A stretch of 64,000 nucleotides of DNA, taken from the UHGV virus genome UHGV-1358930. The stretch is one strand, 5' to 3'. The notes below the pieces were generated by a model. The model saw nothing but the letters and a program-made list of their open reading frames with translations. It was not told the DNA's origin and searched no databases. This document shows positions 1 through 64,000 of the stretch, piece by piece (within the stretch, counting starts at the first letter, position 1; every line of letters begins with the position of its first letter). This DNA is from a virus. A program made the translations under genes and the position numbers.

Positions 1-1338
1 GATTATAAAAAAGCCATAGAACTGGGTCATTACATCGGTTTTCTAGGTCACCCAAGCGATGTAAATTGCATGGATTTCAAAGATGCCTGTATTGTGATGA
101 CAGAAGGTCATATTGCAGATAACGGCAAGGTTTATGGTGAATTCAATCTGATTGATACTCCTGTAGGTAGAATCGTGAAATCATTCATAGACGCAGGGGT
201 AACATTCGGCATATCTGTAAGAGGCGCTGGAGATATTATACATAATTCCGTAGATCCCGAAACTTTTGTATTCAGAGGGTTTGATCTGGTAGCTTTCCCC
301 GCATTCCCTGAGAGTATTCCAAAATTTATTGCAGCGTCTGCGGATGGTCAGCAAAAATATAAATCAATCTGTGCATCTGTTAAATCTAATCTTAAGGACA
401 TTACAAGCTGCTCTACACTGCATACACTGTCTCATCAGTTTGCACAGATGTCCGATGTATACGAAGATATTCAGAACAGAATCGCTGAACTTTCAGAAGA
501 ATCAACTGATTCTGGTGAACTTCCAGATAATCCTGCAGCTGAAGAAGTTCTACAGGATAACGATGAATCTATTTGTCAGGCAGTAGCTCAAGAAAAGATT
601 GATGCGCTAACTAAGCTCTATGTAGAACAGCTACGTAGATCAAAAGAACTAGAATCTCAACTAAAAGCGCAGACAGTTCAATGCGCTAGAAAGCTATCTA
701 CTATGAATAGACTTGTAAATGAGCAGATAAGATCTGCGGTAAGCGCACGATACAAAGCAGAGTATGATAAAACATCTGCTATAACTGCGCATAAACAAAC
801 TATCGAGAAGCTCAAGTCCTCCATAGCTGTAGAGAAAGATGAATTTGCAAGTTATAGAAAGTCAGCTAGTAGAGAAATTTCTGATATTAAAAAACGTATA
901 ACTTCCGCTAAAGAATTGAACCTTAAATATCTTCAGAAAATAAGAGCCAATGAATCTGATATCAAATCTAAAGATGAATTGATCTCCTCATTGAAAAGTC
1001 AGCTGCATGAAACTGTCACCGCATCTGAAAAACTCAAAAGAGGGCAATCAAACCTTGATGCAGAATTAACTTCATACAGAGATAAGATATCTGAATGCAG
1101 AAGAATGCTAACAGAATATCAAAAAGCATATTCTGAATTGTATTCACAGGCAGTTGGCGCTGATTCTAAAAATATCAAAATCACAGCTTCAACAGACGTA
1201 TCTTCTTTAAAGGCAGCAGTAAGGGAGTCCATCAAATACAATCCAGTTGTTCGAGATGAACCTACTGAAGCAGATATAGAAGATATGCAAGATATCGACT
1301 ATTCAGATTATTCCGATTCCGATATCGTATCAATGTAA
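1..1338 (+). CDS. 5'-partial scaffold-like protein with an N-terminal globular domain and a long charged coiled coil; possibly a prohead protease/scaffold fusion.
   Basis: The frame is open from nucleotide 1, so the gene begins upstream of the window. Residues ~170-400 are heptad-like and rich in K, E and Q. It lies immediately upstream of the putative capsid gene. Confidence 0.4.
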   Translation, partial: DYKKAIELGHYIGFLGHPSDVNCMDFKDACIVMTEGHIADNGKVYGEFNLIDTPVGRIVKSFIDAGVTFGISVRGAGDIIHNSVDPETFVFRGFDLVAFPAFPESIPKFIAASADGQQKYKSICASVKSNLKDITSCSTLHTLSHQFAQMSDVYEDIQNRIAELSEESTDSGELPDNPAAEEVLQDNDESICQAVAQEKIDALTKLYVEQLRRSKELESQLKAQTVQCARKLSTMNRLVNEQIRSAVSARYKAEYDKTSAITAHKQTIEKLKSSIAVEKDEFASYRKSASREISDIKKRITSAKELNLKYLQKIRANESDIKSKDELISSLKSQLHETVTASEKLKRGQSNLDAELTSYRDKISECRRMLTEYQKAYSELYSQAVGADSKNIKITASTDVSSLKAAVRESIKYNPVVRDEPTEADIEDMQDIDYSDYSDSDIVSM

Positions 1339-1368
1339 ATTAAAACTTAATAAGGAGTGCATAATAAT

Positions 1369-2745
1369 ATGATTACAAGACGTAATCCGGCTCAGATGGG
1401 CAACGGTCGCAGACCAATCCGAGCAAGCCGGAGCATCACCTCTAACGTACAGAATAGAAATAATCGTTCCATCATGGCAGCAACGAATCTTACCCCGGCT
1501 CAGAGAGCATTTGCTTCTCAGCTTCAGAGAAACTGTAATCGTTCTTCTGCTATCATGGCAGCTACGAATACGTCAAACATCATGACTCGTCCGGAATTCA
1601 CGGAGCTTCTTCCGATGTTTGTTCAGCAGCTTATCATCACTGATATTGCTGGTTCTGTTGCAATGAAGTCTCGTCAGCAGCTCATTCCATATTTCAAGTT
1701 TATCGCTGAAAACACCAAGGGTGAGACGAAGGCAGGTACTGTTCTTGCTTCTCCGTTTGCTAACCGTCAGGGCGTAGATCCTAACTTCACGGGTCGTGTA
1801 GTAAAGAACGAAACGGTTGAAGATCAGCTGATGTATACTCCGGTCCTTCCGGGTACTGTCACTATCAAGACTGAGGCTGGTGTATATGTCGATAAGGGTG
1901 ATGGTAAACTCTACGACAAGAACATGACTGAGAACGGCACCATTGAGTATGGTACAGGTGCAATCACAGGCATTGACGGCGATATGGTAGCTACTTACCA
2001 GTACGACAATGAGACTGTTGGTCCTGACACGAATAGCCAGTATGGCGCAAAGATGGGAAAGGGCTACCTCCAGCTAGACGAGCTCAACCTCGTAGCTGAA
2101 GCACATGAGCTTGCTTGCTACCACAGTGTATTCTCTGCATTTGCTGCACAGCAGGAATATGGCGCATCTATCGCTGATATGCAGAAGGAAGCTGCTATTG
2201 GTGAAATCACCGCAGAGATCAACACGAACTGCCTTGATCAGCTTGCAAAGGCTGCTTCTTACAAGCCGCAGTTCAACTGGGACGCATCTCCGGTACTTTC
2301 TGGTTCAGTTGTTCCGTCCGACTACCTCAACATGTTCAAGCTGAAGCTCGGTCAGGCTGCTGCTTCTGTCTATCAGCAGACAAGAATGACTCGCCCGAAT
2401 AGACTTGTTGTAGGTACCACGGCTGCTGAATACATATCCATGATCAACGGCTTCCAGTCTGCAGGCGATCACGCCGATGAAGTAGGTCCGTATCATCTTG
2501 GTAAGCTTGATGCATTCGAAATCTATGTCAATCCGTCTTACAATCCGGATACATGGGTTATGTGTTCTAAGTCTAACGACCTTAGAAAGAACAGCTGCCT
2601 ATTCGGCGAATATATGCCTGTCATGACTACCGATGCCATCGGTCTTGCCAACATGTCTGTACAGCAGGGATATGCTACGATGTACGCATTCAAATGCACA
2701 GTACCAGAAACGATCGTCAGCGGCAAAATCCTTGGAACATTCTAA
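1369..2745 (+). CDS. Putative major capsid protein.
   Basis: An AAGGAG ribosome-binding site sits 11 nt upstream of the ATG at 1369. The ~458 aa product follows the scaffold-like gene and is followed directly by a strong terminator. Assignment is by position and size only. Confidence 0.45.
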   Translation: MITRRNPAQMGNGRRPIRASRSITSNVQNRNNRSIMAATNLTPAQRAFASQLQRNCNRSSAIMAATNTSNIMTRPEFTELLPMFVQQLIITDIAGSVAMKSRQQLIPYFKFIAENTKGETKAGTVLASPFANRQGVDPNFTGRVVKNETVEDQLMYTPVLPGTVTIKTEAGVYVDKGDGKLYDKNMTENGTIEYGTGAITGIDGDMVATYQYDNETVGPDTNSQYGAKMGKGYLQLDELNLVAEAHELACYHSVFSAFAAQQEYGASIADMQKEAAIGEITAEINTNCLDQLAKAASYKPQFNWDASPVLSGSVVPSDYLNMFKLKLGQAAASVYQQTRMTRPNRLVVGTTAAEYISMINGFQSAGDHADEVGPYHLGKLDAFEIYVNPSYNPDTWVMCSKSNDLRKNSCLFGEYMPVMTTDAIGLANMSVQQGYATMYAFKCTVPETIVSGKILGTF

Positions 2746-2772
2746 TCTATAGTTTAATAAGTAGATAAATCT

Positions 2773-2810
2773 TAGCCTAAGTTCTAACGAGCTTAGGCTA
2801 ATTTTTTTTG
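2773..2810. terminator. Rho-independent terminator.
   Basis: A GC stem agcctaag/cttaggct is followed by a T8 run. Confidence 0.75.
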
Positions 2811-2853
2811 TTGTTTTGAGTTGAATCGTTAAGATTATTGGAGATGATAACAA

Positions 2854-4722
2854 TTGGCTATCGCTAAAGTTCCAGATGATTTATTTAAAATATGTCAAAC
2901 TTGTGGTGAAAAATTCCACCCTAACACATACAGACAACGTAATTGTGGTAAAACAAGAACTAAAACATGTCCAATATGTGGCAAGGATTTTACATATACA
3001 TGTACTCCGGAAGGATCAAAGAAGAAAACATGTTCCAGAAAGTGTGCAGATCAATTCGCTGAACAAGTTAGAGAATCTAAGTCATCCGCAGTTAAAAAAG
3101 CTTGTGAGTACTGCGGCAAACTATTTACACCTAAAACAAAGTTTGATAGATACTGCTCAGGTCCTCACTACAAGAAGTGTGTAGTTTGCGGAAAAGAATT
3201 TGAGTTTGACATACTATACTACAAAGGAATAAAGACATGTTCTAAAGAATGCAGATATAAGCTTGCAACAGATAATAGAGATATTCCTACTATGGTGCAA
3301 AATCTAGAAAGCACAATGCTTATGAAATACGGCGTCAAGCATGCTATGGATATTCCTGGTGTAGTAGATAAAATAAAAGAAACAAACAGAGCTAGATATA
3401 GAAGTGATTGGTATACGCAGACCGATGAATACAAGCAATCTGTAGAACAGACTTCACTGGCTAACTACGGAGTTAAGCACTTTCTTTCTAGTGAAGAAGT
3501 AAAGTCAAAACGAAGAGATACGTGTAAAGAAAAATATGGAGTGGATAATGTATCAAAATCTCCTGAGATTCAAGAACGAATAAAAGAAACATATGCTAAG
3601 AAATTCGGTTTAGAGAACGTGAGCCAGACACGAATCGGCAATATATCTGAATGGGTACAATTCAAAGCAGACCCTAAAAAATATCTAGAGACTACATTTG
3701 ATAACGCTCCTACGATACAAGATCTTTGTTTGTATTTTGGCTGCTGTAGTGCGTCATTGTACAACGCGATCAAAGGTGTAGATGTCAGTAATCTAATTAA
3801 GCATACTAGTTCAAACGTAGAATCCGAAATAATTGATTGTTTGAAATTTATTTCGCCTGAATCTAACGTGATAAGAAATTGTAGATCGATCATATCTCCG
3901 TATGAAATTGATATTTATCTACCAGAATTGAAGTTAGGAATTGAATGTGATCCAACAGTAACTCATAATTCATCTGTTTCAGATCCCTGGGGTCAGCCTC
4001 CAAAAGATAGTAAGTATCATCAAATGAAAACAGATATGTGTGAATCACAAGGTGTCAGACTTATTCATCTATTTGGATACGAATGGAACCATAAACGTGC
4101 TATCATGGAATCTATTTTACGGAATGTATTGGGTAAAAATGATAGGCGAATTTATGCAAGAAAGTGTGAGTTGCGTGAAGTTTCTTATACAGACAGTAAA
4201 GTGTTTCTGATTGCTAATCATAGACAAGGCTTTGCAAATTCGTCTGTTAGACTTGGACTATACTATCAGAATGAATTAGTTTCACTTATGACATTTGGCA
4301 AGATTCGACGAACTATTGGAGCAAACAAAGATGTTGACGGTTGGGAACTTGTCAGATTCTGTAATGCGTTGAATACCTCAGTTGTAGGTGGAGCTTCTAA
4401 GTTATTCAAACATTTTGTAGATACATACCATCCTGAAGTTATACTATCATTCTCAGACAGAGCGCATACAACCGGTAACTTGTACCAAACTTTAGGATTT
4501 ACAGAGAAGAGCAGATCTGCTCCTGGATATGTTTGGGTAGATGAATTAACTGATATCGCATACAACCGTGTCAATGCACAAAAGCATAACTTAAAGAAAT
4601 TTTTGAACGATGATAACATCGATTTAACAAAAACTGAAGCTCAGATAATGGAGGAACACGGATTCGTGAGAGTATACGACAGCGGTGTAATAACATGGCA
4701 GTGGAACAAACCGATGAAGTAG
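2854..4722 (+). CDS. Multi-zinc-ribbon protein with four tandem FCS/TRASH-like fingers at the N-terminus, KYGV-type repeats in the middle and a C-terminal domain of unknown function.
   Basis: Repeated C-x2-C-G-K-x-F...(T/F)CS-x2-C units occur in residues 14-130. Repeated KYGVKH/KYGVDN units occur in residues ~150-250. The start codon is TTG, preceded by GGAG. Confidence 0.4.
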   Translation: MAIAKVPDDLFKICQTCGEKFHPNTYRQRNCGKTRTKTCPICGKDFTYTCTPEGSKKKTCSRKCADQFAEQVRESKSSAVKKACEYCGKLFTPKTKFDRYCSGPHYKKCVVCGKEFEFDILYYKGIKTCSKECRYKLATDNRDIPTMVQNLESTMLMKYGVKHAMDIPGVVDKIKETNRARYRSDWYTQTDEYKQSVEQTSLANYGVKHFLSSEEVKSKRRDTCKEKYGVDNVSKSPEIQERIKETYAKKFGLENVSQTRIGNISEWVQFKADPKKYLETTFDNAPTIQDLCLYFGCCSASLYNAIKGVDVSNLIKHTSSNVESEIIDCLKFISPESNVIRNCRSIISPYEIDIYLPELKLGIECDPTVTHNSSVSDPWGQPPKDSKYHQMKTDMCESQGVRLIHLFGYEWNHKRAIMESILRNVLGKNDRRIYARKCELREVSYTDSKVFLIANHRQGFANSSVRLGLYYQNELVSLMTFGKIRRTIGANKDVDGWELVRFCNALNTSVVGGASKLFKHFVDTYHPEVILSFSDRAHTTGNLYQTLGFTEKSRSAPGYVWVDELTDIAYNRVNAQKHNLKKFLNDDNIDLTKTEAQIMEEHGFVRVYDSGVITWQWNKPMK

Positions 4723-4805
4723 ATATAGAAGAGTCTGCAGAGGATTAGTTTGTATCGTTAATTTGATTATCAACAAATTCATCTATCAAGGAAGGAATAA
4801 AATAA

Positions 4806-5207
4806 ATGAGCAGAGAATACGAATTTGAATTCAACAGTTATGTACCTCCCAAATACACATACAAAGTTCGCTACAAGGATAAAATGTATTTATTTGATAA
4901 GCTATCCGAATGCTGTAAGTTCTTGAATTCCTTAGACGTACTAGATAGACCAATAAATACTAATAAATTATTGAAGTATCTGAAACATATTGAAGACGGT
5001 TCTTACTCAGCTAAAGTTCCAGATTTTATTCGTAGTAATGTTCGCAGAGAAGAGTTACCTTACAAAATTTGTGAATATTGCGGAAAGAAGATTTATTTAG
5101 GCAGACCGTATTTTATGAGAGATTACAGAAGCAATGTATTCTGCTCTCCAAGATGCCTCGCGTATCATGATAACTCCATCAGACGAATTGATGATTGGCA
5201 AGGTTGA
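4806..5207 (+). CDS. Small FCS/TRASH-type zinc-ribbon protein, paralog 1.
   Basis: The C-terminus carries CEYCGKKIY...FCSPRC, a C-x2-C-x20-FCS-x2-C motif. Confidence 0.5.
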   Translation: MSREYEFEFNSYVPPKYTYKVRYKDKMYLFDKLSECCKFLNSLDVLDRPINTNKLLKYLKHIEDGSYSAKVPDFIRSNVRREELPYKICEYCGKKIYLGRPYFMRDYRSNVFCSPRCLAYHDNSIRRIDDWQG

Positions 5208-5335
5208 TACTTACTAGCGACGGATTGTTATTTAGTAATTTCGTCGCTCATATTTTCAGAATTTAAAAATTTATAAATCGTTAATAATTGTACAAATAGA
5301 TCAAATAGATCAAATAAATCGGAGGAACATCATAC

Positions 5336-5710
5336 ATGGCAGCTAGAGGAAACAACAAGTATTACTACTACATCAAAGGTGTAAACAAAAAATTTACTAC
5401 ATCTCGAGAAGTTTGTAGGTATCTAAAAATTTACCTAAATGTAGCTATATACGAAACAGAGCTATTGAAGTTGCTGAATCATCCAGATCAAGTATTCAAA
5501 TTCGATTTTGATAAGTCCTGGGTTATCGACAACGTATACAGAGAGGAAGTGCCGCATACATATTGTAATAGATGTGGAAAGCGCATATATCAAGGCTCAA
5601 ACGTCTTCCACAGATCTGGAGCAGAATTCAAAGACAAACTATTCTGCTCTATTAGATGTTTTGCACTAGAATACACAGATTTAGTCGAATCTACCTATCA
5701 TCCTCAGTAA
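5336..5710 (+). CDS. Small FCS/TRASH-type zinc-ribbon protein, paralog 2.
   Basis: The C-terminus carries CNRCGKRIY...FCSIRC. The N-terminus is a YYYY-rich domain similar to paralog 3. Confidence 0.5.
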   Translation: MAARGNNKYYYYIKGVNKKFTTSREVCRYLKIYLNVAIYETELLKLLNHPDQVFKFDFDKSWVIDNVYREEVPHTYCNRCGKRIYQGSNVFHRSGAEFKDKLFCSIRCFALEYTDLVESTYHPQ

Positions 5711-5768
5711 AACTCAGTTCAGTAAAATCAATTTAACTCAATAATATCAACATACCAGGAGGTACAAC

Positions 5769-6710
5769 ATGACAAGAGAAAAACAGTTAGAAACACTTCA
5801 TAAGATCCGTGATCTCAACTTCAGCATCGCGTGGAATTATGATGAACTTAGACGTGAGCAGAATCGATGTTTTCAGTCTCCTCCGGCAGCACCTACAATG
5901 CCAGAAATCAGAAAGTCATATCCTGTTGTGAAATCTAATAGGAAATATGACTGGAAAACAAGTTTTGGTGTAATGGGAGCAGGTCTACTTTTGAGCATTA
6001 TGTTCATTACAATTTCGTCGATCATTCCTATCGGATTTTTCTGGTATCTGTCGTCTCTTGCAAACATCTTTTTCGCATGCGCTGCTATCATTTGGCCTAT
6101 CGGATTTACAGTTTGGTGGTATGAAAAACGTAAGCAAGATGTAAACAACATTTTAAACTCTGCAGAGTACAAAGCCAAATGCGCACAGATTGATTTAGAA
6201 TACAAAGCAGCTGTGGAAAAAGCAACTAATACATATAATAATGCTGTACATGAATATAAAACAGTTACTATTCCGAAGTATGAAGAAGAGAAACGTAAAT
6301 TTGAAGAAGTCAGAAATTCGGCTGTACGAGAATTGAAGCACAAGCTGTCTGAAGACAATGCAGAGCTAAATTCCCTTTACGATTCAACTAAGATTCTGCC
6401 TAGTCCGTACAGAAGTATCAAAGCTATTGAATTTATCACGAACTACATGGATACGTCTGATGCCTCACTTGAAGATGCAATTCTTAGCTATGACAGAAAT
6501 CTTCAGCTGGATCTTGATAATCAGAAGCTTTCTGAGCAGATTAGAGAGAATGATATCAAAGATAGAATGGCGAATGCACAGGAAGCTGCAAATGACATCG
6601 CTGAGCGAAATAACGAAATTGCTGAACAGACAAGACGTGATGCAAACCGAGCAGCGTTTATTGCTGCAGTACAGAGACATAATACTAACAAACACCTCAA
6701 ACGAATGTGA
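5769..6710 (+). CDS. Membrane protein with two transmembrane helices and a C-terminal coiled coil.
   Basis: Hydrophobic stretches at residues ~70-95 and ~100-120 are followed by a charged helical tail. Confidence 0.4.
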   Translation: MTREKQLETLHKIRDLNFSIAWNYDELRREQNRCFQSPPAAPTMPEIRKSYPVVKSNRKYDWKTSFGVMGAGLLLSIMFITISSIIPIGFFWYLSSLANIFFACAAIIWPIGFTVWWYEKRKQDVNNILNSAEYKAKCAQIDLEYKAAVEKATNTYNNAVHEYKTVTIPKYEEEKRKFEEVRNSAVRELKHKLSEDNAELNSLYDSTKILPSPYRSIKAIEFITNYMDTSDASLEDAILSYDRNLQLDLDNQKLSEQIRENDIKDRMANAQEAANDIAERNNEIAEQTRRDANRAAFIAAVQRHNTNKHLKRM

Positions 6711-6745
6711 TTCAGATAAACAAAATAGAAAGGATGTAAACAATT

Positions 6746-7153
6746 ATGGTCGCATCTCCAAGATACTATTACTACGTGAATAACACTCGGTTTAACTCTG
6801 CTTCAGAAGCTGTAGCATATATCAACTCGAATGGATTCTGCGATAAACGTATCACAGACTCTCATCTCCGTATTATGCTCAATTATCTGGAGCACCCGAC
6901 CAAGCCTATTAAAGTCTGGCCGTGGATACGAGACCATGTCAAGCGAGAGTTAGTTCCATACATTGAATGCAGCTTCTGCAGGAAACCTATCTATGTAGGA
7001 GAATCTTATGTAACATTTAATGATGTAGATCATGGTATTCATAGATTTTGTTCTACGCATTGCGGTGCAATGTATAACCACAAGCAGATCAAGTATGAGA
7101 CTGTAACTCTGGCAGATACAAACCCTATGAATATTCCGGAAGAACTTCAGTAA
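6746..7153 (+). CDS. Small FCS/TRASH-type zinc-ribbon protein, paralog 3.
   Basis: The C-terminus carries CSFCRKPIY...FCSTHC. Confidence 0.5.
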   Translation: MVASPRYYYYVNNTRFNSASEAVAYINSNGFCDKRITDSHLRIMLNYLEHPTKPIKVWPWIRDHVKRELVPYIECSFCRKPIYVGESYVTFNDVDHGIHRFCSTHCGAMYNHKQIKYETVTLADTNPMNIPEELQ

Positions 7154-7155
7154 TC

Positions 7156-7794
7156 ATGAAATACATATATAGATGTGGATCACGCTTATTTGATGATGCA
7201 GCAGCTTGCGCAGCATATATAAAATCTACGCTGAATCTGTCATATATGACATCAAATCTGTTGCTAGATATTGTTGCTGGCAAAACAACAGGACAAGATA
7301 GCAAGACTGTAAATTGGATAAAAAAGCATGTAGAGCAGCTTCCTTCTCCTTACATACCTTGCTGTCGATGCGATAGACCAATATATACAGGTGATTGGAT
7401 ATACACAGCAGGTAAATCAGATAATATGGTGTTCTGTAGCGTAAATTGTTTGGCCAGCTATTATTTGACCATAACAAAACGTAAATTCAAGTTAGGAGAA
7501 GCTTTAACCAACATTTCTGATGACAATGAACTAATCGAAAATTGCAATCTGTCTAAACGAACTAAGTATGCGCTGCTTCGATCCGGATACAGTACACTAG
7601 GAAAAGTTGCAAGGTTATCTTTCATGGATACTGAGGCAATACGAGGATTTGGATCTACGTGCTTAGCAGAATTGATGAATTTCCTGGAAGATAATTCATT
7701 CGATATAACTAGTTTATATCCGCCAGATGAGCGTAGATATCTAAGAAAGCGTCAATCTGTAGAAATCATTCGTGAGAGGTTAAGAAAACAATGA
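7156..7794 (+). CDS. FCS/TRASH-type zinc-ribbon protein, paralog 4, with a C-terminal helix-hairpin-helix resembling the RNA polymerase alpha C-terminal domain.
   Basis: The zinc motif is CCRCDRPIY...FCSVNC. The C-terminal stretch LSKRTKYALLRSGYSTLGKVARLSFMDTEAIRGFGSTCLAELMNFL looks like an alpha-CTD HhH. Confidence 0.45.
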   Translation: MKYIYRCGSRLFDDAAACAAYIKSTLNLSYMTSNLLLDIVAGKTTGQDSKTVNWIKKHVEQLPSPYIPCCRCDRPIYTGDWIYTAGKSDNMVFCSVNCLASYYLTITKRKFKLGEALTNISDDNELIENCNLSKRTKYALLRSGYSTLGKVARLSFMDTEAIRGFGSTCLAELMNFLEDNSFDITSLYPPDERRYLRKRQSVEIIRERLRKQ

Positions 7795-7979
7795 GCGTGC
7801 AAGAACGAATCAAATTAGCTGAAAAATCTTACGAATACAAAAACGTAACAATAAACTGCTATGCCTATGGTTGGTTCATTTACTACATAGATAGAAACAT
7901 GGTCTATCCGATGAAGCAACGTGTGAACTTTGCTACTAGCGAGGAAGCAGAAGAATTCATCGACACACATATACTGTAG
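7791..7979 (+). CDS. Hypothetical small protein.
   Basis: The ORF overlaps the upstream stop codon and lies in the same orientation as its neighbours. Confidence 0.3.
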   Translation: MSVQERIKLAEKSYEYKNVTINCYAYGWFIYYIDRNMVYPMKQRVNFATSEEAEEFIDTHIL

Positions 7980-8112
7980 TACAATATTGTAAGCATACTG
8001 GTGAACCTTATATTTTACGTGAAGGTCACTCAAGCAGTAATGTTGTGGCCTAGATTAAATCGCCTATTAGATACTAGGCAATGAATTAAAAATCGTTTTG
8101 GAGGTTTTATCA

Positions 8113-8517
8113 ATGAGCTACAAGATTACTGTTAAGTATGTAAAGCCGGTTCAGGCTGAAGCTTCTATTCCGACTTATCCAATTGCACCTGAATTCATTC
8201 TAGGTACATCTTATGTGGATCAGGAAGCTTTCCGGAAGGGCATCGATGATGCAGCATACCCGAGGAACATCTGGGGCATGAACAATGTAGGCATGGCAGA
8301 CTCTATCGAGCAGTTCCTCGGTGAAGTTTCTGTACATCCTGGCGTTGTCTTTGCTTGCAAGTCTGCTATTATGTCTGCTCAAGCTGCAGCTGCTGCCGCT
8401 ACTGAAGACAAGGGCTACGAGTTTGAGGCTGCAGATTATAAAGACAAGATGCTTTACGAAGACGCTGCTCGTGCTCTAAAGGATCAGGGTTTTGAAATCA
8501 CCGTTTCCCCTATGTAA
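8113..8517 (+). CDS. Hypothetical protein, possibly structural; may be fused to the downstream ORF by a frameshift.
   Basis: A GGAGG ribosome-binding site precedes the ATG at 8113. A second reading frame is open from 8496 onward across this gene's stop codon. Confidence 0.4.
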   Translation: MSYKITVKYVKPVQAEASIPTYPIAPEFILGTSYVDQEAFRKGIDDAAYPRNIWGMNNVGMADSIEQFLGEVSVHPGVVFACKSAIMSAQAAAAAATEDKGYEFEAADYKDKMLYEDAARALKDQGFEITVSPM

Positions 8518-8603
8518 AGGGTCAAGTAGATATTACATCGGCTGATAGTGAAGATGCAATTCAACGAGCTATTTCAAATAACCCGAGTAACGCATATATT
8601 CAC

Positions 8604-9197
8604 TTGACCCAAAACGTAGCGCAGAGCGGAATTCAAACGGAAGCAGGATCCAATGTAACGCTTGATCTAGATGGACACACCATTACATGTGTCGCTCCAT
8701 TTGTAGGTTCTTCTGAGGAATATACAAATGGTATGAGATTCATGAAAGGATCAAACGTAGTTATAAAGAACGGTACGATCAAAGCAATCTCACCCATGTT
8801 GGCTATACTTATTCAAAACTTTTCGGATAGTTTAGTTTTGGACAATGTCACGCTACAAGGTAAACTTGCTACGCAGTACATTCTTTCTAATAATTACGGA
8901 CATGTAACTCTGAAGAACAACACAGTTGTTAAAGCTTCTGGAGGACATGTCGCATTTGATGCGCATTACGGACTGTCTGAAGAATACGACGATGGATGTA
9001 CTGTCACTATTGCCGATAACACAGTTAAGATTGTTGGCGAAGTAGAGTACACTAAATCAGATAGATGTTCTGAAGAAAACTTCTTCGCAAAAACGCACAT
9101 CTACATTCCTTCAGATTATACACTCACTGCTCCTGCTGGATTTGAATTCAAGCTTACAGCAGATGGTACACAAAAAGAGCTAGTTAAGGCTCAGTAA
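8604..9197 (+). CDS. Hypothetical beta-helix-like protein whose frame is open upstream to 8496; the start codon is unclear.
   Basis: No ribosome-binding site precedes TTG at 8604. Translation of the 36 codons upstream is protein-like (..SADSEDAIQRAISNNPSNAYIHLTQN..). Confidence 0.4.
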   Translation: MTQNVAQSGIQTEAGSNVTLDLDGHTITCVAPFVGSSEEYTNGMRFMKGSNVVIKNGTIKAISPMLAILIQNFSDSLVLDNVTLQGKLATQYILSNNYGHVTLKNNTVVKASGGHVAFDAHYGLSEEYDDGCTVTIADNTVKIVGEVEYTKSDRCSEENFFAKTHIYIPSDYTLTAPAGFEFKLTADGTQKELVKAQ

Positions 9198-9214
9198 GAT
9201 AGGAGGCCTAGTAC

Positions 9215-9925
9215 ATGACGATGGATGAAATAACAGAACAGGTAGGATTTATGCTAGGCCTCCCTACTAACGAAAACGTAGAAGAAGTAGATCTGAGAAA
9301 AGCTGTATTGATTGCATTTCGAGAGCTCAAGCGCTATATACGTCAATCAGTTGAAAAAACTATTCCGTTTCAAACTAGAATTGATCTAGTAAAGAATGGC
9401 ATTCATACAAAAACAGTATTGAATGTCCAATCAGCTAGCCCAAGAATAGGGTTGACGCTAAGTAATATTGATAGCGCAAATGTATTCCAAGCTGCAATGG
9501 CTGTGAAGACATACAGCGGAATCGGAAATAATCGAAACATCAATATTGATCCAATTCTAACTGAGATGGCAATGGCACAAGTTCGAAATACAATCTCTAC
9601 GGATTTTCAATGGAAATTTGATCCATACAATCAAGTTGTATATGTAACACATCGAGATCCAATACCTGCAATGATTACAATAAGATATGTGCCGGACCTG
9701 CAGGATGTATCAGAAATCCAAGGAAATACTTGGATAGATTATCTTGTCAGAATGAGCATAGCTTTTGCTAAGATATCATTAGGTAGATCCCGATCCAAAT
9801 ATACAATTGAAGGCTCAAATGTAACGCTTGACGGAGACACACTTCTGTCAGAAGCTAATGCTGAGCTAGAAACAATACGAACTGAATTGAATGATAAGAA
9901 AAATAAACTTATAGTATTAAATTAA
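9215..9925 (+). CDS. Hypothetical protein.
   Basis: An AGGAGG ribosome-binding site precedes a 236 aa ORF. Confidence 0.4.
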   Translation: MTMDEITEQVGFMLGLPTNENVEEVDLRKAVLIAFRELKRYIRQSVEKTIPFQTRIDLVKNGIHTKTVLNVQSASPRIGLTLSNIDSANVFQAAMAVKTYSGIGNNRNINIDPILTEMAMAQVRNTISTDFQWKFDPYNQVVYVTHRDPIPAMITIRYVPDLQDVSEIQGNTWIDYLVRMSIAFAKISLGRSRSKYTIEGSNVTLDGDTLLSEANAELETIRTELNDKKNKLIVLN

Positions 9926-9936
9926 GGAGGCCAAAT

Positions 9937-10311
9937 ATGGTTATTTACAGCAAGCGTTCTACTAAGGCAATCAAGGCAGACGATGAACTTGATGTAGAAG
10001 ACGAACTTCCAGAAGTCGAAGATACCGATGTCGAGGTTTCTCCTGAAGCTACCGAGCTTCTTTTTGAAACCGAAGATGTTGCTCAGCTACTCGCAGAAGT
10101 AACTCAGCAGCCAGTAGATGTTGATACTGCTGACGACGGTGAGTCTGTAGAATTCACTGTTGGAAAAGATGTTTACACGGTGGAATCTGAGGGCAACGAA
10201 GAAGTTCTTGAGTCTGTCAGAAAACCCTTCAAGCGTAAGAAAGCAATCAAGTCTTCCAGACAGATGAGCAAAAATATCAAGAAGCCTGTTAGACAGATCA
10301 GAAGAAAGTAA
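9937..10311 (+). CDS. Hypothetical protein with an acidic N-terminus and a basic C-terminus.
   Basis: AAGGAGG ribosome-binding site. The N-terminus is D/E-rich and the C-terminus is K/R-rich, and a long hairpin follows the gene. Confidence 0.4.
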   Translation: MVIYSKRSTKAIKADDELDVEDELPEVEDTDVEVSPEATELLFETEDVAQLLAEVTQQPVDVDTADDGESVEFTVGKDVYTVESEGNEEVLESVRKPFKRKKAIKSSRQMSKNIKKPVRQIRRK

Positions 10312-10397
10312 TATAAGTTTCATATTCACCCTCACTGGCAGGTAGCGTTGTTAAATACGATTCTACCTGCCAATATATTTATATGGAGGTAAGTACA

Positions 10398-11468
10398 TTG
10401 GAGAAAGAATATGTGCAGAGCGGGTTGATTACAAATCTGCTCAAATCTCTGCCTAAATTCATTGGCAAAGGGATTGAACAAGTCTCTAAGATGGGCGTAA
10501 ACGTAACTGAATCAAAACCTGTCGATGGCAACTATGAAAATGGTGTTATTTTCGTTGCAACCGGCGGCAAGGGTCATATCATCAAGTGCAAAGTTGTGCC
10601 TGTACCCGAACTAAACGGTAGATTCAATTTTTACATCAAGTCCAAAGATGGTCATCAAGCTAGCTGGCCGTCTATCAAGGAAGATCAAATGGACGACAAG
10701 ATCACTGAATTTTTTGATAAATTCTACGACGAAAGCTTTGAAGACGCAGAAGATAACAAAGATGACTTCAATATGGATGAGTTTTCAAAAGAAGACGAAT
10801 CCAAGAAAGAAAGTCCTGAAGCACCTCCAGAAGAACAAGATATGAATTCTAGTAAGAAGTTATATGTTACTCTGTCTAAGGTAACTGCAGGCTCTAAGAT
10901 TTCCGCTAAGGTGCACAGAGTATATGCTAACTACGGCGCTGTTCCGGCAATGGCTGACATGACGTGCTTGCTGAACGATACAGATTTTGTGAATTCACTC
11001 ACAGAGGAACCTCAGTCATTCTGTGTAGAATCTTGTCCAGAAGAATTGACTACAGAGGAAGTAGACAGTGTAGAACCGCATGATCCAATGGATTGTGTTG
11101 TTCAGCAGCTGTATGTAAGCATTCTGAATCTACAATATTTAGGTATGGTATATTGTACCCCTAACATGTCTAATTTCTACGATGGATTCAACATAGCTTA
11201 TGATGTAATGTATAGCGTCAGAAGAATGATTTCAATATTTGTAGCATCTGGATGGAAGCCAAAGAGCCCAATCTCTTTAGTTCAGCTAGGCGAATGTGTT
11301 TCCATCTTAAGCACAGACGCCGATTCTATTCAGGCAGATGTCAAATCATGTTTAGAGAACATTGTTTGTACATTGTCTTTGTATCGCCCAGAGTTTTCAC
11401 CGGACATTCAAACCGTATTTGATGAGCTTGTAGCACAAATCAAATGCTCTTATTTGTGCGTGATGTAA
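10398..11468 (+). CDS. Hypothetical protein.
   Basis: A TTG start is preceded by GGAGG. The ORF-track start at 10383 falls inside the ribosome-binding site. Confidence 0.35.
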   Translation: MEKEYVQSGLITNLLKSLPKFIGKGIEQVSKMGVNVTESKPVDGNYENGVIFVATGGKGHIIKCKVVPVPELNGRFNFYIKSKDGHQASWPSIKEDQMDDKITEFFDKFYDESFEDAEDNKDDFNMDEFSKEDESKKESPEAPPEEQDMNSSKKLYVTLSKVTAGSKISAKVHRVYANYGAVPAMADMTCLLNDTDFVNSLTEEPQSFCVESCPEELTTEEVDSVEPHDPMDCVVQQLYVSILNLQYLGMVYCTPNMSNFYDGFNIAYDVMYSVRRMISIFVASGWKPKSPISLVQLGECVSILSTDADSIQADVKSCLENIVCTLSLYRPEFSPDIQTVFDELVAQIKCSYLCVM

Positions 11469-11528
11469 TATTTTAAGGATCGTTAATTGTATCTGTAAAT
11501 ACATCAATATAAACATGGAGGATGTATA

Positions 11529-12020
11529 ATGAAAGATACAATCGGTTTTATCACGTATCCTGAATCTTCGCACGAAATATCCGATGTAGATAGACTTCAA
11601 ACATATATAACTAGCGGTCAAGGCGTAATTACTTTAGAGAATCCAGAAACGGGTGTTCATAAAACTTACGCCTTCAATGACCCTAGACACAAGGATAGAT
11701 TCACAGACGGTACAATCTTTATATATTATCATTCATCTTCTGGATATTGGCTATATGTAGGAATGCTCAGATATGGAAATATACGAGTAACTAAAGCGTC
11801 TAATTTCTATTCTGATAATCCGGTGTACCTTGGGGCAAAATACATAGTAGACGTAGCAAACAATCGTCGCAGAAACACAAAGATGAAAATATATCATTGT
11901 GGTATGTGCTGTGTATGCGGACGAAAATTGACCTCCCCCAGATCAATACTAGAAGGTATCGGACCTAGATGTAAGCGTAACAAGCAAAAGTTAGCTGACA
12001 TCCAGGACGTGAGATCGTGA
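11529..12020 (+). CDS. Hypothetical protein with a C-terminal zinc-ribbon-like CxxC cluster.
   Basis: GGAGG ribosome-binding site. The C-terminus carries CGMCCVCGRKL...GIGPRC. Confidence 0.35.
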   Translation: MKDTIGFITYPESSHEISDVDRLQTYITSGQGVITLENPETGVHKTYAFNDPRHKDRFTDGTIFIYYHSSSGYWLYVGMLRYGNIRVTKASNFYSDNPVYLGAKYIVDVANNRRRNTKMKIYHCGMCCVCGRKLTSPRSILEGIGPRCKRNKQKLADIQDVRS

Positions 12021-12463
12021 GTATTCGAGACAATCAGAAATTCGATGTAATATGTAAAGAATGTGGGAACAACGTATTTGAGGCTGTAAAACTAATTTCA
12101 AGTTGTGCTGATTATATATCTAAATCTACCTTTCATAAGGTTGATGAATCAGATGCAATAGAATGGATAATGAATAGAAAATATCCGAAATTTGAAGATC
12201 TTTTATCTTATCCGCAGTCTAAACAACATCTGATAGATACGTATATATCTATATATACCGAATTAGTTGACGACGCTCAAGTTACAGCAAGTGTAAAACT
12301 CTCTATTTATTCTAGCTACAGAAGCCGTAAATTGAAGTTTATTTATGCTTTTGTGTCAGATGACTATAGAAGAAGTAGAGTGAGAATACTAACCCGAATG
12401 ATTTGGTACGCATTATATCCAGTACCTAAAAGAACACAAGGAGGCATAGATGATGGAACCTGA
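12017..12463 (+). CDS. Hypothetical protein.
   Basis: The ORF overlaps the upstream stop by 4 nt, consistent with translational coupling. Confidence 0.35.
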   Translation: MSIRDNQKFDVICKECGNNVFEAVKLISSCADYISKSTFHKVDESDAIEWIMNRKYPKFEDLLSYPQSKQHLIDTYISIYTELVDDAQVTASVKLSIYSSYRSRKLKFIYAFVSDDYRRSRVRILTRMIWYALYPVPKRTQGGIDDGT

Positions 12464-12941
12464 AGTAAATTTGAACGAATCCGCAGAAAAGACAGAAGTG
12501 AAAGAACGAAAGAAACCTGGACCTAAGCCGAAACGTAAACTTGATGACGCAGCGGTCGAGACAACAAAGGTTGAGACAACAGAAAAGCCAGAGATTGAGA
12601 CAGTAGAGAAAGCCGATCTTAATGTAGATACAGCTGAACCCGTTGTAGAATCCTCTGTAGAAGTTGTCAATGAACCTGAAACAAACGAAGGTGAAGTTGC
12701 TGATAATCAGGCAGACGAGCCTAATGAACATCTACCCGTAGGATCTATCATTGCAACACATGGTAGGGCTATCGTCATACATAAGTATGCTAATTTGTCT
12801 GATATCGGCATTCGGCACTCTGGCGTTGTTCGAGTTGTTGAGAATAACAATGGCGTATGCTGGGTTAGATATATGGTAAGCGGATTTGGCCCATGTATGG
12901 GTTATATTCACGAAGATAAATTAAACAAATACATGAAGTAA
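12450..12941 (+). CDS. Hypothetical protein with a charged low-complexity N-terminus and a small globular C-terminus.
   Basis: AAGGAGG ribosome-binding site. The N-terminus is a K/E/T/V-rich repeat region. Confidence 0.35.
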   Translation: MMEPEVNLNESAEKTEVKERKKPGPKPKRKLDDAAVETTKVETTEKPEIETVEKADLNVDTAEPVVESSVEVVNEPETNEGEVADNQADEPNEHLPVGSIIATHGRAIVIHKYANLSDIGIRHSGVVRVVENNNGVCWVRYMVSGFGPCMGYIHEDKLNKYMK

Positions 12942-12956
12942 AGGAGTAGTTAATCA

Positions 12957-13091
12957 TGCCAGAAACAAACGTAATTGACCAGATTCATCCTGAAGAAACT
13001 GCACCTGTTATCGAAGATGCATCTCAGATTTCTGAAGAAACAATTCAGGAATTTACTGGTGGTAAAGGTGAAGAGAAGGAGGCTGAATAAT
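12957..13091 (+). CDS. Small acidic protein of 45 aa.
   Basis: An AAAGGAG ribosome-binding site precedes a short ORF that fills the gap in front of the endolysin. Confidence 0.3.
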
Positions 13092-13092
13092 C

Positions 13093-14325
13093 ATGCCTAA
13101 GTACACTAACAGCAGTCTTGTTAATCATACGCATATCAGCCCCATGCAGAACCCAAGAGTAAACAGCTACTACAATCCAACAGGTAAGATTGATAGAATC
13201 ACTATTCACCATATGGCTGGTAACCTTTCTGTAGAAACATGCGGAAATGTTTTCCAGTCTCGTGAAGCTTCATCAAACTACGGCATCGGTTCTGATGGCA
13301 GAGTAGGTCTATATGTTGAAGAATCTGGAAGATCTTGGGCATCTGGTAGTCCTGAAAACGACTACAGAGCTGTAACAATTGAGGTTGCTAACTGTCAGAA
13401 TTCTGATCCGTGGCCAGTATCAAACGCAGCTTATGAAAAGCTCATTCTTCTCTGCGCAGATATTTGCAAACGAAACGGTATCAAGAAGCTCAACTATACG
13501 GGCGATACTTCAGGAAATCTAACAATGCACTGCTGGTTCCAGGCAACAGGTTGCCCGGGTCCTTATCTGAAAGCTAGATTCAAGGACATTGCAAATCGAG
13601 TGAACGCACTGCTCGGCCAGTCTGATCCGACTCCAGCACCTACACCCTCACACTCTGGAAAGATCAAAGTTGGTGATGTAGTCAATTTCCTAGGCGGTAA
13701 TCATTACTACAGCACCGATGCATCTTCTCCAGCATCTACAGGTCTTAGAGCAGGTAAGGCAAAGGTAACTGTTATCGCAAGCGGTAAACATCCATATCAT
13801 CTGATTCATACAGATGGTTCTACTTCTGTATACGGTTGGGTAGACGCTTCTCAGATCAAAGAAGCACAGTCCTCTAAACCAGCAACTAAGGAATATAAAG
13901 TCGGTGATGTGGTCAAGTTTAAGGGCGGCAATCATTATTCCAGTGCTAACGCAACTTCACCTGCTTCTACGGGTCTACCTGCAGGTCCGGCAAAAATCAC
14001 CGTTAAAGCTTCTGGCGCGCATCCCTATCATCTGGTCCATACAAACTCCGCCACCTCAGTATATGGTTGGGTAAACGCAAACCAGATCGAAGGCGCTGCT
14101 ACGCCGTCTCAGCCTAGTAAGCCTGAAACATTCAAAAAGGGAGACAAGGTTAAGCTCAAATCATCTACTACAAGATGGGTGACGGGCGAGACAATTCCTT
14201 CTTGGGTGAAGAATAGTCAGCTTTATATTTGCAACTGGAGTGATAATAACCCGTGTGTAACTATCAACTCCAATCTGTCTGGAATCACCGGTGTAGTAAA
14301 GCAGTCTGATATCTACCACAACTAA
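13093..14325 (+). CDS. Endolysin: N-acetylmuramoyl-L-alanine amidase (Amidase_2 / peptidoglycan-recognition-protein-like) followed by two repeated cell-wall-binding modules.
   Basis: Amidase_2-like motifs (ITIHHMAGN...SNYGIGSDGRV...CPGPY) occur in the N-terminal domain. Two ~70 aa direct repeats (KVGDVV.F.GGNHY.S..A.SPASTGL.AG.AK.TV.ASG.HPYHL.HT...TSVYGWV.A.QI) follow. Confidence 0.7.
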   Translation: MPKYTNSSLVNHTHISPMQNPRVNSYYNPTGKIDRITIHHMAGNLSVETCGNVFQSREASSNYGIGSDGRVGLYVEESGRSWASGSPENDYRAVTIEVANCQNSDPWPVSNAAYEKLILLCADICKRNGIKKLNYTGDTSGNLTMHCWFQATGCPGPYLKARFKDIANRVNALLGQSDPTPAPTPSHSGKIKVGDVVNFLGGNHYYSTDASSPASTGLRAGKAKVTVIASGKHPYHLIHTDGSTSVYGWVDASQIKEAQSSKPATKEYKVGDVVKFKGGNHYSSANATSPASTGLPAGPAKITVKASGAHPYHLVHTNSATSVYGWVNANQIEGAATPSQPSKPETFKKGDKVKLKSSTTRWVTGETIPSWVKNSQLYICNWSDNNPCVTINSNLSGITGVVKQSDIYHN

Positions 14326-14364
14326 TCTAGAGTACAAGTCATTCCATTCTTTATATCTGTACCA

Positions 14365-14400
14365 AGGAGAGTCTCAATAGAGGCTCTCCTACTTTTATTA
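14365..14400. terminator. Rho-independent terminator.
   Basis: A stem aggagag/ctctcct is followed by a T-rich tail. Confidence 0.55.
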
Positions 14401-14480
14401 TCAATTGATTTGAATCGTTAATATTTACGTAGATATATCAATATAAAATATTATTTTATTTACATATGTCGGAGGTAAAG

Positions 14481-14954
14481 ATGAAATTTCAGATTGTTAA
14501 TCCAGCAGGCGCATACGTTATGGTTACAGAACATTTCGAATGTTTATATGACAAAGAGACAATATCCGATATGAATTCTGCAGGATACAAATTTCGCATA
14601 GATGGTAAACTTGTTCCCGTTTCTAAATTTAAAGAATACTTATCAGGGAATTCAATCAGTGATACTTCTAGAACTGATGATTTAGATAGTAAGCAGGAAT
14701 CAGATAAGTCCATTGAAACGAAGAATAACTTGAAATCTTCATTTTTTCATACCTCCGATAGTACTTCTAAGATCATATCATCTTCAATAACTCATAAATT
14801 TAAGATGAAAGTAAGATGTATTGATACCGGGGAAATATTCAATAAACAGTCAGAAGCAGCTAAAAAATACGGAATTGACCCTGCAGCAGTCTCGGATAGT
14901 TTAAAAACAGGTAGAAAACGAGCTGGATATACATTCGAGTGGGTAGGAGATTAA
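14481..14954 (+). CDS. Protein carrying only the C-terminal DNA-binding domain typical of phage HNH homing endonucleases; an orphan or remnant.
   Basis: The C-terminal ~45 aa (VRCIDTGEIFNKQSEAAKKYGIDPAAVSDSLKTGRKRAGYTFEWV) match the C-termini of the HNH genes at 43154 and 43656. No nuclease motif is present. Confidence 0.45.
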   Translation: MKFQIVNPAGAYVMVTEHFECLYDKETISDMNSAGYKFRIDGKLVPVSKFKEYLSGNSISDTSRTDDLDSKQESDKSIETKNNLKSSFFHTSDSTSKIISSSITHKFKMKVRCIDTGEIFNKQSEAAKKYGIDPAAVSDSLKTGRKRAGYTFEWVGD

Positions 14955-14957
14955 CAG

Positions 14958-17672
14958 ATGAACAGAATACAGATAAATCAGAATGGAAACTACTACGAGA
15001 TAAAATTTAAATATGATCCAACTTTAGTTGCTATGATAAAGCAGATTCCTGGAAAGGAATGGAATCCGGGTGAAAAGCTTTGGAGAATTCATAAAGATAA
15101 GTTAGGAATGCTGCTGAATATGCTCAAGGGTTCTAAGTACGCAGATGCTTATGAATTACAGAGTAATGAGCAGATAGGTGAAAATGCAGAAATTGAACCT
15201 ACTACGACTATCCCGAATGTTGATTTAACTGGAATCAAGTTATTTGTCGAAGATGGCAGTAAGCTGTATCCACATCAGTTAGATTTTATGAAATATGCGA
15301 TTGATCGTCAGCGCAAAGGATACAGAAGCGGGTTTCTTTGCGCAGACGATCCCGGTTGCATCGACGGAGATGCAACAATTCGTATCAAAGAATCTGGAAA
15401 GCCGTGGACGCGTGAGACCAAATTGTCTAACGTGTACAAGTTGTTCTCAGATGGGCATGTATTCAAAGTCAAATGTATGGTTAATGACAGATTTCAATAT
15501 ATGCCAATCAAATATGTATTAGATAGAGGAAATAGATCTGTTGTTAAGGTTACGTTTGAATCCGGATACATTATCTGTACACCTGATCATGAAATATATA
15601 CAGAAAATGGATGGGTTCCTGCAGAAAGCTTGTCTACTGGAGATACAATATTTACAAATGGTGATCCTGAAAGATGTATAAACTGTGGAAGTACAGAAAA
15701 CATCATTCAGTCATCTGACGCAACCTACAAAGGATACTGCAGAAGATGCATGTATAAATTTAGAAAGTGCGGCGTGCTTGACGATGATGTAGTTGTAAAG
15801 ACCGTTGATGAAGATGGATATGTTAGATTGAAGGGTAGACCTACAAGACTATGGCCTTTGCATGACAAATCAAATGGAATGGGAATATATGAGCATCATC
15901 AGGTTTGGTATGAACACACTGGGCATATTATAGACACTAAAACTGAAGCGATTCATCACATCAATCATATCAAGACTGATAATCGATTTGAGAATTTGAA
16001 GTTATTGTCTATTTCCGAGCATGCTAAACTCCATGCTGACATGTCTACAAATCATTTGCCACAGTTTCAAGATCGAGACTTTTATTACTGCCATGGAGTA
16101 AAGACTTGGTGTGTTCCTCATTCTGAAGCCGTCTTATCTGTGGAGCCTTTTGGAACAAAACATGTATATGACATAGTAATAGATAGCGAAGATATCCATA
16201 ATTTTATTGCAAACAATGTAGTTGTACATAACTGCGGTAAGACTTTAGAGAGTATTAACTATGCAATGTACAATAAGCTATATAACAGATACAAACATTG
16301 TTTAGTCATCTGTAACGTCAATACTTCGAAGTATAACTGGCAAGATGATATCAGGAAGCATACCAATGGAAAAATGAGTGGATATATTTTAGGATCTAGA
16401 AAACGGAAACATCCGAAGCCTGGGCAAGCTATTTATATCGTAGGAAGTAGCCAAAACAAATTAGATGATCTATTGTGCGGACATATGTATGGAGATGATA
16501 CTGAACCCGAATTACCCTATTTTATCATCTTAAATGTAGAAGCTATCAGAATGAAAGTAGGAAAACGATACCCTATCGCAGATAAAATCATCGACATGAT
16601 AAATGATGGCGAACTTAATATGATTATCATTGATGAGGTACATAAAAATATGTCACCCACATCCTTACAAGGCAAGCAGATACTTAGGATAAAAGACAAA
16701 ACTCATAGTAGATGTACATGGATATCGTTAACAGGTACTCCTATCGTCAATAAACCTACAGATGTTTTCTTACCTATGCGATTGATAGATGCACACAATT
16801 TTACTAGTTACTACAAATGGTGTCAGTATTTCTGCGTATATGGAGGATACGGTGGGCATGAAGTAATTGCGTATCGAAATATTCCTAGGCTTAAATTTAT
16901 GTTACAGCAAAATATGATTCGTCGGAGAAAAGAAGATGTTTTGAATCTACCTGATAAGATTCATATGGATGTATACGTAGAAAACACTAAATACCAGTCC
17001 AGACTTGCTGAAGAAGTTACAATGGACTTGATTGCACACGCAGAAGAAATTGCAAATGATTTGAACCCTATGGTCAGATTCTTACGACTTCGTCAGGTTA
17101 ATGGATCTCCAGAATTAGTTGATCATGATCTTCGAGTAGATAACACTTATTTGAAATACAACGCAAAGTTAGTCAAGTTGTTAGAATTACTTGAGGAGAT
17201 TCACGAAAGAGGAGAGAAGACAGTTATCTTCTCCAACTGGGTCGAGCCACTTCGTACACTATTCAAATTCTTATCTTCAAAATATAAAGTATGCTGCTTT
17301 ACAGGTACAATGTCTGAATCAGAAAGACAAAAGCATAAGCGTGTGTTTATGAACAATCCTGAATACACTGTTATGATAGGCACTATTGGTGCACTTGGAA
17401 CTACTCATACATTAACTGCCGCAAACAATATCATATTTTATGACGAGCCCTGGACATACGCAGATAAATTACAAGCAGAAGATAGATGCCATCGAATTTC
17501 GGCAAAAAAGTCCGTTAATGTATATACACTTATTTCTAAAGATACAATTGACGAACGAGTACATGATATAGTGTATAGCAAGAAAGACACATCGGATTAT
17601 TTAGTTGACAACAAGCTTGACTTCAAAAACAATCCAAATCTAGTTGCTACACTACTAGGTAAAGACATCTGA
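14958..17672 (+). CDS. SNF2-family (SF2) helicase precursor containing an intein.
   Basis: The split motif I (LYPHQ...CADDPG|CGKT), the DEVH box (IIIDEVH) and C-terminal helicase motifs (AEDRCHRI) are all present. Residues 134-425 interrupt the P-loop. Confidence 0.65.
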   Translation: MNRIQINQNGNYYEIKFKYDPTLVAMIKQIPGKEWNPGEKLWRIHKDKLGMLLNMLKGSKYADAYELQSNEQIGENAEIEPTTTIPNVDLTGIKLFVEDGSKLYPHQLDFMKYAIDRQRKGYRSGFLCADDPGCIDGDATIRIKESGKPWTRETKLSNVYKLFSDGHVFKVKCMVNDRFQYMPIKYVLDRGNRSVVKVTFESGYIICTPDHEIYTENGWVPAESLSTGDTIFTNGDPERCINCGSTENIIQSSDATYKGYCRRCMYKFRKCGVLDDDVVVKTVDEDGYVRLKGRPTRLWPLHDKSNGMGIYEHHQVWYEHTGHIIDTKTEAIHHINHIKTDNRFENLKLLSISEHAKLHADMSTNHLPQFQDRDFYYCHGVKTWCVPHSEAVLSVEPFGTKHVYDIVIDSEDIHNFIANNVVVHNCGKTLESINYAMYNKLYNRYKHCLVICNVNTSKYNWQDDIRKHTNGKMSGYILGSRKRKHPKPGQAIYIVGSSQNKLDDLLCGHMYGDDTEPELPYFIILNVEAIRMKVGKRYPIADKIIDMINDGELNMIIIDEVHKNMSPTSLQGKQILRIKDKTHSRCTWISLTGTPIVNKPTDVFLPMRLIDAHNFTSYYKWCQYFCVYGGYGGHEVIAYRNIPRLKFMLQQNMIRRRKEDVLNLPDKIHMDVYVENTKYQSRLAEEVTMDLIAHAEEIANDLNPMVRFLRLRQVNGSPELVDHDLRVDNTYLKYNAKLVKLLELLEEIHERGEKTVIFSNWVEPLRTLFKFLSSKYKVCCFTGTMSESERQKHKRVFMNNPEYTVMIGTIGALGTTHTLTAANNIIFYDEPWTYADKLQAEDRCHRISAKKSVNVYTLISKDTIDERVHDIVYSKKDTSDYLVDNKLDFKNNPNLVATLLGKDI
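15357..16232 (+). other. Intein of 292 aa containing an HNH_3-type homing endonuclease and a zinc finger, inserted in the helicase Walker A loop.
   Basis: The insert starts at Cys (G|CIDGDATI) and contains block B (TPDHEIYT). Its HNH motif is HHINHIKTDNRFENLKLLSISEHAKLH. It ends VVVHN followed by the extein Cys (CGKT). Confidence 0.6.
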
Positions 17673-17682
17673 GGAGGACAAC

Positions 17683-18483
17683 ATGAGCAATACTAAACTT
17701 ACTAATCTAGAACTTGCGTCTGACGAATTAAGATTAGCTACAGACATTATTAACAAACATAATTTGAAACAATCAGAACTTAAATCGGCATTAGACACAA
17801 CTCTGCGTGATATCGTGAATAACAGTGATCTTAGTTTTGGTACGGTTAATTGTACTTATGAGGTCAGCCCAGATATGAATTGGATCTATTTTTATATGGG
17901 GTTGATCACACTCAAAATCATACCGAATGTTTGGCTAGATGACAACGTCAGATGTGAACTTCTGTACTCTGTCAATCAGTGCCTAGCTCTGCCGATTGCT
18001 GAAGATCTGACAAATTGCAATATCTTGATAGAGCTTGTGAGCAATTCTGATATTTCTGAGGTTATTTTGGCTTACAAACAATGTGTGAATGATCCAGAAT
18101 ATTTAGATGCGCTGAACAACATTGACCGACTTAATAAATCGTACCTGGACGATGCTCGAAAGTCTGAATTTGATCGAGTTAGCTACACAGTTGATCGTCA
18201 CACGGGTATTGGAGTATTTGTCAGTAAGAATTCTAGCAAACTAGCTGGATATGCGTTTATTCTGTATAGGAACTCAAAGGATGTTTGCTACAAATTTGTC
18301 CCTATTCAGATGATCAAAAACATCTTGAATATACATACTCAATCTGAGCTCAAAACTATTCAATCTATACTTGAAAATATTAGAGTATCAACCTTAGGTA
18401 TAAACGAGTTCATTGAAACTATCTATTTAAAGAATGAACGAGCTAAGCTGTATACACTTCCGGATGATCTAAGTATAGATTGA
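17683..18483 (+). CDS. Hypothetical protein.
   Basis: GAGGAGG ribosome-binding site before a 266 aa ORF. Confidence 0.4.
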   Translation: MSNTKLTNLELASDELRLATDIINKHNLKQSELKSALDTTLRDIVNNSDLSFGTVNCTYEVSPDMNWIYFYMGLITLKIIPNVWLDDNVRCELLYSVNQCLALPIAEDLTNCNILIELVSNSDISEVILAYKQCVNDPEYLDALNNIDRLNKSYLDDARKSEFDRVSYTVDRHTGIGVFVSKNSSKLAGYAFILYRNSKDVCYKFVPIQMIKNILNIHTQSELKTIQSILENIRVSTLGINEFIETIYLKNERAKLYTLPDDLSID

Positions 18484-18495
18484 GGTGAGAGTAAA

Positions 18496-18729
18496 TTGAA
18501 GAAACGTTATAGATACATAACAACCGCAGAATCGACAGAAGCTTCTGAACTTGTACAAGACAAACTCAAAAGTATTAAAGATGATTTTGACTACATTGTT
18601 GACGGCGTAGACAAGCTATCTAGACAGGGTCAAGAAACTAAAGACACACTTGCTATTTTAGACAGTCTAGAATCCAGTTTGTCCGAAATTACTGCAGAAA
18701 TTGCAAAATATATTGTGGAGGCACTATAA
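18496..18729 (+). CDS. Hypothetical small protein with a coiled coil.
   Basis: A TTG start follows GAGGTGAG. Confidence 0.3.
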   Translation: MKKRYRYITTAESTEASELVQDKLKSIKDDFDYIVDGVDKLSRQGQETKDTLAILDSLESSLSEITAEIAKYIVEAL

Positions 18730-18732
18730 CAT

Positions 18733-19536
18733 ATGAAAATTACATGTAACAGACGAGACGATATTCTGAAACGCAAACAGGAATACGAATCAGATCGAGC
18801 AAAGCGTCAGGCTAAGTATGATGAAGAGTATAAAGCTTGGAGAGACGAAGAACGCGGTCGCGGACAGTTTCTAGAGAAAGCAGTTATTCGTGCTATTGGC
18901 AGCACCTCTCTAGATCTTACAATAGATGTAGGTATGCGCTTTGGAACCGGTTATAGAATTCGTGTTTCTGATGAAGACAACAAGTTTGATGAAGATAAAG
19001 CTCTCTCGTGGACATGGGAGGTTTCTTTGGACAATAACGGAGACGTCAAGAAAGAATCGTCATCTTGGTCTGGTATGAAAGCAGTTACAGCCAATAACAT
19101 AAACAATCTGAAAGAAATTGTAAGAGTATTAGAGATTTTGAACAATATTGATTTTAAGACGATGCTCAATCGTGTTACTCCTCCGAATCCTGAAGACTAT
19201 ATTACCGGACCTAGTCCTAAGTATGAAACAGCTCCTGATTTTGATAAGGAACTCATGGAGGCTGATGTTGAAGATTGTATTGGCACCCGAAAAGGCATTC
19301 TAGGGACTTACAGCAAAATATATCGTGGAGATGTTTATCATTTCATTCAGAGAGAAACTCCAGCTAGTTATACAGTATGGGACATTCCGGCATACTATGT
19401 AGAAAATCATGACGGATCTCTATCTGATTTGTATGAAACATATTATGCTAAGCGTGATAGTTATACTTACACTATAAGAAAGAACACATTCTTTGAAACA
19501 ATTGAACAGAATGTTACGATTGTAGATTTTAGTTGA
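18733..19536 (+). CDS. Hypothetical protein.
   Basis: A GGAGG ribosome-binding site is present. Confidence 0.4.
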   Translation: MKITCNRRDDILKRKQEYESDRAKRQAKYDEEYKAWRDEERGRGQFLEKAVIRAIGSTSLDLTIDVGMRFGTGYRIRVSDEDNKFDEDKALSWTWEVSLDNNGDVKKESSSWSGMKAVTANNINNLKEIVRVLEILNNIDFKTMLNRVTPPNPEDYITGPSPKYETAPDFDKELMEADVEDCIGTRKGILGTYSKIYRGDVYHFIQRETPASYTVWDIPAYYVENHDGSLSDLYETYYAKRDSYTYTIRKNTFFETIEQNVTIVDFS

Positions 19537-19580
19537 GATAACTCATATAAACGATATTGTTAGTAAGGTGGTTAAGTAAT

Positions 19581-20417
19581 ATGGCCAAAATAACACACGG
19601 AACTCCGGAGCAATTTCTGAATGCTCTAGAGAATAAAATTCAAGAACTCGGTGGAAATGTTCAAGATGATGTTACTTCCGCAGTAGAAACTGAGGATGAT
19701 AAGGAAAGATACATTCATACATTGATTGGAGACATTCAATCAGAATTCATAGGTACAGTAGATTCTATGAAGTTTGATACTATGGATGACTCCCTCATCA
19801 TCACAGTTGTACTTGGAAATAAAGTGAGAGAATTTTCAGTTCCTTATTCGGATCTTAAATTTGATTGGAACAATATTGATGAAGATACTCAATACATTTC
19901 TAATGAAATTGATGAAGAGTTCAACAGAGAATATATTGATGATACTATCATTGAATCTAACGTAGATTCTGCGTCATCTAGATTCAATAAAGTTCTAGGG
20001 TCTGCAGATTACTATGATCATCCTAAATATTCAAAAACATTGTATTTGCCTTCAACTCGTCAAGGAAAGGTTAAACTGACCATAGGAACATTTAGCGATC
20101 CAAGTTATGACGATGATCATACGTTTGAAATCTTAGCTATAGTAGATGTAGAATCTCGTCGAATTGATTTTACTCTCGACTCTGAAAAGCTGTATGAAAC
20201 AGTAGATATACGTGACGGTCATGAAAAATTATCCGGATATGACGACAGATATGATGATCCGGAAGTTACAGTAGATGAAATTTATGAATACTTTATGACC
20301 TTAGATCAAGATGATGTTGATGATACGATAATAGAATTAGCTGATGATTTTGATGTTAATCGAGTTAAGCAGCTGTTTGGACCGATAACTGCGTCATCTA
20401 GATTCAACAAGGTTTAA
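19581..20417 (+). CDS. Acidic protein, paralog A of 20722-21603, with an internal ASSRFNKV repeat.
   Basis: AAGGTGG ribosome-binding site. The N-terminus MAKITHGTPEQFLNAL is shared with the paralog. Confidence 0.45.
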   Translation: MAKITHGTPEQFLNALENKIQELGGNVQDDVTSAVETEDDKERYIHTLIGDIQSEFIGTVDSMKFDTMDDSLIITVVLGNKVREFSVPYSDLKFDWNNIDEDTQYISNEIDEEFNREYIDDTIIESNVDSASSRFNKVLGSADYYDHPKYSKTLYLPSTRQGKVKLTIGTFSDPSYDDDHTFEILAIVDVESRRIDFTLDSEKLYETVDIRDGHEKLSGYDDRYDDPEVTVDEIYEYFMTLDQDDVDDTIIELADDFDVNRVKQLFGPITASSRFNKV

Positions 20418-20721
20418 TCCGCTACTATGAAGTATCTAGATCAAGACGTAGAAGAGTACGTATTGTCAGAGTTAAAACAGATGAAAATGGCATATCATCA
20501 TGATATGCCATTTGATGAATAGTTAAGAGAGCCAATCAGAAATGGATATATTTTCGAATCTTACTAACAGATAAGAAATGACATCTTAGGCAAGAAATCT
20601 AAAAACTTCGTCTTTATTTAGATAAGTCGGAAATTTTTATCTGATGATATTACACGCTGACGTTAAGGATCTAGTAATGGTAAATATTGTTAACTAATAT
20701 CGATTTCAGCAAATAACAGAG

Positions 20722-21603
20722 GTGATATATACGGCAAAGACCACGCACGGCACTCCAGAGCAATTTCTGAATGCGCTTAAAAATAGGATAAACGAACTAT
20801 CTGAAGGATCAGATATCACAACAGCTATTAAAACTGCAGATGTTGAAAACTATAGAGATACTGCACAGCCTGATGATATTTATCGTAGCCGATATCTTCA
20901 TGATCTTATCGGAGAAGTTGAGGATGAGCTATCTGATATTTCAAATATTGTAGCAGCAGATTACAACGATAAGGAGTTCATAGTTTTGCTACAAGTAGGT
21001 GGTAAGAACAGAAAGTTCAAATTTGCATTCAATCGACTCAGCTTCCAGTTTGAGACAATTGATATGGACGTAACTTACATCACCGATTTTGTCCGGGACG
21101 CAGTATCTGGCAATATCGCAGAAGATGATAGCCACTACGAGAAAGACTATGTTGAGTCATTGATGATTGATGTTGAATCCAATCTATATCCATATACAGA
21201 CTCTATTAACTATCAGATCCATGGCAAAGATGTCACGATTGTTGTAGTATCTGATAAAGGTATTCGAGAATATACGGTACCATTCGATGATCTTACGATG
21301 GATCCAGAAGATCATGGACCTGACGTTGACTACATCGTCAATTTCATTGACAGAGACTTAAACATTTCAGGAGATAACGACTATGACGGTTACACTCCAG
21401 AAGACTGGAAACCCGCAATCATAAAGAAGCTAGAATCTGAAGATGTAGATGTATCTACACCCGAAGCTGAAGATTACATTGATAGAGCTGCGGAAATGAT
21501 TCAGAATGATGATGATCATGATGTAGATTATTGGTGGAACGAAGTTATGTCAAACGATGACTGGCGTCAAGAAATCAATGATCTGCCGCATCTTTCTGTT
21601 TGA
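20722..21603 (+). CDS. Acidic protein, paralog B; its start codon is unclear because ACG replaces the ATG of paralog A.
   Basis: The N-terminus ..TAKTTHGTPEQFLNAL aligns to paralog A. A GAGGTG ribosome-binding site sits 7 nt upstream of the ACG. Confidence 0.35.
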   Translation: MIYTAKTTHGTPEQFLNALKNRINELSEGSDITTAIKTADVENYRDTAQPDDIYRSRYLHDLIGEVEDELSDISNIVAADYNDKEFIVLLQVGGKNRKFKFAFNRLSFQFETIDMDVTYITDFVRDAVSGNIAEDDSHYEKDYVESLMIDVESNLYPYTDSINYQIHGKDVTIVVVSDKGIREYTVPFDDLTMDPEDHGPDVDYIVNFIDRDLNISGDNDYDGYTPEDWKPAIIKKLESEDVDVSTPEAEDYIDRAAEMIQNDDDHDVDYWWNEVMSNDDWRQEINDLPHLSV

Positions 21604-21625
21604 TTCATAGTGAAATAACGCGAAG

Positions 21626-22105
21626 ATGAACGATGGATTAGGCAAGAAAGCAGAACAAAAAATAAAGCAATGGCTAGATAAACCAGAAGATGGCTATTGC
21701 TTCGATAGAATTCCCGACCAGCTATCTGGATTCTATGGCAGTAAAAACATATGCGATTTCACATGCTTTAAATCTCCTTACATGTTCTACATTGAGTCAA
21801 AAGCAACGTGGGAACATAGATTTGATTTATCTATGATATCCGAATTTCAATATAATTCGTTGTTAGAAAAATCCAAGATAACAAATGTATTTGGGCTAGT
21901 TATAGTACTGTTTGCTACAGATAAACGAGCTTTTATTCTAGATATTCGTGATATTGCAAAGTTAAAGTCTATGGATGTTAAGTCTATCAATATCAATAAA
22001 ATTGATTCATGGAGTATCTCTTATATCGAGATTCCTACAGCAAGTAGTCGAAAGACGCTGTTAGACTATACAGGAGATTTAGTCGAGCTAGTTACAAGTA
22101 AATAA
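21626..22105 (+). CDS. Putative RecU-like Holliday junction resolvase or PD-(D/E)xK-type nuclease.
   Basis: The stretch ICDFTCFKSPYMFYIESKAT resembles the RecU DFxG...FE.K.T core. The match is weak. Confidence 0.3.
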   Translation: MNDGLGKKAEQKIKQWLDKPEDGYCFDRIPDQLSGFYGSKNICDFTCFKSPYMFYIESKATWEHRFDLSMISEFQYNSLLEKSKITNVFGLVIVLFATDKRAFILDIRDIAKLKSMDVKSININKIDSWSISYIEIPTASSRKTLLDYTGDLVELVTSK

Positions 22106-22113
22106 TCAAATAG

Positions 22114-22150
22114 ATAAGACAATCGTTAAATTGGTTGTCTTATTTTATTG
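22114..22150. terminator. Rho-independent terminator that contains the AATCGTTAA motif in its loop.
   Basis: A stem ataagacaa/ttgtcttat is followed by TTTTA. Confidence 0.55.
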
Positions 22151-22158
22151 CTGAAAGG

Positions 22159-22614
22159 ATGACGACATTGAAAAGATATGTGAAAGCTTCAAGAACATCC
22201 GGAAATGTAGGAATTTGGTGGTACTATAACAATCAGGAAGTTTGGGCTGAAATGTGCCCAACAGATGAAGGACAAGCCGATAGTAGATATATTCAATTTA
22301 GTTCTGATAAGAATCATCTTACCGAATGGAACAAAGTTGTCAACGACAACGTACCAGACATTACTCTAAGAGAGCAGATTCGCTATGACAGCTATAAATC
22401 ACTGCCCAGAGGTAGAGTTATTTTTGACTTACTTACACAGTCCTACATCATTACATGCGGGAGTGAATTCAAGTCAAATGTAGAGTTTAAACGAAACATC
22501 TGCGATGCTTTTGAAATTCCAATGAATAGAACAGATGTTGAAGTTATTCCGAATCACTATTACGTATACAAGAAGACTGGAAATGCTGCTCTAGATGAAT
22601 TTGAAGGAGTATAG
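22159..22614 (+). CDS. Hypothetical protein; the exact start is uncertain.
   Basis: The ORF-track start at 22135 lies inside the terminator hairpin, so an ATG, TTG or GTG at 22159-22180 is more likely. Confidence 0.35.
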   Translation: MTTLKRYVKASRTSGNVGIWWYYNNQEVWAEMCPTDEGQADSRYIQFSSDKNHLTEWNKVVNDNVPDITLREQIRYDSYKSLPRGRVIFDLLTQSYIITCGSEFKSNVEFKRNICDAFEIPMNRTDVEVIPNHYYVYKKTGNAALDEFEGV

Positions 22615-22662
22615 CATGAACCTTAAATTATTTCATAAATAGAAAATAAGGAGACGATACAA

Positions 22663-22929
22663 ATGGATTTTGGTATTGTCAGCTTTGCTGCTATTGTAGT
22701 TCTTGTATATTTGGTAGGCTCTGCTGTAAAGGTATCTAATTTAAACAGTGATTGGATCCCGGTTATCTGCGGTGCATCTGGATTGCTTCTTGGCGTTCTA
22801 GCCTTTTATCTAAAGGTGCCAGACTTCCCTGCTACGGATCCGATGACTGCCGCAGCTGTCGGAGTTGTTTCCGGATTTGCTGCTACCGGCATCAATCAAG
22901 CTATCAAACGCACAAGCATAAAGAAGTAA
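22663..22929 (+). CDS. Holin-like small membrane protein with 2-3 transmembrane helices.
   Basis: An 88 aa product with three hydrophobic segments and a charged C-terminus (KRTSIKK). AAGGAG ribosome-binding site. Confidence 0.45.
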   Translation: MDFGIVSFAAIVVLVYLVGSAVKVSNLNSDWIPVICGASGLLLGVLAFYLKVPDFPATDPMTAAAVGVVSGFAATGINQAIKRTSIKK

Positions 22930-23018
22930 AATTGATTTCGAGGATTGTTTGGTTAGAGATGCGGGTAATCTAATCAAACAGGACTTCATGGTATTGTGGA
23001 TACCTCCTTTCCGAGAAT

Positions 23019-23050
23019 GGGCAGATTGAAATATATCTGCCTTTTCTTGT
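23019..23050. terminator. Rho-independent terminator.
   Basis: A stem ggcagat/atctgcc is followed by TTTTCTT. Confidence 0.6.
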
Positions 23051-23172
23051 GTATTCAGATTCGTTAGTATAGAAAAGAAGATGTAGCTTTGCGATCCCTT
23101 TTAGAAGTATTGATACTTTGATTCGTTAAATTAAATAACACGTACCACAACATAAGAAAGGAAGTATAGTCG

Positions 23173-24021
23173 ATGAAATATAGGGAGTTTAATTATTGGT
23201 TCATTCGAAGGTCTGAAAATGAATTTGATGTTCTGAGCAAAGCTAACAACATGGAGGTTGTAGGGTGGGTTATTGATAACCACACCCACGCTGATTTCAC
23301 TTCTGACGATATACATAATGATGTTGTAGCTGCAGATGTAGAAACTGAATTTGAACTCTATCGAGATAGGATGGAGTATGCTGTCGGAAAGAAAATCATG
23401 CTAAGCAAGACTACAATAGATGCTATTGATTTATCCGATAAGTATAAGCAGCTGATTCTTGGCTGTTTCATGATCCGAGCACAGCGAGCTGGTAAAGATC
23501 CGGAAGATGCAATATCTATTGGTAAGAAGGCGATCACTTGGTTAGATAGCACAGATTTTTTCATTGCGCCAGCTTCTACACGATTCCACGAATCTTTTGC
23601 AAGCGGATTACTTTATCATACATTGAGTGTCTACAACCAGATCGTAGATTTGCATAACTTAACTAAATTCAACAACGTCTCATATGATAGCGCGTGCCTT
23701 GTTGCATTAGTGCATGACTGGTGCAAAATCAATCTATACACACCATATCAAAGAAATGTCAAGAACAATGAAACTGGTAAATGGGAATCGGTAATTGCAT
23801 ATAATCGAGGGAATACAGAATTTCCACATGGACAGCAGTCATTGGAGCTTGCAAGATGTTTCTTTAAATTTGATACAGCTGAGAAACTTGCAATCACGCA
23901 CCATATGGGACATTGGTACACACATCCTGCAGAAGAGAACAGCCTTCAGACAGCTAATGAAAGATATCCGCTTGTATTGATGTTACAGTTCGCAGATTCG
24001 TTAGCTATCACCAGTTACTAA
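23173..24021 (+). CDS. HD-domain phosphohydrolase-like protein.
   Basis: The motifs H (YHTLSV), HD (LVHDWCK), HH (ITHHMGH) and D (FADSLA) occur in the canonical order. Confidence 0.45.
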   Translation: MKYREFNYWFIRRSENEFDVLSKANNMEVVGWVIDNHTHADFTSDDIHNDVVAADVETEFELYRDRMEYAVGKKIMLSKTTIDAIDLSDKYKQLILGCFMIRAQRAGKDPEDAISIGKKAITWLDSTDFFIAPASTRFHESFASGLLYHTLSVYNQIVDLHNLTKFNNVSYDSACLVALVHDWCKINLYTPYQRNVKNNETGKWESVIAYNRGNTEFPHGQQSLELARCFFKFDTAEKLAITHHMGHWYTHPAEENSLQTANERYPLVLMLQFADSLAITSY

Positions 24022-24022
24022 T

Positions 24023-24571
24023 ATGCCTACATTGAATAATCTACCTAGATTATCCGAAGATCAACGAAAGTTAGTCGAAGATAACATGAACTTAGCTTAC
24101 AAGTGTGCATCTGAAATTGCCCCGCACACAACATTAGAATATGAAGATGTAGTTCAATATTGCTTATTAGGGCTGTGTAAGGCTGCATTGATATTTGACG
24201 AATCTAAAGGTGCACTATCTTCTGTCGCATACCAATGTATGCGAAATGAAATATACATGAAAACTAGGCGCACAAAGAAACGCATAGCACAAAACGAACT
24301 ATTAAGTTTAGATGCGCCTTGTCCAAATACAGAAGATTTTACACTTTTAGATACAATAGAAGACTCATATGACAGAATATCCGAAGCAGAATCCTATATG
24401 GATCTGATGTCTGCCATAAGCAAAGTGCCAATAAGCAGACGTCATATTGCTCAGTATCTGATAGATAACCCTCAAAGCCCTCAAGGCGTAGTTGCCAAAA
24501 AATTTAATTGTACTCAATCAAATATATCAAGAGTTAAAAAAGAGCTAATAAAACATTGGCTAAATACATAA
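24023..24571 (+). CDS. Phage-encoded sigma-70-family RNA polymerase sigma factor with region 2 and region 4 only.
   Basis: Region 2-like VVQYCLLGLCKAALIFDESKGALSSVAYQCMRNEIYMKTRR is followed by a C-terminal region 4 helix-turn-helix (VAKKFNCTQSNISRVKKELIKHW). Confidence 0.6.
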   Translation: MPTLNNLPRLSEDQRKLVEDNMNLAYKCASEIAPHTTLEYEDVVQYCLLGLCKAALIFDESKGALSSVAYQCMRNEIYMKTRRTKKRIAQNELLSLDAPCPNTEDFTLLDTIEDSYDRISEAESYMDLMSAISKVPISRRHIAQYLIDNPQSPQGVVAKKFNCTQSNISRVKKELIKHWLNT

Positions 24572-24616
24572 TGATCACCTTTTATTGTTGTATGAAGATA
24601 GTGAGGTGTACTAAAA

Positions 24617-25312
24617 ATGTATATGAATGAAATATCGGTTATGTCTATGGCTCAAGAGGATGCAAAGTATATTGCAGATCGCCTTATGCAAAAGCATACA
24701 GCTGTGGATGTCAAAGATATCACAACTAATAAAGTATCAGATGCGGCTGTAGATGCTGAAGAAGTTGAATACGATGTACAAATTGTTTTAGATATAGACG
24801 GCAATCAGCAAGCTGTAAATTTCCAGTATTATCTTCAGCCAGATGGAAATGTAGAATTATCTGATGATTTAGATAATGTGATTCAGAGTGTCGATAGCAG
24901 AATAATGTCTGGTCAGAATACGGCCGACTTACATATCATTACAGCCGCGGATGATTTTGATTCTGATAACTTTGATGACGATGATTTTGACGAAATTCCG
25001 CATGAACCGGTTGAAGATGACACGGTAGCTGACGATGATAGCATAACAGACACTTTGAATGATATGTCAGAACAGCTAGATGATTTACAGGATGACATAA
25101 CTGATCCTTCTAATGAAGACGATATCAACATTGATATAAACAACAACATTGATAATCATTACATCGCAGAATGCGAAAAATGCCATGGAATTTTTATTTC
25201 TTCTTTGATAGCTTCCGATCAGCGGGTTGAATCAATTCATGGCGTGTGTCCGCTTTGTGATAAAGAATCTGATCAATATCTCAAATGGATTGTAGAAGCG
25301 GTGGAACAATGA
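24617..25312 (+). CDS. Highly acidic protein with a C-terminal CxxC...CxxC zinc ribbon.
   Basis: A D/E-rich tract spans residues 100-170. The C-terminus carries CEKCHG...CPLCD. Confidence 0.4.
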   Translation: MYMNEISVMSMAQEDAKYIADRLMQKHTAVDVKDITTNKVSDAAVDAEEVEYDVQIVLDIDGNQQAVNFQYYLQPDGNVELSDDLDNVIQSVDSRIMSGQNTADLHIITAADDFDSDNFDDDDFDEIPHEPVEDDTVADDDSITDTLNDMSEQLDDLQDDITDPSNEDDINIDINNNIDNHYIAECEKCHGIFISSLIASDQRVESIHGVCPLCDKESDQYLKWIVEAVEQ

Positions 25313-25506
25313 GAACAAAAAATTCTGAATTTTTGACTTGTGATATATGCGGTAAGCAATTCTTGAAAGTATATAACAGCATCTATGAAACTACGTTTCA
25401 AGGCAGGAAATGTCATTTTTGTAGTTATACATGTTTCAGAGAAGCTCAAAAGGTACAAGAATCTATAAAAAGTAATCATAGATTGGCCAATCGTAAATTT
25501 GCATAA
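25309..25506 (+). CDS. Small FCS/TRASH-type zinc-ribbon protein, paralog 5.
   Basis: Motif CDICGKQF...CHFCSYTC. A GGTGGAA ribosome-binding site precedes the ATG at 25309. Confidence 0.4.
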   Translation: MRTKNSEFLTCDICGKQFLKVYNSIYETTFQGRKCHFCSYTCFREAQKVQESIKSNHRLANRKFA

Positions 25507-25578
25507 TACAAAATTATTCTAAGCACATCTATGGAAATATTAGATGAATCTAAGTAACATTAGAAGAGAGGTTGTATA

Positions 25579-28566
25579 ATGAAGCGAATCATAAAAAATT
25601 CTGTAATGAGCACAAAGAGCACTAATCCTCAAAGTGAATATGAGTATCGTAAAAATATTTATTTAAAGAGAAAGCATGAATTTGAAACTCTAGGTGAAGA
25701 TGACAACAACGATGTACTTTCCAGAGAAGAGAAGATGCGCATTGCAAAGGCTGAGATGAATAAGGTAGCACCAGAATCTGTTGACTCGGCTAACAAGCAT
25801 GCTATCCATAGTTCTTCATATACTCCGGATATGCTGGATGAGTTGATTAACTATTATTCTTCGCAAGATACAATGAGCTATGAGGACATTTGGGATGAAA
25901 TTGTTAATCAATATCACAATGAAGCTCTCGCAGATGATGTGCTAGATGGCCTTGATGAGTTAAAAGCAGAAGATGACATATATTCTGCTGATGATATAGG
26001 TGATATGTATGACGATAATGTAGATGACATTGAACGCGAATTTCAACGTATTGACAGATCAGGTACTGACGAAGACGTTGAAATTGCAGCTATAATGTAC
26101 AACTTAGGGATTACGATGAAAGAGGCTCGTGAAATATTACCTACATTGAGCAAAGATAAAATCAAAGATTATGTAGATTACTATTATCTTAGAGATTTAC
26201 CTACATCTGAGCGTGTGAAGATTTGGAATAAGCGCAAGATAACTTCTGCTACAGCTTCCGAATACGCACAGATGATTGACGATCTAGATTATTTCTATGA
26301 AGTATACCCAGAAGAAATGGAACCTATACTTATTCGAAATGGGGCTACTCCTGACAAAGATAATTGGCTGGATGGCTGCAATATTCCTCAAGCTTATGAT
26401 GAAGCTGTAGCATACTTTGAATCTAATTATGATAATGACGACGAATATTCTGAACTAGACACCGGTGTAGGCAGTCGATTAGGCTGGTCAAACTATATTC
26501 AATCTGGAATCTATGAAGAAACAGAAGATCCTAAATGGATATGTCTCGATATCAAGCATGTAAGAGATAGCGACGGGATGCTTACAGACTATGCGCTTTA
26601 TACTACTGAAGACGAAGATAAGTATATTTGCATGTTTGGTGATGTTGATGCATATCCGCCAGATGAAATGTATGCGGATGCTGAATTTGACTCAGAAGAG
26701 GAAGCTCTCGAGTGGTTTGAAGATTACACCGGACCTGGAGATGAAGACGACGACGAAGACGAAGACTACGATGTATATCACGATGTTATTGATGCTGCAG
26801 AAGAACTGGATGAAGACGAAGATGATCTAGACCATCCTGATCAAGAATTTGATTCAGCAGATACTTCAATCAACTCTACCAAGCTTCCTGCCATCTATAA
26901 GATGATAACTATTCCTGAAGGGTCTGTGGGAATTGATTTTGGTGGCGGAAAATGGGACAATGCAATCGAGCATATAAGAGATTTAGGAGCTACTCTGTGT
27001 GTATATGATCCGTACAACCGATCAAAGGCTTATAATAAAGAGACGCTGAAAACGTTACGAGCCAACGGAGGAGCTGACTGGGCAGTAACTTCTAATGTTT
27101 TGAATGTTATCAAAGAGCCGAGTGCAAGAAAAGCAGTTCTTGAGAATATCTCAAAGATAACAAAGCCAGGCGCACCTATCTACATCACTGTCTATGAAGG
27201 CAGAGGAGATTCAAAAGCTGGTCAAACTAAGTCAGGCTATCAGCTGAACAGAAAAACCAAAGACTACATGGAAGAAATTCAAGAAGTATTCCCAGATGCA
27301 ACTCGAAAGGGTAAGTTAATCATTGCTCATAATATCAGATCGGCATCTTCTAGTACGGTAGTTACTGCAGCTTCGTCCAGTAAACTAGACAAGTACATGA
27401 ATGTAACTAAAGACCGCAAGAAGTATGCAGTGCACTATACAGAAGTAAACACAGAGCAAGACGCATGGACAATCTATTCTGATTTTCGTGCTCAGGTATC
27501 TAAAATTTCTCCGTATGATGATGCGGATTACGCTTGGGCAGATATCCGAAATGGTCATATCGATGTGATACGGAACGGTAAAGTTGTGAAGCGTTCCTAC
27601 TATTTCAATGCCGATGACATGGACGTGGAAAATACCGAATGGTGTGATATCATAATTGATGAAGCGATTGATTTAATTGCAAAAATAAATAAAGATATTG
27701 AACCTCGGATGGTTTACAACTCTACATCAGTTGCAGCTAGAAACAAATCAAGTATCACGTCATCAGCCGATAAAAAAATTCGACCTATCGATGAACTAGA
27801 TGATGTAACAGATCAACTCAGAGATGACCTAACTCAGAAGCTTGTTGACGTGATGTCAAGTCCGAATTTTGGGTTCAGTAGAAATGAAGCTATTGATTAT
27901 TCAAGAGTAGATATTAGATTTGACGACGATGAAAACAGAATTGAAGTTGAAGTTGGCGCAGAGGTTGACTACGACGGTCTAATGCAGATTGCTCAAGATC
28001 TTGATCCTATCATTCAATCATATGATAAAGCTGCCTATTTCGATGCAGAAGATGCTGGATTGCTTATCGCATTCATTCCATACGAATCATTGAGAAAGCA
28101 CATGAAAGTTAATTCAGCTTCTGACCTTCCTGAACCTTCATTAGATCCTCCTGAATATGATGATCCGGAGGAAGTCGATGAAGATGTAACAGTCGAATTC
28201 GATATGGACAGAGTACGAATTGATGTAGATAAGTCTGGATCCTGGGAATATGTTGACGATTCATTCTTAAATGATGTAATGACCAATGATGCGCTTTATT
28301 CTGAAGAATATGATGTAAAGGTGAGAGACCGAAACGGTTTACTCGAGGATCTAGATGATATTCTTAAATATGATATTCCTGTAGAAGCGGGTGAATATCG
28401 TATCAGCTGTCATATCACGTTAGTGTATCACATAACTGGAATTGAGAAGTATGATGAGTATCCAGATGATAACTACGGTGATTCTTCAGAATATTCAACA
28501 GAAAATGCAGATGTCAAGTTCGATCTCCATGATAGCTATGTAGAAGATTTTAGAATTGTTGACTAA
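25579..28566 (+). CDS. Large, very acidic 995 aa protein with a central Rossmann / methyltransferase-like motif.
   Basis: Long D/E-rich tracts are present. The stretch IDFGGGKWDNAIEHIRDLGATLCVYDP resembles SAM-methyltransferase motif I. Confidence 0.35.
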   Translation: MKRIIKNSVMSTKSTNPQSEYEYRKNIYLKRKHEFETLGEDDNNDVLSREEKMRIAKAEMNKVAPESVDSANKHAIHSSSYTPDMLDELINYYSSQDTMSYEDIWDEIVNQYHNEALADDVLDGLDELKAEDDIYSADDIGDMYDDNVDDIEREFQRIDRSGTDEDVEIAAIMYNLGITMKEAREILPTLSKDKIKDYVDYYYLRDLPTSERVKIWNKRKITSATASEYAQMIDDLDYFYEVYPEEMEPILIRNGATPDKDNWLDGCNIPQAYDEAVAYFESNYDNDDEYSELDTGVGSRLGWSNYIQSGIYEETEDPKWICLDIKHVRDSDGMLTDYALYTTEDEDKYICMFGDVDAYPPDEMYADAEFDSEEEALEWFEDYTGPGDEDDDEDEDYDVYHDVIDAAEELDEDEDDLDHPDQEFDSADTSINSTKLPAIYKMITIPEGSVGIDFGGGKWDNAIEHIRDLGATLCVYDPYNRSKAYNKETLKTLRANGGADWAVTSNVLNVIKEPSARKAVLENISKITKPGAPIYITVYEGRGDSKAGQTKSGYQLNRKTKDYMEEIQEVFPDATRKGKLIIAHNIRSASSSTVVTAASSSKLDKYMNVTKDRKKYAVHYTEVNTEQDAWTIYSDFRAQVSKISPYDDADYAWADIRNGHIDVIRNGKVVKRSYYFNADDMDVENTEWCDIIIDEAIDLIAKINKDIEPRMVYNSTSVAARNKSSITSSADKKIRPIDELDDVTDQLRDDLTQKLVDVMSSPNFGFSRNEAIDYSRVDIRFDDDENRIEVEVGAEVDYDGLMQIAQDLDPIIQSYDKAAYFDAEDAGLLIAFIPYESLRKHMKVNSASDLPEPSLDPPEYDDPEEVDEDVTVEFDMDRVRIDVDKSGSWEYVDDSFLNDVMTNDALYSEEYDVKVRDRNGLLEDLDDILKYDIPVEAGEYRISCHITLVYHITGIEKYDEYPDDNYGDSSEYSTENADVKFDLHDSYVEDFRIVD

Positions 28567-28600
28567 CATAGCTCTTGCATTCTAACAAATTGATCGTTAT

Positions 28601-28636
28601 ATAAGACGTAGGAATTCATCCTGCGTCTTATTTTTA
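28601..28636. terminator. Rho-independent terminator.
   Basis: A stem aagacgtagg/cctgcgtctt is followed by TATTTTTATT. Confidence 0.6.
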
Positions 28637-28678
28637 TTGTTCAACAATCATTAAATATTAACGAATTATTAACGACCG

Positions 28679-28707
28679 TTGAAATTATCATCAAAATCGC
28701 TTATAAT
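28679..28707 (+). promoter_or_regulatory. Consensus sigma-A-type promoter preceded by two inverted TTAACGA motifs.
   Basis: The -35 is TTGAAA and the -10 is TATAAT, separated by a 17 nt spacer. Confidence 0.55.
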
Positions 28708-28745
28708 ATAAGCATAAACAAATACATGTTTCGGAGGTCATCAAT

Positions 28746-29102
28746 ATGAAAAGATTCAGCTCTGTATTGTCCGCGATTTTTACTATTCTGTCTGCACTGT
28801 GCTTTGTATTCTGCTTTTCTATAGATACCGAGCAAGATTCATGGTTCATGTATATGGGACTTGCGTTTTTAGGATTTATTATTTCTATCGCGTTATCTGC
28901 ATTCGCAGGAAACTTATATAAGTTGGTTGGAAGCGTTGTTGCATTTGTTTCTGTTATTGCCGCATCAATTGAAATGAAACGCCACCCGAACAGCCGCCGC
29001 ACCAAGGCGTTGATCAGCACATATACTAATCGTAGAAATCAATTCAATTATAGCAAACTTTATCACAATGCAAAGCAAGTTTATTTGAAAGGAAATAGAT
29101 GA
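28746..29102 (+). CDS. Small membrane protein with three transmembrane helices.
   Basis: GGAGG ribosome-binding site. Hydrophobic segments occupy residues 8-30, 35-58 and 62-85. Confidence 0.4.
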   Translation: MKRFSSVLSAIFTILSALCFVFCFSIDTEQDSWFMYMGLAFLGFIISIALSAFAGNLYKLVGSVVAFVSVIAASIEMKRHPNSRRTKALISTYTNRRNQFNYSKLYHNAKQVYLKGNR

Positions 29103-30721
29103 TGGCTATATCTCTTACATCTCAGCAGCAGACAGCAGTAAATAGCACCAGTTCTAAGATACTGTGCTTAGCAGGAGCAGGTAGCGGTAAAAGCCGTGTT
29201 CTTGTAGAACGTGCTCATAGACTTGCATCAGAGAGCAATCCTGAGTCCATACTATGTTTGACGTTTACTAACGCAGCAGCAGCTGAAATGAGATCAAGGT
29301 ATAAAGCATGGTATTCAGACGATATCTTACCCATATTCAAAACATTTCATGGATACTGTTATGATCTAATATGCAAAGATGCTAGAATTCGACAAGTGTT
29401 AGGGTATTCTAGTATTCCGACCATTCCGAGCGATCATGTTTTATCTACAATCAAAATAAGCAATTTACTTAAGTTAAGTATATCTGTATCTGAGCAGACA
29501 TTGAAGAAAAAAGCTAGAACTGACATCAAATCTAAATACAAATATGACATATTTTTGAAATCTGTTTATAAGGAATTGATTTCTAAAAACTATATCACAT
29601 TTGATATGATGACAGATATGGTAAGTGAGCTGTTTGAGAAGTCCGATGCATCTGTATCCATATACAAGAAACGTGTGTCTAATATACTGATTGACGAGTT
29701 TCAAGACACTTCACCAGACCAATGGAAGTTCGCTAGCAGCTTTTCAGACGCTGATATATTTGTCGTTGCTGATGAAAGACAAGCTATCTATGCGTTCCGA
29801 GGTGCGGATAGCTCAATCACAAAATCTTTGTTTAAAGACGATGCATTTGAAAAAATATTGTTGGATCATAATTTCAGGTCCACACAACAAATCTGTGACT
29901 ACGCCAACCAAATAATTAAGTCGTCCGGAGAGCCGCTTCACATTGCGCTGAAATCTTCTGTTTCTGGCCCATCTGTGAAAGAAATTCGATCAGATAGCGC
30001 ACCCTTTGTATATCCGTTAGGTAGCAACAATACAGCTAGATTTTTATCTGAATACAGTAAACTCAAAGGTTCAACAGCTTTATTATTCAGAACAAACAAA
30101 GAGGTATCAGAAGCTGTCAGCATGTTATCGGATAATAATATAAAGTATGATGCATACAGAGTAAACTCAAATGATGTAAAGAATTATCTTAGATCTATAA
30201 TAGATGATGAGTTTGCGGTTTCATGGCTATCTGATACGCTGCCGAATATAGCTCAAAGCGAATTCATTCGTCTATCTAATATAGTGCCTCCAGAGGACTC
30301 TAGATACGCTTTGTTTAGATCTAACTTCGCCACGAATGATCCAGTACGTCACCACTGCCAAGTTATTGACAAGTTGCGACTAATATATAACAGTGATACG
30401 TCTACTTCTACTAAAATGGCAGATATATGTGCAGTGTTGAACATCAAAAACATCTCAGAGTTTGACGAAAACATAGACAAAAATATTGAATGTTTGATTG
30501 ATAGTGTTGAAAATCATGATTCCAATATCGGCAATGATTCACAATCGTTATATGTAGGTACAATACATAGTGCTAAGGGACTTGAATGGGACAATGTATT
30601 CTTATGGAATGTCAATTGTTATTCCTTCAAACTTAAATCCGAAGAGGACTGGAACTTGTACTATGTAGGTGCTACAAGAGCAAAACAAAATTTATTTGTA
30701 TTCAAAGGAGAGAACATGTGA
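29099..30721 (+). CDS. UvrD/PcrA-like SF1 helicase, a short 540 aa form.
   Basis: Walker A (GAGSGKS), motif Ia/III-like (LTFTNAAAAEM), motif II (LIDEFQDTS) and motif VI (GTIHSAKGLEWD) are all recognisable. Confidence 0.55.
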   Translation: MMAISLTSQQQTAVNSTSSKILCLAGAGSGKSRVLVERAHRLASESNPESILCLTFTNAAAAEMRSRYKAWYSDDILPIFKTFHGYCYDLICKDARIRQVLGYSSIPTIPSDHVLSTIKISNLLKLSISVSEQTLKKKARTDIKSKYKYDIFLKSVYKELISKNYITFDMMTDMVSELFEKSDASVSIYKKRVSNILIDEFQDTSPDQWKFASSFSDADIFVVADERQAIYAFRGADSSITKSLFKDDAFEKILLDHNFRSTQQICDYANQIIKSSGEPLHIALKSSVSGPSVKEIRSDSAPFVYPLGSNNTARFLSEYSKLKGSTALLFRTNKEVSEAVSMLSDNNIKYDAYRVNSNDVKNYLRSIIDDEFAVSWLSDTLPNIAQSEFIRLSNIVPPEDSRYALFRSNFATNDPVRHHCQVIDKLRLIYNSDTSTSTKMADICAVLNIKNISEFDENIDKNIECLIDSVENHDSNIGNDSQSLYVGTIHSAKGLEWDNVFLWNVNCYSFKLKSEEDWNLYYVGATRAKQNLFVFKGENM

Positions 30722-31104
30722 CGATTTGTAGTAATTTATCTGAGAACAGCAGAAACACTTGTAATCTGCTACGATGTATATCAAGTAGACTATCTAGTCG
30801 AGCTGACTGTAAAGGCATAGAATACGAAGTAACAATATTCGATGATATGTCATTGAACGTGGTTCCGAATGTCTTGATATTTCCCAATACGCATAGACGC
30901 AGACCTTGCGATACGATAAGCATCACGCAGTATGCAATTCTCCACTGCTTATCTCCCGTCTCTATCTGCATTTATCCAGATAAAGTAGTATTGAGCAAGC
31001 ACTGTCTTGTTCCGGGTAAGTACGTATTCAAGCTGTCCGCAGATAAACTAAAACGAAAGTGGATCAACATGACGGAGGTAACATATGAAGTTAAAATCGG
31101 TTGA
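30718..31104 (+). CDS. Cys/Arg-rich small protein of unusual composition.
   Basis: The ORF overlaps the helicase stop and the SbcC start, and is the only long ORF in the 360 nt gap. Whether it is coding is uncertain. Confidence 0.25.
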   Translation: MTICSNLSENSRNTCNLLRCISSRLSSRADCKGIEYEVTIFDDMSLNVVPNVLIFPNTHRRRPCDTISITQYAILHCLSPVSICIYPDKVVLSKHCLVPGKYVFKLSADKLKRKWINMTEVTYEVKIG

Positions 31105-32899
31105 TATTTGGAATATGCACAGCATCAAAAATAAGCATGTTGAGCTGGCAGACAAAAACATCTTAGTCGGTAAAAACGGATCAGGAAAGTCTACTGTATT
31201 GAATGCTATTCAGCTAGCGCTGCTTGGCTACATTCCAGGTACAAACAAACAGAACAGGGATATATTCAACCATGCATGTGCAAGCCCGATGAAGGTTATG
31301 GTTACATTTGATAATGGATACTATATCTGCAGAACGTATACTAAGCAGAAGAACACAGTGAAATGTGATGTAGATACGTTTCCTACAGAGCTTGACATAA
31401 AAGCTATAGTATCCGGTCTTGAGCTTCCGATATTTAACTTCAACGAATTTGTGGCATTAAGTCCGAATATGCTGAAAGATAGATTGATGGAGCTGATCCC
31501 GAGACAAAACTTTGATTTAAGCATAAAAGATGCGATAGCTGACGAATTGGATAAGTTATCTGAAGAGACAAAACACTTGATGACAACAGAACTTGCATCA
31601 ATTGAAACTGACACTGATATCTTATCAGAAATCAAAAAATTACATAAATACACAAAAGACATTGTTTCATTTAAACAGTCTGAAGTCACACGTCTTACGA
31701 ATTCAATTGAATCATCTGTTCAGTATACAGATGTAGACAGCTCATACAACTTAAAGGATGTACAGGCAAAGATCGACTACTATAAGAAGCTCAGAGCAGA
31801 TTCAGCTGAAGTATATAGATGTAATGAAACTATTCAGGCCATTGAATCTCAGCTTGCTGATTTTTCGTTGACAGCGCCGAAAGAAGATAAGTTTCACGAT
31901 GACAGATACAATGAATGGTCGTTTGAACTCACTTGCTATTCGAACAAACGAGATGTGTTGAAAAACGATTTATCTCGTGAAACTGAAAAGATTGCGGAAC
32001 TGAAATATAAGAAGCGGAACTTAGAGCAGAGCCTGAATGCTTCAAATATCTGTCCTATTTTGCATGACGTATGTGATAGATTGACCATAGATAGAGGCGA
32101 GTTAGCAGCACAGCTAGATACCGTTGAGACGGAATTGCTTGCTGCGCAGTATAGATACGCAGATATTACAAGTACCATCAATGATTTAACTTCAAAGATT
32201 GACAAGTTGTCAAAAAATCTAGACGTCTTAGCTACTAACTACGATGTTAAGCAGCAGCTAATCGATCATAAAGCCGCTATCAAGTCTCAGGTGAGGGATA
32301 TGGTTGCTAGTACTGGTCTCAATGCCGAATTTATCGAATCTGAGTTAGATAAGCTTGATAACATTCGAATCAAATTGCTTGCTAACATGGAATACGATAG
32401 AATTATGTCTAAAGTTGTTAAAGATAAGTATCAAGCGGAACTGGATCTGGCAGTACTGAAACGCATTGCAGATAAGTTAGGTCCAAATCAGCTTCAAGCT
32501 GTCGTATCCGCCGCACCATTCGAGTCTGCAAAGCAGATCATTTCAGATAATCTCAAAGCGTGCGGATTGCTTGGAGATGCGTATTTTGTTACAGATGGAG
32601 GCAACAATTCATTTGACTTTGGACTTGTTAGAGATGATTTGCATATCTCTTATAAATCATTGTCATCGGGTGAAAAATGTCTGTACATGTTAGCATTTAT
32701 GACAGCATTACTATCTATGAATGAATGCAGTATCAACCTTTTGCTGTTAGATGATGTATTCGATCACTTAGATAACCAGCACACACAGTTAGCTTTAAGC
32801 TATATCAGCAATGATGCTAATGTGCAATACATTTTTGCCGGCGTAAACAATGTATTTGTTGAGCAGAAATTTGACAACATCGATGTTGTAAATATGTGA
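31085..32899 (+). CDS. SbcC/Rad50-like SMC-family ATPase.
   Basis: An N-terminal Walker A (GKNGSGKST) is separated by a long coiled coil from a C-terminal signature/Walker B (LSSGEKCLYML...LLLLDDVFDHLD). No adjacent Mre11/SbcD is seen. Confidence 0.55.
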   Translation: MKLKSVDIWNMHSIKNKHVELADKNILVGKNGSGKSTVLNAIQLALLGYIPGTNKQNRDIFNHACASPMKVMVTFDNGYYICRTYTKQKNTVKCDVDTFPTELDIKAIVSGLELPIFNFNEFVALSPNMLKDRLMELIPRQNFDLSIKDAIADELDKLSEETKHLMTTELASIETDTDILSEIKKLHKYTKDIVSFKQSEVTRLTNSIESSVQYTDVDSSYNLKDVQAKIDYYKKLRADSAEVYRCNETIQAIESQLADFSLTAPKEDKFHDDRYNEWSFELTCYSNKRDVLKNDLSRETEKIAELKYKKRNLEQSLNASNICPILHDVCDRLTIDRGELAAQLDTVETELLAAQYRYADITSTINDLTSKIDKLSKNLDVLATNYDVKQQLIDHKAAIKSQVRDMVASTGLNAEFIESELDKLDNIRIKLLANMEYDRIMSKVVKDKYQAELDLAVLKRIADKLGPNQLQAVVSAAPFESAKQIISDNLKACGLLGDAYFVTDGGNNSFDFGLVRDDLHISYKSLSSGEKCLYMLAFMTALLSMNECSINLLLLDDVFDHLDNQHTQLALSYISNDANVQYIFAGVNNVFVEQKFDNIDVVNM

Positions 32900-32916
32900 A
32901 TTTAGGAGCAGCTAAA

Positions 32917-33408
32917 ATGACACTAGAAATCGGAAGTATCTACCATGTTAAGGTTATCAAATTGCTTGATAAAGCTATCATAGTTAGATTACCTGACAAC
33001 TCAACAGAATTGATTCATGTATCTAAAATTGCTAATGCATTTGTCAAAGCACCAGAAGAATATGTGTCGATAGATGATGAATTCGACGCTGTTGGAGTTA
33101 AAGGTCAGACCAAGCCTGTTGAATTATCTTTGAGACACTTAGATCTGAAGAAATTTAATGCTACGATAACTGAACCGAAGATTATCGACCCTCCTAGTAA
33201 ACAGAAGCCGAAACAGCATAGTAAGCTATCTCAGAATGCTAGTAATTCAACGAAACCAATACATTCTAAGATCGACAGGAAACTGTCCTTGGATGAGATG
33301 ATCAAGAAAAGCAACAAGCAATTTGAAGATAAGTTTAGAGGTAGGAAAGACTTCACAAAGAAGAACAAGACTCGTAGAAAAAACCAGAGGCCTTACGAAG
33401 AAGATTAA
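32917..33408 (+). CDS. S1-like RNA-binding domain protein with a basic C-terminal tail.
   Basis: The stretch IGSIYHVKVIKLLDKAIIVRLPDNSTELIHVSKI looks like an S1/OB fold. The C-terminus is K/R-rich. Confidence 0.4.
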   Translation: MTLEIGSIYHVKVIKLLDKAIIVRLPDNSTELIHVSKIANAFVKAPEEYVSIDDEFDAVGVKGQTKPVELSLRHLDLKKFNATITEPKIIDPPSKQKPKQHSKLSQNASNSTKPIHSKIDRKLSLDEMIKKSNKQFEDKFRGRKDFTKKNKTRRKNQRPYEED

Positions 33409-33591
33409 CTCTGTATGTCTTCTTGATGCTAAAGTGAATGAACTCGAAATCAAACAAATAGATATTGGCCGAGGATTTTTATCTTCAGCCAATATAAATA
33501 TTCTCAGAAATAGTTATCAAAAAATTAAAATTGCAACGATCGTTAAATAAGTATGTAGCAGAAGAAGGTCAGAGCTTTCGGAAGGAGCTGA

Positions 33592-33801
33592 ATGGTGATG
33601 AAGTCTCAGTCCACTAACTATTACGATCAGATTGATAAGGCAATCAAATCTTACGAACAATCTAGACCGTATCACCCTTTGGGTCCTGATAAAATCTGTG
33701 ATAAAATTGATTGGTGCTGGAAATGGAGAAAAATTTCTGAATGTCAGATGCACAGCCTAGTTGACCGAATAGTGTATCTGATGGACAATAACTTAGTTTG
33801 A
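33592..33801 (+). CDS. Hypothetical small protein.
   Basis: An AAGGAG ribosome-binding site precedes the last AT-rich ORF before the GC-rich RNA island. Confidence 0.3.
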   Translation: MVMKSQSTNYYDQIDKAIKSYEQSRPYHPLGPDKICDKIDWCWKWRKISECQMHSLVDRIVYLMDNNLV

Positions 33802-33868
33802 ATTTAGTTTGATGTTACGGCGTCGCTAAGCGCTAAAACATAGTAGAAACCTTTATTCTATATGATGT

Positions 33869-33942
33869 TGGAGATTGGAGTAATGACAGCACATAGGTCT
33901 TTGACACCTACGGAGTAAGTTCAAATCTTGCATCTCCAGCCA
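33869..33942 (+). tRNA. tRNA-like element with a Gln-type anticodon loop (UUG) and a degenerate D-arm.
   Basis: It has a 7 bp acceptor (tggagat/atctcca) ending in g-CCA, a good T-arm (gtaag-TTCAAAT-cttgc) and an anticodon stem-loop taggt-CTTTGAC-accta. The D-stem is weak. Confidence 0.35.
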
Positions 33943-34446
33943 ACTGTCAATACTTAATTGACTGATGTCAGAGTAATCAGCTAACCTGACAAAGAATGAA
34001 AATGGTCGCCCTCCACCCGGAGGGCGTGGATGGAAATTACGAGATAAGTCCTCGTTATTTACCTTAGGATAGTGGCTAGTTGATAACGCGTAGCGTGACA
34101 ATCTAAGCGGTAAGCTGATGAACTAAATTATTTACAATCGTTAATTAAGTATGTAGCAGCTAGTAAGCTATTACATAGGAGCTCACAATCCTGCCGAAAT
34201 ATCATCTAGAATATTTCCGCGCAAATTGGCTGAAAAGAGTGAGTGGCAAGGAATATGCCAGGAATGATTCCAAAGTTGATAAGCAACTATAACCGGGTGC
34301 AAAACCAATCCCGGTATGATTAGAATCATACTTCTTAATAAGAATTCCGTATATCCTTGATTGAAGTATACGAAATTCGTTGATCCTAAAACGATAGGCG
34401 TTAACACATGTTTTATAGGTGACACCTCGGAAAGACGAGGATATAC

Positions 34447-34522
34447 GCTGGTGTAGCTCAGTTGGTAGAGCAGCTGATTTGTAATCAGCAGGTCAGGGGT
34501 TCGAGTCCGTTCACCAGCTCCA
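34447..34522 (+). tRNA. tRNA-Thr (anticodon UGU).
   Basis: Hand-folded cloverleaf with a 7 bp acceptor, a D-arm gctc/gagc and the anticodon loop tTTGTAa. One T-stem mismatch is present and the gene encodes its CCA. Confidence 0.55.
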
Positions 34523-35275
34523 TATCGGCCGGTTTCGGGTCGTTAGATAAACACAGTGATGTGTATAAAGCATGGTCGATGATTTCTGAACCATGCGACT
34601 GAAGAAGTTCTTCAGTGCAACGGAAAACCAATATTCACTAATCCAAACCTACGGTTGAGGGCAACTGCTAATGCTATGGCTTGGAAGGAGTCATGAAAAA
34701 GGCTCTATATTAACTCGGAAACGAGTGGATGGGAAATTGCTTCGAGGTGCGAATCCTGTTAAGTTCAGTGCTTCGTTGATTTTGAAAGCTCCCTTAAATC
34801 GAAAGATAGGAGCGCTTTCAGTAAAGCCTGTCGATAACAAGACGGCAGAACGGCGACGATTGGGTCGTGCTCAAAAGGTACGAATGGTCAAACGTACACC
34901 TCGTCGTTCATTGGGATCAATACACACTTTAGCTTTCATTAGCACCAGTGGGGTAAACTGTTATATCAAGCAAAAGTGTGTGCGACTTTAGAGAGACAAA
35001 CGACTTATCGTTCTGAAAAATGAACGCGCGTAAAGCTCGCAAGGCAATACGTGAGACAGTACGAGTAGGTGCAACCGTAGGAGACCGCAATCTCCGCACT
35101 CCGCAAGAGGCGATGTGCTAAAAGGAAATCTATAGTGCTTCAGAGTAAGATTTTGCTGGCTTTTACAAAACCAGTGTCGTTGATGCCTACAGCTTAATCG
35201 GCTGTGTGGTCACTCGCTTCCAACGGCGAGAGATGGCATCGTGGCGGGTCAAGATCTCAGCCCGTCGTTCAATAT

Positions 35276-35348
35276 AGTCCAATAGCTTATCACGGTAAAG
35301 CGCGTTTGTAAAACGACGAGTGGCTCGGTTCGAACCCGGCTTGGACAT
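35276..35348 (+). tRNA. tRNA-like pseudogene in which the anticodon arm is replaced by a 5 bp stem with a 3 nt loop.
   Basis: A 6/7 bp acceptor, a D-stem gctt/aagc and a T-arm tcgg-TTCGAAC-ccgg are present. The stretch cgttt-GTA-aaacg forms a tight hairpin in place of an anticodon loop. Confidence 0.3.
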
Positions 35349-35629
35349 CCTATTAGACCCTTGCACGCCTCTCAACGATGCGTACCATGCGAGGGTCGAA
35401 ATTAAATAGTTTTCTTGCCGCATTTGGTACGAAGTATCAAAATATCCGCTGCCTGCGGTAATAGGTGATCTGAATATAGATCAAATTCAGATCAACGGCG
35501 TAGCATTTAACGGGCTTTAGCTACACTACACGGTAAGAGTTGAGAAAGCTGGTTGATGTATCGTGCAAACCTGCGGGTCCACGATCCACAGACGGTTCGC
35601 GATGACTGCTGTAAACGGAATCGCGTTTT

Positions 35630-35721
35630 GGGAATGTACTCAAGTGGTTGAAGAGACCAGTCCTGAAAACTGGGAGGTCGTTCATAGCGGCGCGAGCGTT
35701 CGAATCGCTCCATTCCCGCCA
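35630..35721 (+). tRNA. tRNA-Ser (anticodon UGA), class II with a long variable arm.
   Basis: The acceptor gggaatg/cattccc ends in g-CCA. The D-arm has a 3 bp stem. The anticodon arm is ccagt-CCTGAAA-actgg, the variable arm is 20 nt and the T-arm is gagcg-TTCGAAT-cgctc. Confidence 0.6.
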
Positions 35722-36276
35722 TCCCCGCTCGACGCAACGCGCCTGAGAATGAAACCGATGCAACTTTGGGAGCACGTCACACGGGCGGAAAAGCCGTGCG
35801 TTGCTAAACCTGCTCCAACGTAATGGAGGAAGTCGGAACGGCTAATCCGTCAAGAGCCGAAGAACTGGATCCTAAGCTCATATTCGATAACAACAGAAGC
35901 GTGTAGGTGGCAGCTCGGAAAGACGAGCAAATATAGGTCAGTACAGTGTAATTGGTATCACCCCGGACTGTAAATCCAGCTTGGCCTACTATAGAGATAG
36001 CGCTAAGACCAGCTATCACGGCGTTGAATCAGTGATCAGGTACAAGAAACGCTTAATCTCGAAGCGAAACAGAGTAGCTAAAAGAACTGTACGTTGCATA
36101 GTAGGCAACCAACCGAAATTGGCCGAACTGGCGTGTCGTGTAGCCATGCGACTTTAAATAACAACGGTGGCACCATTACATACAGATGCGCTGCGAGCAA
36201 AGTATGAGAAAGATTATCTTTCTTTTGTCGGTGGGCAGGTTTGAAGTTATCCTGTTGCAGATAAAACTTCAAACAC

Positions 36277-36350
36277 GCCGGTATAGTGTAGTGGTAACAC
36301 CCAATCCTTCCAAGATTGTATTGCGGATTCGAGTTCCGTTACCGGCTCCA
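36277..36350 (+). tRNA. tRNA-Gly (anticodon UCC), copy 1.
   Basis: The cloverleaf has anticodon loop cTTCCaa, discriminator U and an encoded CCA. Confidence 0.55.
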
Positions 36351-36460
36351 GCGCGAGAACGTCACTGACTAAGCGTAGCACAGTGCATGGATAGGAGGGA
36401 AGCTTCATGAGAAACGACGCGCACGCCTTCTAAGTCTTGAAAGGGGGGGGGACTTAGAAA

Positions 36461-36760
36461 ATGAGCAGAAGCTATAAGAAAACGCCGTGGTGCGGAGATA
36501 AGAAAGGCAAATGGAAAAAGCGCAGAGCTTCAAAGGTCGTGCGCGGATATCTCAGGCGCCATATCGAAGATCTGTTCCAAGATGCGCAATACAAGAAAAT
36601 CTACTGTTCACGGTACATATGCGACTACGGGTTCTTATATCCATGGGAAGAGCATTGGACGTATGTGCAGGAAGAGAATTCACATGTGCGTGCGAATGAG
36701 CCAAAACGTTCGAAAGAAGATGAGTACCGCCAGTGGTATCAAGAGTACAAAGCTAAATAA
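36461..36760 (+). CDS. Hypothetical basic protein inside the GC-rich island.
   Basis: A 99 aa K/R-rich ORF. A poly-G9 tract in a hairpin loop sits directly upstream of the start. Confidence 0.3.
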   Translation: MSRSYKKTPWCGDKKGKWKKRRASKVVRGYLRRHIEDLFQDAQYKKIYCSRYICDYGFLYPWEEHWTYVQEENSHVRANEPKRSKEDEYRQWYQEYKAK

Positions 36761-36799
36761 CAATCGGTTATGCGCTCTCCGATAAAAGAGCGCACACGA

Positions 36800-36874
36800 T
36801 GGGCTATGGTGAAAAGGCAACACATCAGACTTTGACTCTGACATTTGTTGGTTCGAGTCCAACTAGCCCAGCCA
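36800..36874 (+). tRNA. tRNA-Gln (anticodon UUG).
   Basis: U1-A72 and G73 match the usual Gln identity features. The anticodon arm is tcaga-CTTTGAC-tctga, the T-arm is gttgg-TTCGAGT-ccaac and the CCA is encoded. Confidence 0.55.
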
Positions 36875-36949
36875 AGTAAAAAGAAGACGTTTTATCTCTC
36901 TTTATCTTTCTGTTTGTGGCATCAGTACAAACAAAATGCCACACAACAT

Positions 36950-37026
36950 GGGAATGTAGCTCAGTAGGTTAGAGCGCATGACTATAGGTCATGAGGTCGA
37001 AGGTTCAAGCCCTTCTGTTCCCTCCA
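36950..37026 (+). tRNA. tRNA with an atypical anticodon arm: loop CTATAGG, apparent anticodon AUA, or alternatively a 6 bp stem with a 5 nt loop.
   Basis: The acceptor, D-arm (gctc/gagc), T-arm (gaagg-TTCAAGC-ccttc) and CCA are all good. The anticodon loop is non-canonical. Confidence 0.4.
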
Positions 37027-37435
37027 AAGCCTATGTCAGTATAGGTCTTGAAATGATAAATAGACCAATACATTATCTTTCTAAAGATAATGTATCTGAT
37101 GAAAAGAGATCATCAACTCTCGGCGAAATATAACTGTTGTGACGAATGTGTCGCTTGACACAAAGAAGTAGCAGGTTCGTCGCTGCGCTTAATCTACTGA
37201 ACTGCAATGTTGATGTAAGCAGTGATAGAGGTTCCCAAACCCATTCAGGGAGATTAAGAAAAAGTTTGCTTATTTAGTAGAAAGAGGGTTGGAGGGGCAC
37301 AGCAAGTAGAATAAATGCAATAGGGCAACAAATTTGAAAGCTAATAAAGGATGTGCTAAGGAGCAGAAGTAACTACCTCTGTCTACTGTGTATTTCTACT
37401 AAATGAGTTTAACTTTTTATTAAGGAGCTTATAGT

Positions 37436-37648
37436 ATGAAAACATATACTTTTATTTGTTATGATAAGTATCCAAAAACAGTTAAAAAGTTCCACACTTT
37501 TAGAAAGCGATTTTCTTCGTTATCAGATATTGCTAAATTCTTAAAATCTTCAAATAAGCTCTATTTGCATGAGCCACTGAAACAGCTATCTAAAAACGAA
37601 TTAGCAATTCTGTCAAAGAAGCTCCGATCGTTAAATAACATCACATGA
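37436..37648 (+). CDS. Hypothetical small basic protein.
   Basis: An AAGGAG ribosome-binding site precedes a 70 aa ORF. Confidence 0.3.
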   Translation: MKTYTFICYDKYPKTVKKFHTFRKRFSSLSDIAKFLKSSNKLYLHEPLKQLSKNELAILSKKLRSLNNIT

Positions 37649-37771
37649 AAAATCAAAATATTTATAAATAAGCTAGAAGGTTTTAATTAAATTTTATTTT
37701 TGACAATTATACTAAAATACTAAATTATCCGTATAATTGAACCTAATATAAATGTAGATAGGAGGTGATAC

Positions 37772-39028
37772 ATGATGAAAACATGGAAGCAAAATCTAAA
37801 ACATCTTACCGTCGATCAATACAATCTGTTAAGAGAATTATGTAGCTTGTCTAGAGCAGTATATAATGAAAGTTTGTATAATATTCGGCAGCATTATTTT
37901 GAAGAAGGTTCTTACTTGAGATATGAAGCAAACTACTATCTTGTAAAGAATTCTGATAATTACAAAAGATTAGGTGCAAATGTTGCTCAGCAATCTATGA
38001 AAGGAGCTGACGCATCCTTCAAATCCTTCTTCGGGTTACAGAAGCTCGCTAAATCCGGCAAGTATCAGGGCTGGAAAATACGAATGCCCAAATATTTGAA
38101 GAAAGATTCGTTTTTCAAAATAGTATTTAGTCAAGCGCAGATATCAGATGACAAATTTCGTGTTCCGGTTTCTTTTGATATGCGAAAAGATTACAAAGAA
38201 CCAATGTTCATAAAAATTCCTCCGCATATTATCGGCAAGAAAATAAGGCAGATTCATATTGTTCCTAAGTACAACGGTAGATACTTTGAAGTTAGATACA
38301 TGTTTGACGATATTGATGTAGAAAAGCCTGAAATCGATGCTACAAGAGCAATGGGAATAGACTTAGGTGTCAATAACTTAGCTACTTGTGTAACCGATAC
38401 AGGTGAGTCTTTCATAATTGATGGTAAGAAATTAAAATCAATAAATCAATGGTACAACAAAGAGTTGGCCAGACTGTCAAGTATTAAAGATAAGCAAAGT
38501 ATCAAAGGTTACACAAAACGCCAATACAACCTGACAACTAAGAGAAACAACAGAGTTAACAACTATATTTATTGTGCAGCTAAGAAAATAGTTAACTACT
38601 GTGTCAATAACAAAATTGGTAATATTGTTGTAGGGTATAATGATGGTTTTCAATCGAGATCCAACTTAGGAAAAGTAAATAACCAAAACTTCGTTATGAT
38701 TCCGTTAGGACGACTGAAGAGCAGACTTGAGTATCTTTGCAATCAACATGGAATCAATTTTGTACTTCAAGAAGAAAGTTACACTTCAAAAGCATCGTTC
38801 TTTGACGATGATAAAATGCCAAAATGGAATCCGCAGAATCCAGAAGAAGCAAAATTTTCGGGAAAACGCGTATACAGAGGATTATACATCACATCAAACA
38901 AAACCAAAATAAACGCAGATGTCAACGCAGCACTAAACATACTAAGAAAAAGTAACTTGACAGACCTAACCGTCTTACAAGCTAGAGGCGCAGTCAGCTC
39001 GCCTTCAAGATGCTATATAGCATCTTGA
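37772..39028 (+). CDS. tnpB: IS605/IS200-family OrfB (TnpB) RNA-guided nuclease homolog with no adjacent TnpA.
   Basis: RuvC-like motifs GIDLGVNNLAT, QEESYTSKASF and INADVNAALNIL are present. The 418 aa size is typical, and a zinc-ribbon region sits near the C-terminus. Confidence 0.65.
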   Translation: MMKTWKQNLKHLTVDQYNLLRELCSLSRAVYNESLYNIRQHYFEEGSYLRYEANYYLVKNSDNYKRLGANVAQQSMKGADASFKSFFGLQKLAKSGKYQGWKIRMPKYLKKDSFFKIVFSQAQISDDKFRVPVSFDMRKDYKEPMFIKIPPHIIGKKIRQIHIVPKYNGRYFEVRYMFDDIDVEKPEIDATRAMGIDLGVNNLATCVTDTGESFIIDGKKLKSINQWYNKELARLSSIKDKQSIKGYTKRQYNLTTKRNNRVNNYIYCAAKKIVNYCVNNKIGNIVVGYNDGFQSRSNLGKVNNQNFVMIPLGRLKSRLEYLCNQHGINFVLQEESYTSKASFFDDDKMPKWNPQNPEEAKFSGKRVYRGLYITSNKTKINADVNAALNILRKSNLTDLTVLQARGAVSSPSRCYIAS

Positions 39029-39153
39029 TAAAGATTTTTTTAATGAATTTAATTGATTTATTTAAAATCTGCTGATGTAGCGCAGCTGTTAGAGCAACCG
39101 ACTTTAAGCAATGAGTCGTAGGTTGAAGTCTAGCAACCAGCTAGATTTGATAT

Positions 39154-39227
39154 GCGGATATAGTGTAACGGTAACATCCGACTCTTCCAAAGTCGTGTTG
39201 CGGGTTCGAGTCCCGTTATCCGCTCCA
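39154..39227 (+). tRNA. tRNA-Gly (anticodon UCC), copy 2.
   Basis: The cloverleaf has the same anticodon loop cTTCCaa, discriminator U and CCA, but a different acceptor from copy 1. Confidence 0.55.
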
Positions 39228-39363
39228 AGAGGGAGTATGCACCCCGCTACCCATCTAGTATGTCGACTATCTGATGGCGCGAAATTTAACTGAAAAGAGC
39301 ATATATGCAAGCTTGTCGCATATGAGTACAAGTGTCGTAAAGTCAATACGATGTCTAACTATT

Positions 39364-39391
39364 TTGACAAAGGCAGAGAAGCTGCTATAAT
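39364..39391 (+). promoter_or_regulatory. Sigma-A-like promoter upstream of tRNA-Met.
   Basis: TTGACA and TATAAT are separated by 16 nt, and a conserved hairpin follows. Confidence 0.5.
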
Positions 39392-39421
39392 CGGGTGCAA
39401 AAACCATTCCCGATACAATAA

Positions 39422-39498
39422 GGGTCTTTAGCTCAGTTGGTCAGAGCATCCGGCTCATAACCGGACGGTCCAGGGTTCAAACCCCTGAAGACCCACCA
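39422..39498 (+). tRNA. tRNA-Met or Ile2 (anticodon CAU), elongator type.
   Basis: G1-C72 is paired and the discriminator is A. The anticodon arm is tccgg-CTCATAA-ccgga and the CCA is encoded. Confidence 0.6.
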
Positions 39499-39712
39499 CA
39501 ATTGGTACAACACGACTGTAACGACTCTCGCGGTTTAAAGTTGTATCCCACTTCTTGATTGAGGTGTGAAGTGTCAAGAGAGCTTCCGACGAGTCTTATG
39601 GGCACCACCTAGCGGTGAAAAGATAAGACAATCGTCATTAGATCTAAGTTGTCCGGCAGTGTTAATGTTATTGAATCATGGTGAAATTGTGATCACATCT
39701 GCCGGATACATA

Positions 39713-39783
39713 TCCTCCCGTAGTGTAGTGGTAGCACTAGCGTCCGTCAGGGCGAAGGATCCGTTCGAATCGGAAGGGAGGTT
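39713..39783 (+). tRNA. tRNA-like pseudogene in which the anticodon arm is replaced by a 5 bp stem with a 4 nt loop.
   Basis: The D-arm (gtgt-agtggta-gcac) is nearly identical to the Gly tRNAs and the T-arm is tccg-TTCGAAT-cgga. The segment cgtcc-gtca-gggcg forms a tetraloop hairpin with no anticodon loop, and no CCA follows. Confidence 0.35.
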
Positions 39784-39997
39784 GTCTGGCACGGACAAAG
39801 TGCAGAACCTATCAAGAGGAATTCAGTGCCTGCCTCGCTTCGGATAGCAAAAGAAGGCGTTTGGTAGTAATCGACAAACTACTCGCGGTTACAGAGAGGG
39901 AGAGGCGTTACAGGTAAACCTCTTAGGTGCTATGATATCAGGCACTTAGCAAAGCACAGCTTGCAGTTAGGACTAATCCGACCAGATATCAAAATAT

Positions 39998-40071
39998 GCA
40001 GCTATAGTGTAATGGTAACACTCAACTCTTCCAAAGTTGTATTGCCGGTTCAAATCCGGTTAGCTGCTCCA
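39998..40071 (+). tRNA. tRNA-Gly (anticodon UCC), copy 3.
   Basis: The cloverleaf has anticodon loop cTTCCaa, discriminator U and CCA. Confidence 0.55.
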
Positions 40072-40090
40072 CAGAAAGTCTACAGAAAGG

Positions 40091-40417
40091 GTGATAAATA
40101 TGGCTATTTATAAATGCCCGGTTTGTGAAGGAAGGGGATTTGTTCCTTTCGGATTCTATACAAGTCAACCACATGATGGAAGCTCAATAACTGGTTCTGC
40201 TTCAACTGAAATTTGTAGAAGCTGTGATGGTAGAGGCGTAATATTTGATGAATGCCTTAGAACAGCTTCAAACAATGAGCAAAAGATCTGTAGCAACTGC
40301 GAAATGAATGATGGAATGGTATATATGTCTTATCCTCCTAAGTACAGATGCACTGTATCCGGTTGTTTCAATGAAGGAACACATCTATGCGATCTAGATG
40401 ACGTGATGGATAAGTGA
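40091..40417 (+). CDS. Cys-rich protein with four CxxC pairs, probably a zinc ribbon.
   Basis: Zinc-ligand pairs CPVCEGRG, CRSCDGRG, CSNCE and CTVSGC are present. A GGGTGA ribosome-binding site precedes the start. Confidence 0.4.
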   Translation: MINMAIYKCPVCEGRGFVPFGFYTSQPHDGSSITGSASTEICRSCDGRGVIFDECLRTASNNEQKICSNCEMNDGMVYMSYPPKYRCTVSGCFNEGTHLCDLDDVMDK

Positions 40418-40478
40418 AACAACTATCCAATATAATATAGAGATCGGTAGGACGCTGACGTGTGCTGACCGAATCGTT

Positions 40479-40518
40479 CCGTCTGGGTGCGTCAACACCT
40501 GGACGGTTCTTTTTTTTG
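40479..40518. terminator. Rho-independent terminator.
   Basis: A GC-rich imperfect stem ccgtctggg...cctggacgg is followed by a T9 run. Confidence 0.65.
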
Positions 40519-40559
40519 TTGTTAGATGAATCAAATTATTAACGAATTATTAACGGATA

Positions 40560-40588
40560 TTGAATTTTCCATACAAATATCATATAAT
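40560..40588 (+). promoter_or_regulatory. Consensus sigma-A-type promoter preceded by two inverted TTAACGA/TTAACGG motifs.
   Basis: TTGAAT and TATAAT are separated by 17 nt. Confidence 0.55.
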
Positions 40589-40651
40589 ATAATCATAAAA
40601 AAGCTGGTCCAATCCAACACATCAAAAAGCTTCAAAGCTAAGGAGGACAAC

Positions 40652-40966
40652 ATGAAAGGATACGTTATCAAAGTTACATACCTCACAGGCCCACATGAAG
40701 GAAAGTCTTATTTCCTCCAAAAAGGTGGGTTTGTAACCTCTGATCCAGATAACCAGTGGTCACATAATTGCTACAAGACGGAAAATATCTGCAAGTCGGT
40801 TTGCAGACAACTTGGATGCAATAACAAGATTAACCACATGGTGGAGGAGAAAACCAGAGAGTTTCAGATTCAACACGGTCGAGATGTATCAGATTCAATG
40901 ATCTACGAATTGGAATACTACGAACCGTATTTCGTCAAAAATGTTCGCAATTCATATGTTGACTAA
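40652..40966 (+). CDS. Hypothetical protein.
   Basis: AAGGAGG ribosome-binding site. The ORF-track start at 40526 lies in the promoter. Confidence 0.4.
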   Translation: MKGYVIKVTYLTGPHEGKSYFLQKGGFVTSDPDNQWSHNCYKTENICKSVCRQLGCNNKINHMVEEKTREFQIQHGRDVSDSMIYELEYYEPYFVKNVRNSYVD

Positions 40967-40979
40967 GGAGGTATTCAAT

Positions 40980-41258
40980 ATGATTGTATACAGCAGATCT
41001 GAAGCAAAAGAATTGTTAGATAGAAACTGCGAGATTGCAGAGCACTCCAGCATGGTTGTTGTTACAGTCTTTCACACGGACTTAATTACAAAGGAAGTAT
41101 GCGTTACAGACATATTCAGCCATGATGCAGTGCAGGCAATGATCTGGAAGTCAGATTACCTGAACCGACTCAAATCGCTAAAAGTTCCGTATATCGCATA
41201 TATCGGCAACACCCTTGAATCCGCATATAGCTATGTTGAATTTGAGGAGGACAAGTAA
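40980..41258 (+). CDS. Hypothetical protein.
   Basis: An AGGAGG ribosome-binding site is present. Confidence 0.35.
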   Translation: MIVYSRSEAKELLDRNCEIAEHSSMVVVTVFHTDLITKEVCVTDIFSHDAVQAMIWKSDYLNRLKSLKVPYIAYIGNTLESAYSYVEFEEDK

Positions 41259-41264
41259 CTACAT

Positions 41265-41459
41265 ATGAAAGAAATCAAATTTTTACTCAGTAATCATGAA
41301 GTAGAAACAATGCGAGCAGCATTCAACAACTCTTTTTTACAAAAACCTGATACAGAAGCAGCAGATAGCGAAATCGATGACACAGACAGCGATATCGCAA
41401 GATTCATTATCTGGAACTACGTTAAATTTTATGAAGCAATGAAAGGTACGGAGGAATGA
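41265..41459 (+). CDS. Hypothetical small protein.
   Basis: A GAGGAGG ribosome-binding site is present. Confidence 0.35.
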   Translation: MKEIKFLLSNHEVETMRAAFNNSFLQKPDTEAADSEIDDTDSDIARFIIWNYVKFYEAMKGTEE

Positions 41460-41779
41460 CAATGATGGATAGAAAAGTTGATATGGCTCTGTTTTCTGCA
41501 AACAATTGGATCAATTACCAGCTTGAGATGCAGAAAGCTGCGATTCAAATCATAAGAAACGCAATTGAAGAAACAAGGAAAGCTTACACGCTTCAGAGCA
41601 AACAAAGCCTTGAGGAAGATGAAGGAGTTGAAGTTTTCACAAGCGCCGACATCGCAGAAATCTGCAAGTTGCTCGACAGCTCAGAATCGGAAATCGAGTC
41701 AGTTATATCTAAGCTAGAAGAAGCAAAGGAAATGATGCCTGATTTTGACAGGAGCTTAAAGCATGAAACGAATAAGTAA
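41456..41779 (+). CDS. Hypothetical protein.
   Basis: GGAGG ribosome-binding site; the start overlaps the upstream stop. Confidence 0.35.
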   Translation: MTMMDRKVDMALFSANNWINYQLEMQKAAIQIIRNAIEETRKAYTLQSKQSLEEDEGVEVFTSADIAEICKLLDSSESEIESVISKLEEAKEMMPDFDRSLKHETNK

Positions 41780-42158
41780 GAAATCTAACATATTGGGAAT
41801 GGCTAAAGAACCGTCAAGAGGTGTTTTCTGGATCGTTGACGGAAAAGTTCTTTCATTTCCATTCTATCATGATATAACGTCTCTCGGCGTTTCTAAATCA
41901 GGATTGACATACAACCACAAAAAGTTGTGGCCAGAGGTTAAACCTAAAGGATGTAACAAGCCGTATAATTACTATCCTCGAGGAAGAGTCGAACTAGGTA
42001 GAAAGTTTCCTATCATCTATGTAAACCCGAATTTTGACAAGTTTGACCTAGCTGAGGTCAAAAAGGATTTTGGACTTGTAGATGAGCCGAAAGTAATATT
42101 TGACAATTCAGATCATTACAAATGTTATCTTGACGACGGATGGAAGCCAGATAAGTAA
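41763..42158 (+). CDS. Hypothetical protein.
   Basis: The start overlaps the upstream gene in the same orientation. Confidence 0.35.
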   Translation: MKRISKKSNILGMAKEPSRGVFWIVDGKVLSFPFYHDITSLGVSKSGLTYNHKKLWPEVKPKGCNKPYNYYPRGRVELGRKFPIIYVNPNFDKFDLAEVKKDFGLVDEPKVIFDNSDHYKCYLDDGWKPDK

Positions 42159-42294
42159 CAATCGTTATATGATAAGAGATGAATAAATTGAAAAAAGTTA
42201 TCTACGCTTCTAAACAGCTGGAGGATAAGTACAAGAAATTAGCGTAAAAGCTTTACAAACAGAATAAATCTACAATGGAGAGACTTAAAGATAA

Positions 42295-42738
42295 ATGATA
42301 GATAGACAATTAGTTGAAGCATTTAACTCAAACAAGTCAAATGTAGAAATAATAGAGATTGAATTTTATGCGAATGTAGAGCAACCTAATAATGTCAATT
42401 CTGACAAAGATTCAACCCCTAAAGAACACAAGCAGAGTACTTATAAGAGAATATTCAAAGCCTTTGTAGATAATGCAATAAGACTTATGAAAGAAAGACA
42501 CAGCAGGATTGTAGATATCCATCAATCTAGCAGAGCTGGATCGAATTCTTGGTATGTCGCAATGTACCCAGCAAACAATCAGGGCGAGATAGAATCTAAA
42601 TATTTGTTCATTTTTGTATTCTCTGAATACGCAAAGCAGTTAAATGTTCCATTTGAGATCGTTGTCAAGAGAGACAACAACGAAATTCACATCAAGTCGT
42701 TCGCAGAGGCACTAGACTTCTTAACTATGATAAGATGA
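42295..42738 (+). CDS. Hypothetical protein.
   Basis: A GGAGAG ribosome-binding site is present. Confidence 0.35.
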   Translation: MIDRQLVEAFNSNKSNVEIIEIEFYANVEQPNNVNSDKDSTPKEHKQSTYKRIFKAFVDNAIRLMKERHSRIVDIHQSSRAGSNSWYVAMYPANNQGEIESKYLFIFVFSEYAKQLNVPFEIVVKRDNNEIHIKSFAEALDFLTMIR

Positions 42739-42960
42739 AACGAACAGCGTGGATTGATAACTTGAATCAGCTCAAATAGCTGAAAATGAGCAGTCTTGGT
42801 AGAATGCGGGAAGTTGGTAAGGGTATCAACAACACACTACAGCATGGTGGGTTTGCTGTAGACAAAATACAATCAGCTCGATAATAGAGCTGTTAACGAA
42901 GATTCGGTTATGCATGAGCATTTCCGAATCTTTTATTGTGTTTGCTTAGAGGTGATAAAA

Positions 42961-43173
42961 ATGAAAATATTAAGATGTCCTGTATGCAATTCAAAAATCG
43001 TTATTTTACACGATATAGATACTAGATTTGACGAAATCCGATATCGTATACTTTGTTCAGATTACAGCTGTGTAATCAACGATGTATGCGCTTCTAGTTC
43101 AACTAAATTAGGTGCATATAAATTATGGATAGCAATGAGGAGATGGGTCTTACGTGATCACAGAGGAAATTGA
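42961..43173 (+). CDS. Small zinc-ribbon protein.
   Basis: GAGGTGA ribosome-binding site. The N-terminus carries CPVCNSK. Confidence 0.35.
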   Translation: MKILRCPVCNSKIVILHDIDTRFDEIRYRILCSDYSCVINDVCASSSTKLGAYKLWIAMRRWVLRDHRGN

Positions 43174-43663
43174 AGTATGGAAAGACATTCCAGGTTATGT
43201 GAGCTATCAAGCTTCAAGCTTAGGTAGAATTCGTCAATCGTTGCCAAACAGCAACTACAAATACCTAAAGCCCAGTATGACGACAGATGGATATTTAACA
43301 GTACACGTAGTAGGATGTCCGCTTAGATATCCAACAGTTGCTAAACTAGTTTGCTTAGCATTTCATGGACACTCTTCGCTTGATATTATTCATCCCGTTG
43401 TAGATCACATAAACAATAATTCAACAGATAATCGACCGGAAAATTTAAGATGGATATCACAAAGAGAGAACGTCAATCAAGCAATTAAGTACAGAATAGG
43501 TAAATGCCAAATACGATGCAAAGAAATAGGCGAAATATTTGATTCTATTTCTGCAGCGAGTAAGCAGCTTAGCATTCGTTACTATTCGATATATAACAAT
43601 CTGAGGAATAATATTCCAACGCATGGATTATCATTTGAAAGGATAGAAAAGGCAGATGGCTGA
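43154..43663 (+). CDS. HNH homing endonuclease with an N-terminal NUMOD4-like region, an HNH_3 core and a C-terminal DNA-binding domain.
   Basis: Motifs WKDIPGY..YQASSLGRIR, VDHINNNSTDNRPENLRW and a C-terminal V.C.E.G..F.S...A.K are present. Confidence 0.6.
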   Translation: MITEEIEVWKDIPGYVSYQASSLGRIRQSLPNSNYKYLKPSMTTDGYLTVHVVGCPLRYPTVAKLVCLAFHGHSSLDIIHPVVDHINNNSTDNRPENLRWISQRENVNQAIKYRIGKCQIRCKEIGEIFDSISAASKQLSIRYYSIYNNLRNNIPTHGLSFERIEKADG

Positions 43664-44153
43664 AGAAATATGGAAAGACATCCCGAATTATACACCGTAT
43701 CAAGCTTCTTCATTAGGTAACATCCGAATGAAACTGACTGACGGTTCATTTAAGCTACTCAAGCCGTTCTTAAACATGGATGGTTACTATCAAGTAGCTG
43801 TCAAGAACTGTCCTACAAAACTACCTAACCTTCACAGGCTTGTAGCTTTTGCGTTTCATGGTGTACCAGAAACTAGGATGGTAGTAGATCATTTGAATAA
43901 CATACATACTGATAATAGACCTGAAAATCTAGAATGGGTTACGCAGAAAGAAAATATGCGAAGGGCGAAGGTGATGGGACTGTATGCTAAGAAAACAAAA
44001 ATCAAATGCGTAGAAGACAACATCATCTATGAATCTATCGCAGACTGCGCGAAGAAAACAGGTATTCGACCTGCAAGTTTGTGGAGTACTACAAGAGACG
44101 GTACAGCAATTCATGGTAAACATTATATAAGAATTGAGCAAGAAAATATCTAA
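43656..44153 (+). CDS. HNH homing endonuclease, a tandem paralog of 43154.
   Basis: Motifs WKDIPNY..YQASSLGNIR and VDHLNNIHTDNRPENLEW are present. It overlaps the upstream gene by 8 nt. Confidence 0.6.
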   Translation: MAEEIWKDIPNYTPYQASSLGNIRMKLTDGSFKLLKPFLNMDGYYQVAVKNCPTKLPNLHRLVAFAFHGVPETRMVVDHLNNIHTDNRPENLEWVTQKENMRRAKVMGLYAKKTKIKCVEDNIIYESIADCAKKTGIRPASLWSTTRDGTAIHGKHYIRIEQENI

Positions 44154-44177
44154 ATATTAACAAATTATTAACGATAG

Positions 44178-44206
44178 TTGAATTCACCCTCAAGATCGCT
44201 TATAAT
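44178..44206 (+). promoter_or_regulatory. Consensus sigma-A-type promoter preceded by TTAAC(A/G)A motifs.
   Basis: TTGAAT and TATAAT are separated by 17 nt. Confidence 0.55.
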
Positions 44207-44276
44207 ATAAGTATCGACATATAGTTACACATATCAGAAATCAGAAAATAACTGATACAAAAATTGGAGGTACAGT

Positions 44277-44564
44277 ATGGAGAAGAACATTGTAACTTCT
44301 ATAACAGATCAGATTCGAGTACTGCAGGAACATGAAGTCATTGCTTCAAAAGCAGGATTGCACTACGCAGTTATGTTTGTGCAGCTAGATGATAAATCAG
44401 AAGTATTCTGGCACGATATTTGGTCACAAGATAAGAATATACTCATGTGGATGCTAGACCAGCTTGAAGCAAGCTACAACGATATGGAAGATGTCAGATA
44501 TGAATCATATGTTGGTACACATATTCGTAACATCGGTTCGAGTGGATTAGATTTCAGTAATTGA
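44277..44564 (+). CDS. Hypothetical protein.
   Basis: A GGAGG ribosome-binding site is present. Confidence 0.35.
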   Translation: MEKNIVTSITDQIRVLQEHEVIASKAGLHYAVMFVQLDDKSEVFWHDIWSQDKNILMWMLDQLEASYNDMEDVRYESYVGTHIRNIGSSGLDFSN

Positions 44565-44646
44565 CGAAGAGTCTGCAATATGTCTTCGGAACAGATCAAT
44601 TCACAAATAGATTCAACTGATGTCAATATTTCTAAAGGGAACTAAT

Positions 44647-44952
44647 ATGAAACGTATCCAGTCTATCAATGAATTTCATAATGCAAAAGCAGATGTTATC
44701 AACAAAGCTAATATGATCAATGGATTCGCAGGTATGTGCTTCTTCACAGATCCAGTAACCGGCTACACTATTATGCTAGATGTAATCAGCTCAGACAGAA
44801 ATGTAGTAGAAGATTGGCTGGATAACTGTAGCAATACATATCGAAGAAATTGTGAAAGTTTTGTAACGTATCTAAATGAAGATCTTTATTATGATGGTGT
44901 AAAACGAGATTGGGCTTGGTCTTTACTTGGAAGCATATTCCAGTTCGCATAA
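44647..44952 (+). CDS. Hypothetical protein.
   Basis: A ribosome-binding site precedes an internal ATG of the ORF-track ORF starting at 44620. Confidence 0.35.
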   Translation: MKRIQSINEFHNAKADVINKANMINGFAGMCFFTDPVTGYTIMLDVISSDRNVVEDWLDNCSNTYRRNCESFVTYLNEDLYYDGVKRDWAWSLLGSIFQFA

Positions 44953-44986
44953 ACATTGTAAGATACGTTACAATTGGAGATCAAAC

Positions 44987-45406
44987 ATGATTACTAAAAA
45001 AGATTTGTCATATTTTAGAATTGCTAAGCAAACAGCTAAATTGTCTACTTGGGAACAAGTTAGGTATCAAATTGGGTGTGTAGTAGTATTGAACCACAGA
45101 ATAATCAGCGTCGGATTCAACACAACAAAGACAGATACCCTTCAGAAGAAATACAACAAAGAGAGATTCACAGAAGAATCGTGTCATATGGCTCATGCGG
45201 AGCTGTTAGCTTTGAAGCCGTTGTTATACGATAACACGATTGACGCTTCTAAGCTTAAAGTATATGTATACAGAGAGTTGAAAACGGGTAAACTTGGCTG
45301 TGCTCGTCCTTGTAAAAGTTGTATGAAGCTGATAAAAGACATCGGCATTCGTTACATATATTATACAACTTCTGATGGATACGCAGAAGAAAAAATATTG
45401 TATTAA
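44987..45406 (+). CDS. dCMP / cytidine deaminase-like zinc-dependent deaminase.
   Basis: The pattern HAE...PC..C (CHMAHAELLAL...CARPCKSC) is present. Confidence 0.5.
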   Translation: MITKKDLSYFRIAKQTAKLSTWEQVRYQIGCVVVLNHRIISVGFNTTKTDTLQKKYNKERFTEESCHMAHAELLALKPLLYDNTIDASKLKVYVYRELKTGKLGCARPCKSCMKLIKDIGIRYIYYTTSDGYAEEKILY

Positions 45407-45420
45407 GTAGGTGAATTACA

Positions 45421-45891
45421 ATGAAGTTGTTCTTAAATAGAGATATTTTCTGTCAAGCTTTTCCGATGTCTAAGGTAAAAGATAAACTACTTGCTGACTC
45501 AAAACAGCTCAACGAGCACATATTGAAATGCGTCATCTATTATGATGAGTTACATTGCTTATCGCATTGGATAGACGAAATTACAAGTTGGGTGTACAAA
45601 GCAAGCACAGTAAGCAGTAAGCACAACATATCGGGTAAAACGTATCAGAATACAATATTCAGCTGGTTTGGAGAAGATCAAAGAGACTGCGAATCTAATC
45701 TATACGACTTTTATGCAAAATTTGTTATGAAACGAAAATCTTACCCAGAGTTTGAAATTTCTGATTACTTGATTGAAAGATTGTATCATGTATATAGAGA
45801 ATTTGAACGTGATATCATCAACATGTATATTAGTAAATACAATTACAGTAAATCCGATTATCTAGAAGCTGTTACAGATATATTGAAGTGA
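45421..45891 (+). CDS. Hypothetical protein.
   Basis: An AGGTGA ribosome-binding site is present. Confidence 0.35.
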   Translation: MKLFLNRDIFCQAFPMSKVKDKLLADSKQLNEHILKCVIYYDELHCLSHWIDEITSWVYKASTVSSKHNISGKTYQNTIFSWFGEDQRDCESNLYDFYAKFVMKRKSYPEFEISDYLIERLYHVYREFERDIINMYISKYNYSKSDYLEAVTDILK

Positions 45892-45907
45892 GATAGGAGG
45901 TGACCGC

Positions 45908-46342
45908 ATGAAGAAGTGGATCAACTACAGCCAACCGATATTTGCAATGGCTATAATCAATCCGCAGCTAAATACGGAATTTGGAATATTTGTTGAAGTG
46001 TTTCAAAACAACGAAGGTAGTATTCCGCATGTGCATGTGTATCACGACAAATCTCGAAACAAGCGAAGATGCTCAATAGTTCGATTAGATAAACCAGAAT
46101 ACTCAACACATCACAAGTATAATCCTGCGATGCTTAAAGATGTGAAAGAAAAATTTCTTAAAATAATGACTCAACCCTGGCCCAGTCACATCATTCAGCT
46201 TTCCGATGGATCGTATCGACCTGCAACAGGATACGAAGCTGCAGTTAAAATTTGGGCAGATACATTTGAAAAAGGAAGTTTAGCGAAATTTAATCTAGAT
46301 AAGAATGGTGACATTATCAACATCGACTATTCTAACATTTAA
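45908..46342 (+). CDS. Hypothetical protein.
   Basis: An AGGAGG ribosome-binding site is present. Confidence 0.35.
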   Translation: MKKWINYSQPIFAMAIINPQLNTEFGIFVEVFQNNEGSIPHVHVYHDKSRNKRRCSIVRLDKPEYSTHHKYNPAMLKDVKEKFLKIMTQPWPSHIIQLSDGSYRPATGYEAAVKIWADTFEKGSLAKFNLDKNGDIINIDYSNI

Positions 46343-46364
46343 GAAAATATTAGGAGGTATTGCA

Positions 46365-46550
46365 ATGAACACGAAATTAGATGTTGTAGTTAAAATGAAT
46401 GAGCTTCAGGCTGAACTTATCCGTAGATATCAGGAAGAGCTCAAGCAGCTTAAAGCTGACATGAAGAAACAAGATCAGTCATACACAGATTCTGAGTTAA
46501 CTCGAGTAGGTTCTATATGCTGTGAGCTAGTTAATTCTAAGCGCAGCTAG
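46365..46550 (+). CDS. Hypothetical small coiled-coil protein.
   Basis: An AGGAGG ribosome-binding site is present. Confidence 0.3.
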   Translation: MNTKLDVVVKMNELQAELIRRYQEELKQLKADMKKQDQSYTDSELTRVGSICCELVNSKRS

Positions 46551-46605
46551 TAGATGCACAAGTATAACAGCTTGATAGATAAAAGTTTATATGTAGGAGG
46601 ACAAA

Positions 46606-48501
46606 ATGTCATTTAGCGCCTTAGAGAAAAAGATACAGGCAAATGCTCAAAAGTACTATACAGATGGCAGTCAAGAGCTTTCAGATAAAGAATTTGATAA
46701 TCTTGTAGACAAGCTCAAAGAAGAAAATCCAGCTTCTCCGATGCTAAAAACAGGCTGGGGATACGATGTAAACTCAGATACAACATCTGGGCATAAAGTT
46801 AAGCATAAGTATGGAGAAGTTGGCTCCCTCGATAAGGTCCATAACTGGAAAGAATTAAAAAGTTCTTTGAGAAATTCCGAGGTTGTTACTTCCTTGAAAC
46901 TCGACGGACTTTCTGTTGTAATGTACTATGAAGCAGGGCAGTTTAAATCCGCAGTGACTCGAGGAGATGGTGTAACAGGTATTGATATCACAGACAAGAT
47001 CGGGATGATATTGCACAAAAAGACTCTGACTGATAATACATTCAGTGGAGGAGTTAGAGGCGAAATTGTTATGTCTAATGAACAATTTCGACGTTACAAA
47101 TCTCAGCACGAAGATGCAAAGAACGCAAGAAATACAGCTGCAGGTATCATCAATTCTAAAGAATTGTCAGAAGATCTAGATTTTCTATCTGTTGTAGTAT
47201 ATAAAGTTGTTGGAGGTAACAAAGCATTTGACAATTATTCCAGTATGCTGAGTTGGCTTCATTCAAATTTTATCGATGTCGTAGATTGTGATATAACTAA
47301 GCTGTTTGAAGATACACTAGATTCCAGAATGGTTGAATACAAAGATGCTTGGTATGATGAATATCCAGCAGATGGAATTGTAATTGCCAGCCAAACTTTA
47401 AAACTACAAGAAGCAAATAACGAATATATCTACGATTTTGATTCTCAAGCGTTCAAGTTTCCCGCCGAATCGAAATTAACCAGAGTTAAATCCGTAGATT
47501 GGTCGCTATCCAAAACTAAATACATGATACCTGTTATCAATGTAGAACCCGTTCAGTTGTCTGGCACCACTGTTCAGTTTGCAACAGGATTCAATGCGAA
47601 ATACATAAAAGATCACAACATTGGGCCAGGAGCTGAAATTGAGCTTTGCAAAGCAAATGAGATAATCCCTTACGTTCTGAATGTCGTCTCTCCGTCGTCT
47701 GACATGTCAATGCCTACACACTGTCCGTGTTGTGATGCGGAGTTGATTCAGGCTGGTGTGAACTTGATGTGCCCCAACTATAAATGCACTAATTATCAGA
47801 AGACAGACCTCTTGATTTGGTGCAATCTATTGTCTCCAGTTGACGGCATTGGTGATGTACTCAGAGAAAGATTCTTGTATGAGGTATTCGGAGATTTGAC
47901 TACAGTCGATTCTCTCATGTCTAGATCTGTAGAGGATCTAGACCTAGAATTCTCAATGTACAATGGATCTGGAAAGCAGTTTGAGTTATTCAAACATTCG
48001 GTATATATGTTGTTCAATCAATCTGTTGATATTGCAACAGCGTTGCAAGCTTTAAATATTCCTAGATTAGGTCTAGAAACTTCTAGAAAACTGTCTGAAT
48101 ATCTAGATGTAATTGAACGAATACTCAAAGTGAGTCTAGGAGAAGCTCCAGTTTCAGAAATATCGAATCTGGATAGCTTCATTGGCTACGCTAATGCAAA
48201 TTCCATCCTAAGTCACCTAGATAAATTCGCAAGGCTGAAGTATATATGGGATAGAATATCTTGGTCTGATACAACTGCAGATCGAGTTAAAGTTGCAATT
48301 ACAGGTAAATTGTCTGTAAAACGATCTGAATTTGAATCGGAATTAAATCAACATGGATTTGAACTTGGCTCATTGTCTAAAGACACTGTTTATCTAATTA
48401 CAGATGACCCGAATAGCGGAAGTAGCAAGAATATTCAAGCTGACAAATACGGAGTATCTAAAATAACTGAACAAGATTTCCGAAATAAATTCATGAGGTG
48501 A
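46606..48501 (+). CDS. ligA: NAD-dependent DNA ligase (LigA).
   Basis: The adenylation site KLDGLSV...TRGDG, the zinc finger CPCCDAEL...CPNYKC and a C-terminal BRCT-like domain are all present. Confidence 0.7.
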   Translation: MSFSALEKKIQANAQKYYTDGSQELSDKEFDNLVDKLKEENPASPMLKTGWGYDVNSDTTSGHKVKHKYGEVGSLDKVHNWKELKSSLRNSEVVTSLKLDGLSVVMYYEAGQFKSAVTRGDGVTGIDITDKIGMILHKKTLTDNTFSGGVRGEIVMSNEQFRRYKSQHEDAKNARNTAAGIINSKELSEDLDFLSVVVYKVVGGNKAFDNYSSMLSWLHSNFIDVVDCDITKLFEDTLDSRMVEYKDAWYDEYPADGIVIASQTLKLQEANNEYIYDFDSQAFKFPAESKLTRVKSVDWSLSKTKYMIPVINVEPVQLSGTTVQFATGFNAKYIKDHNIGPGAEIELCKANEIIPYVLNVVSPSSDMSMPTHCPCCDAELIQAGVNLMCPNYKCTNYQKTDLLIWCNLLSPVDGIGDVLRERFLYEVFGDLTTVDSLMSRSVEDLDLEFSMYNGSGKQFELFKHSVYMLFNQSVDIATALQALNIPRLGLETSRKLSEYLDVIERILKVSLGEAPVSEISNLDSFIGYANANSILSHLDKFARLKYIWDRISWSDTTADRVKVAITGKLSVKRSEFESELNQHGFELGSLSKDTVYLITDDPNSGSSKNIQADKYGVSKITEQDFRNKFMR

Positions 48502-48505
48502 TTAT

Positions 48506-49462
48506 ATGCAACTAGTTCAACCTTCTGTAGTGCGAATCGTAGAATCTGATCCGTTGACTCAGATCGAAAACGCCGCTAGAACTTGCTATAAGTCAGAAAG
48601 CAAAGCAGCTGCAGGATCAGCAAAACGAATGTTTGATAATCTAGTCAAAAACAAACATACAGCGATGTTAGAGCATGCTAGTTTAGTTTTTCAAGTATTT
48701 GACACAGATTATTATGATGCGCTTAAACACAATCTTAGCAAGTACATGAATTTCACAGAACACTGGACTATCAGCAAAGCTGATTCTAGATATACAACAC
48801 CTAGATTTTTAATGTCTGGAAATATCAGAGCTATCAATGATTCATGCATTCGTCAGATATATGAAGCAATGATTCAAGCTGGCCTATCTGATCTGTTGTA
48901 CCCTGATAGCTATCCTAAAGAAAATGAAAACTGGCCAAACGATGAACTACTCCCAAACACTAGAATCAAAGTAGTTGATATTGCTGAAATAGACGATTTA
49001 TCTGAATCCGAGAAACTGAATCATGTTTATGCGAGCTTCAAAATAAAAACAGATAGAGCTGTATCACACGAAATCGTCCGTCATAGGACAATGAGTTTTG
49101 CTCAGCAGTCTCAGAGATACGTTAAATACAATTCCGATGATATCGAATTCGTTGAACCTAGTTGGTATAGAAGTTCAACAGACGACATGAAGCAGATATT
49201 TTGCAATTCTCTACTACAATCTGAAAAGTCATACAACGAACTAATGTCAAAGGGATGTACTGCACAAGAAGCTAGATGTGTGCTACCTAATAGTACAGCT
49301 ACAGAAATTGTAGTTACAGGAAATCTCAAAGCTTGGAAGCATTTCATCAATCTTCGATACAAAGGTACAACAGGAAAACCGTATCCGGATATGAAAGTAG
49401 TTGCTGAACAAATCTACAATGAACTTAAAGTGGATCCGTTGTGTAAAGATGTGATTGAGTAA
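48506..49462 (+). CDS. thyX: Flavin-dependent thymidylate synthase (ThyX).
   Basis: The ThyX signature RHRTMSFAQQSQRY (RHR...S..S.RY) is present. Confidence 0.65.
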   Translation: MQLVQPSVVRIVESDPLTQIENAARTCYKSESKAAAGSAKRMFDNLVKNKHTAMLEHASLVFQVFDTDYYDALKHNLSKYMNFTEHWTISKADSRYTTPRFLMSGNIRAINDSCIRQIYEAMIQAGLSDLLYPDSYPKENENWPNDELLPNTRIKVVDIAEIDDLSESEKLNHVYASFKIKTDRAVSHEIVRHRTMSFAQQSQRYVKYNSDDIEFVEPSWYRSSTDDMKQIFCNSLLQSEKSYNELMSKGCTAQEARCVLPNSTATEIVVTGNLKAWKHFINLRYKGTTGKPYPDMKVVAEQIYNELKVDPLCKDVIE

Positions 49463-49552
49463 TTTTCTACAGCGCATCAACATAACAAACATTAAATTAT
49501 AATCACCTCTAGAACCTATAATAGAAATGGATAGGTCAGAGGTGATTTCTTT

Positions 49553-49786
49553 ATGTGTGAATGCTGCAAGCTACATGTCCCGGATACAAATATCGACATA
49601 GCGAATGATAGTTATGTTAAACTCGGAAGATTTGATGCAACGATCTGGATAATTAAACATGGCTGGTATCAATGTGACGGCAATCGTCCACATTGCGGGT
49701 GGTATTTTCAGCAAAAAGATGACCCTGCTATGATAAAACCTGTATCATTGTCAGATCTATACGATATATACGAAATACAGTTGTAA
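49553..49786 (+). CDS. Small protein sharing an N-terminal W-rich motif with 49801-50460.
   Basis: The motif WIIKHGWYQCDGNRPHCGWYFQ matches WIVQHGWYIYRGLQKNGWYFC in the next gene. Confidence 0.4.
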   Translation: MCECCKLHVPDTNIDIANDSYVKLGRFDATIWIIKHGWYQCDGNRPHCGWYFQQKDDPAMIKPVSLSDLYDIYEIQL

Positions 49787-49800
49787 AGCGAGGTGATATC

Positions 49801-50460
49801 ATGAACTATATACAAATACCTGGTAGCATTACTAAGTTATACGAAGGCGATGTAGTAACTATCGAAACATATCCAGGAACTAAGTGGATTGTTCAGCACG
49901 GCTGGTACATATACAGAGGACTACAGAAAAACGGCTGGTACTTCTGTTCTGTAGATACGCAAACTACGTTACCTGCTACAAACGATGTGCTGCTCAATGT
50001 TTCAGACGTTTCAGGGTCAACTGGATGTTGTAAACCTGACACATCCTGTACATGCCATTGTCCTCCTCCGCCTGGCCCTCCGCCTCCGTGTCCTCCGCCT
50101 CCGTGTCCTCCACGTCCTATAGATCCACATAGCTTTCAAGTAGAACATGCGTTCATAACTGTAGATACAGAAGCAGAAAGAGACTATCTATTAGCTAATC
50201 AGTTGATTCCTAACGGTAAGATAGTAAAAGTTAATCAGACTACTTCTGGAACTAAATACTTCACCTGGAATCAAGTAGCTTCTAAATGGGAAGAGGAAAC
50301 ATTTGGAATCACTCCAGATAAGTATGTAACAACCGAAAGCTTGCCAGACAAGGTAGATAAGATTATAGAATCAAGCGAAAAAGTTCATGAAGCTATCAAA
50401 GAAGTCTCTGCTGAAACTGTACAGTGGAGTAAACTAGAAGTAAGGAGTAAAATAAGTTAA
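49801..50460 (+). CDS. Putative structural or fibre protein with a proline-rich collagen-like linker.
   Basis: The stretch CHCPPPPGPPPPCPPPPCPPRP is present, and the N-terminus is paralogous to 49553. Confidence 0.4.
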   Translation: MNYIQIPGSITKLYEGDVVTIETYPGTKWIVQHGWYIYRGLQKNGWYFCSVDTQTTLPATNDVLLNVSDVSGSTGCCKPDTSCTCHCPPPPGPPPPCPPPPCPPRPIDPHSFQVEHAFITVDTEAERDYLLANQLIPNGKIVKVNQTTSGTKYFTWNQVASKWEEETFGITPDKYVTTESLPDKVDKIIESSEKVHEAIKEVSAETVQWSKLEVRSKIS

Positions 50461-51962
50461 TGGCATCAAAAGTTCTTTTTAGTTATGGCTCAATTGATCT
50501 TTACAAAGCATTGTCAGTCAAAGATGAAAATACATTGTATTTTATCACAGACTCTCATGAAATTTATAAAGGTTCTGAGCTAATCGCGGATAAGACAGAA
50601 CTCAATGTTAAGTTTGTATCCGCAATTCCGTCTACAGCTACTGCTGTAGAAAACGTCTTGTACATTGCTACTGTAGAAGGAAAAACAACGTCTTGGATCA
50701 AGTCCGGGTCAACGATGATTCAAGTAGGTGGTGGAGAAGCTACTGAAATTGCAGACGGAGTTCTGAAGATCACCAATTTTGCCGAAGGCACTATCGCAAA
50801 GACACTAGATGCAGCGACAGACGAGCAGATTCCAACTGCTAAGGCTGTATCGGATGCAATCACTACAGCAGTTGGCCAGCTAGACTCTGCGTTTGTAGAC
50901 GTAGTTACAGAAGCAGCTCCAGAAGGAACTGCAGGTACTGTACTCAAGTTTACAACTAAGGGTGGAGAAACTAAGTCTGTAACTATTGCAGATATTTTCC
51001 TTGCCGGTGCTACATATGACAGCGCAAAGCACATCTTGACTCTAACACTTAATGATGCACAGCATTCTAAGGTAGAAGTTGACTTATCTACTTTTGTCGG
51101 ATCTTCTCTGTCCGATGTATCTGTAGGTGAGGATGAAGCGTTTACAGTAGAACTAGGCGATGGTGCTACGCTTGGTGGATTCAAGACAGGCGACAAGATT
51201 GCAAAGGATATGACAGTTGAAACCATCGTCAAGAAGCTTTTGATGAAACAAGTTCCTCCGACATATGTTCAGCCGTCTGTTGTAATTTCTAACAATGCGG
51301 GCTCATCCGCAGGTAATTACGAAATCGGATCTACTTTGAATGTCAAACTTCATGCTACGTTTACGCAGCATGACGCAGGCCAACTTACAAACATCCAGTT
51401 CAAGAAGAACAGTGTGAATGTGGGTGAAGCTTCTACATCTACTCCTGCAGATTACTCGGAAGAGTCATTGTCCCTCGTTTCTGCTACTACATATTCTGCA
51501 ACTGCTACGTATGCAGAAGGTGATGTAAAGAACGATAACCTAGGACAAGCTTATCCGACCGGACATATTGAAGCAGGTTCTAAGGATACTAGCAATTATG
51601 TATTCACTCCGTACCGTATGGGCTACTTCGCTGGATATACTTCTGACGTAGCTGAATTGACATCTGCAGCAATTCGTAATCTTCAAACAAAATCTAACGC
51701 AGCTTACAGATCAGGATCATTTAAGATCACAGTTAAAGCTGGAGCTAAGCGTGTTGTCATTGCTGCACCTGCAACTAACGCAGGTGTTACCAAGATTCTA
51801 AATGAATCTGCTTTGAACGCAGACGTCACATCTACCTTTGCTATGTCCACTATTGATGTAGAAGGTGCTAACGGCCATGCAGCTATTACATATAATGTTT
51901 GGACATATGTTCCGCTTAACGCATACAGCCAAGATGCTGTTCTTTCTGTTACGCTAGGTTAA
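50460..51962 (+). CDS. Tail fibre-like protein, paralog 1.
   Basis: The product is T/A/G/S/V-rich. The N-terminal motif KALSVKDENTLYFITD is shared with the next two genes. Confidence 0.5.
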   Translation: MASKVLFSYGSIDLYKALSVKDENTLYFITDSHEIYKGSELIADKTELNVKFVSAIPSTATAVENVLYIATVEGKTTSWIKSGSTMIQVGGGEATEIADGVLKITNFAEGTIAKTLDAATDEQIPTAKAVSDAITTAVGQLDSAFVDVVTEAAPEGTAGTVLKFTTKGGETKSVTIADIFLAGATYDSAKHILTLTLNDAQHSKVEVDLSTFVGSSLSDVSVGEDEAFTVELGDGATLGGFKTGDKIAKDMTVETIVKKLLMKQVPPTYVQPSVVISNNAGSSAGNYEIGSTLNVKLHATFTQHDAGQLTNIQFKKNSVNVGEASTSTPADYSEESLSLVSATTYSATATYAEGDVKNDNLGQAYPTGHIEAGSKDTSNYVFTPYRMGYFAGYTSDVAELTSAAIRNLQTKSNAAYRSGSFKITVKAGAKRVVIAAPATNAGVTKILNESALNADVTSTFAMSTIDVEGANGHAAITYNVWTYVPLNAYSQDAVLSVTLG

Positions 51963-51985
51963 ATTATAGAAAGGAGTGAAACTTA

Positions 51986-53554
51986 ATGGCTACAATCAAT
52001 AAAACAAACGCTTTCATGGAGTTCCCTCTTCAAATCAGCCGTCAGTATAGCGGTCCAATTGAAAGATATTCCGTATTCTATTCTCTAGAAGAGGCTACTA
52101 CATATGCTACCACTAATCCAATTGCATATGTAGGTCAGATTGTAACAGTTGTTAACGAAGCTAAGAAGAATTCTGTTGCATATCAGATTTCTAATACAGA
52201 TGGCGATCTAGTTGAAATCGGTGCAAGCAAGCCGATGCTGTTCGTCGACAACGAATCTGCTATGCTAGCTCTAAAAGATCTTGAAGCTGGTCAGCAAGTT
52301 TACAGAGAAGATACCAGCACGGTATGGATCTTTGCTGGTGGCGATGCAACTCAGCTTGTAAACTGGCGCGAATCTGCTGCACACAGCGATACAATCTGGC
52401 AGGGTACCGAAAATAAAGTTATTTTCAATGCTATTACAGAAGCAGCTTATAAAGCTCTTGATGCAAAAGATGTAAATACACTTTATTTTATCACGGATGC
52501 GGGCAGAGTTTGCAAAGGTTCAGCAGACCTAACGAAATCTGTCATTGTAACTGACACGGTACCAGCAGTATCGGATGCAATTCTAGATAAGCTTTACATC
52601 AATTCTACTACATTTGAAGCAAAGATAACGACAGATAACGCAAGCTGGATTGTTCTTACTCCCGGTTATCTAACAGATGGTGCTAACTGGGCAGATGCAG
52701 ATTCTAACAAGTTTGCTACTATTGGTCTCATTAAGAAAGGAATCAAAGCTGCAGTAGATGCGATTTCACTTGCTACTACGTTTGATGCTATCACAGGTAG
52801 TGTCAAGGTAGGCGAAGGTACAGCTGCTACTCTTACCGGTGTTGCTCACGGAATCACCTATGATGCGTCTACGCTTACTATCACTATTCCGCAGTATGGT
52901 TCTGATAATCTAGTTGTAAACATTCCAAAGGACAAATTCGTAACTGCTGGTAAGTATTACGAAGATTATCCAGAAACAGATCCAACACAGCATAAGGTCA
53001 TTGTTCTAACTATTGATGGTCAGGCTGATCCTGTTATCATCCCTGCAGAAGCGCTTGTAAATATTTACAGTGCAGACAATACCAGCAAAAACGTTGTAAT
53101 TTCTGTATCCGATGACAATAAGATTTCTGCTCAGATCCTCATCGATCCGAATACTAAGAATGCACTTACGTATTCAGATGCCGGATTCCTTGTAGACATT
53201 TCTGGTAAGCTGGACAAGCTAACTTCTGCACTTGGTGACAAGATTGTCATCAGTGATGCAAATGGAAATGTAGTTGAGAGCAAGTTCTCTATCCAGTCTG
53301 AGGGCGAATTATCAGTCTCTTCAGAAAACATTGCAACTAACAATGTTGTATCTGCTGCAATCGCTAAGAAAGTTACAGCAGTAGCTGGAACTGAGAACAA
53401 CATCATTACATTTGGCACAGATGGTGCTATCAAAGATTCTGGTAAAACTATGGGCGGTGCTACGCTTTCTGAAACAGTTTCTGCCGATACTCTTGCTTCA
53501 GAAGCTGCCGTATCTGCGGCAATTGACGAAGTAATGAGCTGGCATTCTCTCTAA
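51986..53554 (+). CDS. Tail fibre-like protein, paralog 2.
   Basis: An N-terminal motif similar to YKALDAKDVNTLYFITDAGRVCKGS is present. Confidence 0.5.
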   Translation: MATINKTNAFMEFPLQISRQYSGPIERYSVFYSLEEATTYATTNPIAYVGQIVTVVNEAKKNSVAYQISNTDGDLVEIGASKPMLFVDNESAMLALKDLEAGQQVYREDTSTVWIFAGGDATQLVNWRESAAHSDTIWQGTENKVIFNAITEAAYKALDAKDVNTLYFITDAGRVCKGSADLTKSVIVTDTVPAVSDAILDKLYINSTTFEAKITTDNASWIVLTPGYLTDGANWADADSNKFATIGLIKKGIKAAVDAISLATTFDAITGSVKVGEGTAATLTGVAHGITYDASTLTITIPQYGSDNLVVNIPKDKFVTAGKYYEDYPETDPTQHKVIVLTIDGQADPVIIPAEALVNIYSADNTSKNVVISVSDDNKISAQILIDPNTKNALTYSDAGFLVDISGKLDKLTSALGDKIVISDANGNVVESKFSIQSEGELSVSSENIATNNVVSAAIAKKVTAVAGTENNIITFGTDGAIKDSGKTMGGATLSETVSADTLASEAAVSAAIDEVMSWHSL

Positions 53555-53640
53555 TATCTTACAATAACCAAATATGTATGTTGTGTGTTCTCACAAGTAC
53601 GCACAACATACTAAATATATTTTATGAAAGGGCTAAATAT

Positions 53641-55236
53641 ATGCCTTCAACTTCAGGAATTATTGAATTTAAGTATGGTCTGCAGGCTGAGTATAACAGT
53701 GCAGCCAAAAACGCAAACACGATCTACTTTACGACAGATGCTCAGAGACTCTTTGTAGGTGATACTGAGTATACTCGTCCAGTTTCTCATGGCGCTGCTC
53801 TGCCTTCTAGTTTCTTGCCTCCGGATTCACTGTTCGTGCTGGAAGCGGGTACCGCTCGTTCACTCTACTTCAGCAAGGATGGCAAGACTTGGGAACTCAT
53901 TGCTAAGCTCAACGCTACGATCGCTAATGGTGTAGTTGGTAACAACACAGAGGGTGCTGTTGACTTCGGTGGTAGCTTCAAGATTCCGAAGGTTACTTAT
54001 GATGACCGAGGTAACATTACTGCAGCAGAAGATGTAACTATTACGCTTCCTGCAAATCCTGCCGATATCAAGAATACCGTTGAGGTAGATGGAACCGGAA
54101 ATGCTGTTACGGGTGCTACCTTTGATACTGCAGGTCATGCACTTACTCTCACAAAGGGTGAGACGTTTGCAACTAAGGCTTCTGTTGACGCAATTGCAGA
54201 GAAGCCGGCAATGGATATTACCTCAACTCAGATAACGAACTGGGACAATGAGGTAGGTGCAAAGGCTATTGCCAATGCTGCTGTAAAAGCTAATACTGCT
54301 ATCACCGGAGGTACACATACTAAAATCACGTATGATGCAAAAGGCCTTGTAACTGGTGGTACAGATCTTACTGCTGCAGATATCCCGACGTTAACACTAG
54401 CAAAGATTTCAGACGCTGGTGATGCAGCTAAGAAGGGTGTAGCTACCACTGTTACAGCTGGTGGCACGGACCTCCCGACTGCTGGTGCTGTTCAGACTGC
54501 AATCAACTCTGCTATTTCTGGTGTAACGCAGTTTGAAATCGTGAAGGTCGAGTCTTTCGACAAGCTTCCGTCTACGGGTGTAAAGGGTGTAATTTACCTT
54601 GTTCCGCATACTCATGGATCAAACGATACATTTGATGAGTATATCTGGAACACATCAGCAGCCGAACCGGCATATGAGAAGATCGGCAACACTGATGTTG
54701 ATCTATCTGGATATGTTCCGACCTCTCGTAAGATTAACGGTCAATCACTTGATGCAGATGTCAATATTACTACAATTACAGGTAATGCTGGATCTGCAAA
54801 CAAAGTAAATCATGCAATCACGATTGATGGTCAGAAATTCGACGGTTCTGCAGCAGTAACAATCAGCACCGCAAAGAGCGTCAGCTCTCTCACGGATACA
54901 ACTATCACATCAGCTGCAAACGGCAATTCTCTTGTCTACAACGGTACTGCCTGGGTAAACAAGACGCTTACTAAGGCTGATATAGGTCTTGGAAATGTAG
55001 ACAATACTGCTGACTCTGCTAAGTCAGTTGCGTCTGCAGGTAAGCTGACAACTGCCAGAACTATCACGCTTGAGGGTGATGCAACTGGATCTGTTTCCTT
55101 CGACGGATCTGAGAATGTGTCTATCGCAGTAACAGGTGTTAAGGCTGCAGCAGATGGAGAAGGTAACAACATTGTAGCTACGTATGCTACAAAGGCAGAA
55201 GTCGCAGCTGCAGCGCTTAAGTGGCAAACCATCTAA
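53641..55236 (+). CDS. Tail fibre-like protein, paralog 3.
   Basis: The N-terminus carries NTIYFTTDAQRLFVGD. An AAAGGG ribosome-binding site precedes the ATG at 53641. Confidence 0.5.
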   Translation: MPSTSGIIEFKYGLQAEYNSAAKNANTIYFTTDAQRLFVGDTEYTRPVSHGAALPSSFLPPDSLFVLEAGTARSLYFSKDGKTWELIAKLNATIANGVVGNNTEGAVDFGGSFKIPKVTYDDRGNITAAEDVTITLPANPADIKNTVEVDGTGNAVTGATFDTAGHALTLTKGETFATKASVDAIAEKPAMDITSTQITNWDNEVGAKAIANAAVKANTAITGGTHTKITYDAKGLVTGGTDLTAADIPTLTLAKISDAGDAAKKGVATTVTAGGTDLPTAGAVQTAINSAISGVTQFEIVKVESFDKLPSTGVKGVIYLVPHTHGSNDTFDEYIWNTSAAEPAYEKIGNTDVDLSGYVPTSRKINGQSLDADVNITTITGNAGSANKVNHAITIDGQKFDGSAAVTISTAKSVSSLTDTTITSAANGNSLVYNGTAWVNKTLTKADIGLGNVDNTADSAKSVASAGKLTTARTITLEGDATGSVSFDGSENVSIAVTGVKAAADGEGNNIVATYATKAEVAAAALKWQTI

Positions 55237-55365
55237 GTTCCTGTAATCTATAGTTACTAGAATATGTAGCATTTCGCCGAGTTGATTCAAATCAACTCGG
55301 CGATTTGTTTGTTCACCTTTAATACAACTGACGATAAACTACTACTAAACATATGTGGTGATGAC

Positions 55366-55710
55366 ATGAAAGATGTAAAATTAGAAGATGTATCGTTTAG
55401 CCGAGGACCTTCGAGCACAATTCCAGAAACTAAGATACCTGGAAGATTATTAGTAGAAACAGACACAGGAAATGTATTTTTAGATGATACAAAAGAATCT
55501 AGAGTACAATTAACAGATACATCAAAGTTATCTAAACACGGTGATGTATTAGATGATGGAGCGTCAATGGAATTTAAATCAGGTGAAGATTTTATACGCA
55601 TCTCAGGAAACTCGATTGAAGGCACAGCTTTATCCATCAAAAACATAAGAGAATCATTAGGGATTTCCGATAACAGACTTGTATGGACACCTATAAACGA
55701 GGAGAGATAA
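55366..55710 (+). CDS. Hypothetical tail-associated protein.
   Basis: A GGTGATG ribosome-binding site is present. The ORF-track start at 55282 has no ribosome-binding site. Confidence 0.35.
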   Translation: MKDVKLEDVSFSRGPSSTIPETKIPGRLLVETDTGNVFLDDTKESRVQLTDTSKLSKHGDVLDDGASMEFKSGEDFIRISGNSIEGTALSIKNIRESLGISDNRLVWTPINEER

Positions 55711-55717
55711 CATAAAC

Positions 55718-56236
55718 ATGGATGAGATTCTGAAATACATTCAATTAGTTGCATCTTTGGTGTGCTCTATATCTGCTGCATCTGCAATAATTATCAAAAT
55801 TCTCAAAAAGTCGTTGATAAAGGTTACAAAAGAAGCAATTGATACTCACATGACCGAAATCAAACGAAATCAGCAGCAGAATATCAAGTCACTAGAATCT
55901 AAGATGCAAAGTAAGTTAGACGACATTAAATCATCTACTGATACACAGATGACTGCACTAACAAATCAGCTTCAAAGTTTATCTGAATCTCAATCAGATA
56001 CAAATGCCAAGCTTAAAGCTTCTTTGCTAGCATCTACGAGAGACAGAATAAATCAAGCGCATGACTATTACCTTAAAAAAGGATTCATAGGTACGCACTC
56101 TTTATTTATTGTAGAAGAATTATATTCCTCTTATACTGCATTGGGAGGAAACTCTTTTATAACACATCAAATGGAAGATATCAGAGAACTTAAGCTTACC
56201 AGCGCTGAGATGGAACAGTATGACAAAGAAAGCTAG
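55718..56236 (+). CDS. Protein with an N-terminal transmembrane anchor and a coiled coil.
   Basis: A hydrophobic helix spans residues 7-28 and is followed by a helical Q/S/K-rich region. Confidence 0.35.
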   Translation: MDEILKYIQLVASLVCSISAASAIIIKILKKSLIKVTKEAIDTHMTEIKRNQQQNIKSLESKMQSKLDDIKSSTDTQMTALTNQLQSLSESQSDTNAKLKASLLASTRDRINQAHDYYLKKGFIGTHSLFIVEELYSSYTALGGNSFITHQMEDIRELKLTSAEMEQYDKES

Positions 56237-56324
56237 TTGTTTCTGCTCTGCAATACTTTCGTCACCTTTTATCTAATATATAGCAGGTGCTATTACATTA
56301 AACAATTTGTTGGAGGATGATTAT

Positions 56325-56537
56325 ATGCCGAGTGATAATACCATGATGTTGCCAATAGAAAACAATTCAATTAAGATCAAATTCGGAAGTCAATTGCCAA
56401 GCGCACCTGACAGAGATTGCATCTATTTCATAGCTGATGGAGAGACTAACACCTACAAACTCTATTTAGGAAACTATCCTATATATGCTAACGTGTCCGC
56501 AATAACTGACACTGAAATTGACGAAATTTGTAAATAA
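56325..56537 (+). CDS. Hypothetical small protein.
   Basis: A GGAGGATG ribosome-binding site is present. Confidence 0.3.
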   Translation: MPSDNTMMLPIENNSIKIKFGSQLPSAPDRDCIYFIADGETNTYKLYLGNYPIYANVSAITDTEIDEICK

Positions 56538-56560
56538 TTCTAGATGCAAGGAGGATTATT

Positions 56561-57647
56561 ATGGCGTTTTTAGATAACTCTGGATTGTCTAAGCTTTGGG
56601 CAAAAATAAAAGAACAGCTAAACAGCAAAGCAAATGCTTCGCATGATCATACATCAATTTCTGGTACTGCTTCTAATATCACAGGAGTTGTAGATTTTGC
56701 GCACGGAGGAACTGGTAGATCAAATAGAGATAGCGGATATTCGGCTTTGATGTCGGGGGGTGTACAAGGGAAATCTAAACGACGCTCAAAACGCAGGTGT
56801 TTATATGTTCACAACTGCGGATACTACAAATTATCCTACGTATGCTGGTAGAACTGATACTTGGGCAAGACTAGAAGTAACTACATCAGCTAGAGATTCT
56901 GCAGAAGTGATGCAAAGAGTGATATACAGTAGAGAAGGTGTAGAGTTTACTCGATTACATGCCAATGGAACAACTTGGACTCCTTGGCAAATTGTTGTAA
57001 GTGGCGCAGTTGCACATAGACAATTTGTGCAGAGTATTCCGTCTGGCGCAAATCTAAATGATTATATGATAAACGGTTCATATGTATCTACATCTAGTGA
57101 AAATATTATCGCTAATCTACCACCATTCTTTGGCGATGGTAAAGGTGCATTCACACTTCTTGTAACTGGAATTAGTACAGACTCTATGTATACTAATCAA
57201 ATCTTAATTGCTCTCGACAATAAACATGTATACATGCGATCTCAAACGAATTGGCAACTTCCCTGGGTCTGGACAGATTGGGCTCCAGTACCTATAGATT
57301 TTGTATCTAAAAATACAGGTAAATCTGAAATGCATTTGAACATAAGTAAACTCAATATAGAACCAAATCTGTATTTTGATAGAAGTGTTAATGGAGATAA
57401 ATATACTAGAATGTATGAAGCAAATACACAAGCTGCAGAATTAGCATTTGCACAAAAACCTGTAAATGGAACTGAAGCCATATCTAGATTAGCATGGGAT
57501 GGAGACCACATTGAGTTTAGAGGAGACAATAATACAATGTGGTTAGGTTCAAACTATCATCCGATGGCAAGATTCTACACATCAGACTACGGAACATCCC
57601 TACCAGCAGCTGGTTCTAAAGGTAGAGTCTTTTTCAAGAAAGTATAA
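56561..57647 (+). pseudogene. Receptor-binding / tail fibre paralog interrupted by a +1 frameshift in a G6 run at 56755-56760.
   Basis: The N-terminal part (56561-56760, frame A) and the C-terminal part (56760-57647, frame +1) both align to the intact paralog at 57683-58561. Deleting one G restores the frame. Confidence 0.55.
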
Positions 57648-57682
57648 CAACACACAATTTATATGAAAGATAAGGTGAAAAC

Positions 57683-58561
57683 GTGGCGTTTTTAGATCAT
57701 GACGGATTGGTCAAAGTTTGGAGTAAAATGCTAGAGAAAGTAAATGCAAAAGCCGATAGTTCGCATGACCATAACAGCATATCGGGAACAGCTTCCAATG
57801 TAACAGGAGTTGTTAGCATCAGTAACGGAGGTACTGGTTCAGACTCACGTGGAGAGGGATATCAAGCTCTCCAGTCTGCTGGAACATTTTCAGGTGACTT
57901 TAATAATCTAACTACTCCAGGTGTGTACTGGGTAGATTTAAGAGAATGCACAAATGTTCCGCCTCGTCCAAATGGAATCAATCACGGAATACTAGAAGTA
58001 ATAAACAATGTCAATGTTTATCAGAGATTCACTTGTTTTGAGTACACGATGTATATCAGAACATATGCAAATAACATCTGGCAGGATTGGATTTGTATAT
58101 ATTCTTCTAAAGATATTATCGGACTAAATAATGGTGGTACTGGTGCATCTACTAGCTATGACGCTCAAATGAATTTAGGTATAATGCACGTTCACGATAT
58201 AGCAGCATCTGATCAGAATGACTGGAGAACTAAAGTGCTTTCTCAAATTTTACAAAATTCTATAAATTATGGTGGTGGCTTCCAATGTGGTAGTATTGGA
58301 TGGGCTGGTATTCAATTTGGTCAATACTTTGCTACTTCAGTCGGAAGTGGTGATAATCTATCGAATAGAATTTTGGCGCTAATCTACAATTCGGCTGGAA
58401 CAAACTGGGCATTAGAAGTATGGAGATGCGACGCAGGTACGTGGAATCCATGCGCAGTTAAAGGAGCATCACTACAAACAATGCCAGAAATTGGCTATGG
58501 TACAGCTGACCAAAGACCTGGTCCTGGACTCCCAGGAAGAATTTACTTCCAAAAGGTATAA
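57683..58561 (+). CDS. Receptor-binding / tail fibre paralog, intact.
   Basis: A GTG start follows AAGGTGA. The N-terminus MAFLDHDGL...HDHNSISGTASNVTGVV matches the 56561 gene. Confidence 0.5.
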   Translation: MAFLDHDGLVKVWSKMLEKVNAKADSSHDHNSISGTASNVTGVVSISNGGTGSDSRGEGYQALQSAGTFSGDFNNLTTPGVYWVDLRECTNVPPRPNGINHGILEVINNVNVYQRFTCFEYTMYIRTYANNIWQDWICIYSSKDIIGLNNGGTGASTSYDAQMNLGIMHVHDIAASDQNDWRTKVLSQILQNSINYGGGFQCGSIGWAGIQFGQYFATSVGSGDNLSNRILALIYNSAGTNWALEVWRCDAGTWNPCAVKGASLQTMPEIGYGTADQRPGPGLPGRIYFQKV

Positions 58562-58590
58562 TATTAGAAACAACAAAAAGAGGTGATTGA

Positions 58591-59118
58591 ATGGCTTTAC
58601 AATCTAAAACAATTACTGGCAATGGTTCAAGAGGACACCATAAATTTACATTAACTGTTACAGAGAACAGTAAAAATGATAGTGCAAACACATCCAATAT
58701 TAGCTATACATTTAAAATTTCGCCTATTCAATCTGGATGGGGATGGAATACGCAAGGAACAAATATCAGTTACACTATCACGATAAACGGAACTAATTAT
58801 ACTGGAACAATTCCTGATTATAATGGTTCAAGTACAGTTACGTTGAAAAGCGGTACATTAAACGTTGCACATGATGCAACAGGTACAAAAACAATGAGTT
58901 TCAGTTTCAGTGTACGTGATAGAGACGGAGAAAGTTACACTTGCGGCTCAGCATCAGCTAGCGGATCTATGGTATTAACACCAACCACTGGTCAGGGACT
59001 TGTTTACATTGATAATGGGTCTGGTTGGGATGCATATCAAGTATATATCGACAATGGATCATCGTGGGATAGATACATTCCATATATTGACAACGGATCT
59101 GGCTGGGACATGTATTAA
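58591..59118 (+). CDS. Structural protein with C-terminal tandem YIDNGSGWD repeats.
   Basis: Three copies of YIDNGS(G/S)WD.Y occur at the C-terminus. Confidence 0.4.
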   Translation: MALQSKTITGNGSRGHHKFTLTVTENSKNDSANTSNISYTFKISPIQSGWGWNTQGTNISYTITINGTNYTGTIPDYNGSSTVTLKSGTLNVAHDATGTKTMSFSFSVRDRDGESYTCGSASASGSMVLTPTTGQGLVYIDNGSGWDAYQVYIDNGSSWDRYIPYIDNGSGWDMY

Positions 59119-59236
59119 GTGAATCAATGCTAGCAATAACTGTTGAAACTATTCAGCAGTTATTGTTATGTACACCTTTAATATCGACAAATGTATACAA
59201 ATTCGTTCAACTATGATACTAGGAGTTGATTCGTAT

Positions 59237-60856
59237 ATGCCAAGACAACTATGGAATGAAGGACGAGTTGTAGGCTTGTCCGCATATGAAGTCTATCTCA
59301 AACAACATCTGTCAAAAAATCCTGATATAGAACCTGCTACTGAAATTGAATGGTTAGCTGCTTCGATTGCATCTGGATCTTCTATGATACTGAAAATATC
59401 TGCTCACAAAACTGCAGGTAGACACATAGTAGATTACCCATTACCTGCAGATAGTAGACTATGTGCAGCTAACCTGATTTTTGGTAATTTTTTCTCTGGA
59501 GATGTAGATATATCCGACGCCTCATCTCCATTTGGTTATAGATTGTCATCTGTAGGTCAAACTGTTTCAAATACTGAGCACAGCCATCCGATTGGATCTG
59601 CTACGGACGCTACAAGTATTCCGAATCAAGTTGATGATACAGATTTATTTAACTCTAAAGCAAACGAATACAATAAAATTTTAGATGGTGTAGTCATTCA
59701 ACCAGGTAACTGGGAAGATACAGGTGCGGCAGCTCCTGCAGCAGATCTAATTCCAAACATGAAACTTTCACCTACTGTCCGTATACTATTCAAAGACAAA
59801 GTAGATGTAGATTTCTATGTTATATTAACTGGATTCACCAATAGATCTGTAATATCTGGAGTAGCTGGAATGGGAGGATCTTTTGATCCTATTGCTCCGC
59901 TAGACGGAACAGCATTTGGACCCGCACAGTTCCCTTGGGCTGCTAAAATCATATTCAATACGTCTAACTATACATTAGATCAGGCTGTATTATCTAATTA
60001 TTCTCGAAAGCTTCCTACTTCTGCAGCTGAAGTATCTGTAAAAGGCAAACCGATTATAGATATGGCTACAACTGACCCAAACAGCTACTATCATGCAAAT
60101 CTACCAGATGCGCAAGTTACAGAAAATGTCGTTAAATATAGCTCTCCAGACAACCAAATCAATGTACTAACTACATATACAAAGAAAGATAAATATCCGC
60201 CTGCGTTGTATGGAGGAATAGTAACTAAAACAGGTGAAAACACTATAAGTCCAATAGGTGTTGTATCCGAAGGTTCAGTTAAGATATTTGACAAAGATGC
60301 AACGAAAGATGATATAAAGGATTATGAAGACACGTATCCGGGTACATCTGGAATTCGTAAAAACGATGACGGAACTATGGATACTCTAGATAACGCTGAT
60401 AATCTAGTTAAAGTCGCTGAAGTGTCGCATAGAAGGCTTGTGTATAACAACATAGTCGCAAGCGACAACTATGTGAATGGCGTAGTAACTAAGACTGGAA
60501 ATAAATCTGCGATATCTCTATCACTATCGCCTAGCAGTAACGACACGCAGTATACGCTAGGAAATGATGGAGATAACAACAAGACCATAGGAAACACAAC
60601 ATTCGGAGTAGGTAACCTGCAGAAGCTGAGTCCAAATTCTTCTAATATCACATTCCCTTATATACTAGAAGCTATGTCTAATAATAAGTCAATAGACATT
60701 CTAGGAGATAACATGAAATTGCTGAAAGCTGGTCTAAATAAATCGGAACCATATGTCCAGCTTCCTAACGGACTTCGATTCTACATATCCGCAACAAAAC
60801 CAACTGCAACTGATGTCCCAATCGGGTCTATTGGAGTAGGCTGGACAGAGGAGTAA
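59237..60856 (+). CDS. Putative tail or baseplate structural protein.
   Basis: A large ORF within the fibre module, preceded by an AGGAG ribosome-binding site. Confidence 0.4.
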   Translation: MPRQLWNEGRVVGLSAYEVYLKQHLSKNPDIEPATEIEWLAASIASGSSMILKISAHKTAGRHIVDYPLPADSRLCAANLIFGNFFSGDVDISDASSPFGYRLSSVGQTVSNTEHSHPIGSATDATSIPNQVDDTDLFNSKANEYNKILDGVVIQPGNWEDTGAAAPAADLIPNMKLSPTVRILFKDKVDVDFYVILTGFTNRSVISGVAGMGGSFDPIAPLDGTAFGPAQFPWAAKIIFNTSNYTLDQAVLSNYSRKLPTSAAEVSVKGKPIIDMATTDPNSYYHANLPDAQVTENVVKYSSPDNQINVLTTYTKKDKYPPALYGGIVTKTGENTISPIGVVSEGSVKIFDKDATKDDIKDYEDTYPGTSGIRKNDDGTMDTLDNADNLVKVAEVSHRRLVYNNIVASDNYVNGVVTKTGNKSAISLSLSPSSNDTQYTLGNDGDNNKTIGNTTFGVGNLQKLSPNSSNITFPYILEAMSNNKSIDILGDNMKLLKAGLNKSEPYVQLPNGLRFYISATKPTATDVPIGSIGVGWTEE

Positions 60857-60860
60857 TCGT

Positions 60861-62531
60861 ATGGCTACTTCAAATTTTACAACATTCAACAACGACTGGA
60901 CTTACTGTGCACAAGAGGGCTATATATCTGCGGGCACATTCAAAAACACAAATTCGAGTAAGATTCATATTTCTAGCGTATCGCTGTGGCTTGGTACTCT
61001 TAGTGGATATGTAAATGCAGGCGATACGACTACTGGAAATGGCAAACCAATTTCAACCACAGTTAAGATTGGAAACACAATATCTACTGCAGTAAACGTA
61101 ACAGCTGTAACTGGTACAGGTTACGATTCTAGTGTAGGATACTACCCTACGCATAAAAATAACCCCGAATATAAGTTTCCGATATCCGCTACCGTAAATC
61201 CAGGAGCTACAGTAACAATATATGTGCATGCTCCAAATGGAATAAATACCTCCACAGGAAATTGTTTAACAAAAACGCAAAACAAAGGCACAGTGACGTA
61301 TGAAGTAGTTCCGGACTATTATACTGTATCCTACGATGCTAACGGAGGTACAGGTGCACCAGCTTCTCAACAAAAAATACATGATGTTAATCTAACTCTG
61401 TCCTCTACTGAACCAAAAAAAGCATCAACGTCTGTTTCAAGCTACCGTGTTACATTCAATGCCAATGGAGGTTCATGTGATGTAGCTTACAGAGACTCGA
61501 CCAAAACAACTACTTACACATTTATTTGCTGGGCTGCAAATAAAGATGGATCAGGTACAACCTGGTTTCCAGGAGGTACGTATCGTCAAAACGCTTCCAT
61601 AACACTATATGCAAGTTACGTAGGAGTAGAGACACAAGATTCAGTCGGACTCCCGCACGCTTCTAGACCTGGATACGTGTTTAAAGGTTGGGCAGAATCA
61701 CCATCGGAAACTTCTGGTGGCACACTATGGTACACTCCACAGCAGAATATTACCCTATATGCAACATGGGAGCGAGCTTCTATCACAATTACATATAACG
61801 CTAATGGTGGATCTGGAGCTCCTTCAAATCAATCAGGTGTACCGCCAATTACAATCAGTTCAACTATACCTACTAGATCTAATTGCAAATTTAAATGTTG
61901 GAATACTAGATCTGACGAATCTGGTACATCATACAATCCTGGAGATGTATACAATGGGTTCTCTAATGTCACATTGTATGCAATATGGCTATATAAATTC
62001 ACAATAGGTGGAACAGATGGAACAGTGACGTATAGCGGATCTTCGTTATCTCTCGCATACTCCGCAGACAATTCTACGCTTACTGCGTATCTGGATAAGG
62101 GTACACACATACCGTTATCTGAGTTCAGGTTCAATTGGGACTCGTACTCAGGAAAAACTTTACAAAGCTGGAACACCAATACAGCAGGAAGTGGAACTTC
62201 ATACAGCTTAACTCAGACAATACAATTATCATCTGCATTGACGTTGCATGCAATAGCAGCTCCGCTACACACATATACTGTATCATTTTACGATGGAAAA
62301 TCTCCTGTAAATTCTGTGATCAGCTCTATTCAAAAACCATACGGATCCGAATTGGTTGATTCAGATTATCCTACTCCGCCTACTTGGCCTGGTCACAAAT
62401 TTTCTGGTTGGGTAGGAGGATATTCGATAGTAATGAAAGACATGACAATAACTGCGATGTGGGGATCTTCTCCCGTATGGATATTCACTACATCTGGGTG
62501 GGTCAAATATTCACCGAAGGAGAAAAAATAA
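60861..62531 (+). CDS. Structural protein with Listeria-Bacteroides (Flg_new) repeats.
   Basis: Repeated Y.V.(Y/F)(D/N)ANGG...P...GY.FKGW units are present. Confidence 0.5.
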   Translation: MATSNFTTFNNDWTYCAQEGYISAGTFKNTNSSKIHISSVSLWLGTLSGYVNAGDTTTGNGKPISTTVKIGNTISTAVNVTAVTGTGYDSSVGYYPTHKNNPEYKFPISATVNPGATVTIYVHAPNGINTSTGNCLTKTQNKGTVTYEVVPDYYTVSYDANGGTGAPASQQKIHDVNLTLSSTEPKKASTSVSSYRVTFNANGGSCDVAYRDSTKTTTYTFICWAANKDGSGTTWFPGGTYRQNASITLYASYVGVETQDSVGLPHASRPGYVFKGWAESPSETSGGTLWYTPQQNITLYATWERASITITYNANGGSGAPSNQSGVPPITISSTIPTRSNCKFKCWNTRSDESGTSYNPGDVYNGFSNVTLYAIWLYKFTIGGTDGTVTYSGSSLSLAYSADNSTLTAYLDKGTHIPLSEFRFNWDSYSGKTLQSWNTNTAGSGTSYSLTQTIQLSSALTLHAIAAPLHTYTVSFYDGKSPVNSVISSIQKPYGSELVDSDYPTPPTWPGHKFSGWVGGYSIVMKDMTITAMWGSSPVWIFTTSGWVKYSPKEKK

Positions 62532-63266
62532 ATGGGATGGATAATGTCTTCAAAATTTCCTGGAAAAGCTATCATCTACAACTACTACAATCAGGATGTA
62601 GGTAGTTCAAAGAAGGGAACATATACGAAAGCGGATCCAGAATTCTTCAACTGGCAAATAGGTGAATACTGGCTCCAGCACGATCAATGTATAAAATATA
62701 TCAACACTGCCGAAAGTGCGATACGATTGACACGTGTAGGAATAAAAACCATGTCATGTAACTCCAATGGTCAAAGTTACTGGTCATACGGAGGTGGTCC
62801 GAACCCGCCTGTAACTGGCAAAGGTGGAAAATATTATGCGTTTATACAGCATTTTGATGCAAATGAAAACTTGCTAGATAGATCATATATTGGAGATACT
62901 AAACCTGCGATTGATATTCCCGACGTTGGACCTAACATGATATGGGCAGGAGACGGAAGTACGCTAGGGCATACTGCAATATTTGATTCAACAAAGATGA
63001 CGATGAACACATATGAAACACCAGATTGTCCTGCCATACAGCCAGGAGAAGGATTCTATCTTCATTTAGGCATCGGAGAATTCACTGAAACTTGGCTACC
63101 TGCAGTAAACATCATGTTTTCATTAGTGCCTGGAGATATGGATATATATATTGAACCTGCAGAACAGCCGGCAATATGGAGATTCGAAGAGGATAGAAAA
63201 TGGCACTTAGTTAAACGCTTATACAAGATGACAGGATCCGGATGGACAAGCATGTACGACAAGTAG
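62532..63266 (+). CDS. Hypothetical structural protein.
   Basis: A GGAG ribosome-binding site is present. Confidence 0.4.
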   Translation: MGWIMSSKFPGKAIIYNYYNQDVGSSKKGTYTKADPEFFNWQIGEYWLQHDQCIKYINTAESAIRLTRVGIKTMSCNSNGQSYWSYGGGPNPPVTGKGGKYYAFIQHFDANENLLDRSYIGDTKPAIDIPDVGPNMIWAGDGSTLGHTAIFDSTKMTMNTYETPDCPAIQPGEGFYLHLGIGEFTETWLPAVNIMFSLVPGDMDIYIEPAEQPAIWRFEEDRKWHLVKRLYKMTGSGWTSMYDK

Positions 63267-63274
63267 GTGAAATC

Positions 63275-63661
63275 ATGAAAATATTTACAAGCAAGACAAC
63301 AAAATTAAGTGCTAATCAGCAAGTAAATAGAGTTGGTAAATACTTATTTAATCACATTGACAGCGCATACAACTATAAAAAATCTGGAAATATGTTTGAT
63401 GTGTATATCACAGCATACTATCAAGATACAAGTAGACTCGACTCTAGTGTAGAAGAAATGAATATTGACATCAACATAACTACATACAGCAATAAGCTCC
63501 GAATAAATATTATTTCTTTAGATGAAAATGAGAAGACTATCGGATCTGATGTGTATACGCCTGAGTTTCTTGAGGACTTGCCGAAAGCTTACAGCAAAAT
63601 AATGAACCGAATAAAGTACAGGATGTCTAAAGAGTTCTCGAAATACGAATTTATTTTCTAG
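63275..63661 (+). CDS. Hypothetical protein.
   Basis: An AGGTGAA ribosome-binding site is present. Confidence 0.35.
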   Translation: MKIFTSKTTKLSANQQVNRVGKYLFNHIDSAYNYKKSGNMFDVYITAYYQDTSRLDSSVEEMNIDINITTYSNKLRINIISLDENEKTIGSDVYTPEFLEDLPKAYSKIMNRIKYRMSKEFSKYEFIF

Positions 63662-63929
63662 ATTCGTTATTTATATCGGAGGAGAATCTACAAATGAGAC
63701 TATACATCAAATCAAGTGAAAACACATCCGAAGAATTTGAAACGTTCAACACATTTGAAGTTAGTAGCATATCCGATGTACTTTCAGCTCATGCCTGATG
63801 AATTTCACTATAAAAGACCTCTTAGACAAGGAGGTCCGATGCTTGTGAAAATAGCTTATAGAACAATTCAATGGTAATCAGTTTTCACGCGTTAACATAA
63901 CATCATTCTAACTAGGAGCTGCTGAATCA

Positions 63930-64000
63930 ATGAAAAAACGAATATATCCAATATCTGCTGGAATTCGTGTTGAGAACAACAAATTTATATTTAAGAATGA
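63930..64000 (+). CDS. Hypothetical protein, 3'-truncated by the window end.
   Basis: An AGGAG ribosome-binding site and ATG are present, and the ORF runs off the window. Confidence 0.3.
   Translation, partial: MKKRIYPISAGIRVENNKFIFKN

Follow-up and report, generated by a model that had tools for sequence, protein, structure and literature searches.

Inteins are concentrated in ATP-binding proteins, which harbour about 70% of them, and the P-loop is a favoured insertion point (PMC5050341, PMC4760082); within this loop, inteins at the position regarded as "classic" separate the invariant Lys from the Thr (PMC5050341, PMC4760082). With 15 inteins, the SNF2/HepA helicases rank within the 15 leading bacterial hosts of inteins (PMC4760082). 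The Snf2 intein of D. radiodurans is a studied class-3 intein (Brace 2010, as cited in PMC7765530), and "HEL" inteins are known from mycobacteriophages (PMC5050341). Inteins with an endonuclease of the HNH family were first described by Dalgaard et al. 1997 (according to PMC5050341 and PMC8966425). They are far less studied than LAGLIDADG inteins.

We analysed a stretch of 64,000 nucleotides of the virus genome UHGV-1358930 (hereafter the window), which belongs to an uncultivated human-gut phage of about 160 kb, in which the Walker A loop of a SNF2 helicase is interrupted at DDPG|xGKT. The interrupting element is very probably a class-1 intein equipped with a C4 zinc finger and an HNH_3 nuclease, which would splice itself out of the helicase and home with co-conversion of its 3' flank. 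The intein itself, a selfish element of a known kind, is real and well preserved and, judging from sequence comparisons, it is probably still mobile.

The helicase gene and its intein

The features of the locus are the following (positions in the window):

14958-17672, + strand: SNF2 helicase ORF, 904 aa, a single continuous intact frame
14958..15356, + strand: N-extein, helicase residues 1-133, ending in FLCADDPG (first half of Walker A / motif I)
15357..16232, + strand: complete class-1 intein of 292 aa, running from Cys1 to Asn292 in the reading frame of the helicase (residues 134-425)
15357..15656, + strand: Hint domain, N-terminal half (intein residues 1-100); includes Cys1 and T75-P-D77-H78 of block B
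15675..15749, + strand: C4 zinc finger, C107-x2-C110-x17-C128-x2-C131
15795..16034, + strand: I-HmuI-like nuclease domain of the HNH_3 family, about residues 147-226 of the intein
16080..16232, + strand: Hint domain, C-terminal half (intein residues 242-292); includes D272 and H281-N282-F283 of block F, and V290-H291-N292 of block G
16233..17672, + strand: C-extein, with Cys+1-GKT (second half of Walker A), the remaining SNF2 ATPase core, Helicase_C and the stop codon (from Pfam and alignment)

The host protein belongs to the SNF2-family helicases, since it has both an ATPase core (Pfam SNF2-rel_dom, 65.3 bits) and a Helicase_C domain (56.4 bits), as well as a motif I that is intact once spliced; a weak HARP-like match covers residues 14-45 of the N-extein. 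An earlier note on this DNA, made from the sequence alone, had placed an insert of 292 aa between CADDPG and CGKTLE (residues 134-425, 15357-16232), and these coordinates proved exact, the junctions reading GYRSGFLCADDPG|CIDGDATIRIKE (CADDPG|CIDGD) on the N-terminal side and FIANNVVVHN|CGKTLESINY on the C-terminal side. Removal of the insert leaves a helicase of 612 aa with DDPGCGKT, i.e., the canonical SNF2 motif I that was expected from rejoining the flanks. The NCBI copy of the protein (DAY85007.1) is annotated only as "Chromatin remodeling complex ATPase", with no intein annotated; this annotation can now be corrected, as the entry holds an unlabelled intein.

When submitted alone to Pfam, the insert matches Intein_splicing (E 2.2e-10, 41.0 bits for a cut-off of 35.8) and HNH_3 (E 2.5e-10, 40.3 bits for a cut-off of 24.8), while a phmmer search against the PDB recovers the mini-inteins Spl DnaX, Mtu RecA and NrdJ-1 (E 8e-8 to 7e-5), i.e., similarities well past what chance would produce. 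These PDB matches fall into two separate blocks (intein residues 46-99 and 258-292), the pattern that an insert within a Hint domain should give. Both comparisons thus provide the significant Hint-domain match on which the identity of the insert as an intein had been made to depend. In the predicted structure, the Hint fold is modelled with a pLDDT above 90, whereas the zinc finger and linker regions are less confident (58-78); the order of the domains is Hint-N (1-100), zinc finger (107-131), HNH (about 147-226), a linker of lower confidence and Hint-C (242-292). The nuclease has the beta-beta-alpha-metal catalytic motif of the HNH family, and Pfam agrees with the earlier assignment to HNH_3 rather than LAGLIDADG, the motifs DGYVRLKG, HHINHIKTDNRFENLKLL, HAKLH and CxxC...CxxC (C107, C110, C128 and C131) all being present. 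The zinc finger is probably a DNA-binding module. In a phmmer search of the PDB with the zinc finger and HNH segment, the best match is a GATA finger that is not significant (E 3.8), so that the resemblance lies in the cysteine spacing only.

The hallmarks of splicing already listed in the earlier note, i.e., an initial Cys, the block B motif TPDHEIYT and VVVHN followed by a Cys, can all be found in the insert, which accordingly displays the class-1 arrangement: a Cys1 nucleophile, TxxH in block B, blocks F and G ending in His-Asn and then a Cys at position +1. A class-3 intein was rejected, as the WCT signature (Trp at B12, Cys at F4, Thr at G5), which usually goes with the absence of an N-terminal nucleophile, is lacking: B12 is Ile80, F4 is Asp272 and G5 is Val290, while Cys1 is present, and it is therefore to class 1 that the intein belongs. 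Likewise, a split intein is incompatible with the single continuous ORF of the window, and a group I intron with the continuous reading frame and the Hint fold. Finally, a foreign origin could not be argued from composition: the GC content of the intein (0.371) equals that of the host gene (0.356-0.378), which gives no signal of a recent arrival.

Intein-free alleles and the 3' flank

The insertion into a conserved host motif is precise and in frame, and it has intein-free homologues. The alignment of motif I with other phage helicases was made with the spliced sequence (with the unspliced protein, MAFFT mis-placed the N-extein inside the intein) and is gapless across motif I for Bacillus phage Flasso, Clostridium phage phiCTP1 and Streptococcus phage Dp-1. 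In these three phages, motif I is FLLADEQGLGKT, compared to FLCADDPGCGKT (FLCADDPG|CGKT) in the spliced protein of the window, so that DDPGCGKT lines up with the DEQGLGKT of related helicases. Closer to the window, at least 85 distinct helicases of sister phages in a large protein collection show 92-99% identity to the exteins. With a length of 612 or 613 aa, they agree with the 612 aa predicted after splicing, and their insertion site is empty, reading ...CADDPG-L-GKTIES... or ...CADDPG-M-GKTIES.... Neither these sister alleles nor the three reference phages retain residues across the insertion, an outcome opposite to the one that was to refute the intein. At the DNA level, the intein-free genomes L009 and L010 are about 95% identical to the window over about 20 kb, the helicase gene differing by one clean indel of 876 bp; the intein-free site is GACGATCCCGGC|TTAGGAAAGACGATAGAA, and in L010 it contains GACGATCCCGGCTTAGGAAAGACGATAGAAAGT. 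In a relative lineage (L004-L006), the helicase gene is frameshifted.

Both forms of the gene are common. The 904-aa form counts 55 sequences in its 90% cluster, on contigs of up to about 167 kb from human-gut samples, and intein-free sister alleles are common too, most sister phages being devoid of the intein; therefore, the element is polymorphic within one phage species, with the two kinds of alleles coexisting in genomes of about 95% DNA identity. These alleles also qualify what had been said of the site. The P-loop is indeed a classic target for inteins, but the exact position is not the classic one: the intein lies at G|xGKT, two residues upstream of K|T (PMC5050341). Moreover, the Cys at position +1 is not native to the helicase, the intein-free alleles having Leu or Met instead.

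The flanks of the insertion were compared between four intein-bearing alleles (window, L011, L013 and L014) and three intein-free alleles (L009, L010 and L012), which delimits one more feature:

16233..16361, + strand: intein-linked 3' flank, putative co-conversion tract (allele comparison)

Within this small sample (4 vs 3 alleles), fixed differences between the two groups are found at positions +1, +5, +11 and +12, while position +2 also differs between groups but varies inside each of them; at the protein level, the changes of the 3' flank result in Cys+1 and in an Ile-to-Leu replacement at the fifth residue past the junction. Further downstream, about 20 synonymous differences (+41 to +128) are specific to intein-bearing alleles (again 4 vs 3). 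The window and L013 have the whole of this divergent tract and L014 has a part of it (+59 to +104), while L011 lacks it and keeps only the changes from +1 to +12. In total, 24 sites of the first 130 nt located 3' of the intein differ from intein-free alleles, for a background divergence of 4.6-5.2% (p about 1e-8), whereas the divergence of the 5' flank equals the background. Presence/absence polymorphism combined with an intein-linked divergent 3' flank, the population signature expected of homing, is thus observed, albeit on the small sample of four versus three alleles.

We read the divergent 3' tract as a co-conversion tract that would have been brought in with the intein and later eroded by recombination, and its 3' bias suggests that the HNH domain may cut downstream of the insertion point. 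As the tract is mosaic among intein-bearing alleles, part of it could stem from ordinary recombination rather than homing. Leu and Met, present at +1 in the intein-free alleles, are not nucleophiles, and an intein copied alone into such alleles would not splice, so that the Cys codon must travel along. Distant intein-bearing helicases have the signature CGKTL in common as well, and intein-free ones have LGKTI.

Conservation and the wider intein family

Residue conservation was scored among 32 relatives sharing 32-61% identity with the intein of the window. The splicing residues (C1, T75, D77, H78, D272, H281-N282-F283, V290-H291-N292 and Cys+1), the four cysteines of the zinc finger (C107, C110, C128 and C131) and the HNH residues (H200, H201, N209, N213, H222 and H226) are invariant or at least 90% conserved. 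The residue at position +1 is Cys in the window, and Cys or rarely Ser in the relatives.

The extent of the family was examined by an exhaustive HMMER scan over 1.84 billion cluster representatives, which returned 4514 proteins below an E-value of 1e-3, including 276 below 1e-10 and 82 below 1e-30; by comparison, a word-index protein search using the intein alone yielded only 2 matches, which marks the sensitivity limit of that method. Among the 168 matches that cover the intein from end to end, almost all are inserted at D[ED]xG|C...HN|CGK[TS], and Cys1 is present at almost all of these 168 junctions. Overall, more than 150 sequence clusters (at 50% identity) of metagenomic SNF2 helicases have this intein at this position. 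It is present there in helicases only 48-58% identical to that of the window when full-length proteins are compared. When six of the longest and most unusual matches were submitted to Pfam, five were SNF2 helicases with Intein_splicing and HNH_3, and the sixth was a DNA polymerase III alpha subunit with multiple inteins.

Some derivatives at this site are devoid of the nuclease: P0121 retains the first CxxC only, while P0192 and P0002 are mini-inteins of 143-156 aa. Other relatives carry different elements, such as the LAGLIDADG intein found in P0114 at the classic K|T site, which starts with Ala and has W/C/T at B12, F4 and G5 (positions assigned by eye), or the split-intein arrangement of L007, located at a second site. 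Together, the empty site, the full intein and the mini-intein are stages of the classical homing cycle. GenBank phages contain no close relative of the intein, tblastn recovering only three weak matches limited to the HNH domain, and a megablast search of the same phages with the helicase gene gave no match.

In the window itself, the family profile detects no second intein, but only two free-standing HNH genes:

43154-43663 and 43656-44153: tandem free-standing HNH genes, each with NUMOD4 and HNH_3

The earlier note had put the nuclease of the intein in the same class as these genes. This is correct as far as the Pfam family (HNH_3) is concerned, and they do share a catalytic family and a genome with the intein, but no closer likeness emerges: the similarity amounts to 32% identity over 77 aa (E 0.002), with family-profile E-values of 5e-6 and 9e-5. 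Furthermore, they are independent genes having NUMOD4 as their accessory domain, whereas the intein nuclease sits inside a host protein and features a C4 zinc finger instead.

Proposed mechanism, alternatives and known systems

According to the conserved residues, Cys1 would form a thioester after translation, Cys+1 would attack this thioester and the cyclisation of Asn292 would free the intein, while the exteins would be ligated into a helicase of 612 aa with an intact P-loop (DDPGCGKT). During co-infection, the module composed of the zinc finger and the HNH domain may recognise intein-free alleles of the helicase and nick or cut them. Repair off an intein-bearing genome would then copy the intein along with at least about 13 nt of its 3' flank, which must accompany it because this flank supplies the Cys+1 codon missing in Leu/Met recipients. 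Such a cycle predicts what the alleles display, namely an intein at intermediate frequency in the phage population and the loss of the nuclease in some lineages.

At face value, the same polymorphism might arise if the intein still spliced but its HNH domain no longer homed, the alleles being sorted by vertical descent along with ordinary homologous recombination or precise deletion, and the nuclease being a relic or repurposed. Such a scenario accommodates the mini-intein derivatives, which show that nuclease loss is possible in the family, the mosaic 3' tract, of which the intein-bearing L011 retains only the +1 to +12 changes, and a GC content indistinguishable from that of the host. Yet, the HNH residues and zinc cysteines are (nearly) invariant across relatives of 32-61% identity, implying that the nuclease is under purifying selection; genomes of about 95% DNA identity differ in whether they have the intein; and the presence of the same element at the same site of helicases that are 48-58% identical is hard to explain without site-specific mobility. 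A loss of homing is therefore unlikely in our opinion. Far less probable still is that the insert never splices, being a lasting domain or a disruptive insertion in a helicase that either works with it or is a pseudogene. Indeed, 292 aa inside GxGKT would wreck the P-loop unless removed, all class-1 splicing residues are present and conserved, the Hint fold is predicted with a pLDDT above 90, and the 904 codons are intact, with a C-extein that is 92-99% conserved with respect to intein-free alleles. These observations outweigh the existence of homing in-frame insertions other than inteins in phage genes, such as the ShiLan domain with its hidden HNH (PMC11855218), and the frameshifted helicase of L004-L006.

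A further reading is compatible with splicing and would make the intein a conditional switch as well, with Cys1, Cys+1 and the C4 finger making splicing, and hence the helicase ATPase activity, dependent on redox state or zinc. Inteins do cluster in P-loops, mycobacterial DnaB inteins are known to splice conditionally under the control of oxidative stress or zinc (PMC4760082, PMC6195587, PMC7360933), and the intein of the window combines a Cys at both junctions with a zinc site; nevertheless, most sister phages do without it, which means that the intein is dispensable, and we hold such a regulatory role to be improbable. Beyond the splicing and homing intein that we favour, a bolder proposal is that it represents the first recognised member of a large uncatalogued family, combining a Hint domain, a GATA-spaced C4 finger and an I-HmuI-like HNH_3, targeting G|xGKT of SNF2 helicases in uncultivated phages, bringing its own +1 Cys by obligatory 3' co-conversion and caught in the act of homing in human-gut phages. 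We advance this tentatively, as a possibility that we would not bet on. If true, it would offer a natural system for the never-characterised homing of HNH inteins, including the choice between nicking and double-strand cutting and the asymmetric conversion tract.

Whatever its novelty, one helicase family of gut phages provides a natural series (empty site, full HNH intein, mini-intein, neighbouring LAGLIDADG intein and split intein) useful for studying homing in the wild, and a compact class-1 intein of 292 aa with a Cys at both junctions might interest protein engineers. The current understanding of inteins is left unchanged by the finding.

With respect to known systems, the SNF2/HepA inteins, the Snf2 intein of D. 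radiodurans and the "HEL" inteins share the host family of the window intein, and inteins are on record both for SNF2 helicases and for P-loops. Nonetheless, the D. radiodurans intein is reported as class 3, while that of the window is class 1 (Cys1, Ile at B12, Asp at F4, Val at G5), and classic P-loop inteins lie at K|T, two residues downstream of the G|xGKT position observed here. PI-SceI, PI-PfuI and the Tli and Pho VMA inteins are likewise class-1 inteins with a nested homing endonuclease, but of the LAGLIDADG type, in place of HNH_3 and a C4 zinc finger. The descriptions of the intein structures matched mention no HNH domain for any of them. The HNH-family inteins of Dalgaard et al. 1997 have an endonuclease of the same family as the window intein, and not LAGLIDADG; based on the papers citing them, their host gene, site and zinc-finger accessory could differ. 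For the nuclease itself, the reference is I-HmuI (PDB 1u3e), a nicking homing endonuclease of the HNH family encoded in an intron of Bacillus phage SPO1, the identity being only 13%. Whereas I-HmuI is free-standing within a group I intron, the HNH domain of the window is embedded in a Hint domain together with a zinc finger. In its architecture, I-HmuI is an extended DNA binder with multiple modules. Since HNH inteins, SNF2 inteins and insertions into the P-loop have all been described before, the finding belongs to a known kind; what is less usual is the absence of a close relative in cultured phages, the G|xGKT site, the zinc finger as an accessory module and the imported +1 nucleophile.

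Intein variants at the helicase P-loop

Between the window intein and the three other alleles that carry the HNH intein, 13 differing sites fall in the last ~90 nt (window 16105-16196, i.e., intein nucleotides 749-840), a stretch over which the three others are mutually identical. In one of them, the relative contig L011, differences are clustered in a comparable way over intein nucleotides 37-132, while the HNH core is far less variable among these alleles (about 3-8 sites per pair). Such clustering, set against the less variable core, suggests recombination between intein variants.

The same P-loop site is occupied by a mini-intein of ~143 aa, devoid of HNH, in the relative contig L004 (5649-7796), as well as in L005, L006 and the related protein P0002. 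There, the helicase spans four different reading frames, and one of the frameshifts, an extra C located one codon ahead of the first intein residue, Cys1 (GAGCAA-C-GGTTGT), is identical across three independent assemblies (L004, L005, L006). The helicase gene of these three contigs is either decaying or recoded.

A different intein, ~399 aa long and bearing LAGLIDADG_3, is found in the related protein P0114 (1011 aa), of which the exteins are 69% identical to the window helicase. Its insertion site is the classic one between GLGK and TIES, two residues downstream of the HNH-intein site, so that the same P-loop has been targeted by two unrelated inteins in this helicase family. Judging from its residues, it looks like a class-3 intein: the first residue is Ala, with Trp, Cys and Thr at B12, F4 and G5 (positions assigned by eye). 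The intein search recovered a multi-intein protein, P0245 (2788 aa), which is a DNA polymerase III alpha subunit with PHP, DNA_pol3_alpha and finger domains; Intein_splicing occurs in five stretches of it, and it further contains an HNH domain and, at its C-terminus, a UDG domain.

The host helicase and its surroundings

At the N-terminus of the helicase (residues 14-45, window 14997-15092), there is a weak Pfam HARP match (E 0.0021, below cut-off), and for two relatives, P0092 and P0121, a HARP match is likewise precomputed. A HARP-SNF2 (SMARCAL1-like) annealing helicase is a possible identity for the host protein.

Directly downstream of the intein-bearing helicase, the sister genome L014 (human gut metagenome ERZ920773) has a TnpB gene (OrfB_IS605 + Cas12f1-like_TNB, 418 aa; L014:4342-5598). 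No TnpB gene is present at the corresponding place in the window, where a 266-aa ORF lies at 17683-18483. Sharp divergence or indels relative to the window begin at about 19520 in the sister genome L010 and about 20270 in L009, marking a variable region (window about 19500-20700) that lies downstream of the helicase gene at a distance of about 2-3 kb. Farther along the window, two free-standing homing-endonuclease-like genes adjoin and overlap:

43154-43663, +, NUMOD4+HNH_3 gene, 169 aa
43656-44153, +, NUMOD4+HNH_3 gene, 165 aa

A split helicase in a relative

The same HNH intein lies in the P-loop of the helicase of L007 (1-2413; Logan DRR452108 contig, relative P0001), which is broken a second time after motif II, at DEIHLN. 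The following features surround this second break:

stop at 1353, end of the N-intein ORF
1346-2194, free-standing DUF559 ORF, 282 aa
Met start near 2164, new ORF reading MAKLISKK...ILVHN/CSPSSLQGK

In the published "fractured gene" arrangement, a free-standing endonuclease gene reportedly sits between the two halves of a split intein, which we take the L007 layout to resemble.

Follow-up and report, generated by a model that had tools for sequence, protein, structure and literature searches.

What is encoded at positions 33802–40080 of the virus genome UHGV-1358930, and what role could be played there by tRNA-shaped elements lacking a normal anticodon loop? A sequence-only reading of the window (the whole stretch of DNA analysed, 64,000 nt) had described the region as a GC-rich tRNA cluster with tRNA-like genes of this kind, which might be decoys, primers, processing elements or products of tRNA gene turnover. 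In our analysis, the observation was confirmed in part and the interpretation gained partial support, but the main content of the island had been overlooked.

Identity and composition of the island

The region is a tRNA/non-coding-RNA island in the genome of a large tailed phage, identified by a T4-type capsid protein, ThyX, RecU, an NAD ligase and a sigma factor of its own. The locus type is already known, and the present island is a rich example of it rather than a new kind. All cassettes are on the plus strand and comprise nine tRNA genes, a GOLLD RNA, an abiF-motif hairpin, a TnpB element and two small protein genes, together with two tRNA-shaped elements with collapsed anticodon arms and two frank tRNA remnants. 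The earlier reading was correct in seeing a tRNA cluster that includes tRNA-like genes without a normal anticodon loop, but GOLLD, the abiF motif, TnpB and both remnants were missing from it. The reported rise in GC content was found at 34–37 kb (0.43–0.50) and 39–40 kb (0.45), as compared with approximately 0.37 elsewhere, but not at 37–39 kb (0.32–0.36). GOLLD RNA makes up 740 nt of the GC-rich spacer, and the TnpB insertion accounts for 1.4 kb.

In a terminator scan, the only strong site was at 40479–40506, a 5-bp site at 34039 was weak, and no convincing intrinsic terminator was found in the island upstream of 40479–40506. A terminator match inside tRNA-Thr was a false hit.

Protein genes and the TnpB insertion

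36461–36760, plus strand: ORF99, small basic protein, open in relatives
37436–37648, plus strand: ORF70, small protein, conserved in relatives L001 and L038
37642–39074, plus strand: TnpB-only IS200/IS605-type element (tnpB 37772–39028), recognized by Pfam, NCBIfam and its empty site

With these genes present, the claim that the region carries only short overlapping ORFs was not confirmed. The tnpB product of 418 residues matched Pfam OrfB_IS605 and the Cas12f1-like TNB domain, and scored 191 bits with NCBIfam guided_TnpB (cut-off 100). The empty site, AACAT|GTAGCGCAGC, is present in L001 and L038, with a boundary ambiguous by 2 nt; the element is a recent insertion, and the last codons of ORF70 come from it, the stop codon differing at the insertion point. 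In L001 and L038, ORF99 remains open with its length unchanged; it is preceded in the siblings by an AGGAGG ribosome-binding site and has homologues (56–61%) within the tRNA islands of L204–L210, while no match to it was found in Pfam, PHROG, NCBIfam or PDB.

In sibling phages, the island blocks are 87–96% identical, and different cassettes occupy the same island frame. Since the siblings have neither the TnpB element nor a 1.9-kb block containing GOLLD, the island has a mosaic structure made up of cassettes.

The nine tRNA genes

33869–33942, plus strand: tRNA-Gln(UUG) copy 1, weak D arm (ARAGORN; Rfam tRNA 47.7 bits)
34447–34522, plus strand: tRNA-Thr(UGU), 5′ boundary of the GOLLD cassette (ARAGORN; Rfam 67.3 bits)
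35630–35721, plus strand: tRNA-Ser(UGA), class II, C33 replacing U33 (ARAGORN)
36277–36350, plus strand: tRNA-Gly(UCC) copy 1 (ARAGORN; Rfam 61.5 bits)
36800–36874, plus strand: tRNA-Gln(UUG) copy 2 (ARAGORN; Rfam 63.7 bits)
36950–37026, plus strand: tRNA with anticodon AUA (ARAGORN; Rfam 62.7 bits)
39154–39227, plus strand: tRNA-Gly(UCC) copy 2 (ARAGORN; Rfam 63.5 bits)
39422–39498, plus strand: tRNA-Met(CAU), elongator type (ARAGORN; Rfam 73.4 bits)
39998–40071, plus strand: tRNA-Gly(UCC) copy 3 (ARAGORN; Rfam 67.8 bits)

The cloverleaves previously folded by hand for Thr, Ser, Gln, Met, three Gly and the genes at 33869 and 36950 were all called as plus-strand tRNAs by ARAGORN at default settings, and eight of the nine also matched Rfam RF00005 (47.7–73.4 bits). 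The class II tRNA-Ser fell under the cut-off, its best match within the clan being tRNA-Sec (32.8 bits). The true tRNAs were 97–100% conserved between the window and L001. Conservation in the siblings was only 90–96% for tRNA-Gln copy 1 and 100% for copy 2; tRNA-Gly copy 2 was likewise 100% conserved. The acceptor stems of the three Gly genes had been considered unrelated, but the genes are ordinary paralogues with a mutual identity of 77–82% and compensated changes at pairs 3–5, and one of them moves with the GOLLD block.

In L001, the anticodon stem of tRNA-Met is swapped with full compensation, and tRNA 36950, which encodes CCA, has the anticodon ACA, the sole change being at anticodon position 35. 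As C32 and G38 of tRNA 36950 can pair, its anticodon arm can close as a 6–7-bp stem.

GOLLD RNA and its flanking tRNA slots

34523–35263, plus strand: GOLLD RNA, approximately 740 nt, with a variable 5′ domain (34523–34847) and a conserved 3′ domain (34848–35263) (RF02032, homologue alignment, covariation)

GOLLD RNAs are located in phage tRNA islands, may carry tRNAs or a pseudo-tRNA, and form a 14-mer cage (PMC12286853; PMC6582537). The window GOLLD matched RF02032 over model positions 1–416 of 416 and contains the signature motifs of the family; its score of 92.1 bits (E 1.2e-23) is below the gathering score of 150 bits, as were the scores of all ten related GOLLD loci tested. Positions 34526–35263 aligned end to end with at least 14 other GOLLD loci (66–80%). 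When the Rfam structure was applied to 17 relatives, 89.3% of the cells were paired, and two-sided changes were found in 45 of 86 pairs (17 sequences) vs 3–10 in slid controls. The window GOLLD is a full-length, divergent member of the family.

The block missing from the siblings begins 8 nt inside tRNA-Thr(UGU) 34447 and ends 10 nt short of the 3′ end of tRNA-Gly(UCC) copy 1 (blastn). At IMG/VR GOLLD loci, one tRNA ends approximately 445–470 nt upstream of the AAGCAAAAGU motif and another starts approximately 290–345 nt downstream of it. Both slots are occupied in the window, the 5′ one by tRNA-Thr(UGU) and the 3′ one by a tRNA-shaped element at 35276. The latter slot is filled by a true tRNA in approximately 20 of 29 other GOLLD loci; other slot elements lack U33 or have 6-nt loops. 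In the closest relatives, L204–L206, a tRNA-Thr(UGU) begins 13 nt past GOLLD, the same spacing as that of element 35276, and the 5′ flank of GOLLD has a tRNA shape in which the anticodon loop varies (CUUUAA, AAGAAAA) and the other arms are fixed.

The abiF-motif hairpin

35359–35395, plus strand: orphan abiF-motif RNA hairpin (RF03085, 38.3 bits; gathering score 37)

The loop GCCUCUCAACGAUGC matches the RF03085 consensus exactly, and the fold has a z-score of -4.3. The window and the tRNA-Met/abiF loci L102 and L161 share the junction CCU-AUUAGA-CCC, and a tRNA end lies 15–16 nt upstream of the abiF core in the window, L102, L107, L110, L119 and L161 alike. Among phage contigs, the motif was found at most 20 nt from a tRNA in 20 of 120, where 1.6 were expected and the maximum in 200 random trials was 6. 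A protein-family search found no Abi_2 gene within the window, and in 0 of 42 loci tested was abiF the first sizeable downstream gene.

Two tRNA shapes with a failed anticodon arm

35276–35348, plus strand: tRNA-shaped element, defective anticodon arm (Rfam tRNA 27.7 bits; ARAGORN ps80)
39712–39784, plus strand: tRNA-shaped element, hairpin of 5 bp with a 4-nt loop replacing the anticodon arm, no encoded CCA (Rfam; ARAGORN ps80)

The failure of both elements is restricted to the anticodon arm, as had been proposed, and the described hairpins are present in the sequence: cgttt-gta-aaacg, 13 nt, at 35303–35315, and cgtcc-gtca-gggcg at 39741–39754. Tests with Rfam and ARAGORN did yield tRNA-like scores, but these were just below the Rfam cut-off of 29 bits (27.7 bits, E 8e-4 in a 377-nt scan, for 35276–35348; 24.2 bits, with the anticodon arm skipped, for 39714–39782), and ARAGORN called the elements, with 6-nt loops, only at the 80% threshold (ps80). 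Both have mismatched first pairs and have preserved the G18G19 D loop and the UUCGAAY T loop. Element 35276 has an A1.A72 mismatch, a mismatched 49:65 pair and CCU where CCA is expected; its minimum-energy fold is not a cloverleaf (z-score -0.2). It aligns with the post-GOLLD tRNA-Thr(UGU) of L204–L206, UUGUAAA included, and is probably a paralogue of tRNA-Thr(UGU), now degenerate, that lies at the 3′ boundary of GOLLD. Element 39712 folds as a cloverleaf (z-score -3.2) and is kept in L001 and L038 although the adjoining sequence is swapped. Its identity between the window and L001 (91.8%) is no better than that of its flanks (91.5%) and thus gives no sign of selection on this element.

The 6-nt loops drawn by ARAGORN, along with the 62.7 bits and encoded CCA of tRNA 36950, could mean that the odd elements function as tRNAs whose anticodon loops are non-standard (6-nt/8-nt, A34), for example frameshift or stop suppressors; deamination of A34 would allow AUA to read UAA, and ACA to read UGA. 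However, under the standard code 24 long ORFs are free of in-frame stops, and each of the three stop codons is used as a terminator. Moreover, elements 35276 and 39712 have mismatched first pairs and no encoded CCA, and the nucleotides of their anticodons lie within stable stems. We regard unusual decoding as very improbable indeed.

Phage tRNAs can escape anticodon nucleases via loop changes, and the altered parts here are exactly the anticodon loops; in tRNA 36950, near-identical phages have either AUA or ACA as the anticodon on an unchanged tRNA body. The tRNA shapes and odd tRNAs (AUA/ACA, Ser with C33) might therefore be decoys or resistant substitutes against anticodon nucleases or HEPN RNases, either absorbing the nuclease or standing in, with loops that it cannot cleave, for host tRNAs that have been cut. 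An abiF-type hairpin, related to a HEPN RNase toxin (PMC12737573), is also present on the island. Against this, no defence target was identified, the collapsed 13-nt hairpin gives an anticodon nuclease no loop to bind, and the elements, having no CCA, are unable to replace tRNAs in translation. Such a role seems improbable.

Remnants, leaders and spacers

34118–34325, plus strand: leader module A, paralogue of spacer G (repeats D5, D11)
35396–35629, plus strand: spacer B2 (blastn)
35904–35990, plus strand: tRNA-Thr leader copy (35904–35933) followed by a tRNA remnant (35934–35990) (repeat D7)
37027–37435, plus strand: spacer E upstream of ORF70, long-range helix 37260–37285/37395–37420 (z-score -3.9)
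39075–39142, plus strand: degenerate tRNA remnant directly 3′ of the TnpB insertion (ARAGORN ps80 only; repeat D4)
39228–39421, plus strand: spacer G, 80% conserved in L039 and L206
39499–39997, plus strand: spacers H1 (39499–39711) and H2 (39785–39997) flanking element 39712, GC-rich, other sequence in siblings

Leader module A contains a CGCGCAAAT..CTGAAAAGAG core, a TATAAC box and the hairpin CCGGG-UGCAAAACCAAU-CCCGG, the stem of which is changed with compensation to CCAGG/CCTGG in L038 (alignment A3). Spacer G contains a conserved three-hairpin RNA at approximately 39232–39327 (18 pairs, four with compensated changes), a perfect sigma-70 promoter at 39364–39391 (12/12), and the hairpin CGGG-UGCAAAAACCAUU-CCCG adjoining tRNA-Met. 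The last approximately 55 nt of spacer B2 resemble the L204 tRNA-Arg leader (35568–35623 vs L204 3835–3887, 80%; blastn), beyond which no homologue of B2 was found. The helix of spacer E has just one compensated pair (RNAalifold, three sequences), and the z-scores of the remaining spacers did not differ from those of coding controls.

Remnant 35934–35990 has an 18-nt internal deletion relative to the intact tRNA-like gene L205 3912–3986, and remnant 39075 forms a poor cloverleaf and has a minimum-energy fold that is not a cloverleaf. The possibility exists that elements 35276 and 39712 are likewise functionless, decaying pseudogenes, their place beside GOLLD and the abiF hairpin being inherited from former true tRNAs. 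The free swapping of cassettes between siblings, the divergence of 39712 at the rate of the flanking spacer, the mismatches (1:72 and 49:65), lost CCA and non-cloverleaf fold of 35276, and a one-base loop deletion in the tRNA-Lys of L204 and L206 that is absent from L205 are consistent with decay. On the other hand, both elements are damaged only in the anticodon arm, with acceptor, D-loop GG and T loop intact; the same pattern is seen again in unrelated GOLLD and abiF loci; the GOLLD-flanking element of L204–L206 varies only in its anticodon loop in three phages; and element 39712 is kept in three island variants with replaced neighbours. Decay without function is, in our view, rather unlikely.

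A proposed role of tRNA shapes as processing marks

Our preferred reading, with a probability of roughly 0.6, is that the island is a polycistronic tRNA/ncRNA array in which tRNA shapes, some of them non-decoding, mark the sites where GOLLD and the hairpin are released. The island would be transcribed into long precursors, and the tRNA-shaped structures would act as punctuation at which RNase P and the tRNA 3′-end machinery cut, freeing the tRNAs and the RNAs lying between them; processing at these sites is inferred from position. The genuine tRNAs carry an encoded CCA, and for this reason RNase Z is not normally expected to cut at their 3′ ends; the 5′ end of GOLLD would then probably have to be made by another nuclease. 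Element 35276 would be a former tRNA-Thr(UGU), made redundant by the intact copy upstream of GOLLD; decoding would have been lost, but with its acceptor, D and T arms retained the element would mark where GOLLD ends and where the abiF hairpin begins.

The earlier suggestion of processing elements is supported by positional homology, since true tRNAs occupy the corresponding places at the boundaries of GOLLD and abiF, and the remnants 35934 and 39075, together with the cassette swaps, support that of tRNA gene turnover; nothing was found in support of primers. The non-cloverleaf fold of 35276 and the conservation of 39712, no better than that of its flanks, speak against the processing reading, as do the two remnants, which represent local tRNA decay without retained function.

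AbiF is bound and neutralised by abiF-motif RNA (PMC12373285; PMC12737573). By homology, a host AbiF toxin would be the binding partner of the window hairpin, the window GOLLD would assemble as the 14-mer RNA cage of its family, and the U34 tRNAs would aid the reading of A-ending codons.

The tRNA genes of the island

The island between 33.8 and 40.1 kb holds a GOLLD RNA and an abiF-motif hairpin besides its tRNA genes. ARAGORN, run with default settings, called nine tRNA genes between 33869 and 40071, all on the + strand and in the order Gln-UUG, Thr-UGU, Ser-UGA, Gly-UCC, Gln-UUG, a gene with the anticodon AUA, Gly-UCC, Met-CAU, and Gly-UCC; eight of the nine were matched by the Rfam tRNA model (47.7–73.4 bits). 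The tRNA list of the earlier, sequence-only reading of this DNA was thus right, and so was its report of raised GC (0.43–0.50 at 34–37 kb and 0.45 at 39–40 kb, vs approximately 0.37 elsewhere in the window). Two other statements of that reading have to be corrected. It found only short ORFs, whereas the island contains a 418-residue TnpB (37772–39028) as well as ORF99 (36461–36760) and ORF70 (37436–37648), both of which are open at equal length in relatives. It also described the acceptor stems of the three Gly-UCC genes as unrelated, whereas these genes are paralogues, 77–82% identical, with compensated changes at acceptor pairs 3–5.

Features of the island (window coordinates, + strand)
35276–35348: tRNA-shaped element (element 35276)
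35359–35395: abiF-motif hairpin (RF03085), 37 nt, directly after element 35276; 38.3 bits against a gathering score of 37
35630–35721: tRNA-Ser(UGA), in which C33 replaces the near-universal U33; below the Rfam tRNA cut-off
35934–35990: tRNA remnant with an 18-nt internal deletion; its homologue is an intact tRNA-like gene of L205, a phage locus used for comparison
36950–37026: tRNA with an A34 anticodon; also at 14937–15013 in L001 and 14767–14843 in L038, the contigs of sibling phages
37642–39074: TnpB-only IS200/IS605-type element (tnpB 37772–39028); NF040570 at 191.3 bits against a cut-off of 100, PF01385 and PF07282 above cut-off
39075–39142: tRNA remnant with a poor cloverleaf
39712–39784: tRNA-shaped element (element 39712)

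The tRNA-Ser(UGA) and the AUA tRNA have the acceptor 5′ strand GGGAAUG in common. The anticodon of the gene at 36950 is AUA in the window and in L038 and ACA in L001, and the remainder of the 77-nt gene is invariant except for the discriminator base in L038. Pairing of C32 with G38 and of U33 with G37 is possible and would close the arm as a stem of 7 bp around a 3-nt loop. The amino-acid identity of this tRNA was not clear by blastn, tRNAs for Asp, Asn, Ile, and Lys all matching at approximately 80%. Stop-codon recoding was rejected as the reason for an A34 tRNA: the ORFs are normal, and all three stop codons end genes. A tRNA-Lys(UUU) has the 6-nt loop CUUUAA in two related loci (L204 5276–5349 and L206 6129–6202) and the normal CUUUUAA in L205 (6128–6202). 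The short loop is either a true one-base deletion or a homopolymer assembly error, and the case is a caution for the interpretation of odd loops in metagenome contigs.

A GOLLD RNA below the Rfam cut-off

At gathering thresholds, the search of the whole window against Rfam returned tRNAs and the abiF motif only. A GOLLD RNA (RF02032) at 34848–35263 was visible in E-value mode alone (92.1 bits, E = 1.2e-23, model positions 1–416 of 416), and that mode gave no ROOL (RF03087; searched in 33500–40400), group I intron, omega-RNA, or other family at E values up to 10. The gathering score of GOLLD is 150 bits, and neither the window RNA nor any of the 10 related phage GOLLD loci tested reached it. 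Since the ten homologous loci also score below 150 bits, the cut-off excludes a whole subgroup, which is therefore overlooked by standard annotation; what limits the window RNA is the cut-off, not the RNA.

Twenty-nine GOLLD loci were retrieved from IMG/VR with a pattern made from two GOLLD motifs, and three closer ones (L204–L206) were reached by a search with the ORF99 protein. Loci below 150 bits make up a sizeable phage group (L007–L035 and L204–L206, from IMG/VR), many of them from sample 3300045988. The 3′ domain of the window RNA carries the family motifs UCAAAAG, AAGCAAAAGU, GCUCGCAAGG, CGCAA, and AUCUCAGCC, with helices as in the family. Positions 34526–35263 align to GOLLD loci at 66–80% identity, over approximately 710–740 nt with L028, L010, L021, L007, L026, and L204, the 5′ domain being less conserved than the 3′ domain. 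Because the alignment runs over this interval, the RNA is approximately 740 nt long and begins right after tRNA-Thr. Projection of the Rfam structure on an alignment of 17 sequences gave 89.3% paired cells and changes on both sides in 45 of 86 pairs (214 cells), as against 3–10 pairs if the partners were slid by 1–3 columns. In the covariation control, none of 500 shuffles matched the observed value.

Phage genes surround the GOLLD locus, a tRNA-Thr ends 1–4 nt upstream of the RNA, and a tRNA-like element starts 13 nt downstream. This layout resembles that of the GOLLD RNAs of phage and prophage tRNA islands, which are likewise of approximately 740 nt, with a conserved 3′ and a variable 5′ domain, a tRNA before, and a tRNA-shaped gene after (PMC12286853; PMC6582537). 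Phage tRNA islands with GOLLD plus tRNAs or a pseudo-tRNA are already known from the same two studies (PMC12286853; PMC6582537). The window RNA differs from the family in that several helices are shorter, its tRNA neighbour on the 3′ side is degenerate, the block occurs in only one of three near-identical phages, and the linker is without a tRNA. Some GOLLD loci have a tRNA-like call within GOLLD itself, just upstream of the AAGCAAAAGU motif (L008, offsets 829–899 before the motif; L020, 680–783), the same place as that of the published 'linker' tRNAs. The GOLLD RNA env-38 assembles as a 14-mer cage (PMC12286853), and by homology the window RNA would form one too.

An orphan abiF hairpin next to a tRNA shape

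The 15-nt core of the abiF hairpin, GCCUCUCAACGAUGC, is identical to the consensus, and its outer stem is paired at six of six positions. The same 37-nt hairpin with an identical core is found in the abiF antitoxin RNAs RCd22 of C. difficile and AbiFr of the Prevotellaceae AbiF; the window has a single copy, whereas RCd22 has two. Unlike the type III toxin–antitoxin arrangement, the window hairpin is without an abiF gene, within a tRNA array, and 10 nt past a tRNA-shaped element. There was no ORF of at least 150 residues within 500 nt downstream of it, and no Abi_2 domain among the 62 window ORFs scanned.

The core was found in at least 120 IMG/VR contigs. The outer stem was paired at five or more of six positions in 112 of 121 cases, with abundant covariation, and the phage cores are therefore true motifs. 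Twenty of 120 phage motifs lay within 20 nt of a default-threshold tRNA, compared with 1.6 expected and a maximum of 6 in 200 trials with random positions in the same loci. Either the tRNA follows the hairpin, starting approximately 10 nt past it, or it precedes the core and ends 15 nt short of it; the window has the second geometry, with the junction CCU-AUUAGA-CCC where two other contigs (L102 and L161) have CCA-AUUAGA-CCC. None of 42 first sizeable ORFs downstream of phage motifs was Abi_2, so the motif is generally an orphan in phage contigs. In a few phages, abiF RNAs are already recorded. Their coupling to tRNA arrays had no description in the literature searched.

The abiF RNA of bacteria is an antitoxin that binds and neutralises the AbiF HEPN toxin, as shown for RCd22 and AbiFr (PMC12373285, PMC12737573); the role of the phage copies is unconfirmed in the literature searched (PMC9964418; PMC12197685). 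By homology, the window hairpin would bind AbiF. Because the abiF hairpins of phage contigs are statistically coupled to tRNAs and had no abiF gene among the 42 downstream ORFs, we tentatively suggest that the tRNA arrays of phages are expression and processing platforms for anti-defence RNAs. By acting on the adjacent tRNA or tRNA-like element, the tRNA enzymes would excise the orphan hairpin, which as a decoy antitoxin would keep the host AbiF, an HEPN RNase, off during infection. The degenerate tRNAs would owe their retention solely to their use as processing handles for the hairpin and GOLLD. Taken as a whole, this proposal is rather doubtful.

The pseudo-ToxI of phage PhiTE is reportedly a phage mimic of a type III antitoxin RNA. 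The likeness is one of concept, an RNA antitoxin of a host abortive-infection toxin borne by a phage without the toxin gene, and the decoy reading would make the window hairpin its AbiF counterpart. The toxin family (ToxN there, AbiF here) and the RNA fold are different, the activity is putative here, and delivery by tRNA-array processing is not part of the PhiTE case.

A mosaic island in near-identical phages

The window was compared with the near-identical sibling contigs L001 (= L036) and L038, whose SbcC-like protein is 97–98% identical to that of the window and whose shared island blocks are 87–96% identical in DNA. The siblings lack a 1.9-kb block (34455–36340) comprising the tRNA-Thr body, GOLLD, element 35276, the abiF hairpin, tRNA-Ser, spacer C, and the tRNA-Gly body, in place of which they have one 86-nt tRNA-Thr(UGU) (L001 14258–14343; L038 14089–14174). 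The sibling contigs without GOLLD are OBYM01000008.1 and OIWT01000046.1. Both edges of the block lie within tRNA genes. The sibling tRNA-Thr has a long variable arm, giving it a class II shape, and the acceptor stem of the ordinary tRNA-Thr of the window. Small protein genes take the place of other window spacers in the siblings. Since L206 shares the gene order of the window (GOLLD, tRNAs, tRNA-Gly, ORF99), the GOLLD arrangement may be older than that of the siblings.

Searching the island by blastn against 50,697 GenBank phages gave tRNA pieces only, and the phage thus has no close cultured relative. The host may be a Firmicute, to judge from RecU, the sigma-70-type promoters, and a Listeria–Bacteroides repeat protein; a scan of a genome collection with the GOLLD pattern gave four unrelated MAGs and no clue to the host.

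Spacers, the TnpB element, and other genes

A three-hairpin RNA of approximately 100 nt lies between tRNA-Gly and tRNA-Met (window 39232–39327, L001 15785–15880, and, in two further loci, L039 6203–6300 and L206 4664–4760). Four of its 18 pairs have compensated changes in five phages, one of which has an SbcC of only 63% identity. A paralogous core (CGCGMAAWTT..CTGAAAAGAG) occurs at 34218–34239, and no Rfam family matched this RNA. A joint RNAalifold of the leader modules A (34118–34325) and G (39228–39421) destroyed the consensus, and the G module was then scored alone, by hand. At 39386–39417 and 34294–34322, a TATAAT/TATAAC box leads straight into a 5–6-bp hairpin whose loop, UGCAAAA(A)CCAWU, is conserved and whose stem covaries (CCGGG/CCCGG, CCAGG/CCTGG, UCGGG/CCCGA). 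One of the copies adjoins tRNA-Met and lies behind a perfect −35/−10 promoter; the siblings have lost the −35 region but still have the hairpin. The element is limited to this phage group (two IMG/VR contigs).

In spacer E (37027–37435), a long-range helix of approximately 25 bp, 37260–37285 with 37395–37420, encloses approximately 110 nt just 5′ of the ORF70 ribosome-binding site. Taken over its full 409 nt, the spacer has a fold z-score of −3.9, the lowest in the island; compensation, however, is seen in a single pair only among three close sequences. Minimum-energy z-scores run from −1.2 to −3.9 for the spacers and from −0.35 to −2.9 for coding controls; the two ranges overlap, and the scores do not establish structure in spacers B2 (35396–35629), C, D1, and H2 (39785–39997). 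The folding signal of A1, B2, most of C, E, H1 (39499–39711), and H2 was no stronger than that of the coding controls. When A1, B2, C, E, H1, and H2 were compared with 216 fetched loci (1.96 Mb), no homologues were found outside the siblings except short pieces (35568–35623, matching L204, and 35933–36033, matching L205).

TnpB elements are common. The present one agrees with TnpB-only IS200/IS605 elements in its curated TnpB domains, its lack of TnpA, and its exact presence/absence polymorphism, and differs in lying within a phage tRNA island, adjoining a tRNA remnant. It is precisely absent from the siblings, with the clean empty site AACAT|GTAGCGCAGC (recorded too as AACAT|GTAGCGCAGCTGTTAG), and it alters the final codons of ORF70. 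Since its right end abuts the remnant, the guide-adjacent TnpB target would be tRNA D-arm sequence. No omega-RNA family of Rfam matched at E values up to 10.

ORF99 encodes a small protein rich in lysine and arginine, with 56–61% identical homologues in the tRNA islands of seven loci, three with GOLLD (L204–L206) and four without a GOLLD match (L207–L210); it could be an RNA-binding partner. Database searches with ORF99 and ORF70 gave no known family and no solved structure. Just 5′ of the island, at 32896–33408, lies a gene for an S1-domain RNA-binding protein, GSP13/CvfD-like and below curated cut-offs. Mobile elements are plentiful in the phage besides the TnpB element; there are several homing-endonuclease genes of the HNH/NUMOD4 kind and a helicase-like ORF that contains an intein (2854–4722, 14958–17672, and others).

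tRNA shapes at the ends of other RNAs

The two elements that the sequence-only reading had called anticodon-less tRNA mimics proved to be genuine, since they score near the threshold of the tRNA model and the misfit in both is in the anticodon arm only. Short-window scans against RF00005 (cut-off 29) gave 27.7 bits for 35276–35348 and 24.2 bits for 39714–39782, with the anticodon arm of the latter taken as a local end. ARAGORN missed both at default and called them at the 80% threshold, with 6-nt loops and no assigned identity.

Element 35276 has an anticodon arm of 13 nt instead of the normal 17, or else a 6-nt loop, and no 7-nt U33 loop on a 5-bp stem can be drawn. It also has an A1.A72 mismatch and CCU where CCA is expected. 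In L204–L206, a tRNA-Thr(UGU) begins 13 nt 3′ of GOLLD, the spacing seen for element 35276, and the two align over their length, including UUGUAAA of the anticodon loop. Because of this shared spacing and alignment, the element is best read, from sequence comparison, as a tRNA-Thr paralogue with a mutated anticodon stem, in which a 5-bp/3-nt hairpin now hides the old anticodon. On the opposite side of GOLLD, the window has an intact tRNA-Thr(UGU).

The same two slots are occupied in other phages. In approximately 18 of the 29 IMG/VR GOLLD loci, a tRNA ends approximately 445–470 nt before the AAGCAAAAGU motif, where the window has tRNA-Thr, and in approximately 20 of the 29, a tRNA starts approximately 290–345 nt after it, where the window has element 35276. 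The 5′ flank of GOLLD in L204–L206 is a tRNA shape with constant acceptor, D, and T arms and a different anticodon loop in each phage, and several boundary elements of other loci are likewise without U33 or have 6-nt loops.

Thus, tRNA shapes are placed at the ends of GOLLD and of the abiF hairpin, in positions equivalent to those of true tRNAs. All parts of the island are on one strand, a perfect sigma-70 promoter lies upstream of tRNA-Met, and the only convincing intrinsic terminator is at 40479–40506. We consider it probable (approximately 0.6) that the tRNA shapes mark processing sites. The island would be transcribed into long precursors, from which tRNA-processing enzymes would release the tRNAs and the intervening RNAs, and the degenerate elements would persist through use of their acceptor/T-arm shape, not of the anticodon.

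It is also conceivable, at clearly lower probability, that the odd elements are neutral pseudogenes. The minimum-energy fold of element 35276 is not a cloverleaf, and element 39712 is no better conserved than its flanks (91.8% vs 91.5% identity, true tRNAs being at 97–100%). An exact 21-mer of its T arm was found in the sibling contig only, which confines the comparison of this element to the siblings. Real tRNA decay is present in the same island, where 35934–35990 and 39075–39142 are plain wrecks of tRNAs. Against neutral decay, all three island variants have kept element 39712 even though the sequence next to it was exchanged. Its minimum-energy fold is a clean cloverleaf with acceptor, D, and T arms (z-score −3.2), and none of 200 shuffles was as stable. 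That the odd elements act as decoys or unusual decoders is far less probable than neutral decay.

Signals of the tRNA or tRNA-like kind that punctuate transcripts are known from mitochondrial transcripts, MALAT1-mascRNA, the tRNA-miRNA genes of MHV68, and the stable RNAs C and D of the phage T4 tRNA cluster. In such systems too, RNase P or RNase Z sets the ends of a non-tRNA RNA by way of an adjoining tRNA shape, and mascRNA has a reduced anticodon arm as well. They have been demonstrated by experiment, whereas processing at the window elements is proposed from position and shape. The bacterial 3′-end pathway for CCA-encoding tRNAs also differs from the RNase Z route; since the genuine tRNAs of the island encode CCA, RNase Z is not an obvious candidate for the nuclease at the 3′ ends.

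Implications

GOLLD is among the largest bacterial RNAs of unknown function. Its presence and absence in phages with island blocks of 87–96% identity comes near to a natural knockout, by which the effect of GOLLD on infection would become directly testable. This polymorphism of the block among near-identical phages was less expected, as were the GOLLD subgroup unseen at the Rfam cut-off and the statistical association between tRNAs and orphan abiF hairpins in phage contigs. The non-decoding tRNA shapes sit exactly at the points at which the ends of GOLLD and of an antitoxin-like hairpin have to be generated. If both the processing reading and the decoy proposal are true, phage tRNA clusters would serve not only codon supply but also the delivery of structured RNAs, among them possibly an RNA that inhibits AbiF, from which Cas13 descends.

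Follow-up and report, generated by a model that had tools for sequence, protein, structure and literature searches.

A solitary, mobile TnpB element in the tRNA island of a phage genome and its candidate target in sister phages

The element and its insertion site

The window, that is the whole 64,000-nucleotide stretch of virus genome UHGV-1358930 that was analysed, contains a tRNA island in which a single tnpB gene lies upstream of tRNA-Gly (Table 1). It is clear that this gene belongs to an element of ordinary kind, a non-autonomous IS200/IS605-type TnpB element.

Table 1. Features at the TnpB locus and at related sites in the window. TAM, target/transposon-adjacent motif; a slash between sequences marks an insertion point, here and in the text.
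Feature	Position	Strand	Remarks
Interrupted phage ORF	37436..37648	+	70 aa in the window; empty alleles encode 69 aa; final 7 nt are element DNA
TAM, AACAT	37637..37641	+	Flanking DNA abutting the left end 5'
Whole non-autonomous IS200/IS605-type TnpB element	37642..39076	+	1,435 bp; target-site duplication absent
Element left end	37642..37771	+	First 7 nt, CACATGA, give the interrupted ORF a new stop, TGA 37646-37648
Promoter-like TTGACA-17-AATTAT, in left end	37700-37728	+	Match to consensus only
Conserved inverted repeat in left end	37705-37712 / 37731-37738	+	
tnpB, 418 aa	37772..39028	+	Pfam and PHROG matches, alignments, AF2 model, Foldseek
Predicted omega RNA scaffold, modelled part	38950..39076	+	RNAalifold, covariation; true 5' end may be further upstream
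tRNA-like stretch	39071..39142	+	6 nt of element terminus plus an older degenerate tRNA-like relic in the flank
Predicted guide segment, GTAGCGCAGCTGTTAG	39077..39092	+	Flank abutting the right end 3'
tRNA-Gly	39154-39227		Downstream of the tnpB element
Solo right-end relic, 66 nt, no tnpB	34319..34384	+	Sister element of L006/L130 type; model R1, 30.9 bits
Empty target site, AACATACAT/ACTGATAATAG	43896..43927	+	Break at 43907/43908, inside an HNH/NUMOD4 endonuclease gene

The ends of the element were set at nucleotide resolution by comparing occupied and empty alleles, using at least 8 other insertions (84-97% identical copies) and 4 related phage contigs that do not carry the element (L129-L132). 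The comparison of insertions gave identical ends in at least 8 unrelated contexts. The four contigs, whose flanks are 93% identical to those of the window over 1.1 kb, carry the uninterrupted site, ...TTAAATAACAT/GTAGCGCAGCTGTTAGAGC..., with the target intact beside AACAT. Their empty alleles read ...AATAACAT/GTAGCGC or, with a longer right side, AATAACAT/GTAGCGCAG. Set against the occupied allele, these place the element directly 3' of AACAT with no target-site duplication. The search for empty sites in related phages that the preliminary description had proposed was therefore productive, yielding the exact site.

The uninterrupted site in these contigs means that the element's point of entry, 77 nt upstream of tRNA-Gly, was the last sense codon (AT/G) of a conserved phage ORF of 69 aa. 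The C-terminus of the split ORF is ...LNNM* in the empty allele and ...LNNIT* in the occupied allele. Among 53 clusters of homologues examined, none ends in ...NNIT and most end in ...LRSLNNM.

The right terminus of the element is an invariant GCTGAT (39071-39076), present in every genomic context. The ends are asymmetric. No terminal inverted repeat was found, there being only a weak subterminal complementarity of 83% over 18 nt, nor did a search of the element find similar hairpins at its left and right ends: the right-end hairpin is 6 nt from the end, and the sole conserved left-end stem is 64-97 nt inside and unrelated in sequence. Pairing or covariation of the left-end start, ACATCACATGAAA, with a 12/13 internal repeat at 38886-38898 was rejected because the internal copy proved to be conserved coding sequence and the matching change is absent in other sublineages.

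The preliminary description had reported a tRNA 5' half at the right end of the element, consistent with insertion into or beside a tRNA gene, the half being a remnant of the target. Some likeness is present. Over 34 nt, positions 39071-39104 share 79% identity with the 5' half of the tRNA-Thr that the phage itself encodes (34447-34480), a weak match with a BLAST E of 0.08, and the whole tRNA-like stretch can be aligned lengthwise with tRNA-Thr, including a D-arm, a T-loop-like GGTTGAAGTC and a 3' AACCAGCT. The position of the element in the tRNA island, so close before tRNA-Gly, also favours this reading. However, ARAGORN calls no tRNA at 39071-39142 or in the empty-site contigs, the Rfam tRNA model has no match on a 311-nt stretch even at E<=10, and the fold of the tRNA-like stretch is unremarkable (z = -1.8). 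The relic is already there in the empty allele (AACATG), without the acceptor 5' strand. The apparent start of an acceptor stem is a product of the junction between element and flank, because the element itself ends in GCTGAT wherever it is found. The supposed tRNA half, a tempting misreading, is mostly a junction artefact, and its tRNA-like look is incidental. Insertion into a tRNA gene, taken strictly, is refuted by the empty sites, where entry falls in the ORF's last codon, and entry into such a gene or its edge is very improbable overall.

The TnpB protein and the predicted omega RNA

The tnpB gene is preceded by a strong Shine-Dalgarno sequence, AGGAGGTGA, located in the left end of the element. 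Its product matches the Pfam families OrfB_IS605 (E 9.8e-24) and Cas12f1-like_TNB (E 3.1e-8), both above curated cut-offs, as well as PHROG 506 'transposase'. The identification as TnpB made earlier from the sequence, for which an OrfB_IS605 profile search had been suggested, is thereby borne out. A phmmer search of PDB sequences with the single protein gave no match, so a profile was needed, and the clade profile matches Cas12f chains in the PDB. Solved TnpBs share only about 16% sequence identity with the protein. The AF2 model (pLDDT 77.6) is matched by Foldseek to AsCas12f (E 1.7e-16), ISDra2 TnpB 8h1j (E 2.5e-14; TM 0.58/0.66), ISFba1 TnpB and Fanzor2; as modelled, the 418-aa protein has the TnpB/Cas12f three-dimensional fold.

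RuvC-I D197 and RuvC-III D383 are present, and RuvC-III reads NADVN (N381-A-D383-V-N385), invariant in the alignments. The canonical RuvC D-E-D triad was not found in the protein, the canonical glutamate position being an invariant glycine (IVVG288YND; alignments A3 and A8). An alternative glutamate, E335, is invariant in the alignments 47 residues downstream of G288. In the AF2 model G288 is at the end of strand 282-289, and E335 follows strand 329-334; pLDDT is below 50 at exactly 291-308 and 335-361, so the placement of E335 in the active site is tentative. The three RuvC signatures listed in the preliminary description are thus all represented (D197, E334/E335, D383). Its QEESYTS contains the right residue, E335, but is not the standard RuvC-II motif, since that position is G288.

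As a group, the protein and its relatives fit the TnpB clades with 'rearranged RuvC-II' (RIIr). In Altae-Tran et al. 2023 (PMC10691335), these clades have an E-to-G change at the canonical site and an alternative conserved glutamate after the next strand. The combination of G288, E335 and NADVN resembles the RIIr and 'derived' NADxN clades described there. The same paper reports virus-specific rearranged branches, some large branches that have lost the zinc finger, and a C4 zinc finger conserved in the major clades except RIIIr-4. The whole clade described here differs from those major clades in having no C4 zinc finger: there are no Cys/His pairs in residues 336-382, between RuvC-II and RuvC-III, and the finger is absent in all 16 aligned clade members. 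From these residues, TnpB is probably an active RuvC nuclease of rearranged RuvC-II type (D197, E335, D383).

Across copies at different sites, dN/dS is 0.07-0.13, and tnpB is under strong purifying selection. Assignment to TldR, a nuclease-dead TnpB-like repressor, was rejected on the invariance of D197, E335 and D383 and on the varying genomic contexts. An IStron, combining a group I intron with TnpB, was likewise rejected, the left end being only 130 nt and an Rfam scan at E<=1 giving no intron family.

The last ~125 nt of the element carry a conserved structured RNA, predicted to be its omega RNA. Four stem-loops, among them a stop-codon hairpin (39005-39028) and a long AT-rich terminal hairpin (39032-39070), are followed by the invariant GCTGAT. 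RNAalifold gave 15 of 45 pairs as compensatory. In the covariation analysis 94.5% of cells were paired and 16 pairs had changed on both sides, against 5.6+-1.7 double-sided changes in shuffles (0 of 500 reaching the observed number) and 1-3 when the alignment was slid. The fold has a z of -3.7, and according to model R1 every relative, the bacterial ones included, has the same RNA at the tnpB 3' end. A structured RNA over the tnpB 3' end and the right end, as expected in the preliminary description, is thus supported by a conserved fold with compensatory changes. The covariance-model search proposed there gave no family match, the Rfam scan over the element and the solo relic finding no omega RNA, tRNA or intron family.

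In TnpB elements the guide lies directly 3' of the right end, as Karvelis 2021 reportedly found. The predicted guide, GTAGCGCAGCTGTTAG, is matched perfectly beside AACAT in the empty sites of the four related contigs, where 16-19 nt agree with the sequence after the right end, and within the 64-kb window the guide is found once, in its own flank. The ends of the omega RNA and the length of the guide are assigned by analogy and may differ.

Distribution of the element and the source of transposition

In related gut-phage contigs, near-identical copies have inserted at no fewer than 9 different sites, in almost every case 3' of A-Y-A-T. The motif before the left end is AYAT in 8 insertions, with AATAT, TATAT, TACAT, AATAT and TACAT before other copies; the exceptions are GTAT (the solo relic) and GTGT (L042). 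The element is mobile, as its several contexts and presence/absence polymorphism show. The solo relic is 97% identical to positions 12135-12200 of L130, and where its right junction reads GTTGAT/CCTAAAACG, L129 has ACGTAT/CCTAAAACG. The site in the endonuclease gene is empty in the window and occupied by a sister element in L130. A second TnpB in L130, with a composite right end, had no match among database proteins. The Ser-Gly spacer of L003 was rejected as an empty site for the window's insertion, not being homologous. Of the L003 insertion site the window shares the left flank alone, because it has no SHMT gene.

Relatives with more than 55% identity to the TnpB were found only on phage-sized contigs. 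At >=69% identity there are roughly 120 database clusters. No bacterial TnpB above 55% identity was found in 185,579 species representatives, the nearest being at most 55% identical. In cultured-phage records, megablast with positions 36500-40500 found no relatives and the best tblastn identity was 38%. Exact searches of IMG/VR for both element flanks found nothing, and with a degenerate right-end pattern most matches were AT-rich sequences hit by chance.

The earlier reading of a mobile, solitary TnpB with no adjacent TnpA agrees with the several insertion contexts and empty alleles, and with the neighbouring genes: the ORF upstream encodes a conserved phage protein of 70 aa, and downstream there are tRNAs. 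A phmmer search at E<=1 with two Y1 and one serine TnpA as queries found no TnpA in the 64-kb window or in ~45 phage loci, which cover part of each phage genome. The same search found a Y1 TnpA beside 2 of 80 bacterial relatives. The bacterial relatives look like ordinary IS200/IS605 elements, with TTTAT or TTAT on the left and ...GTTCAC on the right, and in relatives further removed the two ends carry matching GC-rich hairpins.

The single tnpB and asymmetric ends are as in tnpB-only IS200/IS605 elements (IS1341-type, with ISDra2 of Deinococcus and IS608 of Helicobacter as models), and so are the seamless insertion 3' of a 4-5 nt motif without duplication and, as predicted here, the structured RNA over the tnpB 3' end and right end with a guide read from the flank. 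The differences from ISDra2 and IS608 are in the motif, which is (A/T)AYAT here and TTGAT or TTAC there, in the end stem-loops, here AT-rich and unlike each other, in the TnpA partner, for which none was found, and in the replicon, a virulent-looking phage.

Homing between phages and alternative explanations

TnpB elements are thought to persist by RNA-guided homing, for which the natural evidence is mainly bacterial and the experimental evidence comes from plasmids. Restorative homing by TnpB has reportedly been described by Meers et al. 2023. It is highly probable that the locus holds a non-autonomous IS200/IS605-type element made of tnpB and omega RNA only, which would act as follows. TnpB would bind the omega RNA, whose 3' guide would be read from the flank (GTAGCGCAGCTGTTAG...). 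In a co-infection of element-bearing and element-free phages, the complex would cut the empty allele beside AACAT, and recombinational repair from the occupied genome would copy the element in, a non-restorative homing or gene drive. With GCTGAT in place of the TAM, the occupied allele would escape cutting. To jump to new A-Y-A-T sites, the element would depend on a Y1 (HUH) TnpA acting in trans, presumably from a host IS200/IS605 element. For phage-to-phage homing taken by itself, the chances appear evenly balanced on the sequence evidence.

Presence and absence of the element at an identical site in collinear relatives, with an empty allele carrying the target, is the pattern that marks a homing element. 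It is shared with homing endonuclease genes of phages, both free-standing and intron-borne, such as T4 SegB in a tRNA region and the HNH/NUMOD4 genes in the window, as are the location in a variable tRNA island and an empty allele that is the predicted target. The element differs from these genes in that a predicted RNA guide and a 4-5 nt motif, rather than a protein, would recognise the target, and in having transposon ends and many unrelated sites. As in TnpB homing and gene drive, the insertion site would specify the guide, and element-free copies of the replicon carry TAM and target. As in gene-drive plasmids, the replicon is multi-copy and recombination-proficient. Unlike in those studies, it is a phage, and all of the evidence comes from population genomics. 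A TnpA-independent IS605 gene drive has been described in multicopy plasmids (Mears et al. 2025, 10.1101/2025.02.20.638934). That paper and a 2026 review (PMC13565253) treat non-restorative homing into co-infecting phages as theoretical only.

The tnpB gene could instead be kept mainly for the benefit of the phage, as an RNA-guided weapon against element-free relatives or as a domesticated regulator. The strong purifying selection, the finding of the lineage only on phage-sized contigs, the missing TnpA and a guide that matches sister phages are all compatible with this, and intron endonucleases mediate phage competition according to Birkholz 2024, as the review PMC13565253 cites it. However, the locus is not fixed, with at least 9 insertion sites and presence/absence polymorphism, and the intact catalytic residues argue against a dead repressor of TldR type. 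Killing and homing are in any case compatible and inseparable in silico. A role kept chiefly for the phage is unlikely. That the element is an inert, decaying remnant is the most improbable of the explanations: it has no transposase, its site is occupied in one clone only and a truncated sister relic lies at 34319-34384, yet it has an intact reading frame, low dN/dS over copies at different sites, invariant catalytic residues and compensatory changes in its RNA structure.

How new sites are reached is a separate matter. Mobilisation in trans by a host TnpA, as assumed in the favoured explanation, is unsupported, because a TnpA source was not found and even the closest TnpB relatives in bacteria do not exceed 55% identity. 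The phage lineage might therefore manage without a Y1 TnpA, through an unrecognised phage enzyme or a TnpB-dependent route; the absence of Y1 and serine TnpA from the 64 kb of phage and the ~45 phage loci, the lack of close bacterial relatives among the species representatives and the AT-rich end hairpins, unlike those of bacterial relatives, point that way. Against it, seamless, duplication-free insertion 3' of a short conserved motif is the 'peel and paste' signature of HUH-Y1 enzymes, bacterial members of the same clade sometimes adjoin a Y1 TnpA, and the negative result comes from three phmmer queries of limited reach over part of each phage genome. Such a route is decidedly improbable. 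A broader picture, in which a phage-confined TnpB lineage reaches A-Y-A-T sites without TnpA and also drives itself by RNA guidance between co-infecting genomes, is given a small chance, slightly below that of retention for the phage's benefit.

For the favoured explanation, a non-autonomous element with predicted homing, the locus is, as far as its sequence goes, a clean natural case of what RNA-guided homing between phages would look like. At the window's insertion site the element was found in a single clone, that of the window itself (5 contigs), so a drive has not visibly spread there. The locus offers material for a direct test, in the form of an intact element with exact ends and sister phages with an untouched target beside the predicted TAM. 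At a second site the same phages show the reverse distribution of occupied and empty alleles, and a decayed relic lies in the same tRNA island. The compact 418-aa TnpB, zinc-finger-less and RuvC-II-rearranged, with a predicted A/T-rich TAM (AYAT), may also be of interest for genome editing.

The TnpB element and its empty alleles

Relatives of the TnpB number in the thousands, of which the best 120 are 69-97% identical and lie on contigs of up to 183 kb. In the contigs fetched for several relatives, copies 84-97% identical have unrelated surroundings: DUF7487 genes on both sides in L001 and L002, an S1-domain gene and SHMT in L003/L004, a clamp-loader gene ahead of the copy in L005 and L044/L045, a NUMOD4/HNH gene alongside in L038-L041, and small ORFs on both sides in L042/L043. 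The similarity ends on the right at the same point in all of those copies, ...T(T/C)TGCTGAT (window position 39076), and on the left a few bases ahead of a conserved RAAAWTYAAWAT block.

The preliminary description had proposed a search for empty sites, and homologues of the 70-aa ORF upstream of the element led to four contigs from closely related phages (L129-L132), in which the site is uninterrupted. The left flank there is 93% identical to the window over 1.1 kb, and the ORF homologue and downstream tRNAs are present without the element. The empty allele reads ...CGATCGTTAAATAACAT/GTAGCGCAGCTGTTAGAGCT... and the occupied allele ...AATAACAT(element CACATGAAAAATC...TCTGCTGAT)GTAGCGCAGCTGTTAGAGCA. 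Comparison of the two sets the limits of the element (see table) and places the insertion 3' of AACAT, without target-site duplication. The last sense codon of the upstream ORF is split, so that its product ends ...LNNM in the empty allele and ...LNNIT in the occupied one, where the new stop codon is element DNA. None of the 53 homologue clusters read has the ...NNIT ending and most have ...LNNM, so that on this comparison of sequences the insertion is a rare one and probably of recent date.

Caption: Features of the window and of related contigs (window positions unless a contig is named)
Feature	Location	Strand	Remarks
TnpB element	37642-39076		1,435 bp
Variable left-end 7-mer	37642-37648		
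New stop codon of upstream ORF	37646-37648		
tnpB ORF	37772-39028	+	418 aa
Predicted omega RNA	38950-39076		last ~125 nt of element
Stop-codon stem-loop	39005-39028		
Terminal hairpin	39032-39070		AT-rich
tRNA island	33869-40071		
tRNA-Gly	39154-39227		shortly downstream of element
Solo right-end/omega-RNA relic	34319-34384	+	66 nt, without tnpB; covariance model 30.9 bits
GOLLD-like RNA (RF02032)	34848-35263	+	92 bits, E 1.4e-23
abiF RNA (RF03085)	35359-35395	+	38.3 bits, gathering score 37
Odd-anticodon-loop tRNAs	36950-37026; L129 5514-5590, 7011-7082; L131 5514-5591; L003 9844-9918		
Repeated hairpin motif	34288-34316; 39384-39413		
Empty site of sister element	43896-43927	+	break 43907/43908
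HNH/NUMOD4-type genes/domains	2854-4722; 14958-17672; about 43300-44400		
Right end of sister element	L130 12135-12200		
Composite 3' end	L130 12060-12210		

Directly 5' of its left end the window element has AACAT; the bases at this point are AATAT in L001 and L005, TATAT in L003 and L044, and TACAT both in L002 and next to the second L130 element, and the sole outlier is L042 (GTGT). A second polymorphic site, occupied in L130 and empty in the window, confirms this target-motif rule as read from the aligned alleles. The L130 element, of a sister type, sits after AATATACAT within an HNH/NUMOD4 endonuclease gene, truncating it, and the matching empty site, AACATACAT/ACTGATAATAG, lies inside an HNH/NUMOD4 gene of the window. 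Seamless insertion beside a short motif is the hallmark of HUH-Y1 'peel and paste' transposition (IS608, ISDra2). Bacterial relatives, compared copy against copy, have a conserved stretch starting TTTAT or TTAT, presumably the target motif, and right ends ...GTTCAC; in behaviour they are ordinary IS200/IS605 elements.

The left end starts with 7 nt that are wholly different from one sublineage to another, followed by ~12 conserved nt. Across the window, L001-L005, L042 and L044 these 7-mers are CACATGA, GGCATAG, AGTGTAG, GGTACGA and CCGATGG. As several hold an RYRT-like motif, they may be captured former target sites.

TnpB and its predicted omega RNA

Profile searches bear out the OrfB/TnpB identity first assigned to the ORF (Pfam OrfB_IS605, E 9.8e-24; Cas12f1-like_TNB, E 3.1e-8; PHROG 506 'transposase'), which has a strong ribosome-binding site upstream. 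D197, in the RuvC-I motif originally read as GIDLGVNNLAT (GIDLGVNN), is invariant in alignments, as is D383 (NADVN). QEESYTS, taken previously for RuvC-II, holds the right residue, the invariant E335, but is not the standard motif: the canonical position is an invariant G288 (IVVGYND) terminating strand 282-289, and E335 is placed after the next strand (329-334). It is so interpreted because this arrangement matches the 'RuvC-II-rearranged' TnpB clades of Altae-Tran et al. 2023 (PMC10691335), who also report 'derived' forms with NADxN, rearranged branches specific to viruses, and some branches that have lost the zinc finger. No aligned member of the window TnpB clade has a C4 zinc finger. The top structural matches of the AF2 model (pLDDT 77.6; below 50 at 291-308 and 335-361) are AsCas12f and ISDra2 TnpB (8h1j, TM 0.58/0.66). 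Between tnpB copies from different insertion sites dN/dS is 0.07-0.13, thus TnpB is selected while the element moves.

The right end of the element is predicted to fold into four stem-loops (z-score -3.7), one of which covers the tnpB stop codon; a long terminal hairpin is followed by GCTGAT. With eight copies aligned, 94.5% of cells are paired in the RNA model, and 16 pairs are changed on both sides, compared with 5.6+-1.7 in column shuffles (0/500) and 1-3 with partners slid. The eight copies also gave a covariance model, which detects the RNA at the tnpB 3' end in every relative searched, the bacterial ones at 25-46 bits. Covariation and model matches agree with the earlier proposal of an omega RNA over the tnpB 3' end and right end, and this structured RNA is the predicted form of the one expected.

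As a known rule (PMC8612924), the guide of a TnpB is the flank directly after the right end of its element, here predicted to be GTAGCGCAGCTGTTAG... The window contains this sequence a single time; the closest other matches have 3 mismatches, and one of these, in tRNA-Thr, is preceded by GCTGGT, not AYAT. In the empty alleles 19 of 20 nt are matched (17 contiguous in L130), directly 3' of AACAT.

At its 3' end the second L130 element is composite: a right end of the sister L006 type (...CGAAATTCGTTGAT) lies inside the loop of a stop-codon hairpin of the window type, with AGCATCTTGA after it. Two omega RNA types may have recombined here, or the right ends may stand in tandem.

The tRNA island

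ARAGORN identifies nine tRNAs in the window. The preliminary description had also seen a tRNA 5' half after the element and suggested insertion into or beside a tRNA gene. A weak tRNA likeness stands: 79% identity over 34 nt to the tRNA-Thr of the phage itself (BLAST E 0.08), in a flank resembling a decayed tRNA, with a D-arm-like start, GGTTGAAGTC and a 3' AACCAGCT akin to tRNA-Thr. Its fold is unremarkable (z = -1.8), and no tRNA is found there by ARAGORN or by the Rfam tRNA model, with 311 nt searched at a cut-off as loose as E<=10. The GCTGAT that gives the window its 'GCTGATGTAGCGCAGC...' look does not belong to it, being the terminus of the element, invariant in every context. In the empty alleles AACAT precedes GTAGCGCAG, so no acceptor-stem 5' strand was present before insertion, which rules out targeting of a tRNA gene; ARAGORN likewise finds no tRNA at the empty site. 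The relic is older than the insertion.

The solo relic shares 97% identity with the right end of the L130 sister element, so the island has been hit more than once. Its right junction is GTTGAT/CCTAAAACG, against ACGTAT/CCTAAAACG in L129. To its left ~435 nt, including a tRNA-Ser, are missing relative to L129, which suggests an element-adjacent deletion.

Other features were noted in the island. The full-length GOLLD match, upstream of tRNA-Ser, is below the gathering score of 150, and the abiF match lies ~100 nt past it. The odd-loop tRNAs are called by ARAGORN as Tyr(ATA), Asn(ATT) or '???' with 2- or 4-nt anticodons; the window copy has the anticodon loop CUAUAGG in the Rfam alignment. Possible readings are A34 tRNAs, suppressors or copies in decay. 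The repeated motif ATAA(C/T)CGGGTGCAAAA(A)CCA(A/T)TCCCG(G/A)TA, one copy just before tRNA-Met at 39422 and the second abutting the solo relic, may serve the island as a promoter or processing signal.

Distribution and proposed homing between phages

Queried with two Y1 and one serine TnpA from annotated phage records, phmmer finds no TnpA in the 64-kb window, as first noted for the adjacent sequence, nor in any phage locus; applied to 80 bacterial relatives, the same search detects a Y1 TnpA next to 2 of them. The best matches in a set of 185,579 species-representative genomes are <=55% identical (Bacillota, Synergistota, Fusobacteria, cyanobacteria), and all copies observed at 59-97% identity lie on phage-like contigs or in IMG/VR viral genomes. 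The nearest relatives (51-55%) have matching GC-rich hairpins at both ends; in the window phage sublineage the stem-loops are AT-rich, and those of the left and right ends are unlike each other. The conservative answer is that phage copies would be moved to new sites by host TnpA in trans. The initial call of a solitary IS605-family TnpB is upheld: the element is a non-autonomous IS200/IS605-type TnpB with a predicted omega RNA, of a known kind, and its phage-resident lineage is new. One 200-kb IMG/VR contig (L008, L018) carries two diverged copies, whose identity to the protein of the window is 63% and 59%.

The anatomy of the element, its mobility, the selection on it, the structure of its RNA, the empty alleles and the match of the guide to them are demonstrated; beyond these, a homing mechanism is proposed. 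TnpB with its omega RNA would cut AACAT-GTAGCGCAG... in genomes that lack the element and replicate in the same cell, and the element would be copied into the cut genome through recombination with an occupied one. The occupied allele would be spared because GCTGAT stands in place of the target motif. Such 'non-restorative homing', or gene drive, has been demonstrated in experiments with IS605 on multicopy plasmids, in a study that does not mention phages (10.1101/2025.02.20.638934), and homing between co-infecting phages has been listed only as a theoretical case (PMC13565253). The mechanism proposed is the same, here between phages and with the cutting inferred. What is most useful here is a natural case, exact to the nucleotide and open to test, for RNA-guided homing among phages.

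The window is phage DNA, encoding a head maturation protease, homing endonucleases, helicases, a NAD-dependent ligase and tail-fibre-like proteins; its sequence recurs unchanged within a 108-kb human-metagenome scaffold. Many selfish nucleases are present in this phage besides TnpB, including several HNH/NUMOD4-type homing endonuclease genes or domains, one of them apparently inside a helicase ORF.

Follow-up and report, generated by a model that had tools for sequence, protein, structure and literature searches.

When a tail-fibre-like gene appears in two pieces in a viral assembly, should one doubt the sequence, the gene, or neither? The question is raised by two overlapping open reading frames (ORFs) in the 64,000-nucleotide stretch of phage DNA analysed here (the window), which are offset from each other at a run of six G's. 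The first-pass annotation took the ORFs to be the two parts of one receptor-binding gene and offered three readings of the split: a sequencing indel, a decayed duplicate, or ON/OFF switching by slipped-strand mispairing.

The features needed to follow the argument are these:

56561..57647, + strand: class-A tail-fibre / receptor-binding gene, complete extent; frameshifted (OFF) here, with intact orthologues of 362 aa
56561..56851, + strand: ORF A, 96 aa; codons 1–65 are the shared N-terminal module (N-module), followed by 31 out-of-frame codons
56755..56760, + strand: G6 homopolymer, a candidate hypermutable contingency tract, in the linker from the N-module to the first beta-domain
56760..57647, + strand: ORF B, in the +1 frame and open for 295 codons; variable receptor-binding part plus the conserved C-terminal end ..GTSLPAAGSKGRVFFKKV
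57683..58561, + strand: class-D paralogue, 292 aa, intact (ON), with its N-module and C-terminal end in common with class A
57851..57859, + strand: class-D tract remnant, interrupted (GGAGAGGGA), 9 nt and in frame, apparently locked ON, at the spot where relatives carry their tract

The phage and its split gene

The window belongs to an uncultured, myovirus-like phage of the human gut with a genome of ~160 kb. Positions 48591–64000 are 100% identical to a human-gut metagenome scaffold in the ENA (ERZ28657041, sample SAMEA3449149, 108 kb), and the longest of the four contigs that encode the products of the G6 state measures 162 kb. The GC content is 38.5%. Identity of the major capsid protein to isolated phages does not exceed 28%, with Listeria and Bacillus myoviruses the nearest. 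Among GenBank phages there was no match to the locus by megablast or to the fused protein (see below) by tblastn, and peptide and DNA-pattern scans of IMG/VR returned no relatives. A scan of GTDB genomes gave a sole match, 27 C-terminal residues in a Candidatus Scatomorpha metagenome-assembled genome, which is too weak to name a host. An Amidase_2 endolysin and a protein with Listeria-Bacteroides repeats (described below) give a hint of a Gram-positive host in the gut.

Several other features of this genome should be recorded. Nine tRNA genes lie within 33869–40071, including three for tRNA-Gly(UCC) and two for tRNA-Gln(UUG); one tRNA called as Tyr has the unusual anticodon ATA (36950–37026; loop c-t-ATA-g-g), and between the tRNA genes there is an Rfam match to the abiF RNA (35359–35395; 38.3 bits against a gathering threshold of 37, E=0.002). 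The same region holds a 418-aa TnpB (37772–39028; OrfB_IS605 and a Cas12f1-like TNB domain). A related TnpB, 97% identical, sits directly upstream of the class-A fibre gene in five relatives (L001, at 1235–2491, and L002, L003, L006, and L007), and since copies this similar occupy different sites, the element has moved within the phage lineage. A 622-aa HNH/homing-endonuclease ORF (2854–4722) adjoins the major head gene and a helicase ORF (14958–17672) carries an HNH insertion at aa ~280–360, both signs of mobile endonucleases or inteins. A few kilobases downstream of the fibre module, relatives encode a 7-deazaguanine/queuosine set (L011, 16315–20177; L006, 17519–20846; L008, 18738–21086) comprising Vut_1, QueF (with an intein in L011), QueC, PTPS/QueD, and a radical-SAM QueE-like protein; the set is also present on the window's own contig, just past the window's 3' end, and its gene content suggests that the phage DNA may contain modified G.

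The two ORFs are one split tail-fibre-like gene. ORF A starts 6 nt after a strong Shine–Dalgarno sequence (aaggagg, 56548–56554) and encodes the module motif MAFLD..HDH.SISGTASN.TGVV..GGTG. ORF B starts 199 nt (3×66+1) past the start of ORF A, that is, in the +1 frame, and a TGA in this frame at 56748–56750 confines the frame change to 56751–56851, of which the G run tcGGGGGGtgtac (56755–56760; context 56750–56765, atgtcGGGGGGtgtac) is the first element. The +1 offset that had been placed at the tract is thus borne out by the frame arithmetic and the stop codon.

Removal of one G in silico yields a fused protein of 361 aa. In a BLASTP comparison with the class-D paralogue (57683–58561), residues 1–147 of the fusion align with residues 1–141, across the junction, at 42% identity (E=7e-29). 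Alignment is found again over the last ~20 residues and is absent from the central ~190, so the homology to the paralogue, described beforehand as running from end to end, holds for the two ends only. When the fusion was used to query a large protein collection, full-length orthologues of 362 aa (P0001–P0005) were retrieved with 80–92% identity (P0001 92%, P0002 90%) and 100% coverage, and these too join the two parts into one gene. The same search returned many proteins of 268–297 aa that start directly past the junction. No 295-aa protein starting at the GTG of ORF B was found on record in a look-up, whereas the 280-aa product from a downstream ATG, the start chosen by the gene caller, is recorded. 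The exact products of the G6 state (96 aa, P0095, and 280 aa) occur on four contigs from JGI/IMG, Logan, and the ENA.

The length at which the gene is whole can be read from its relatives. In-frame relatives have the junction ..L(M/I)SGG(V/T/I)Y.., with exactly two Gly in 40 of the 40 in-frame proteins of the first set, and the intact class-A orthologues carry G8 and read ..MSGGVYK... Because all in-frame relatives read SGG, the natural ON allele of class A is 8 nt (TCG GGG GGG GTG), and the window's G6 is two G's short of it. The repair proposed at the outset, deletion of one G, does carry the alignment to the paralogue through the junction; G5 was never observed, and nature's ON length is G8. 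By tract length, the class-A product is full-length at 8 nt, a stub of 72–73 aa at 7 or 10 nt, and a stub of 96–97 aa at 6 or 9 nt.

The fused protein matched no family in Pfam or PHROGs. A profile of 37 homologues searched against the PDB found the R1/R2 pyocin fibres (6cl5, E=5.8e-5; 6cl6, 1.2e-4). The intact orthologue P0001 was modelled with AlphaFold2 at a moderate mean pLDDT of 68.7, with beta-domains at residues 65–260 reaching 80–88, and the model's best Foldseek matches are the pyocin fibres 6cl5/6cl6, a phi812 baseplate chain, the receptor-binding proteins of phi11 and 80alpha, and the Mu tail fibre. In this model, the linker encoded by the tract (residues 63–66) is placed between an N-terminal helix with a low-confidence segment and the strand beginning at E66. 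Relatives show weak matches to XkdV_N. The class-D paralogue has a PHROG tail-fibre match, and the neighbourhood is of the same kind, with PHROG tail or tail-fibre matches at 53578–55236 and 58591–59118 and Phage_tail_C on 51986–53554. The first-pass assignment of the class-A product as a receptor-binding fibre is therefore supported by both sequence and predicted fold. Downstream of the fibre genes lies a 556-aa protein (60861–62531) with three Listeria-Bacteroides repeat domains (Flg_new, E=8e-31); it is conserved in all relatives and is possibly an additional adhesin.

Tract length and reading frame among relatives

DNA of relatives was fetched from independent metagenome assemblies, and the tract was read from one conserved flank, gat(g/a)tc, to the other, tgtaca. 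A pattern scan of JGI metagenomes gave 32 matches, of which L023 and L035 alone are true relatives. The class-A tracts were as follows:

G6, OFF: window
G7, OFF: L001, L002, L004
G8, ON: L003, L009, L023
G9, OFF: L006, L007, L010, L035
Interrupted, GGGGAGGGGG (10 nt), OFF: L005
Interrupted, GGGAGGGG (8 nt), ON: L008

The 194 nt on the 5' side of the tract are of equal length in 13 loci, with no other indels, and hence the tract is the sole indel-polymorphic site in that stretch. Genomes with only 2–3% flank divergence already differ in tract length (window/L035, 6 against 9; window/L003, 6 against 8). Pairs with identical flanks from different samples (L001/L002 and L006/L007) share the same length, which indicates that the consensus is stable over very short times.

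The sample was enlarged with the N-terminal fragment and the sequences belonging to eight protein clusters, in which the junction peptide gives the frame and the frame gives the tract length. In the 65 distinct sequences, the inferred lengths were 6 (one sequence, the window's own product), 7 (19), 8 (16, ON), 9 (17), and 10 (three), together with several interrupted tracts. G6 is thus the shortest allele observed and is confined to the window's phage, its relatives having 7–10. The spread is stepwise and centred on the ON length, as slippage would produce. At the level of the consensus, ~70% of assemblies are OFF, a proportion that has to be accounted for, for instance by paralogues that are redundant or by a cost of the fibre.

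Class A is not alone in possessing such a tract. Relatives have two to five tandem genes (some retain only two) that share an N-module of ~65 aa (M[AS]FLD..H.H.ISGTA.N.TGV..GGTG), followed by a variable receptor-binding body and a conserved C-terminal end of 18 aa (GR[VI][FYW]F[KQ]KV). At or just after the N-module, every class carries a G run of its own (G7–G10 in relatives), at a codon position that differs by class. For classes B to E, the tracts were as follows:

Class B: G7, G7, and G8, all OFF
Class C: G7 OFF; G9 ON; interrupted 8-nt tract ON
Class D: G7, G8, and G8 OFF; G9 ON; interrupted 9-nt tracts ON
Class E: G7 and G8 OFF; G9 ON

Across 25 tract instances in the five paralogue classes, the frame state follows the tract length modulo 3 without exception. 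Pure tracts are mostly OFF and interrupted tracts mostly ON. The class-D site is cgt-G7 in L003 (OFF), G8 in L004 and L009 (OFF), and G9 in L005 (ON), and it is interrupted in L008 and L010 (GGGGGAGGG / GGGAGGGGG, ON). In the window, the class-D tract is broken by G-to-A changes, from which the gene is predicted to be constitutively ON. All five paralogues of L009 have G8 or G9, and no genome examined lacks an ON paralogue. The related loci, 148 kb in all, contain 24 G runs of seven or more, every one of them in a fibre paralogue at the junction of N-module and body, and no C runs of seven or more.

A separate phage of ~116 kb (L045/L046) has a fibre gene with the same C-terminal domain and a different N-terminus (MSESRGG..). 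This gene holds a G8 at 7725–7732, in codons 5–7, and is OFF; the ON proteins of its class read RGGS (P0008) or RGGGS (P0009), implying 7 or 10 G.

Selection on OFF copies and the competing explanations

If an OFF copy were simply a broken gene, one would expect to find relaxed selection and additional disabling mutations past the tract. These signs of a pseudogene are absent from the OFF copies. None has a stop or an indel in the ~295 downstream codons, and all are open to the conserved C-terminal end. Past the tract, dN/dS between OFF copies is 0.16–0.25 at dS 0.28–0.5 (window/L001, window/L004, window/L010, and L001/L010), indistinguishable from the 0.16–0.35 of ON/ON pairs; it is 0.16–0.26 for ORF B against OFF and ON orthologues and 0.04–0.29 for the N-module. 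The downstream part is therefore under purifying selection even between OFF genomes. Because the OFF copies are undamaged and their dN/dS is low, the OFF state cannot be old in these lineages: either it is frequently reset, or expression occurs in spite of it.

The tract itself also bears marks of selection. A single G6 in 64 kb is unsurprising alone, as ~1.6–3 are expected by chance. The codons that make up the tract (TCG-GGG-GGG-GTG) are the rarest of their synonymous sets (TCG, 6.3% of Ser; GGG, 5.2% of Gly; GTG, 9.8% of Val), and GGGGGG occurs in none of the 42 other Gly-Gly dicodons of the window. G or C runs of at least five are about seven-fold depleted in the window (three seen against ~23 expected), and a pure G run has been retained across dS ~1 (L009). 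The use of the rarest codons, the depletion of G/C runs, and this persistence argue for selection on the homopolymer as such.

Besides the G6, the window contains just one G/C run of six or more, a G9 at 36443–36451, for which ~0.01–0.03 would be expected by chance. It lies within the tRNA region and occupies the loop of a small hairpin (ctaagtc..gacttag); the ATG of an ORF for a very basic product of 99 aa (36461–36760) follows 10 nt downstream. The run is also nine G's long in L048, a 510-bp contig from a different sample, so no length variation was seen.

We consider it likely that the split gene, one of several receptor-binding fibre paralogues, carries a polyG contingency switch in its OFF position, the switching itself being deduced from consensus assemblies. 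This is the third of the initial readings, and it is favoured by tracts of 6–10 G between conserved flanks, by a frame that follows length, by purifying selection on OFF copies, and by the recurrence of the arrangement in paralogues; the split gene, the codon bias, and the fibre-like fold are further direct observations on its side. Under the proposed switch, the N-module would be the probable tail anchor common to the paralogues, and a pure G run would be maintained for the Gly-Gly linker that follows it. When the polymerase slips in replicating the phage DNA, a G would be gained or lost, presumably at a high rate and reversibly, and the frame would be set accordingly. Class A would be ON solely at 8 nt, leaving the window's G6 allele OFF and two +1 steps from G8. 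Since slippage would set the frame, populations should contain mixtures of virions with different fibre sets; the switch would then alter host range, and the mixed sets would act as a bet-hedge against changing surface receptors of the host. G6 may switch slowly, being shorter than 7–11 G and two steps from the only ON length observed.

This last point should be kept in mind when weighing the possibility that class A is a dead or dying duplicate in the window's phage, with a tract that has shrunk to the far less mutable G6 and class D doing the work. The G6 allele is unique among ~56 inferred lengths and lies two steps away from the sole ON length seen, the relatives that keep only two paralogues illustrate gain and loss of these genes, and the class-D neighbour appears locked ON. 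Against such decay stand the 295 downstream codons without a further lesion, dN/dS of 0.16–0.26 against close relatives, and the intact N-module behind a strong ribosome-binding site, from which it follows that a death, if there was one, was very recent. The selection data thus speak against decay for the lineage, and we regard a very recent loss in this one phage as unlikely. An indel introduced by sequencing or assembly, with G8 (or G5) in the true phage, is less likely again. Homopolymers are the classic site of indel errors, n=6 is confined to this phage, and the window has an identical counterpart in just one metagenome scaffold of the ENA; these points keep the error in play as a rival for the G6 allele. 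However, a two-base consensus error is improbable in short-read data, and the G6-state products are found on four contigs from three collections (JGI/IMG, Logan, and ENA). Other out-of-frame lengths recur across samples and assemblers (L001/L002 and L006/L007), so assembly error is an unlikely explanation for the class as a whole.

The gene might also be expressed despite the shift, by ribosomal frameshifting or by RNA-polymerase slippage on the G run, in which case OFF would mean low, or programmed, expression. This would require a +1 shift on GGG_GGU (G6/G9) and a −1 shift on G_GGG_GGG (G7). G runs permit tRNA-Gly to re-pair in both directions, and a −1 slip at G7 would recreate exactly ..SGGVYK... 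Yet all three frame relations occur among the relatives, many of which have in-frame or interrupted tracts, so there is no conserved offset of the kind found at a programmed site. Nor is there a Shine–Dalgarno-like stimulator upstream of the tract or an RNA structure downstream of it (the 56740–56860 fold has z=−0.65, and 45 of 200 shuffled sequences fold at least as well). In the absence of a conserved offset and a downstream structure, a programmed frameshift was rejected, and a frameshift-suppressor tRNA was likewise dismissed, the three tRNA-Gly(UCC) genes having normal 7-nt anticodon loops. For transcriptional slippage, G runs are poor sites when set beside long A/T runs. Incidental slippage at a low level may occur on the G run; as an account of the split gene, expression across the shift is the least probable of the three alternatives, by a little.

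Relation to known switching systems

To our knowledge, polyG switching of phage receptor-binding proteins has been proved by experiment only for the Fletchervirus phages of Campylobacter, and it has been described mainly there. The proposed switch resembles that system in that G runs within receptor-binding genes of a large, virulent-type phage set the frame, several genes per genome have tracts, and the suggested benefit is diversity against variable host receptors. The sequence-level hallmarks of the Fletchervirus loci (a tract within the ORF, a rule relating length to frame, and polymorphism between relatives) are found here as well, as far as assemblies can tell. In Campylobacter jejuni Fletchervirus, as its published accounts summarize it, hypermutable tracts of 7–11 G are located in receptor-binding genes (Sorensen et al. 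2021, Cell Rep 35:109214, via bioRxiv 10.1101/2025.10.21.683753, PMC12823448, PMC10877375). The present case differs in several respects: the lineage is an unrelated one from the gut, the fibre has no match among GenBank phages, and the system is known from its sequence alone. Its tracts sit at one architectural point, the junction of N-module and body, in a tandem family that shares the module, and the window's own G6 is below the reported 7–11, while relatives have G7–G10.

Short homopolymers within ORFs that undergo reversible frameshifts through polymerase slippage, as a bet-hedge, have been described for contingency loci of T2/T4 and other phages (Gomez, Barrick & Waters, bioRxiv 10.1101/2025.10.21.683753). 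The same work notes that simple repeats are under-represented in coliphage tail fibres and names polyG runs in BPP-1 and PB1-like phages (bioRxiv 10.1101/2025.10.21.683753). Loci of the T2/T4 type are mostly A/T runs of at least six in many gene classes, whereas the tracts considered here are G runs, otherwise avoided in the genome, and are found in fibre genes only. Among bacteria, polyG/polyC contingency loci are ON when their length fits the frame (PMC9311878; also general knowledge). The phage tracts are like those in the surface-structure genes of Campylobacter, Haemophilus, Neisseria, and Bordetella in their stepwise lengths and in the slipped-strand mispairing proposed for them, and unlike them in being borne by a virus, on the attacking side of the phage–host interaction.

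In purpose, the proposed switch would also be comparable to the invertible G/C segments of Mu/P1 and the diversity-generating retroelements of Bordetella phage BPP-1, which are summarized in one account as offering a choice of receptor-binding ends on an anchor that stays constant (PMC12823448). In the parts examined, the fibre genes are accompanied by neither an inversion system nor a reverse transcriptase, and the only recombinases nearby are TnpB or IS607-like. In the literature searched, no account of tracts like these in metagenomic phages of the gut was found.

A broader proposal, which we put forward tentatively and rate as somewhat doubtful, is that a widespread clade of ~160-kb human-gut phages practises combinatorial host recognition. 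Up to five paralogues sharing an anchor, each with its own polyG switch, could provide up to 2^5 repertoires per burst, and the stubs of 72–97 aa might both compete for the sites at which the fibres dock and tune the stoichiometry of the fibres. Such a system would be a first outside Campylobacter phages and also the first recognised from metagenomes.

The polyG device now appears in an unrelated, uncultured, and apparently common lineage of the human gut, in the form of a tandem family of switchable fibres. Researchers should be warned that split or frameshifted fibre genes in viral assemblies are not to be dismissed as errors or pseudogenes. If the switch is confirmed, a G run at the junction of anchor and body would offer a simple signature for finding host-range genes in metagenomes, and host-range bet-hedging by mutation would be a more general phage strategy.
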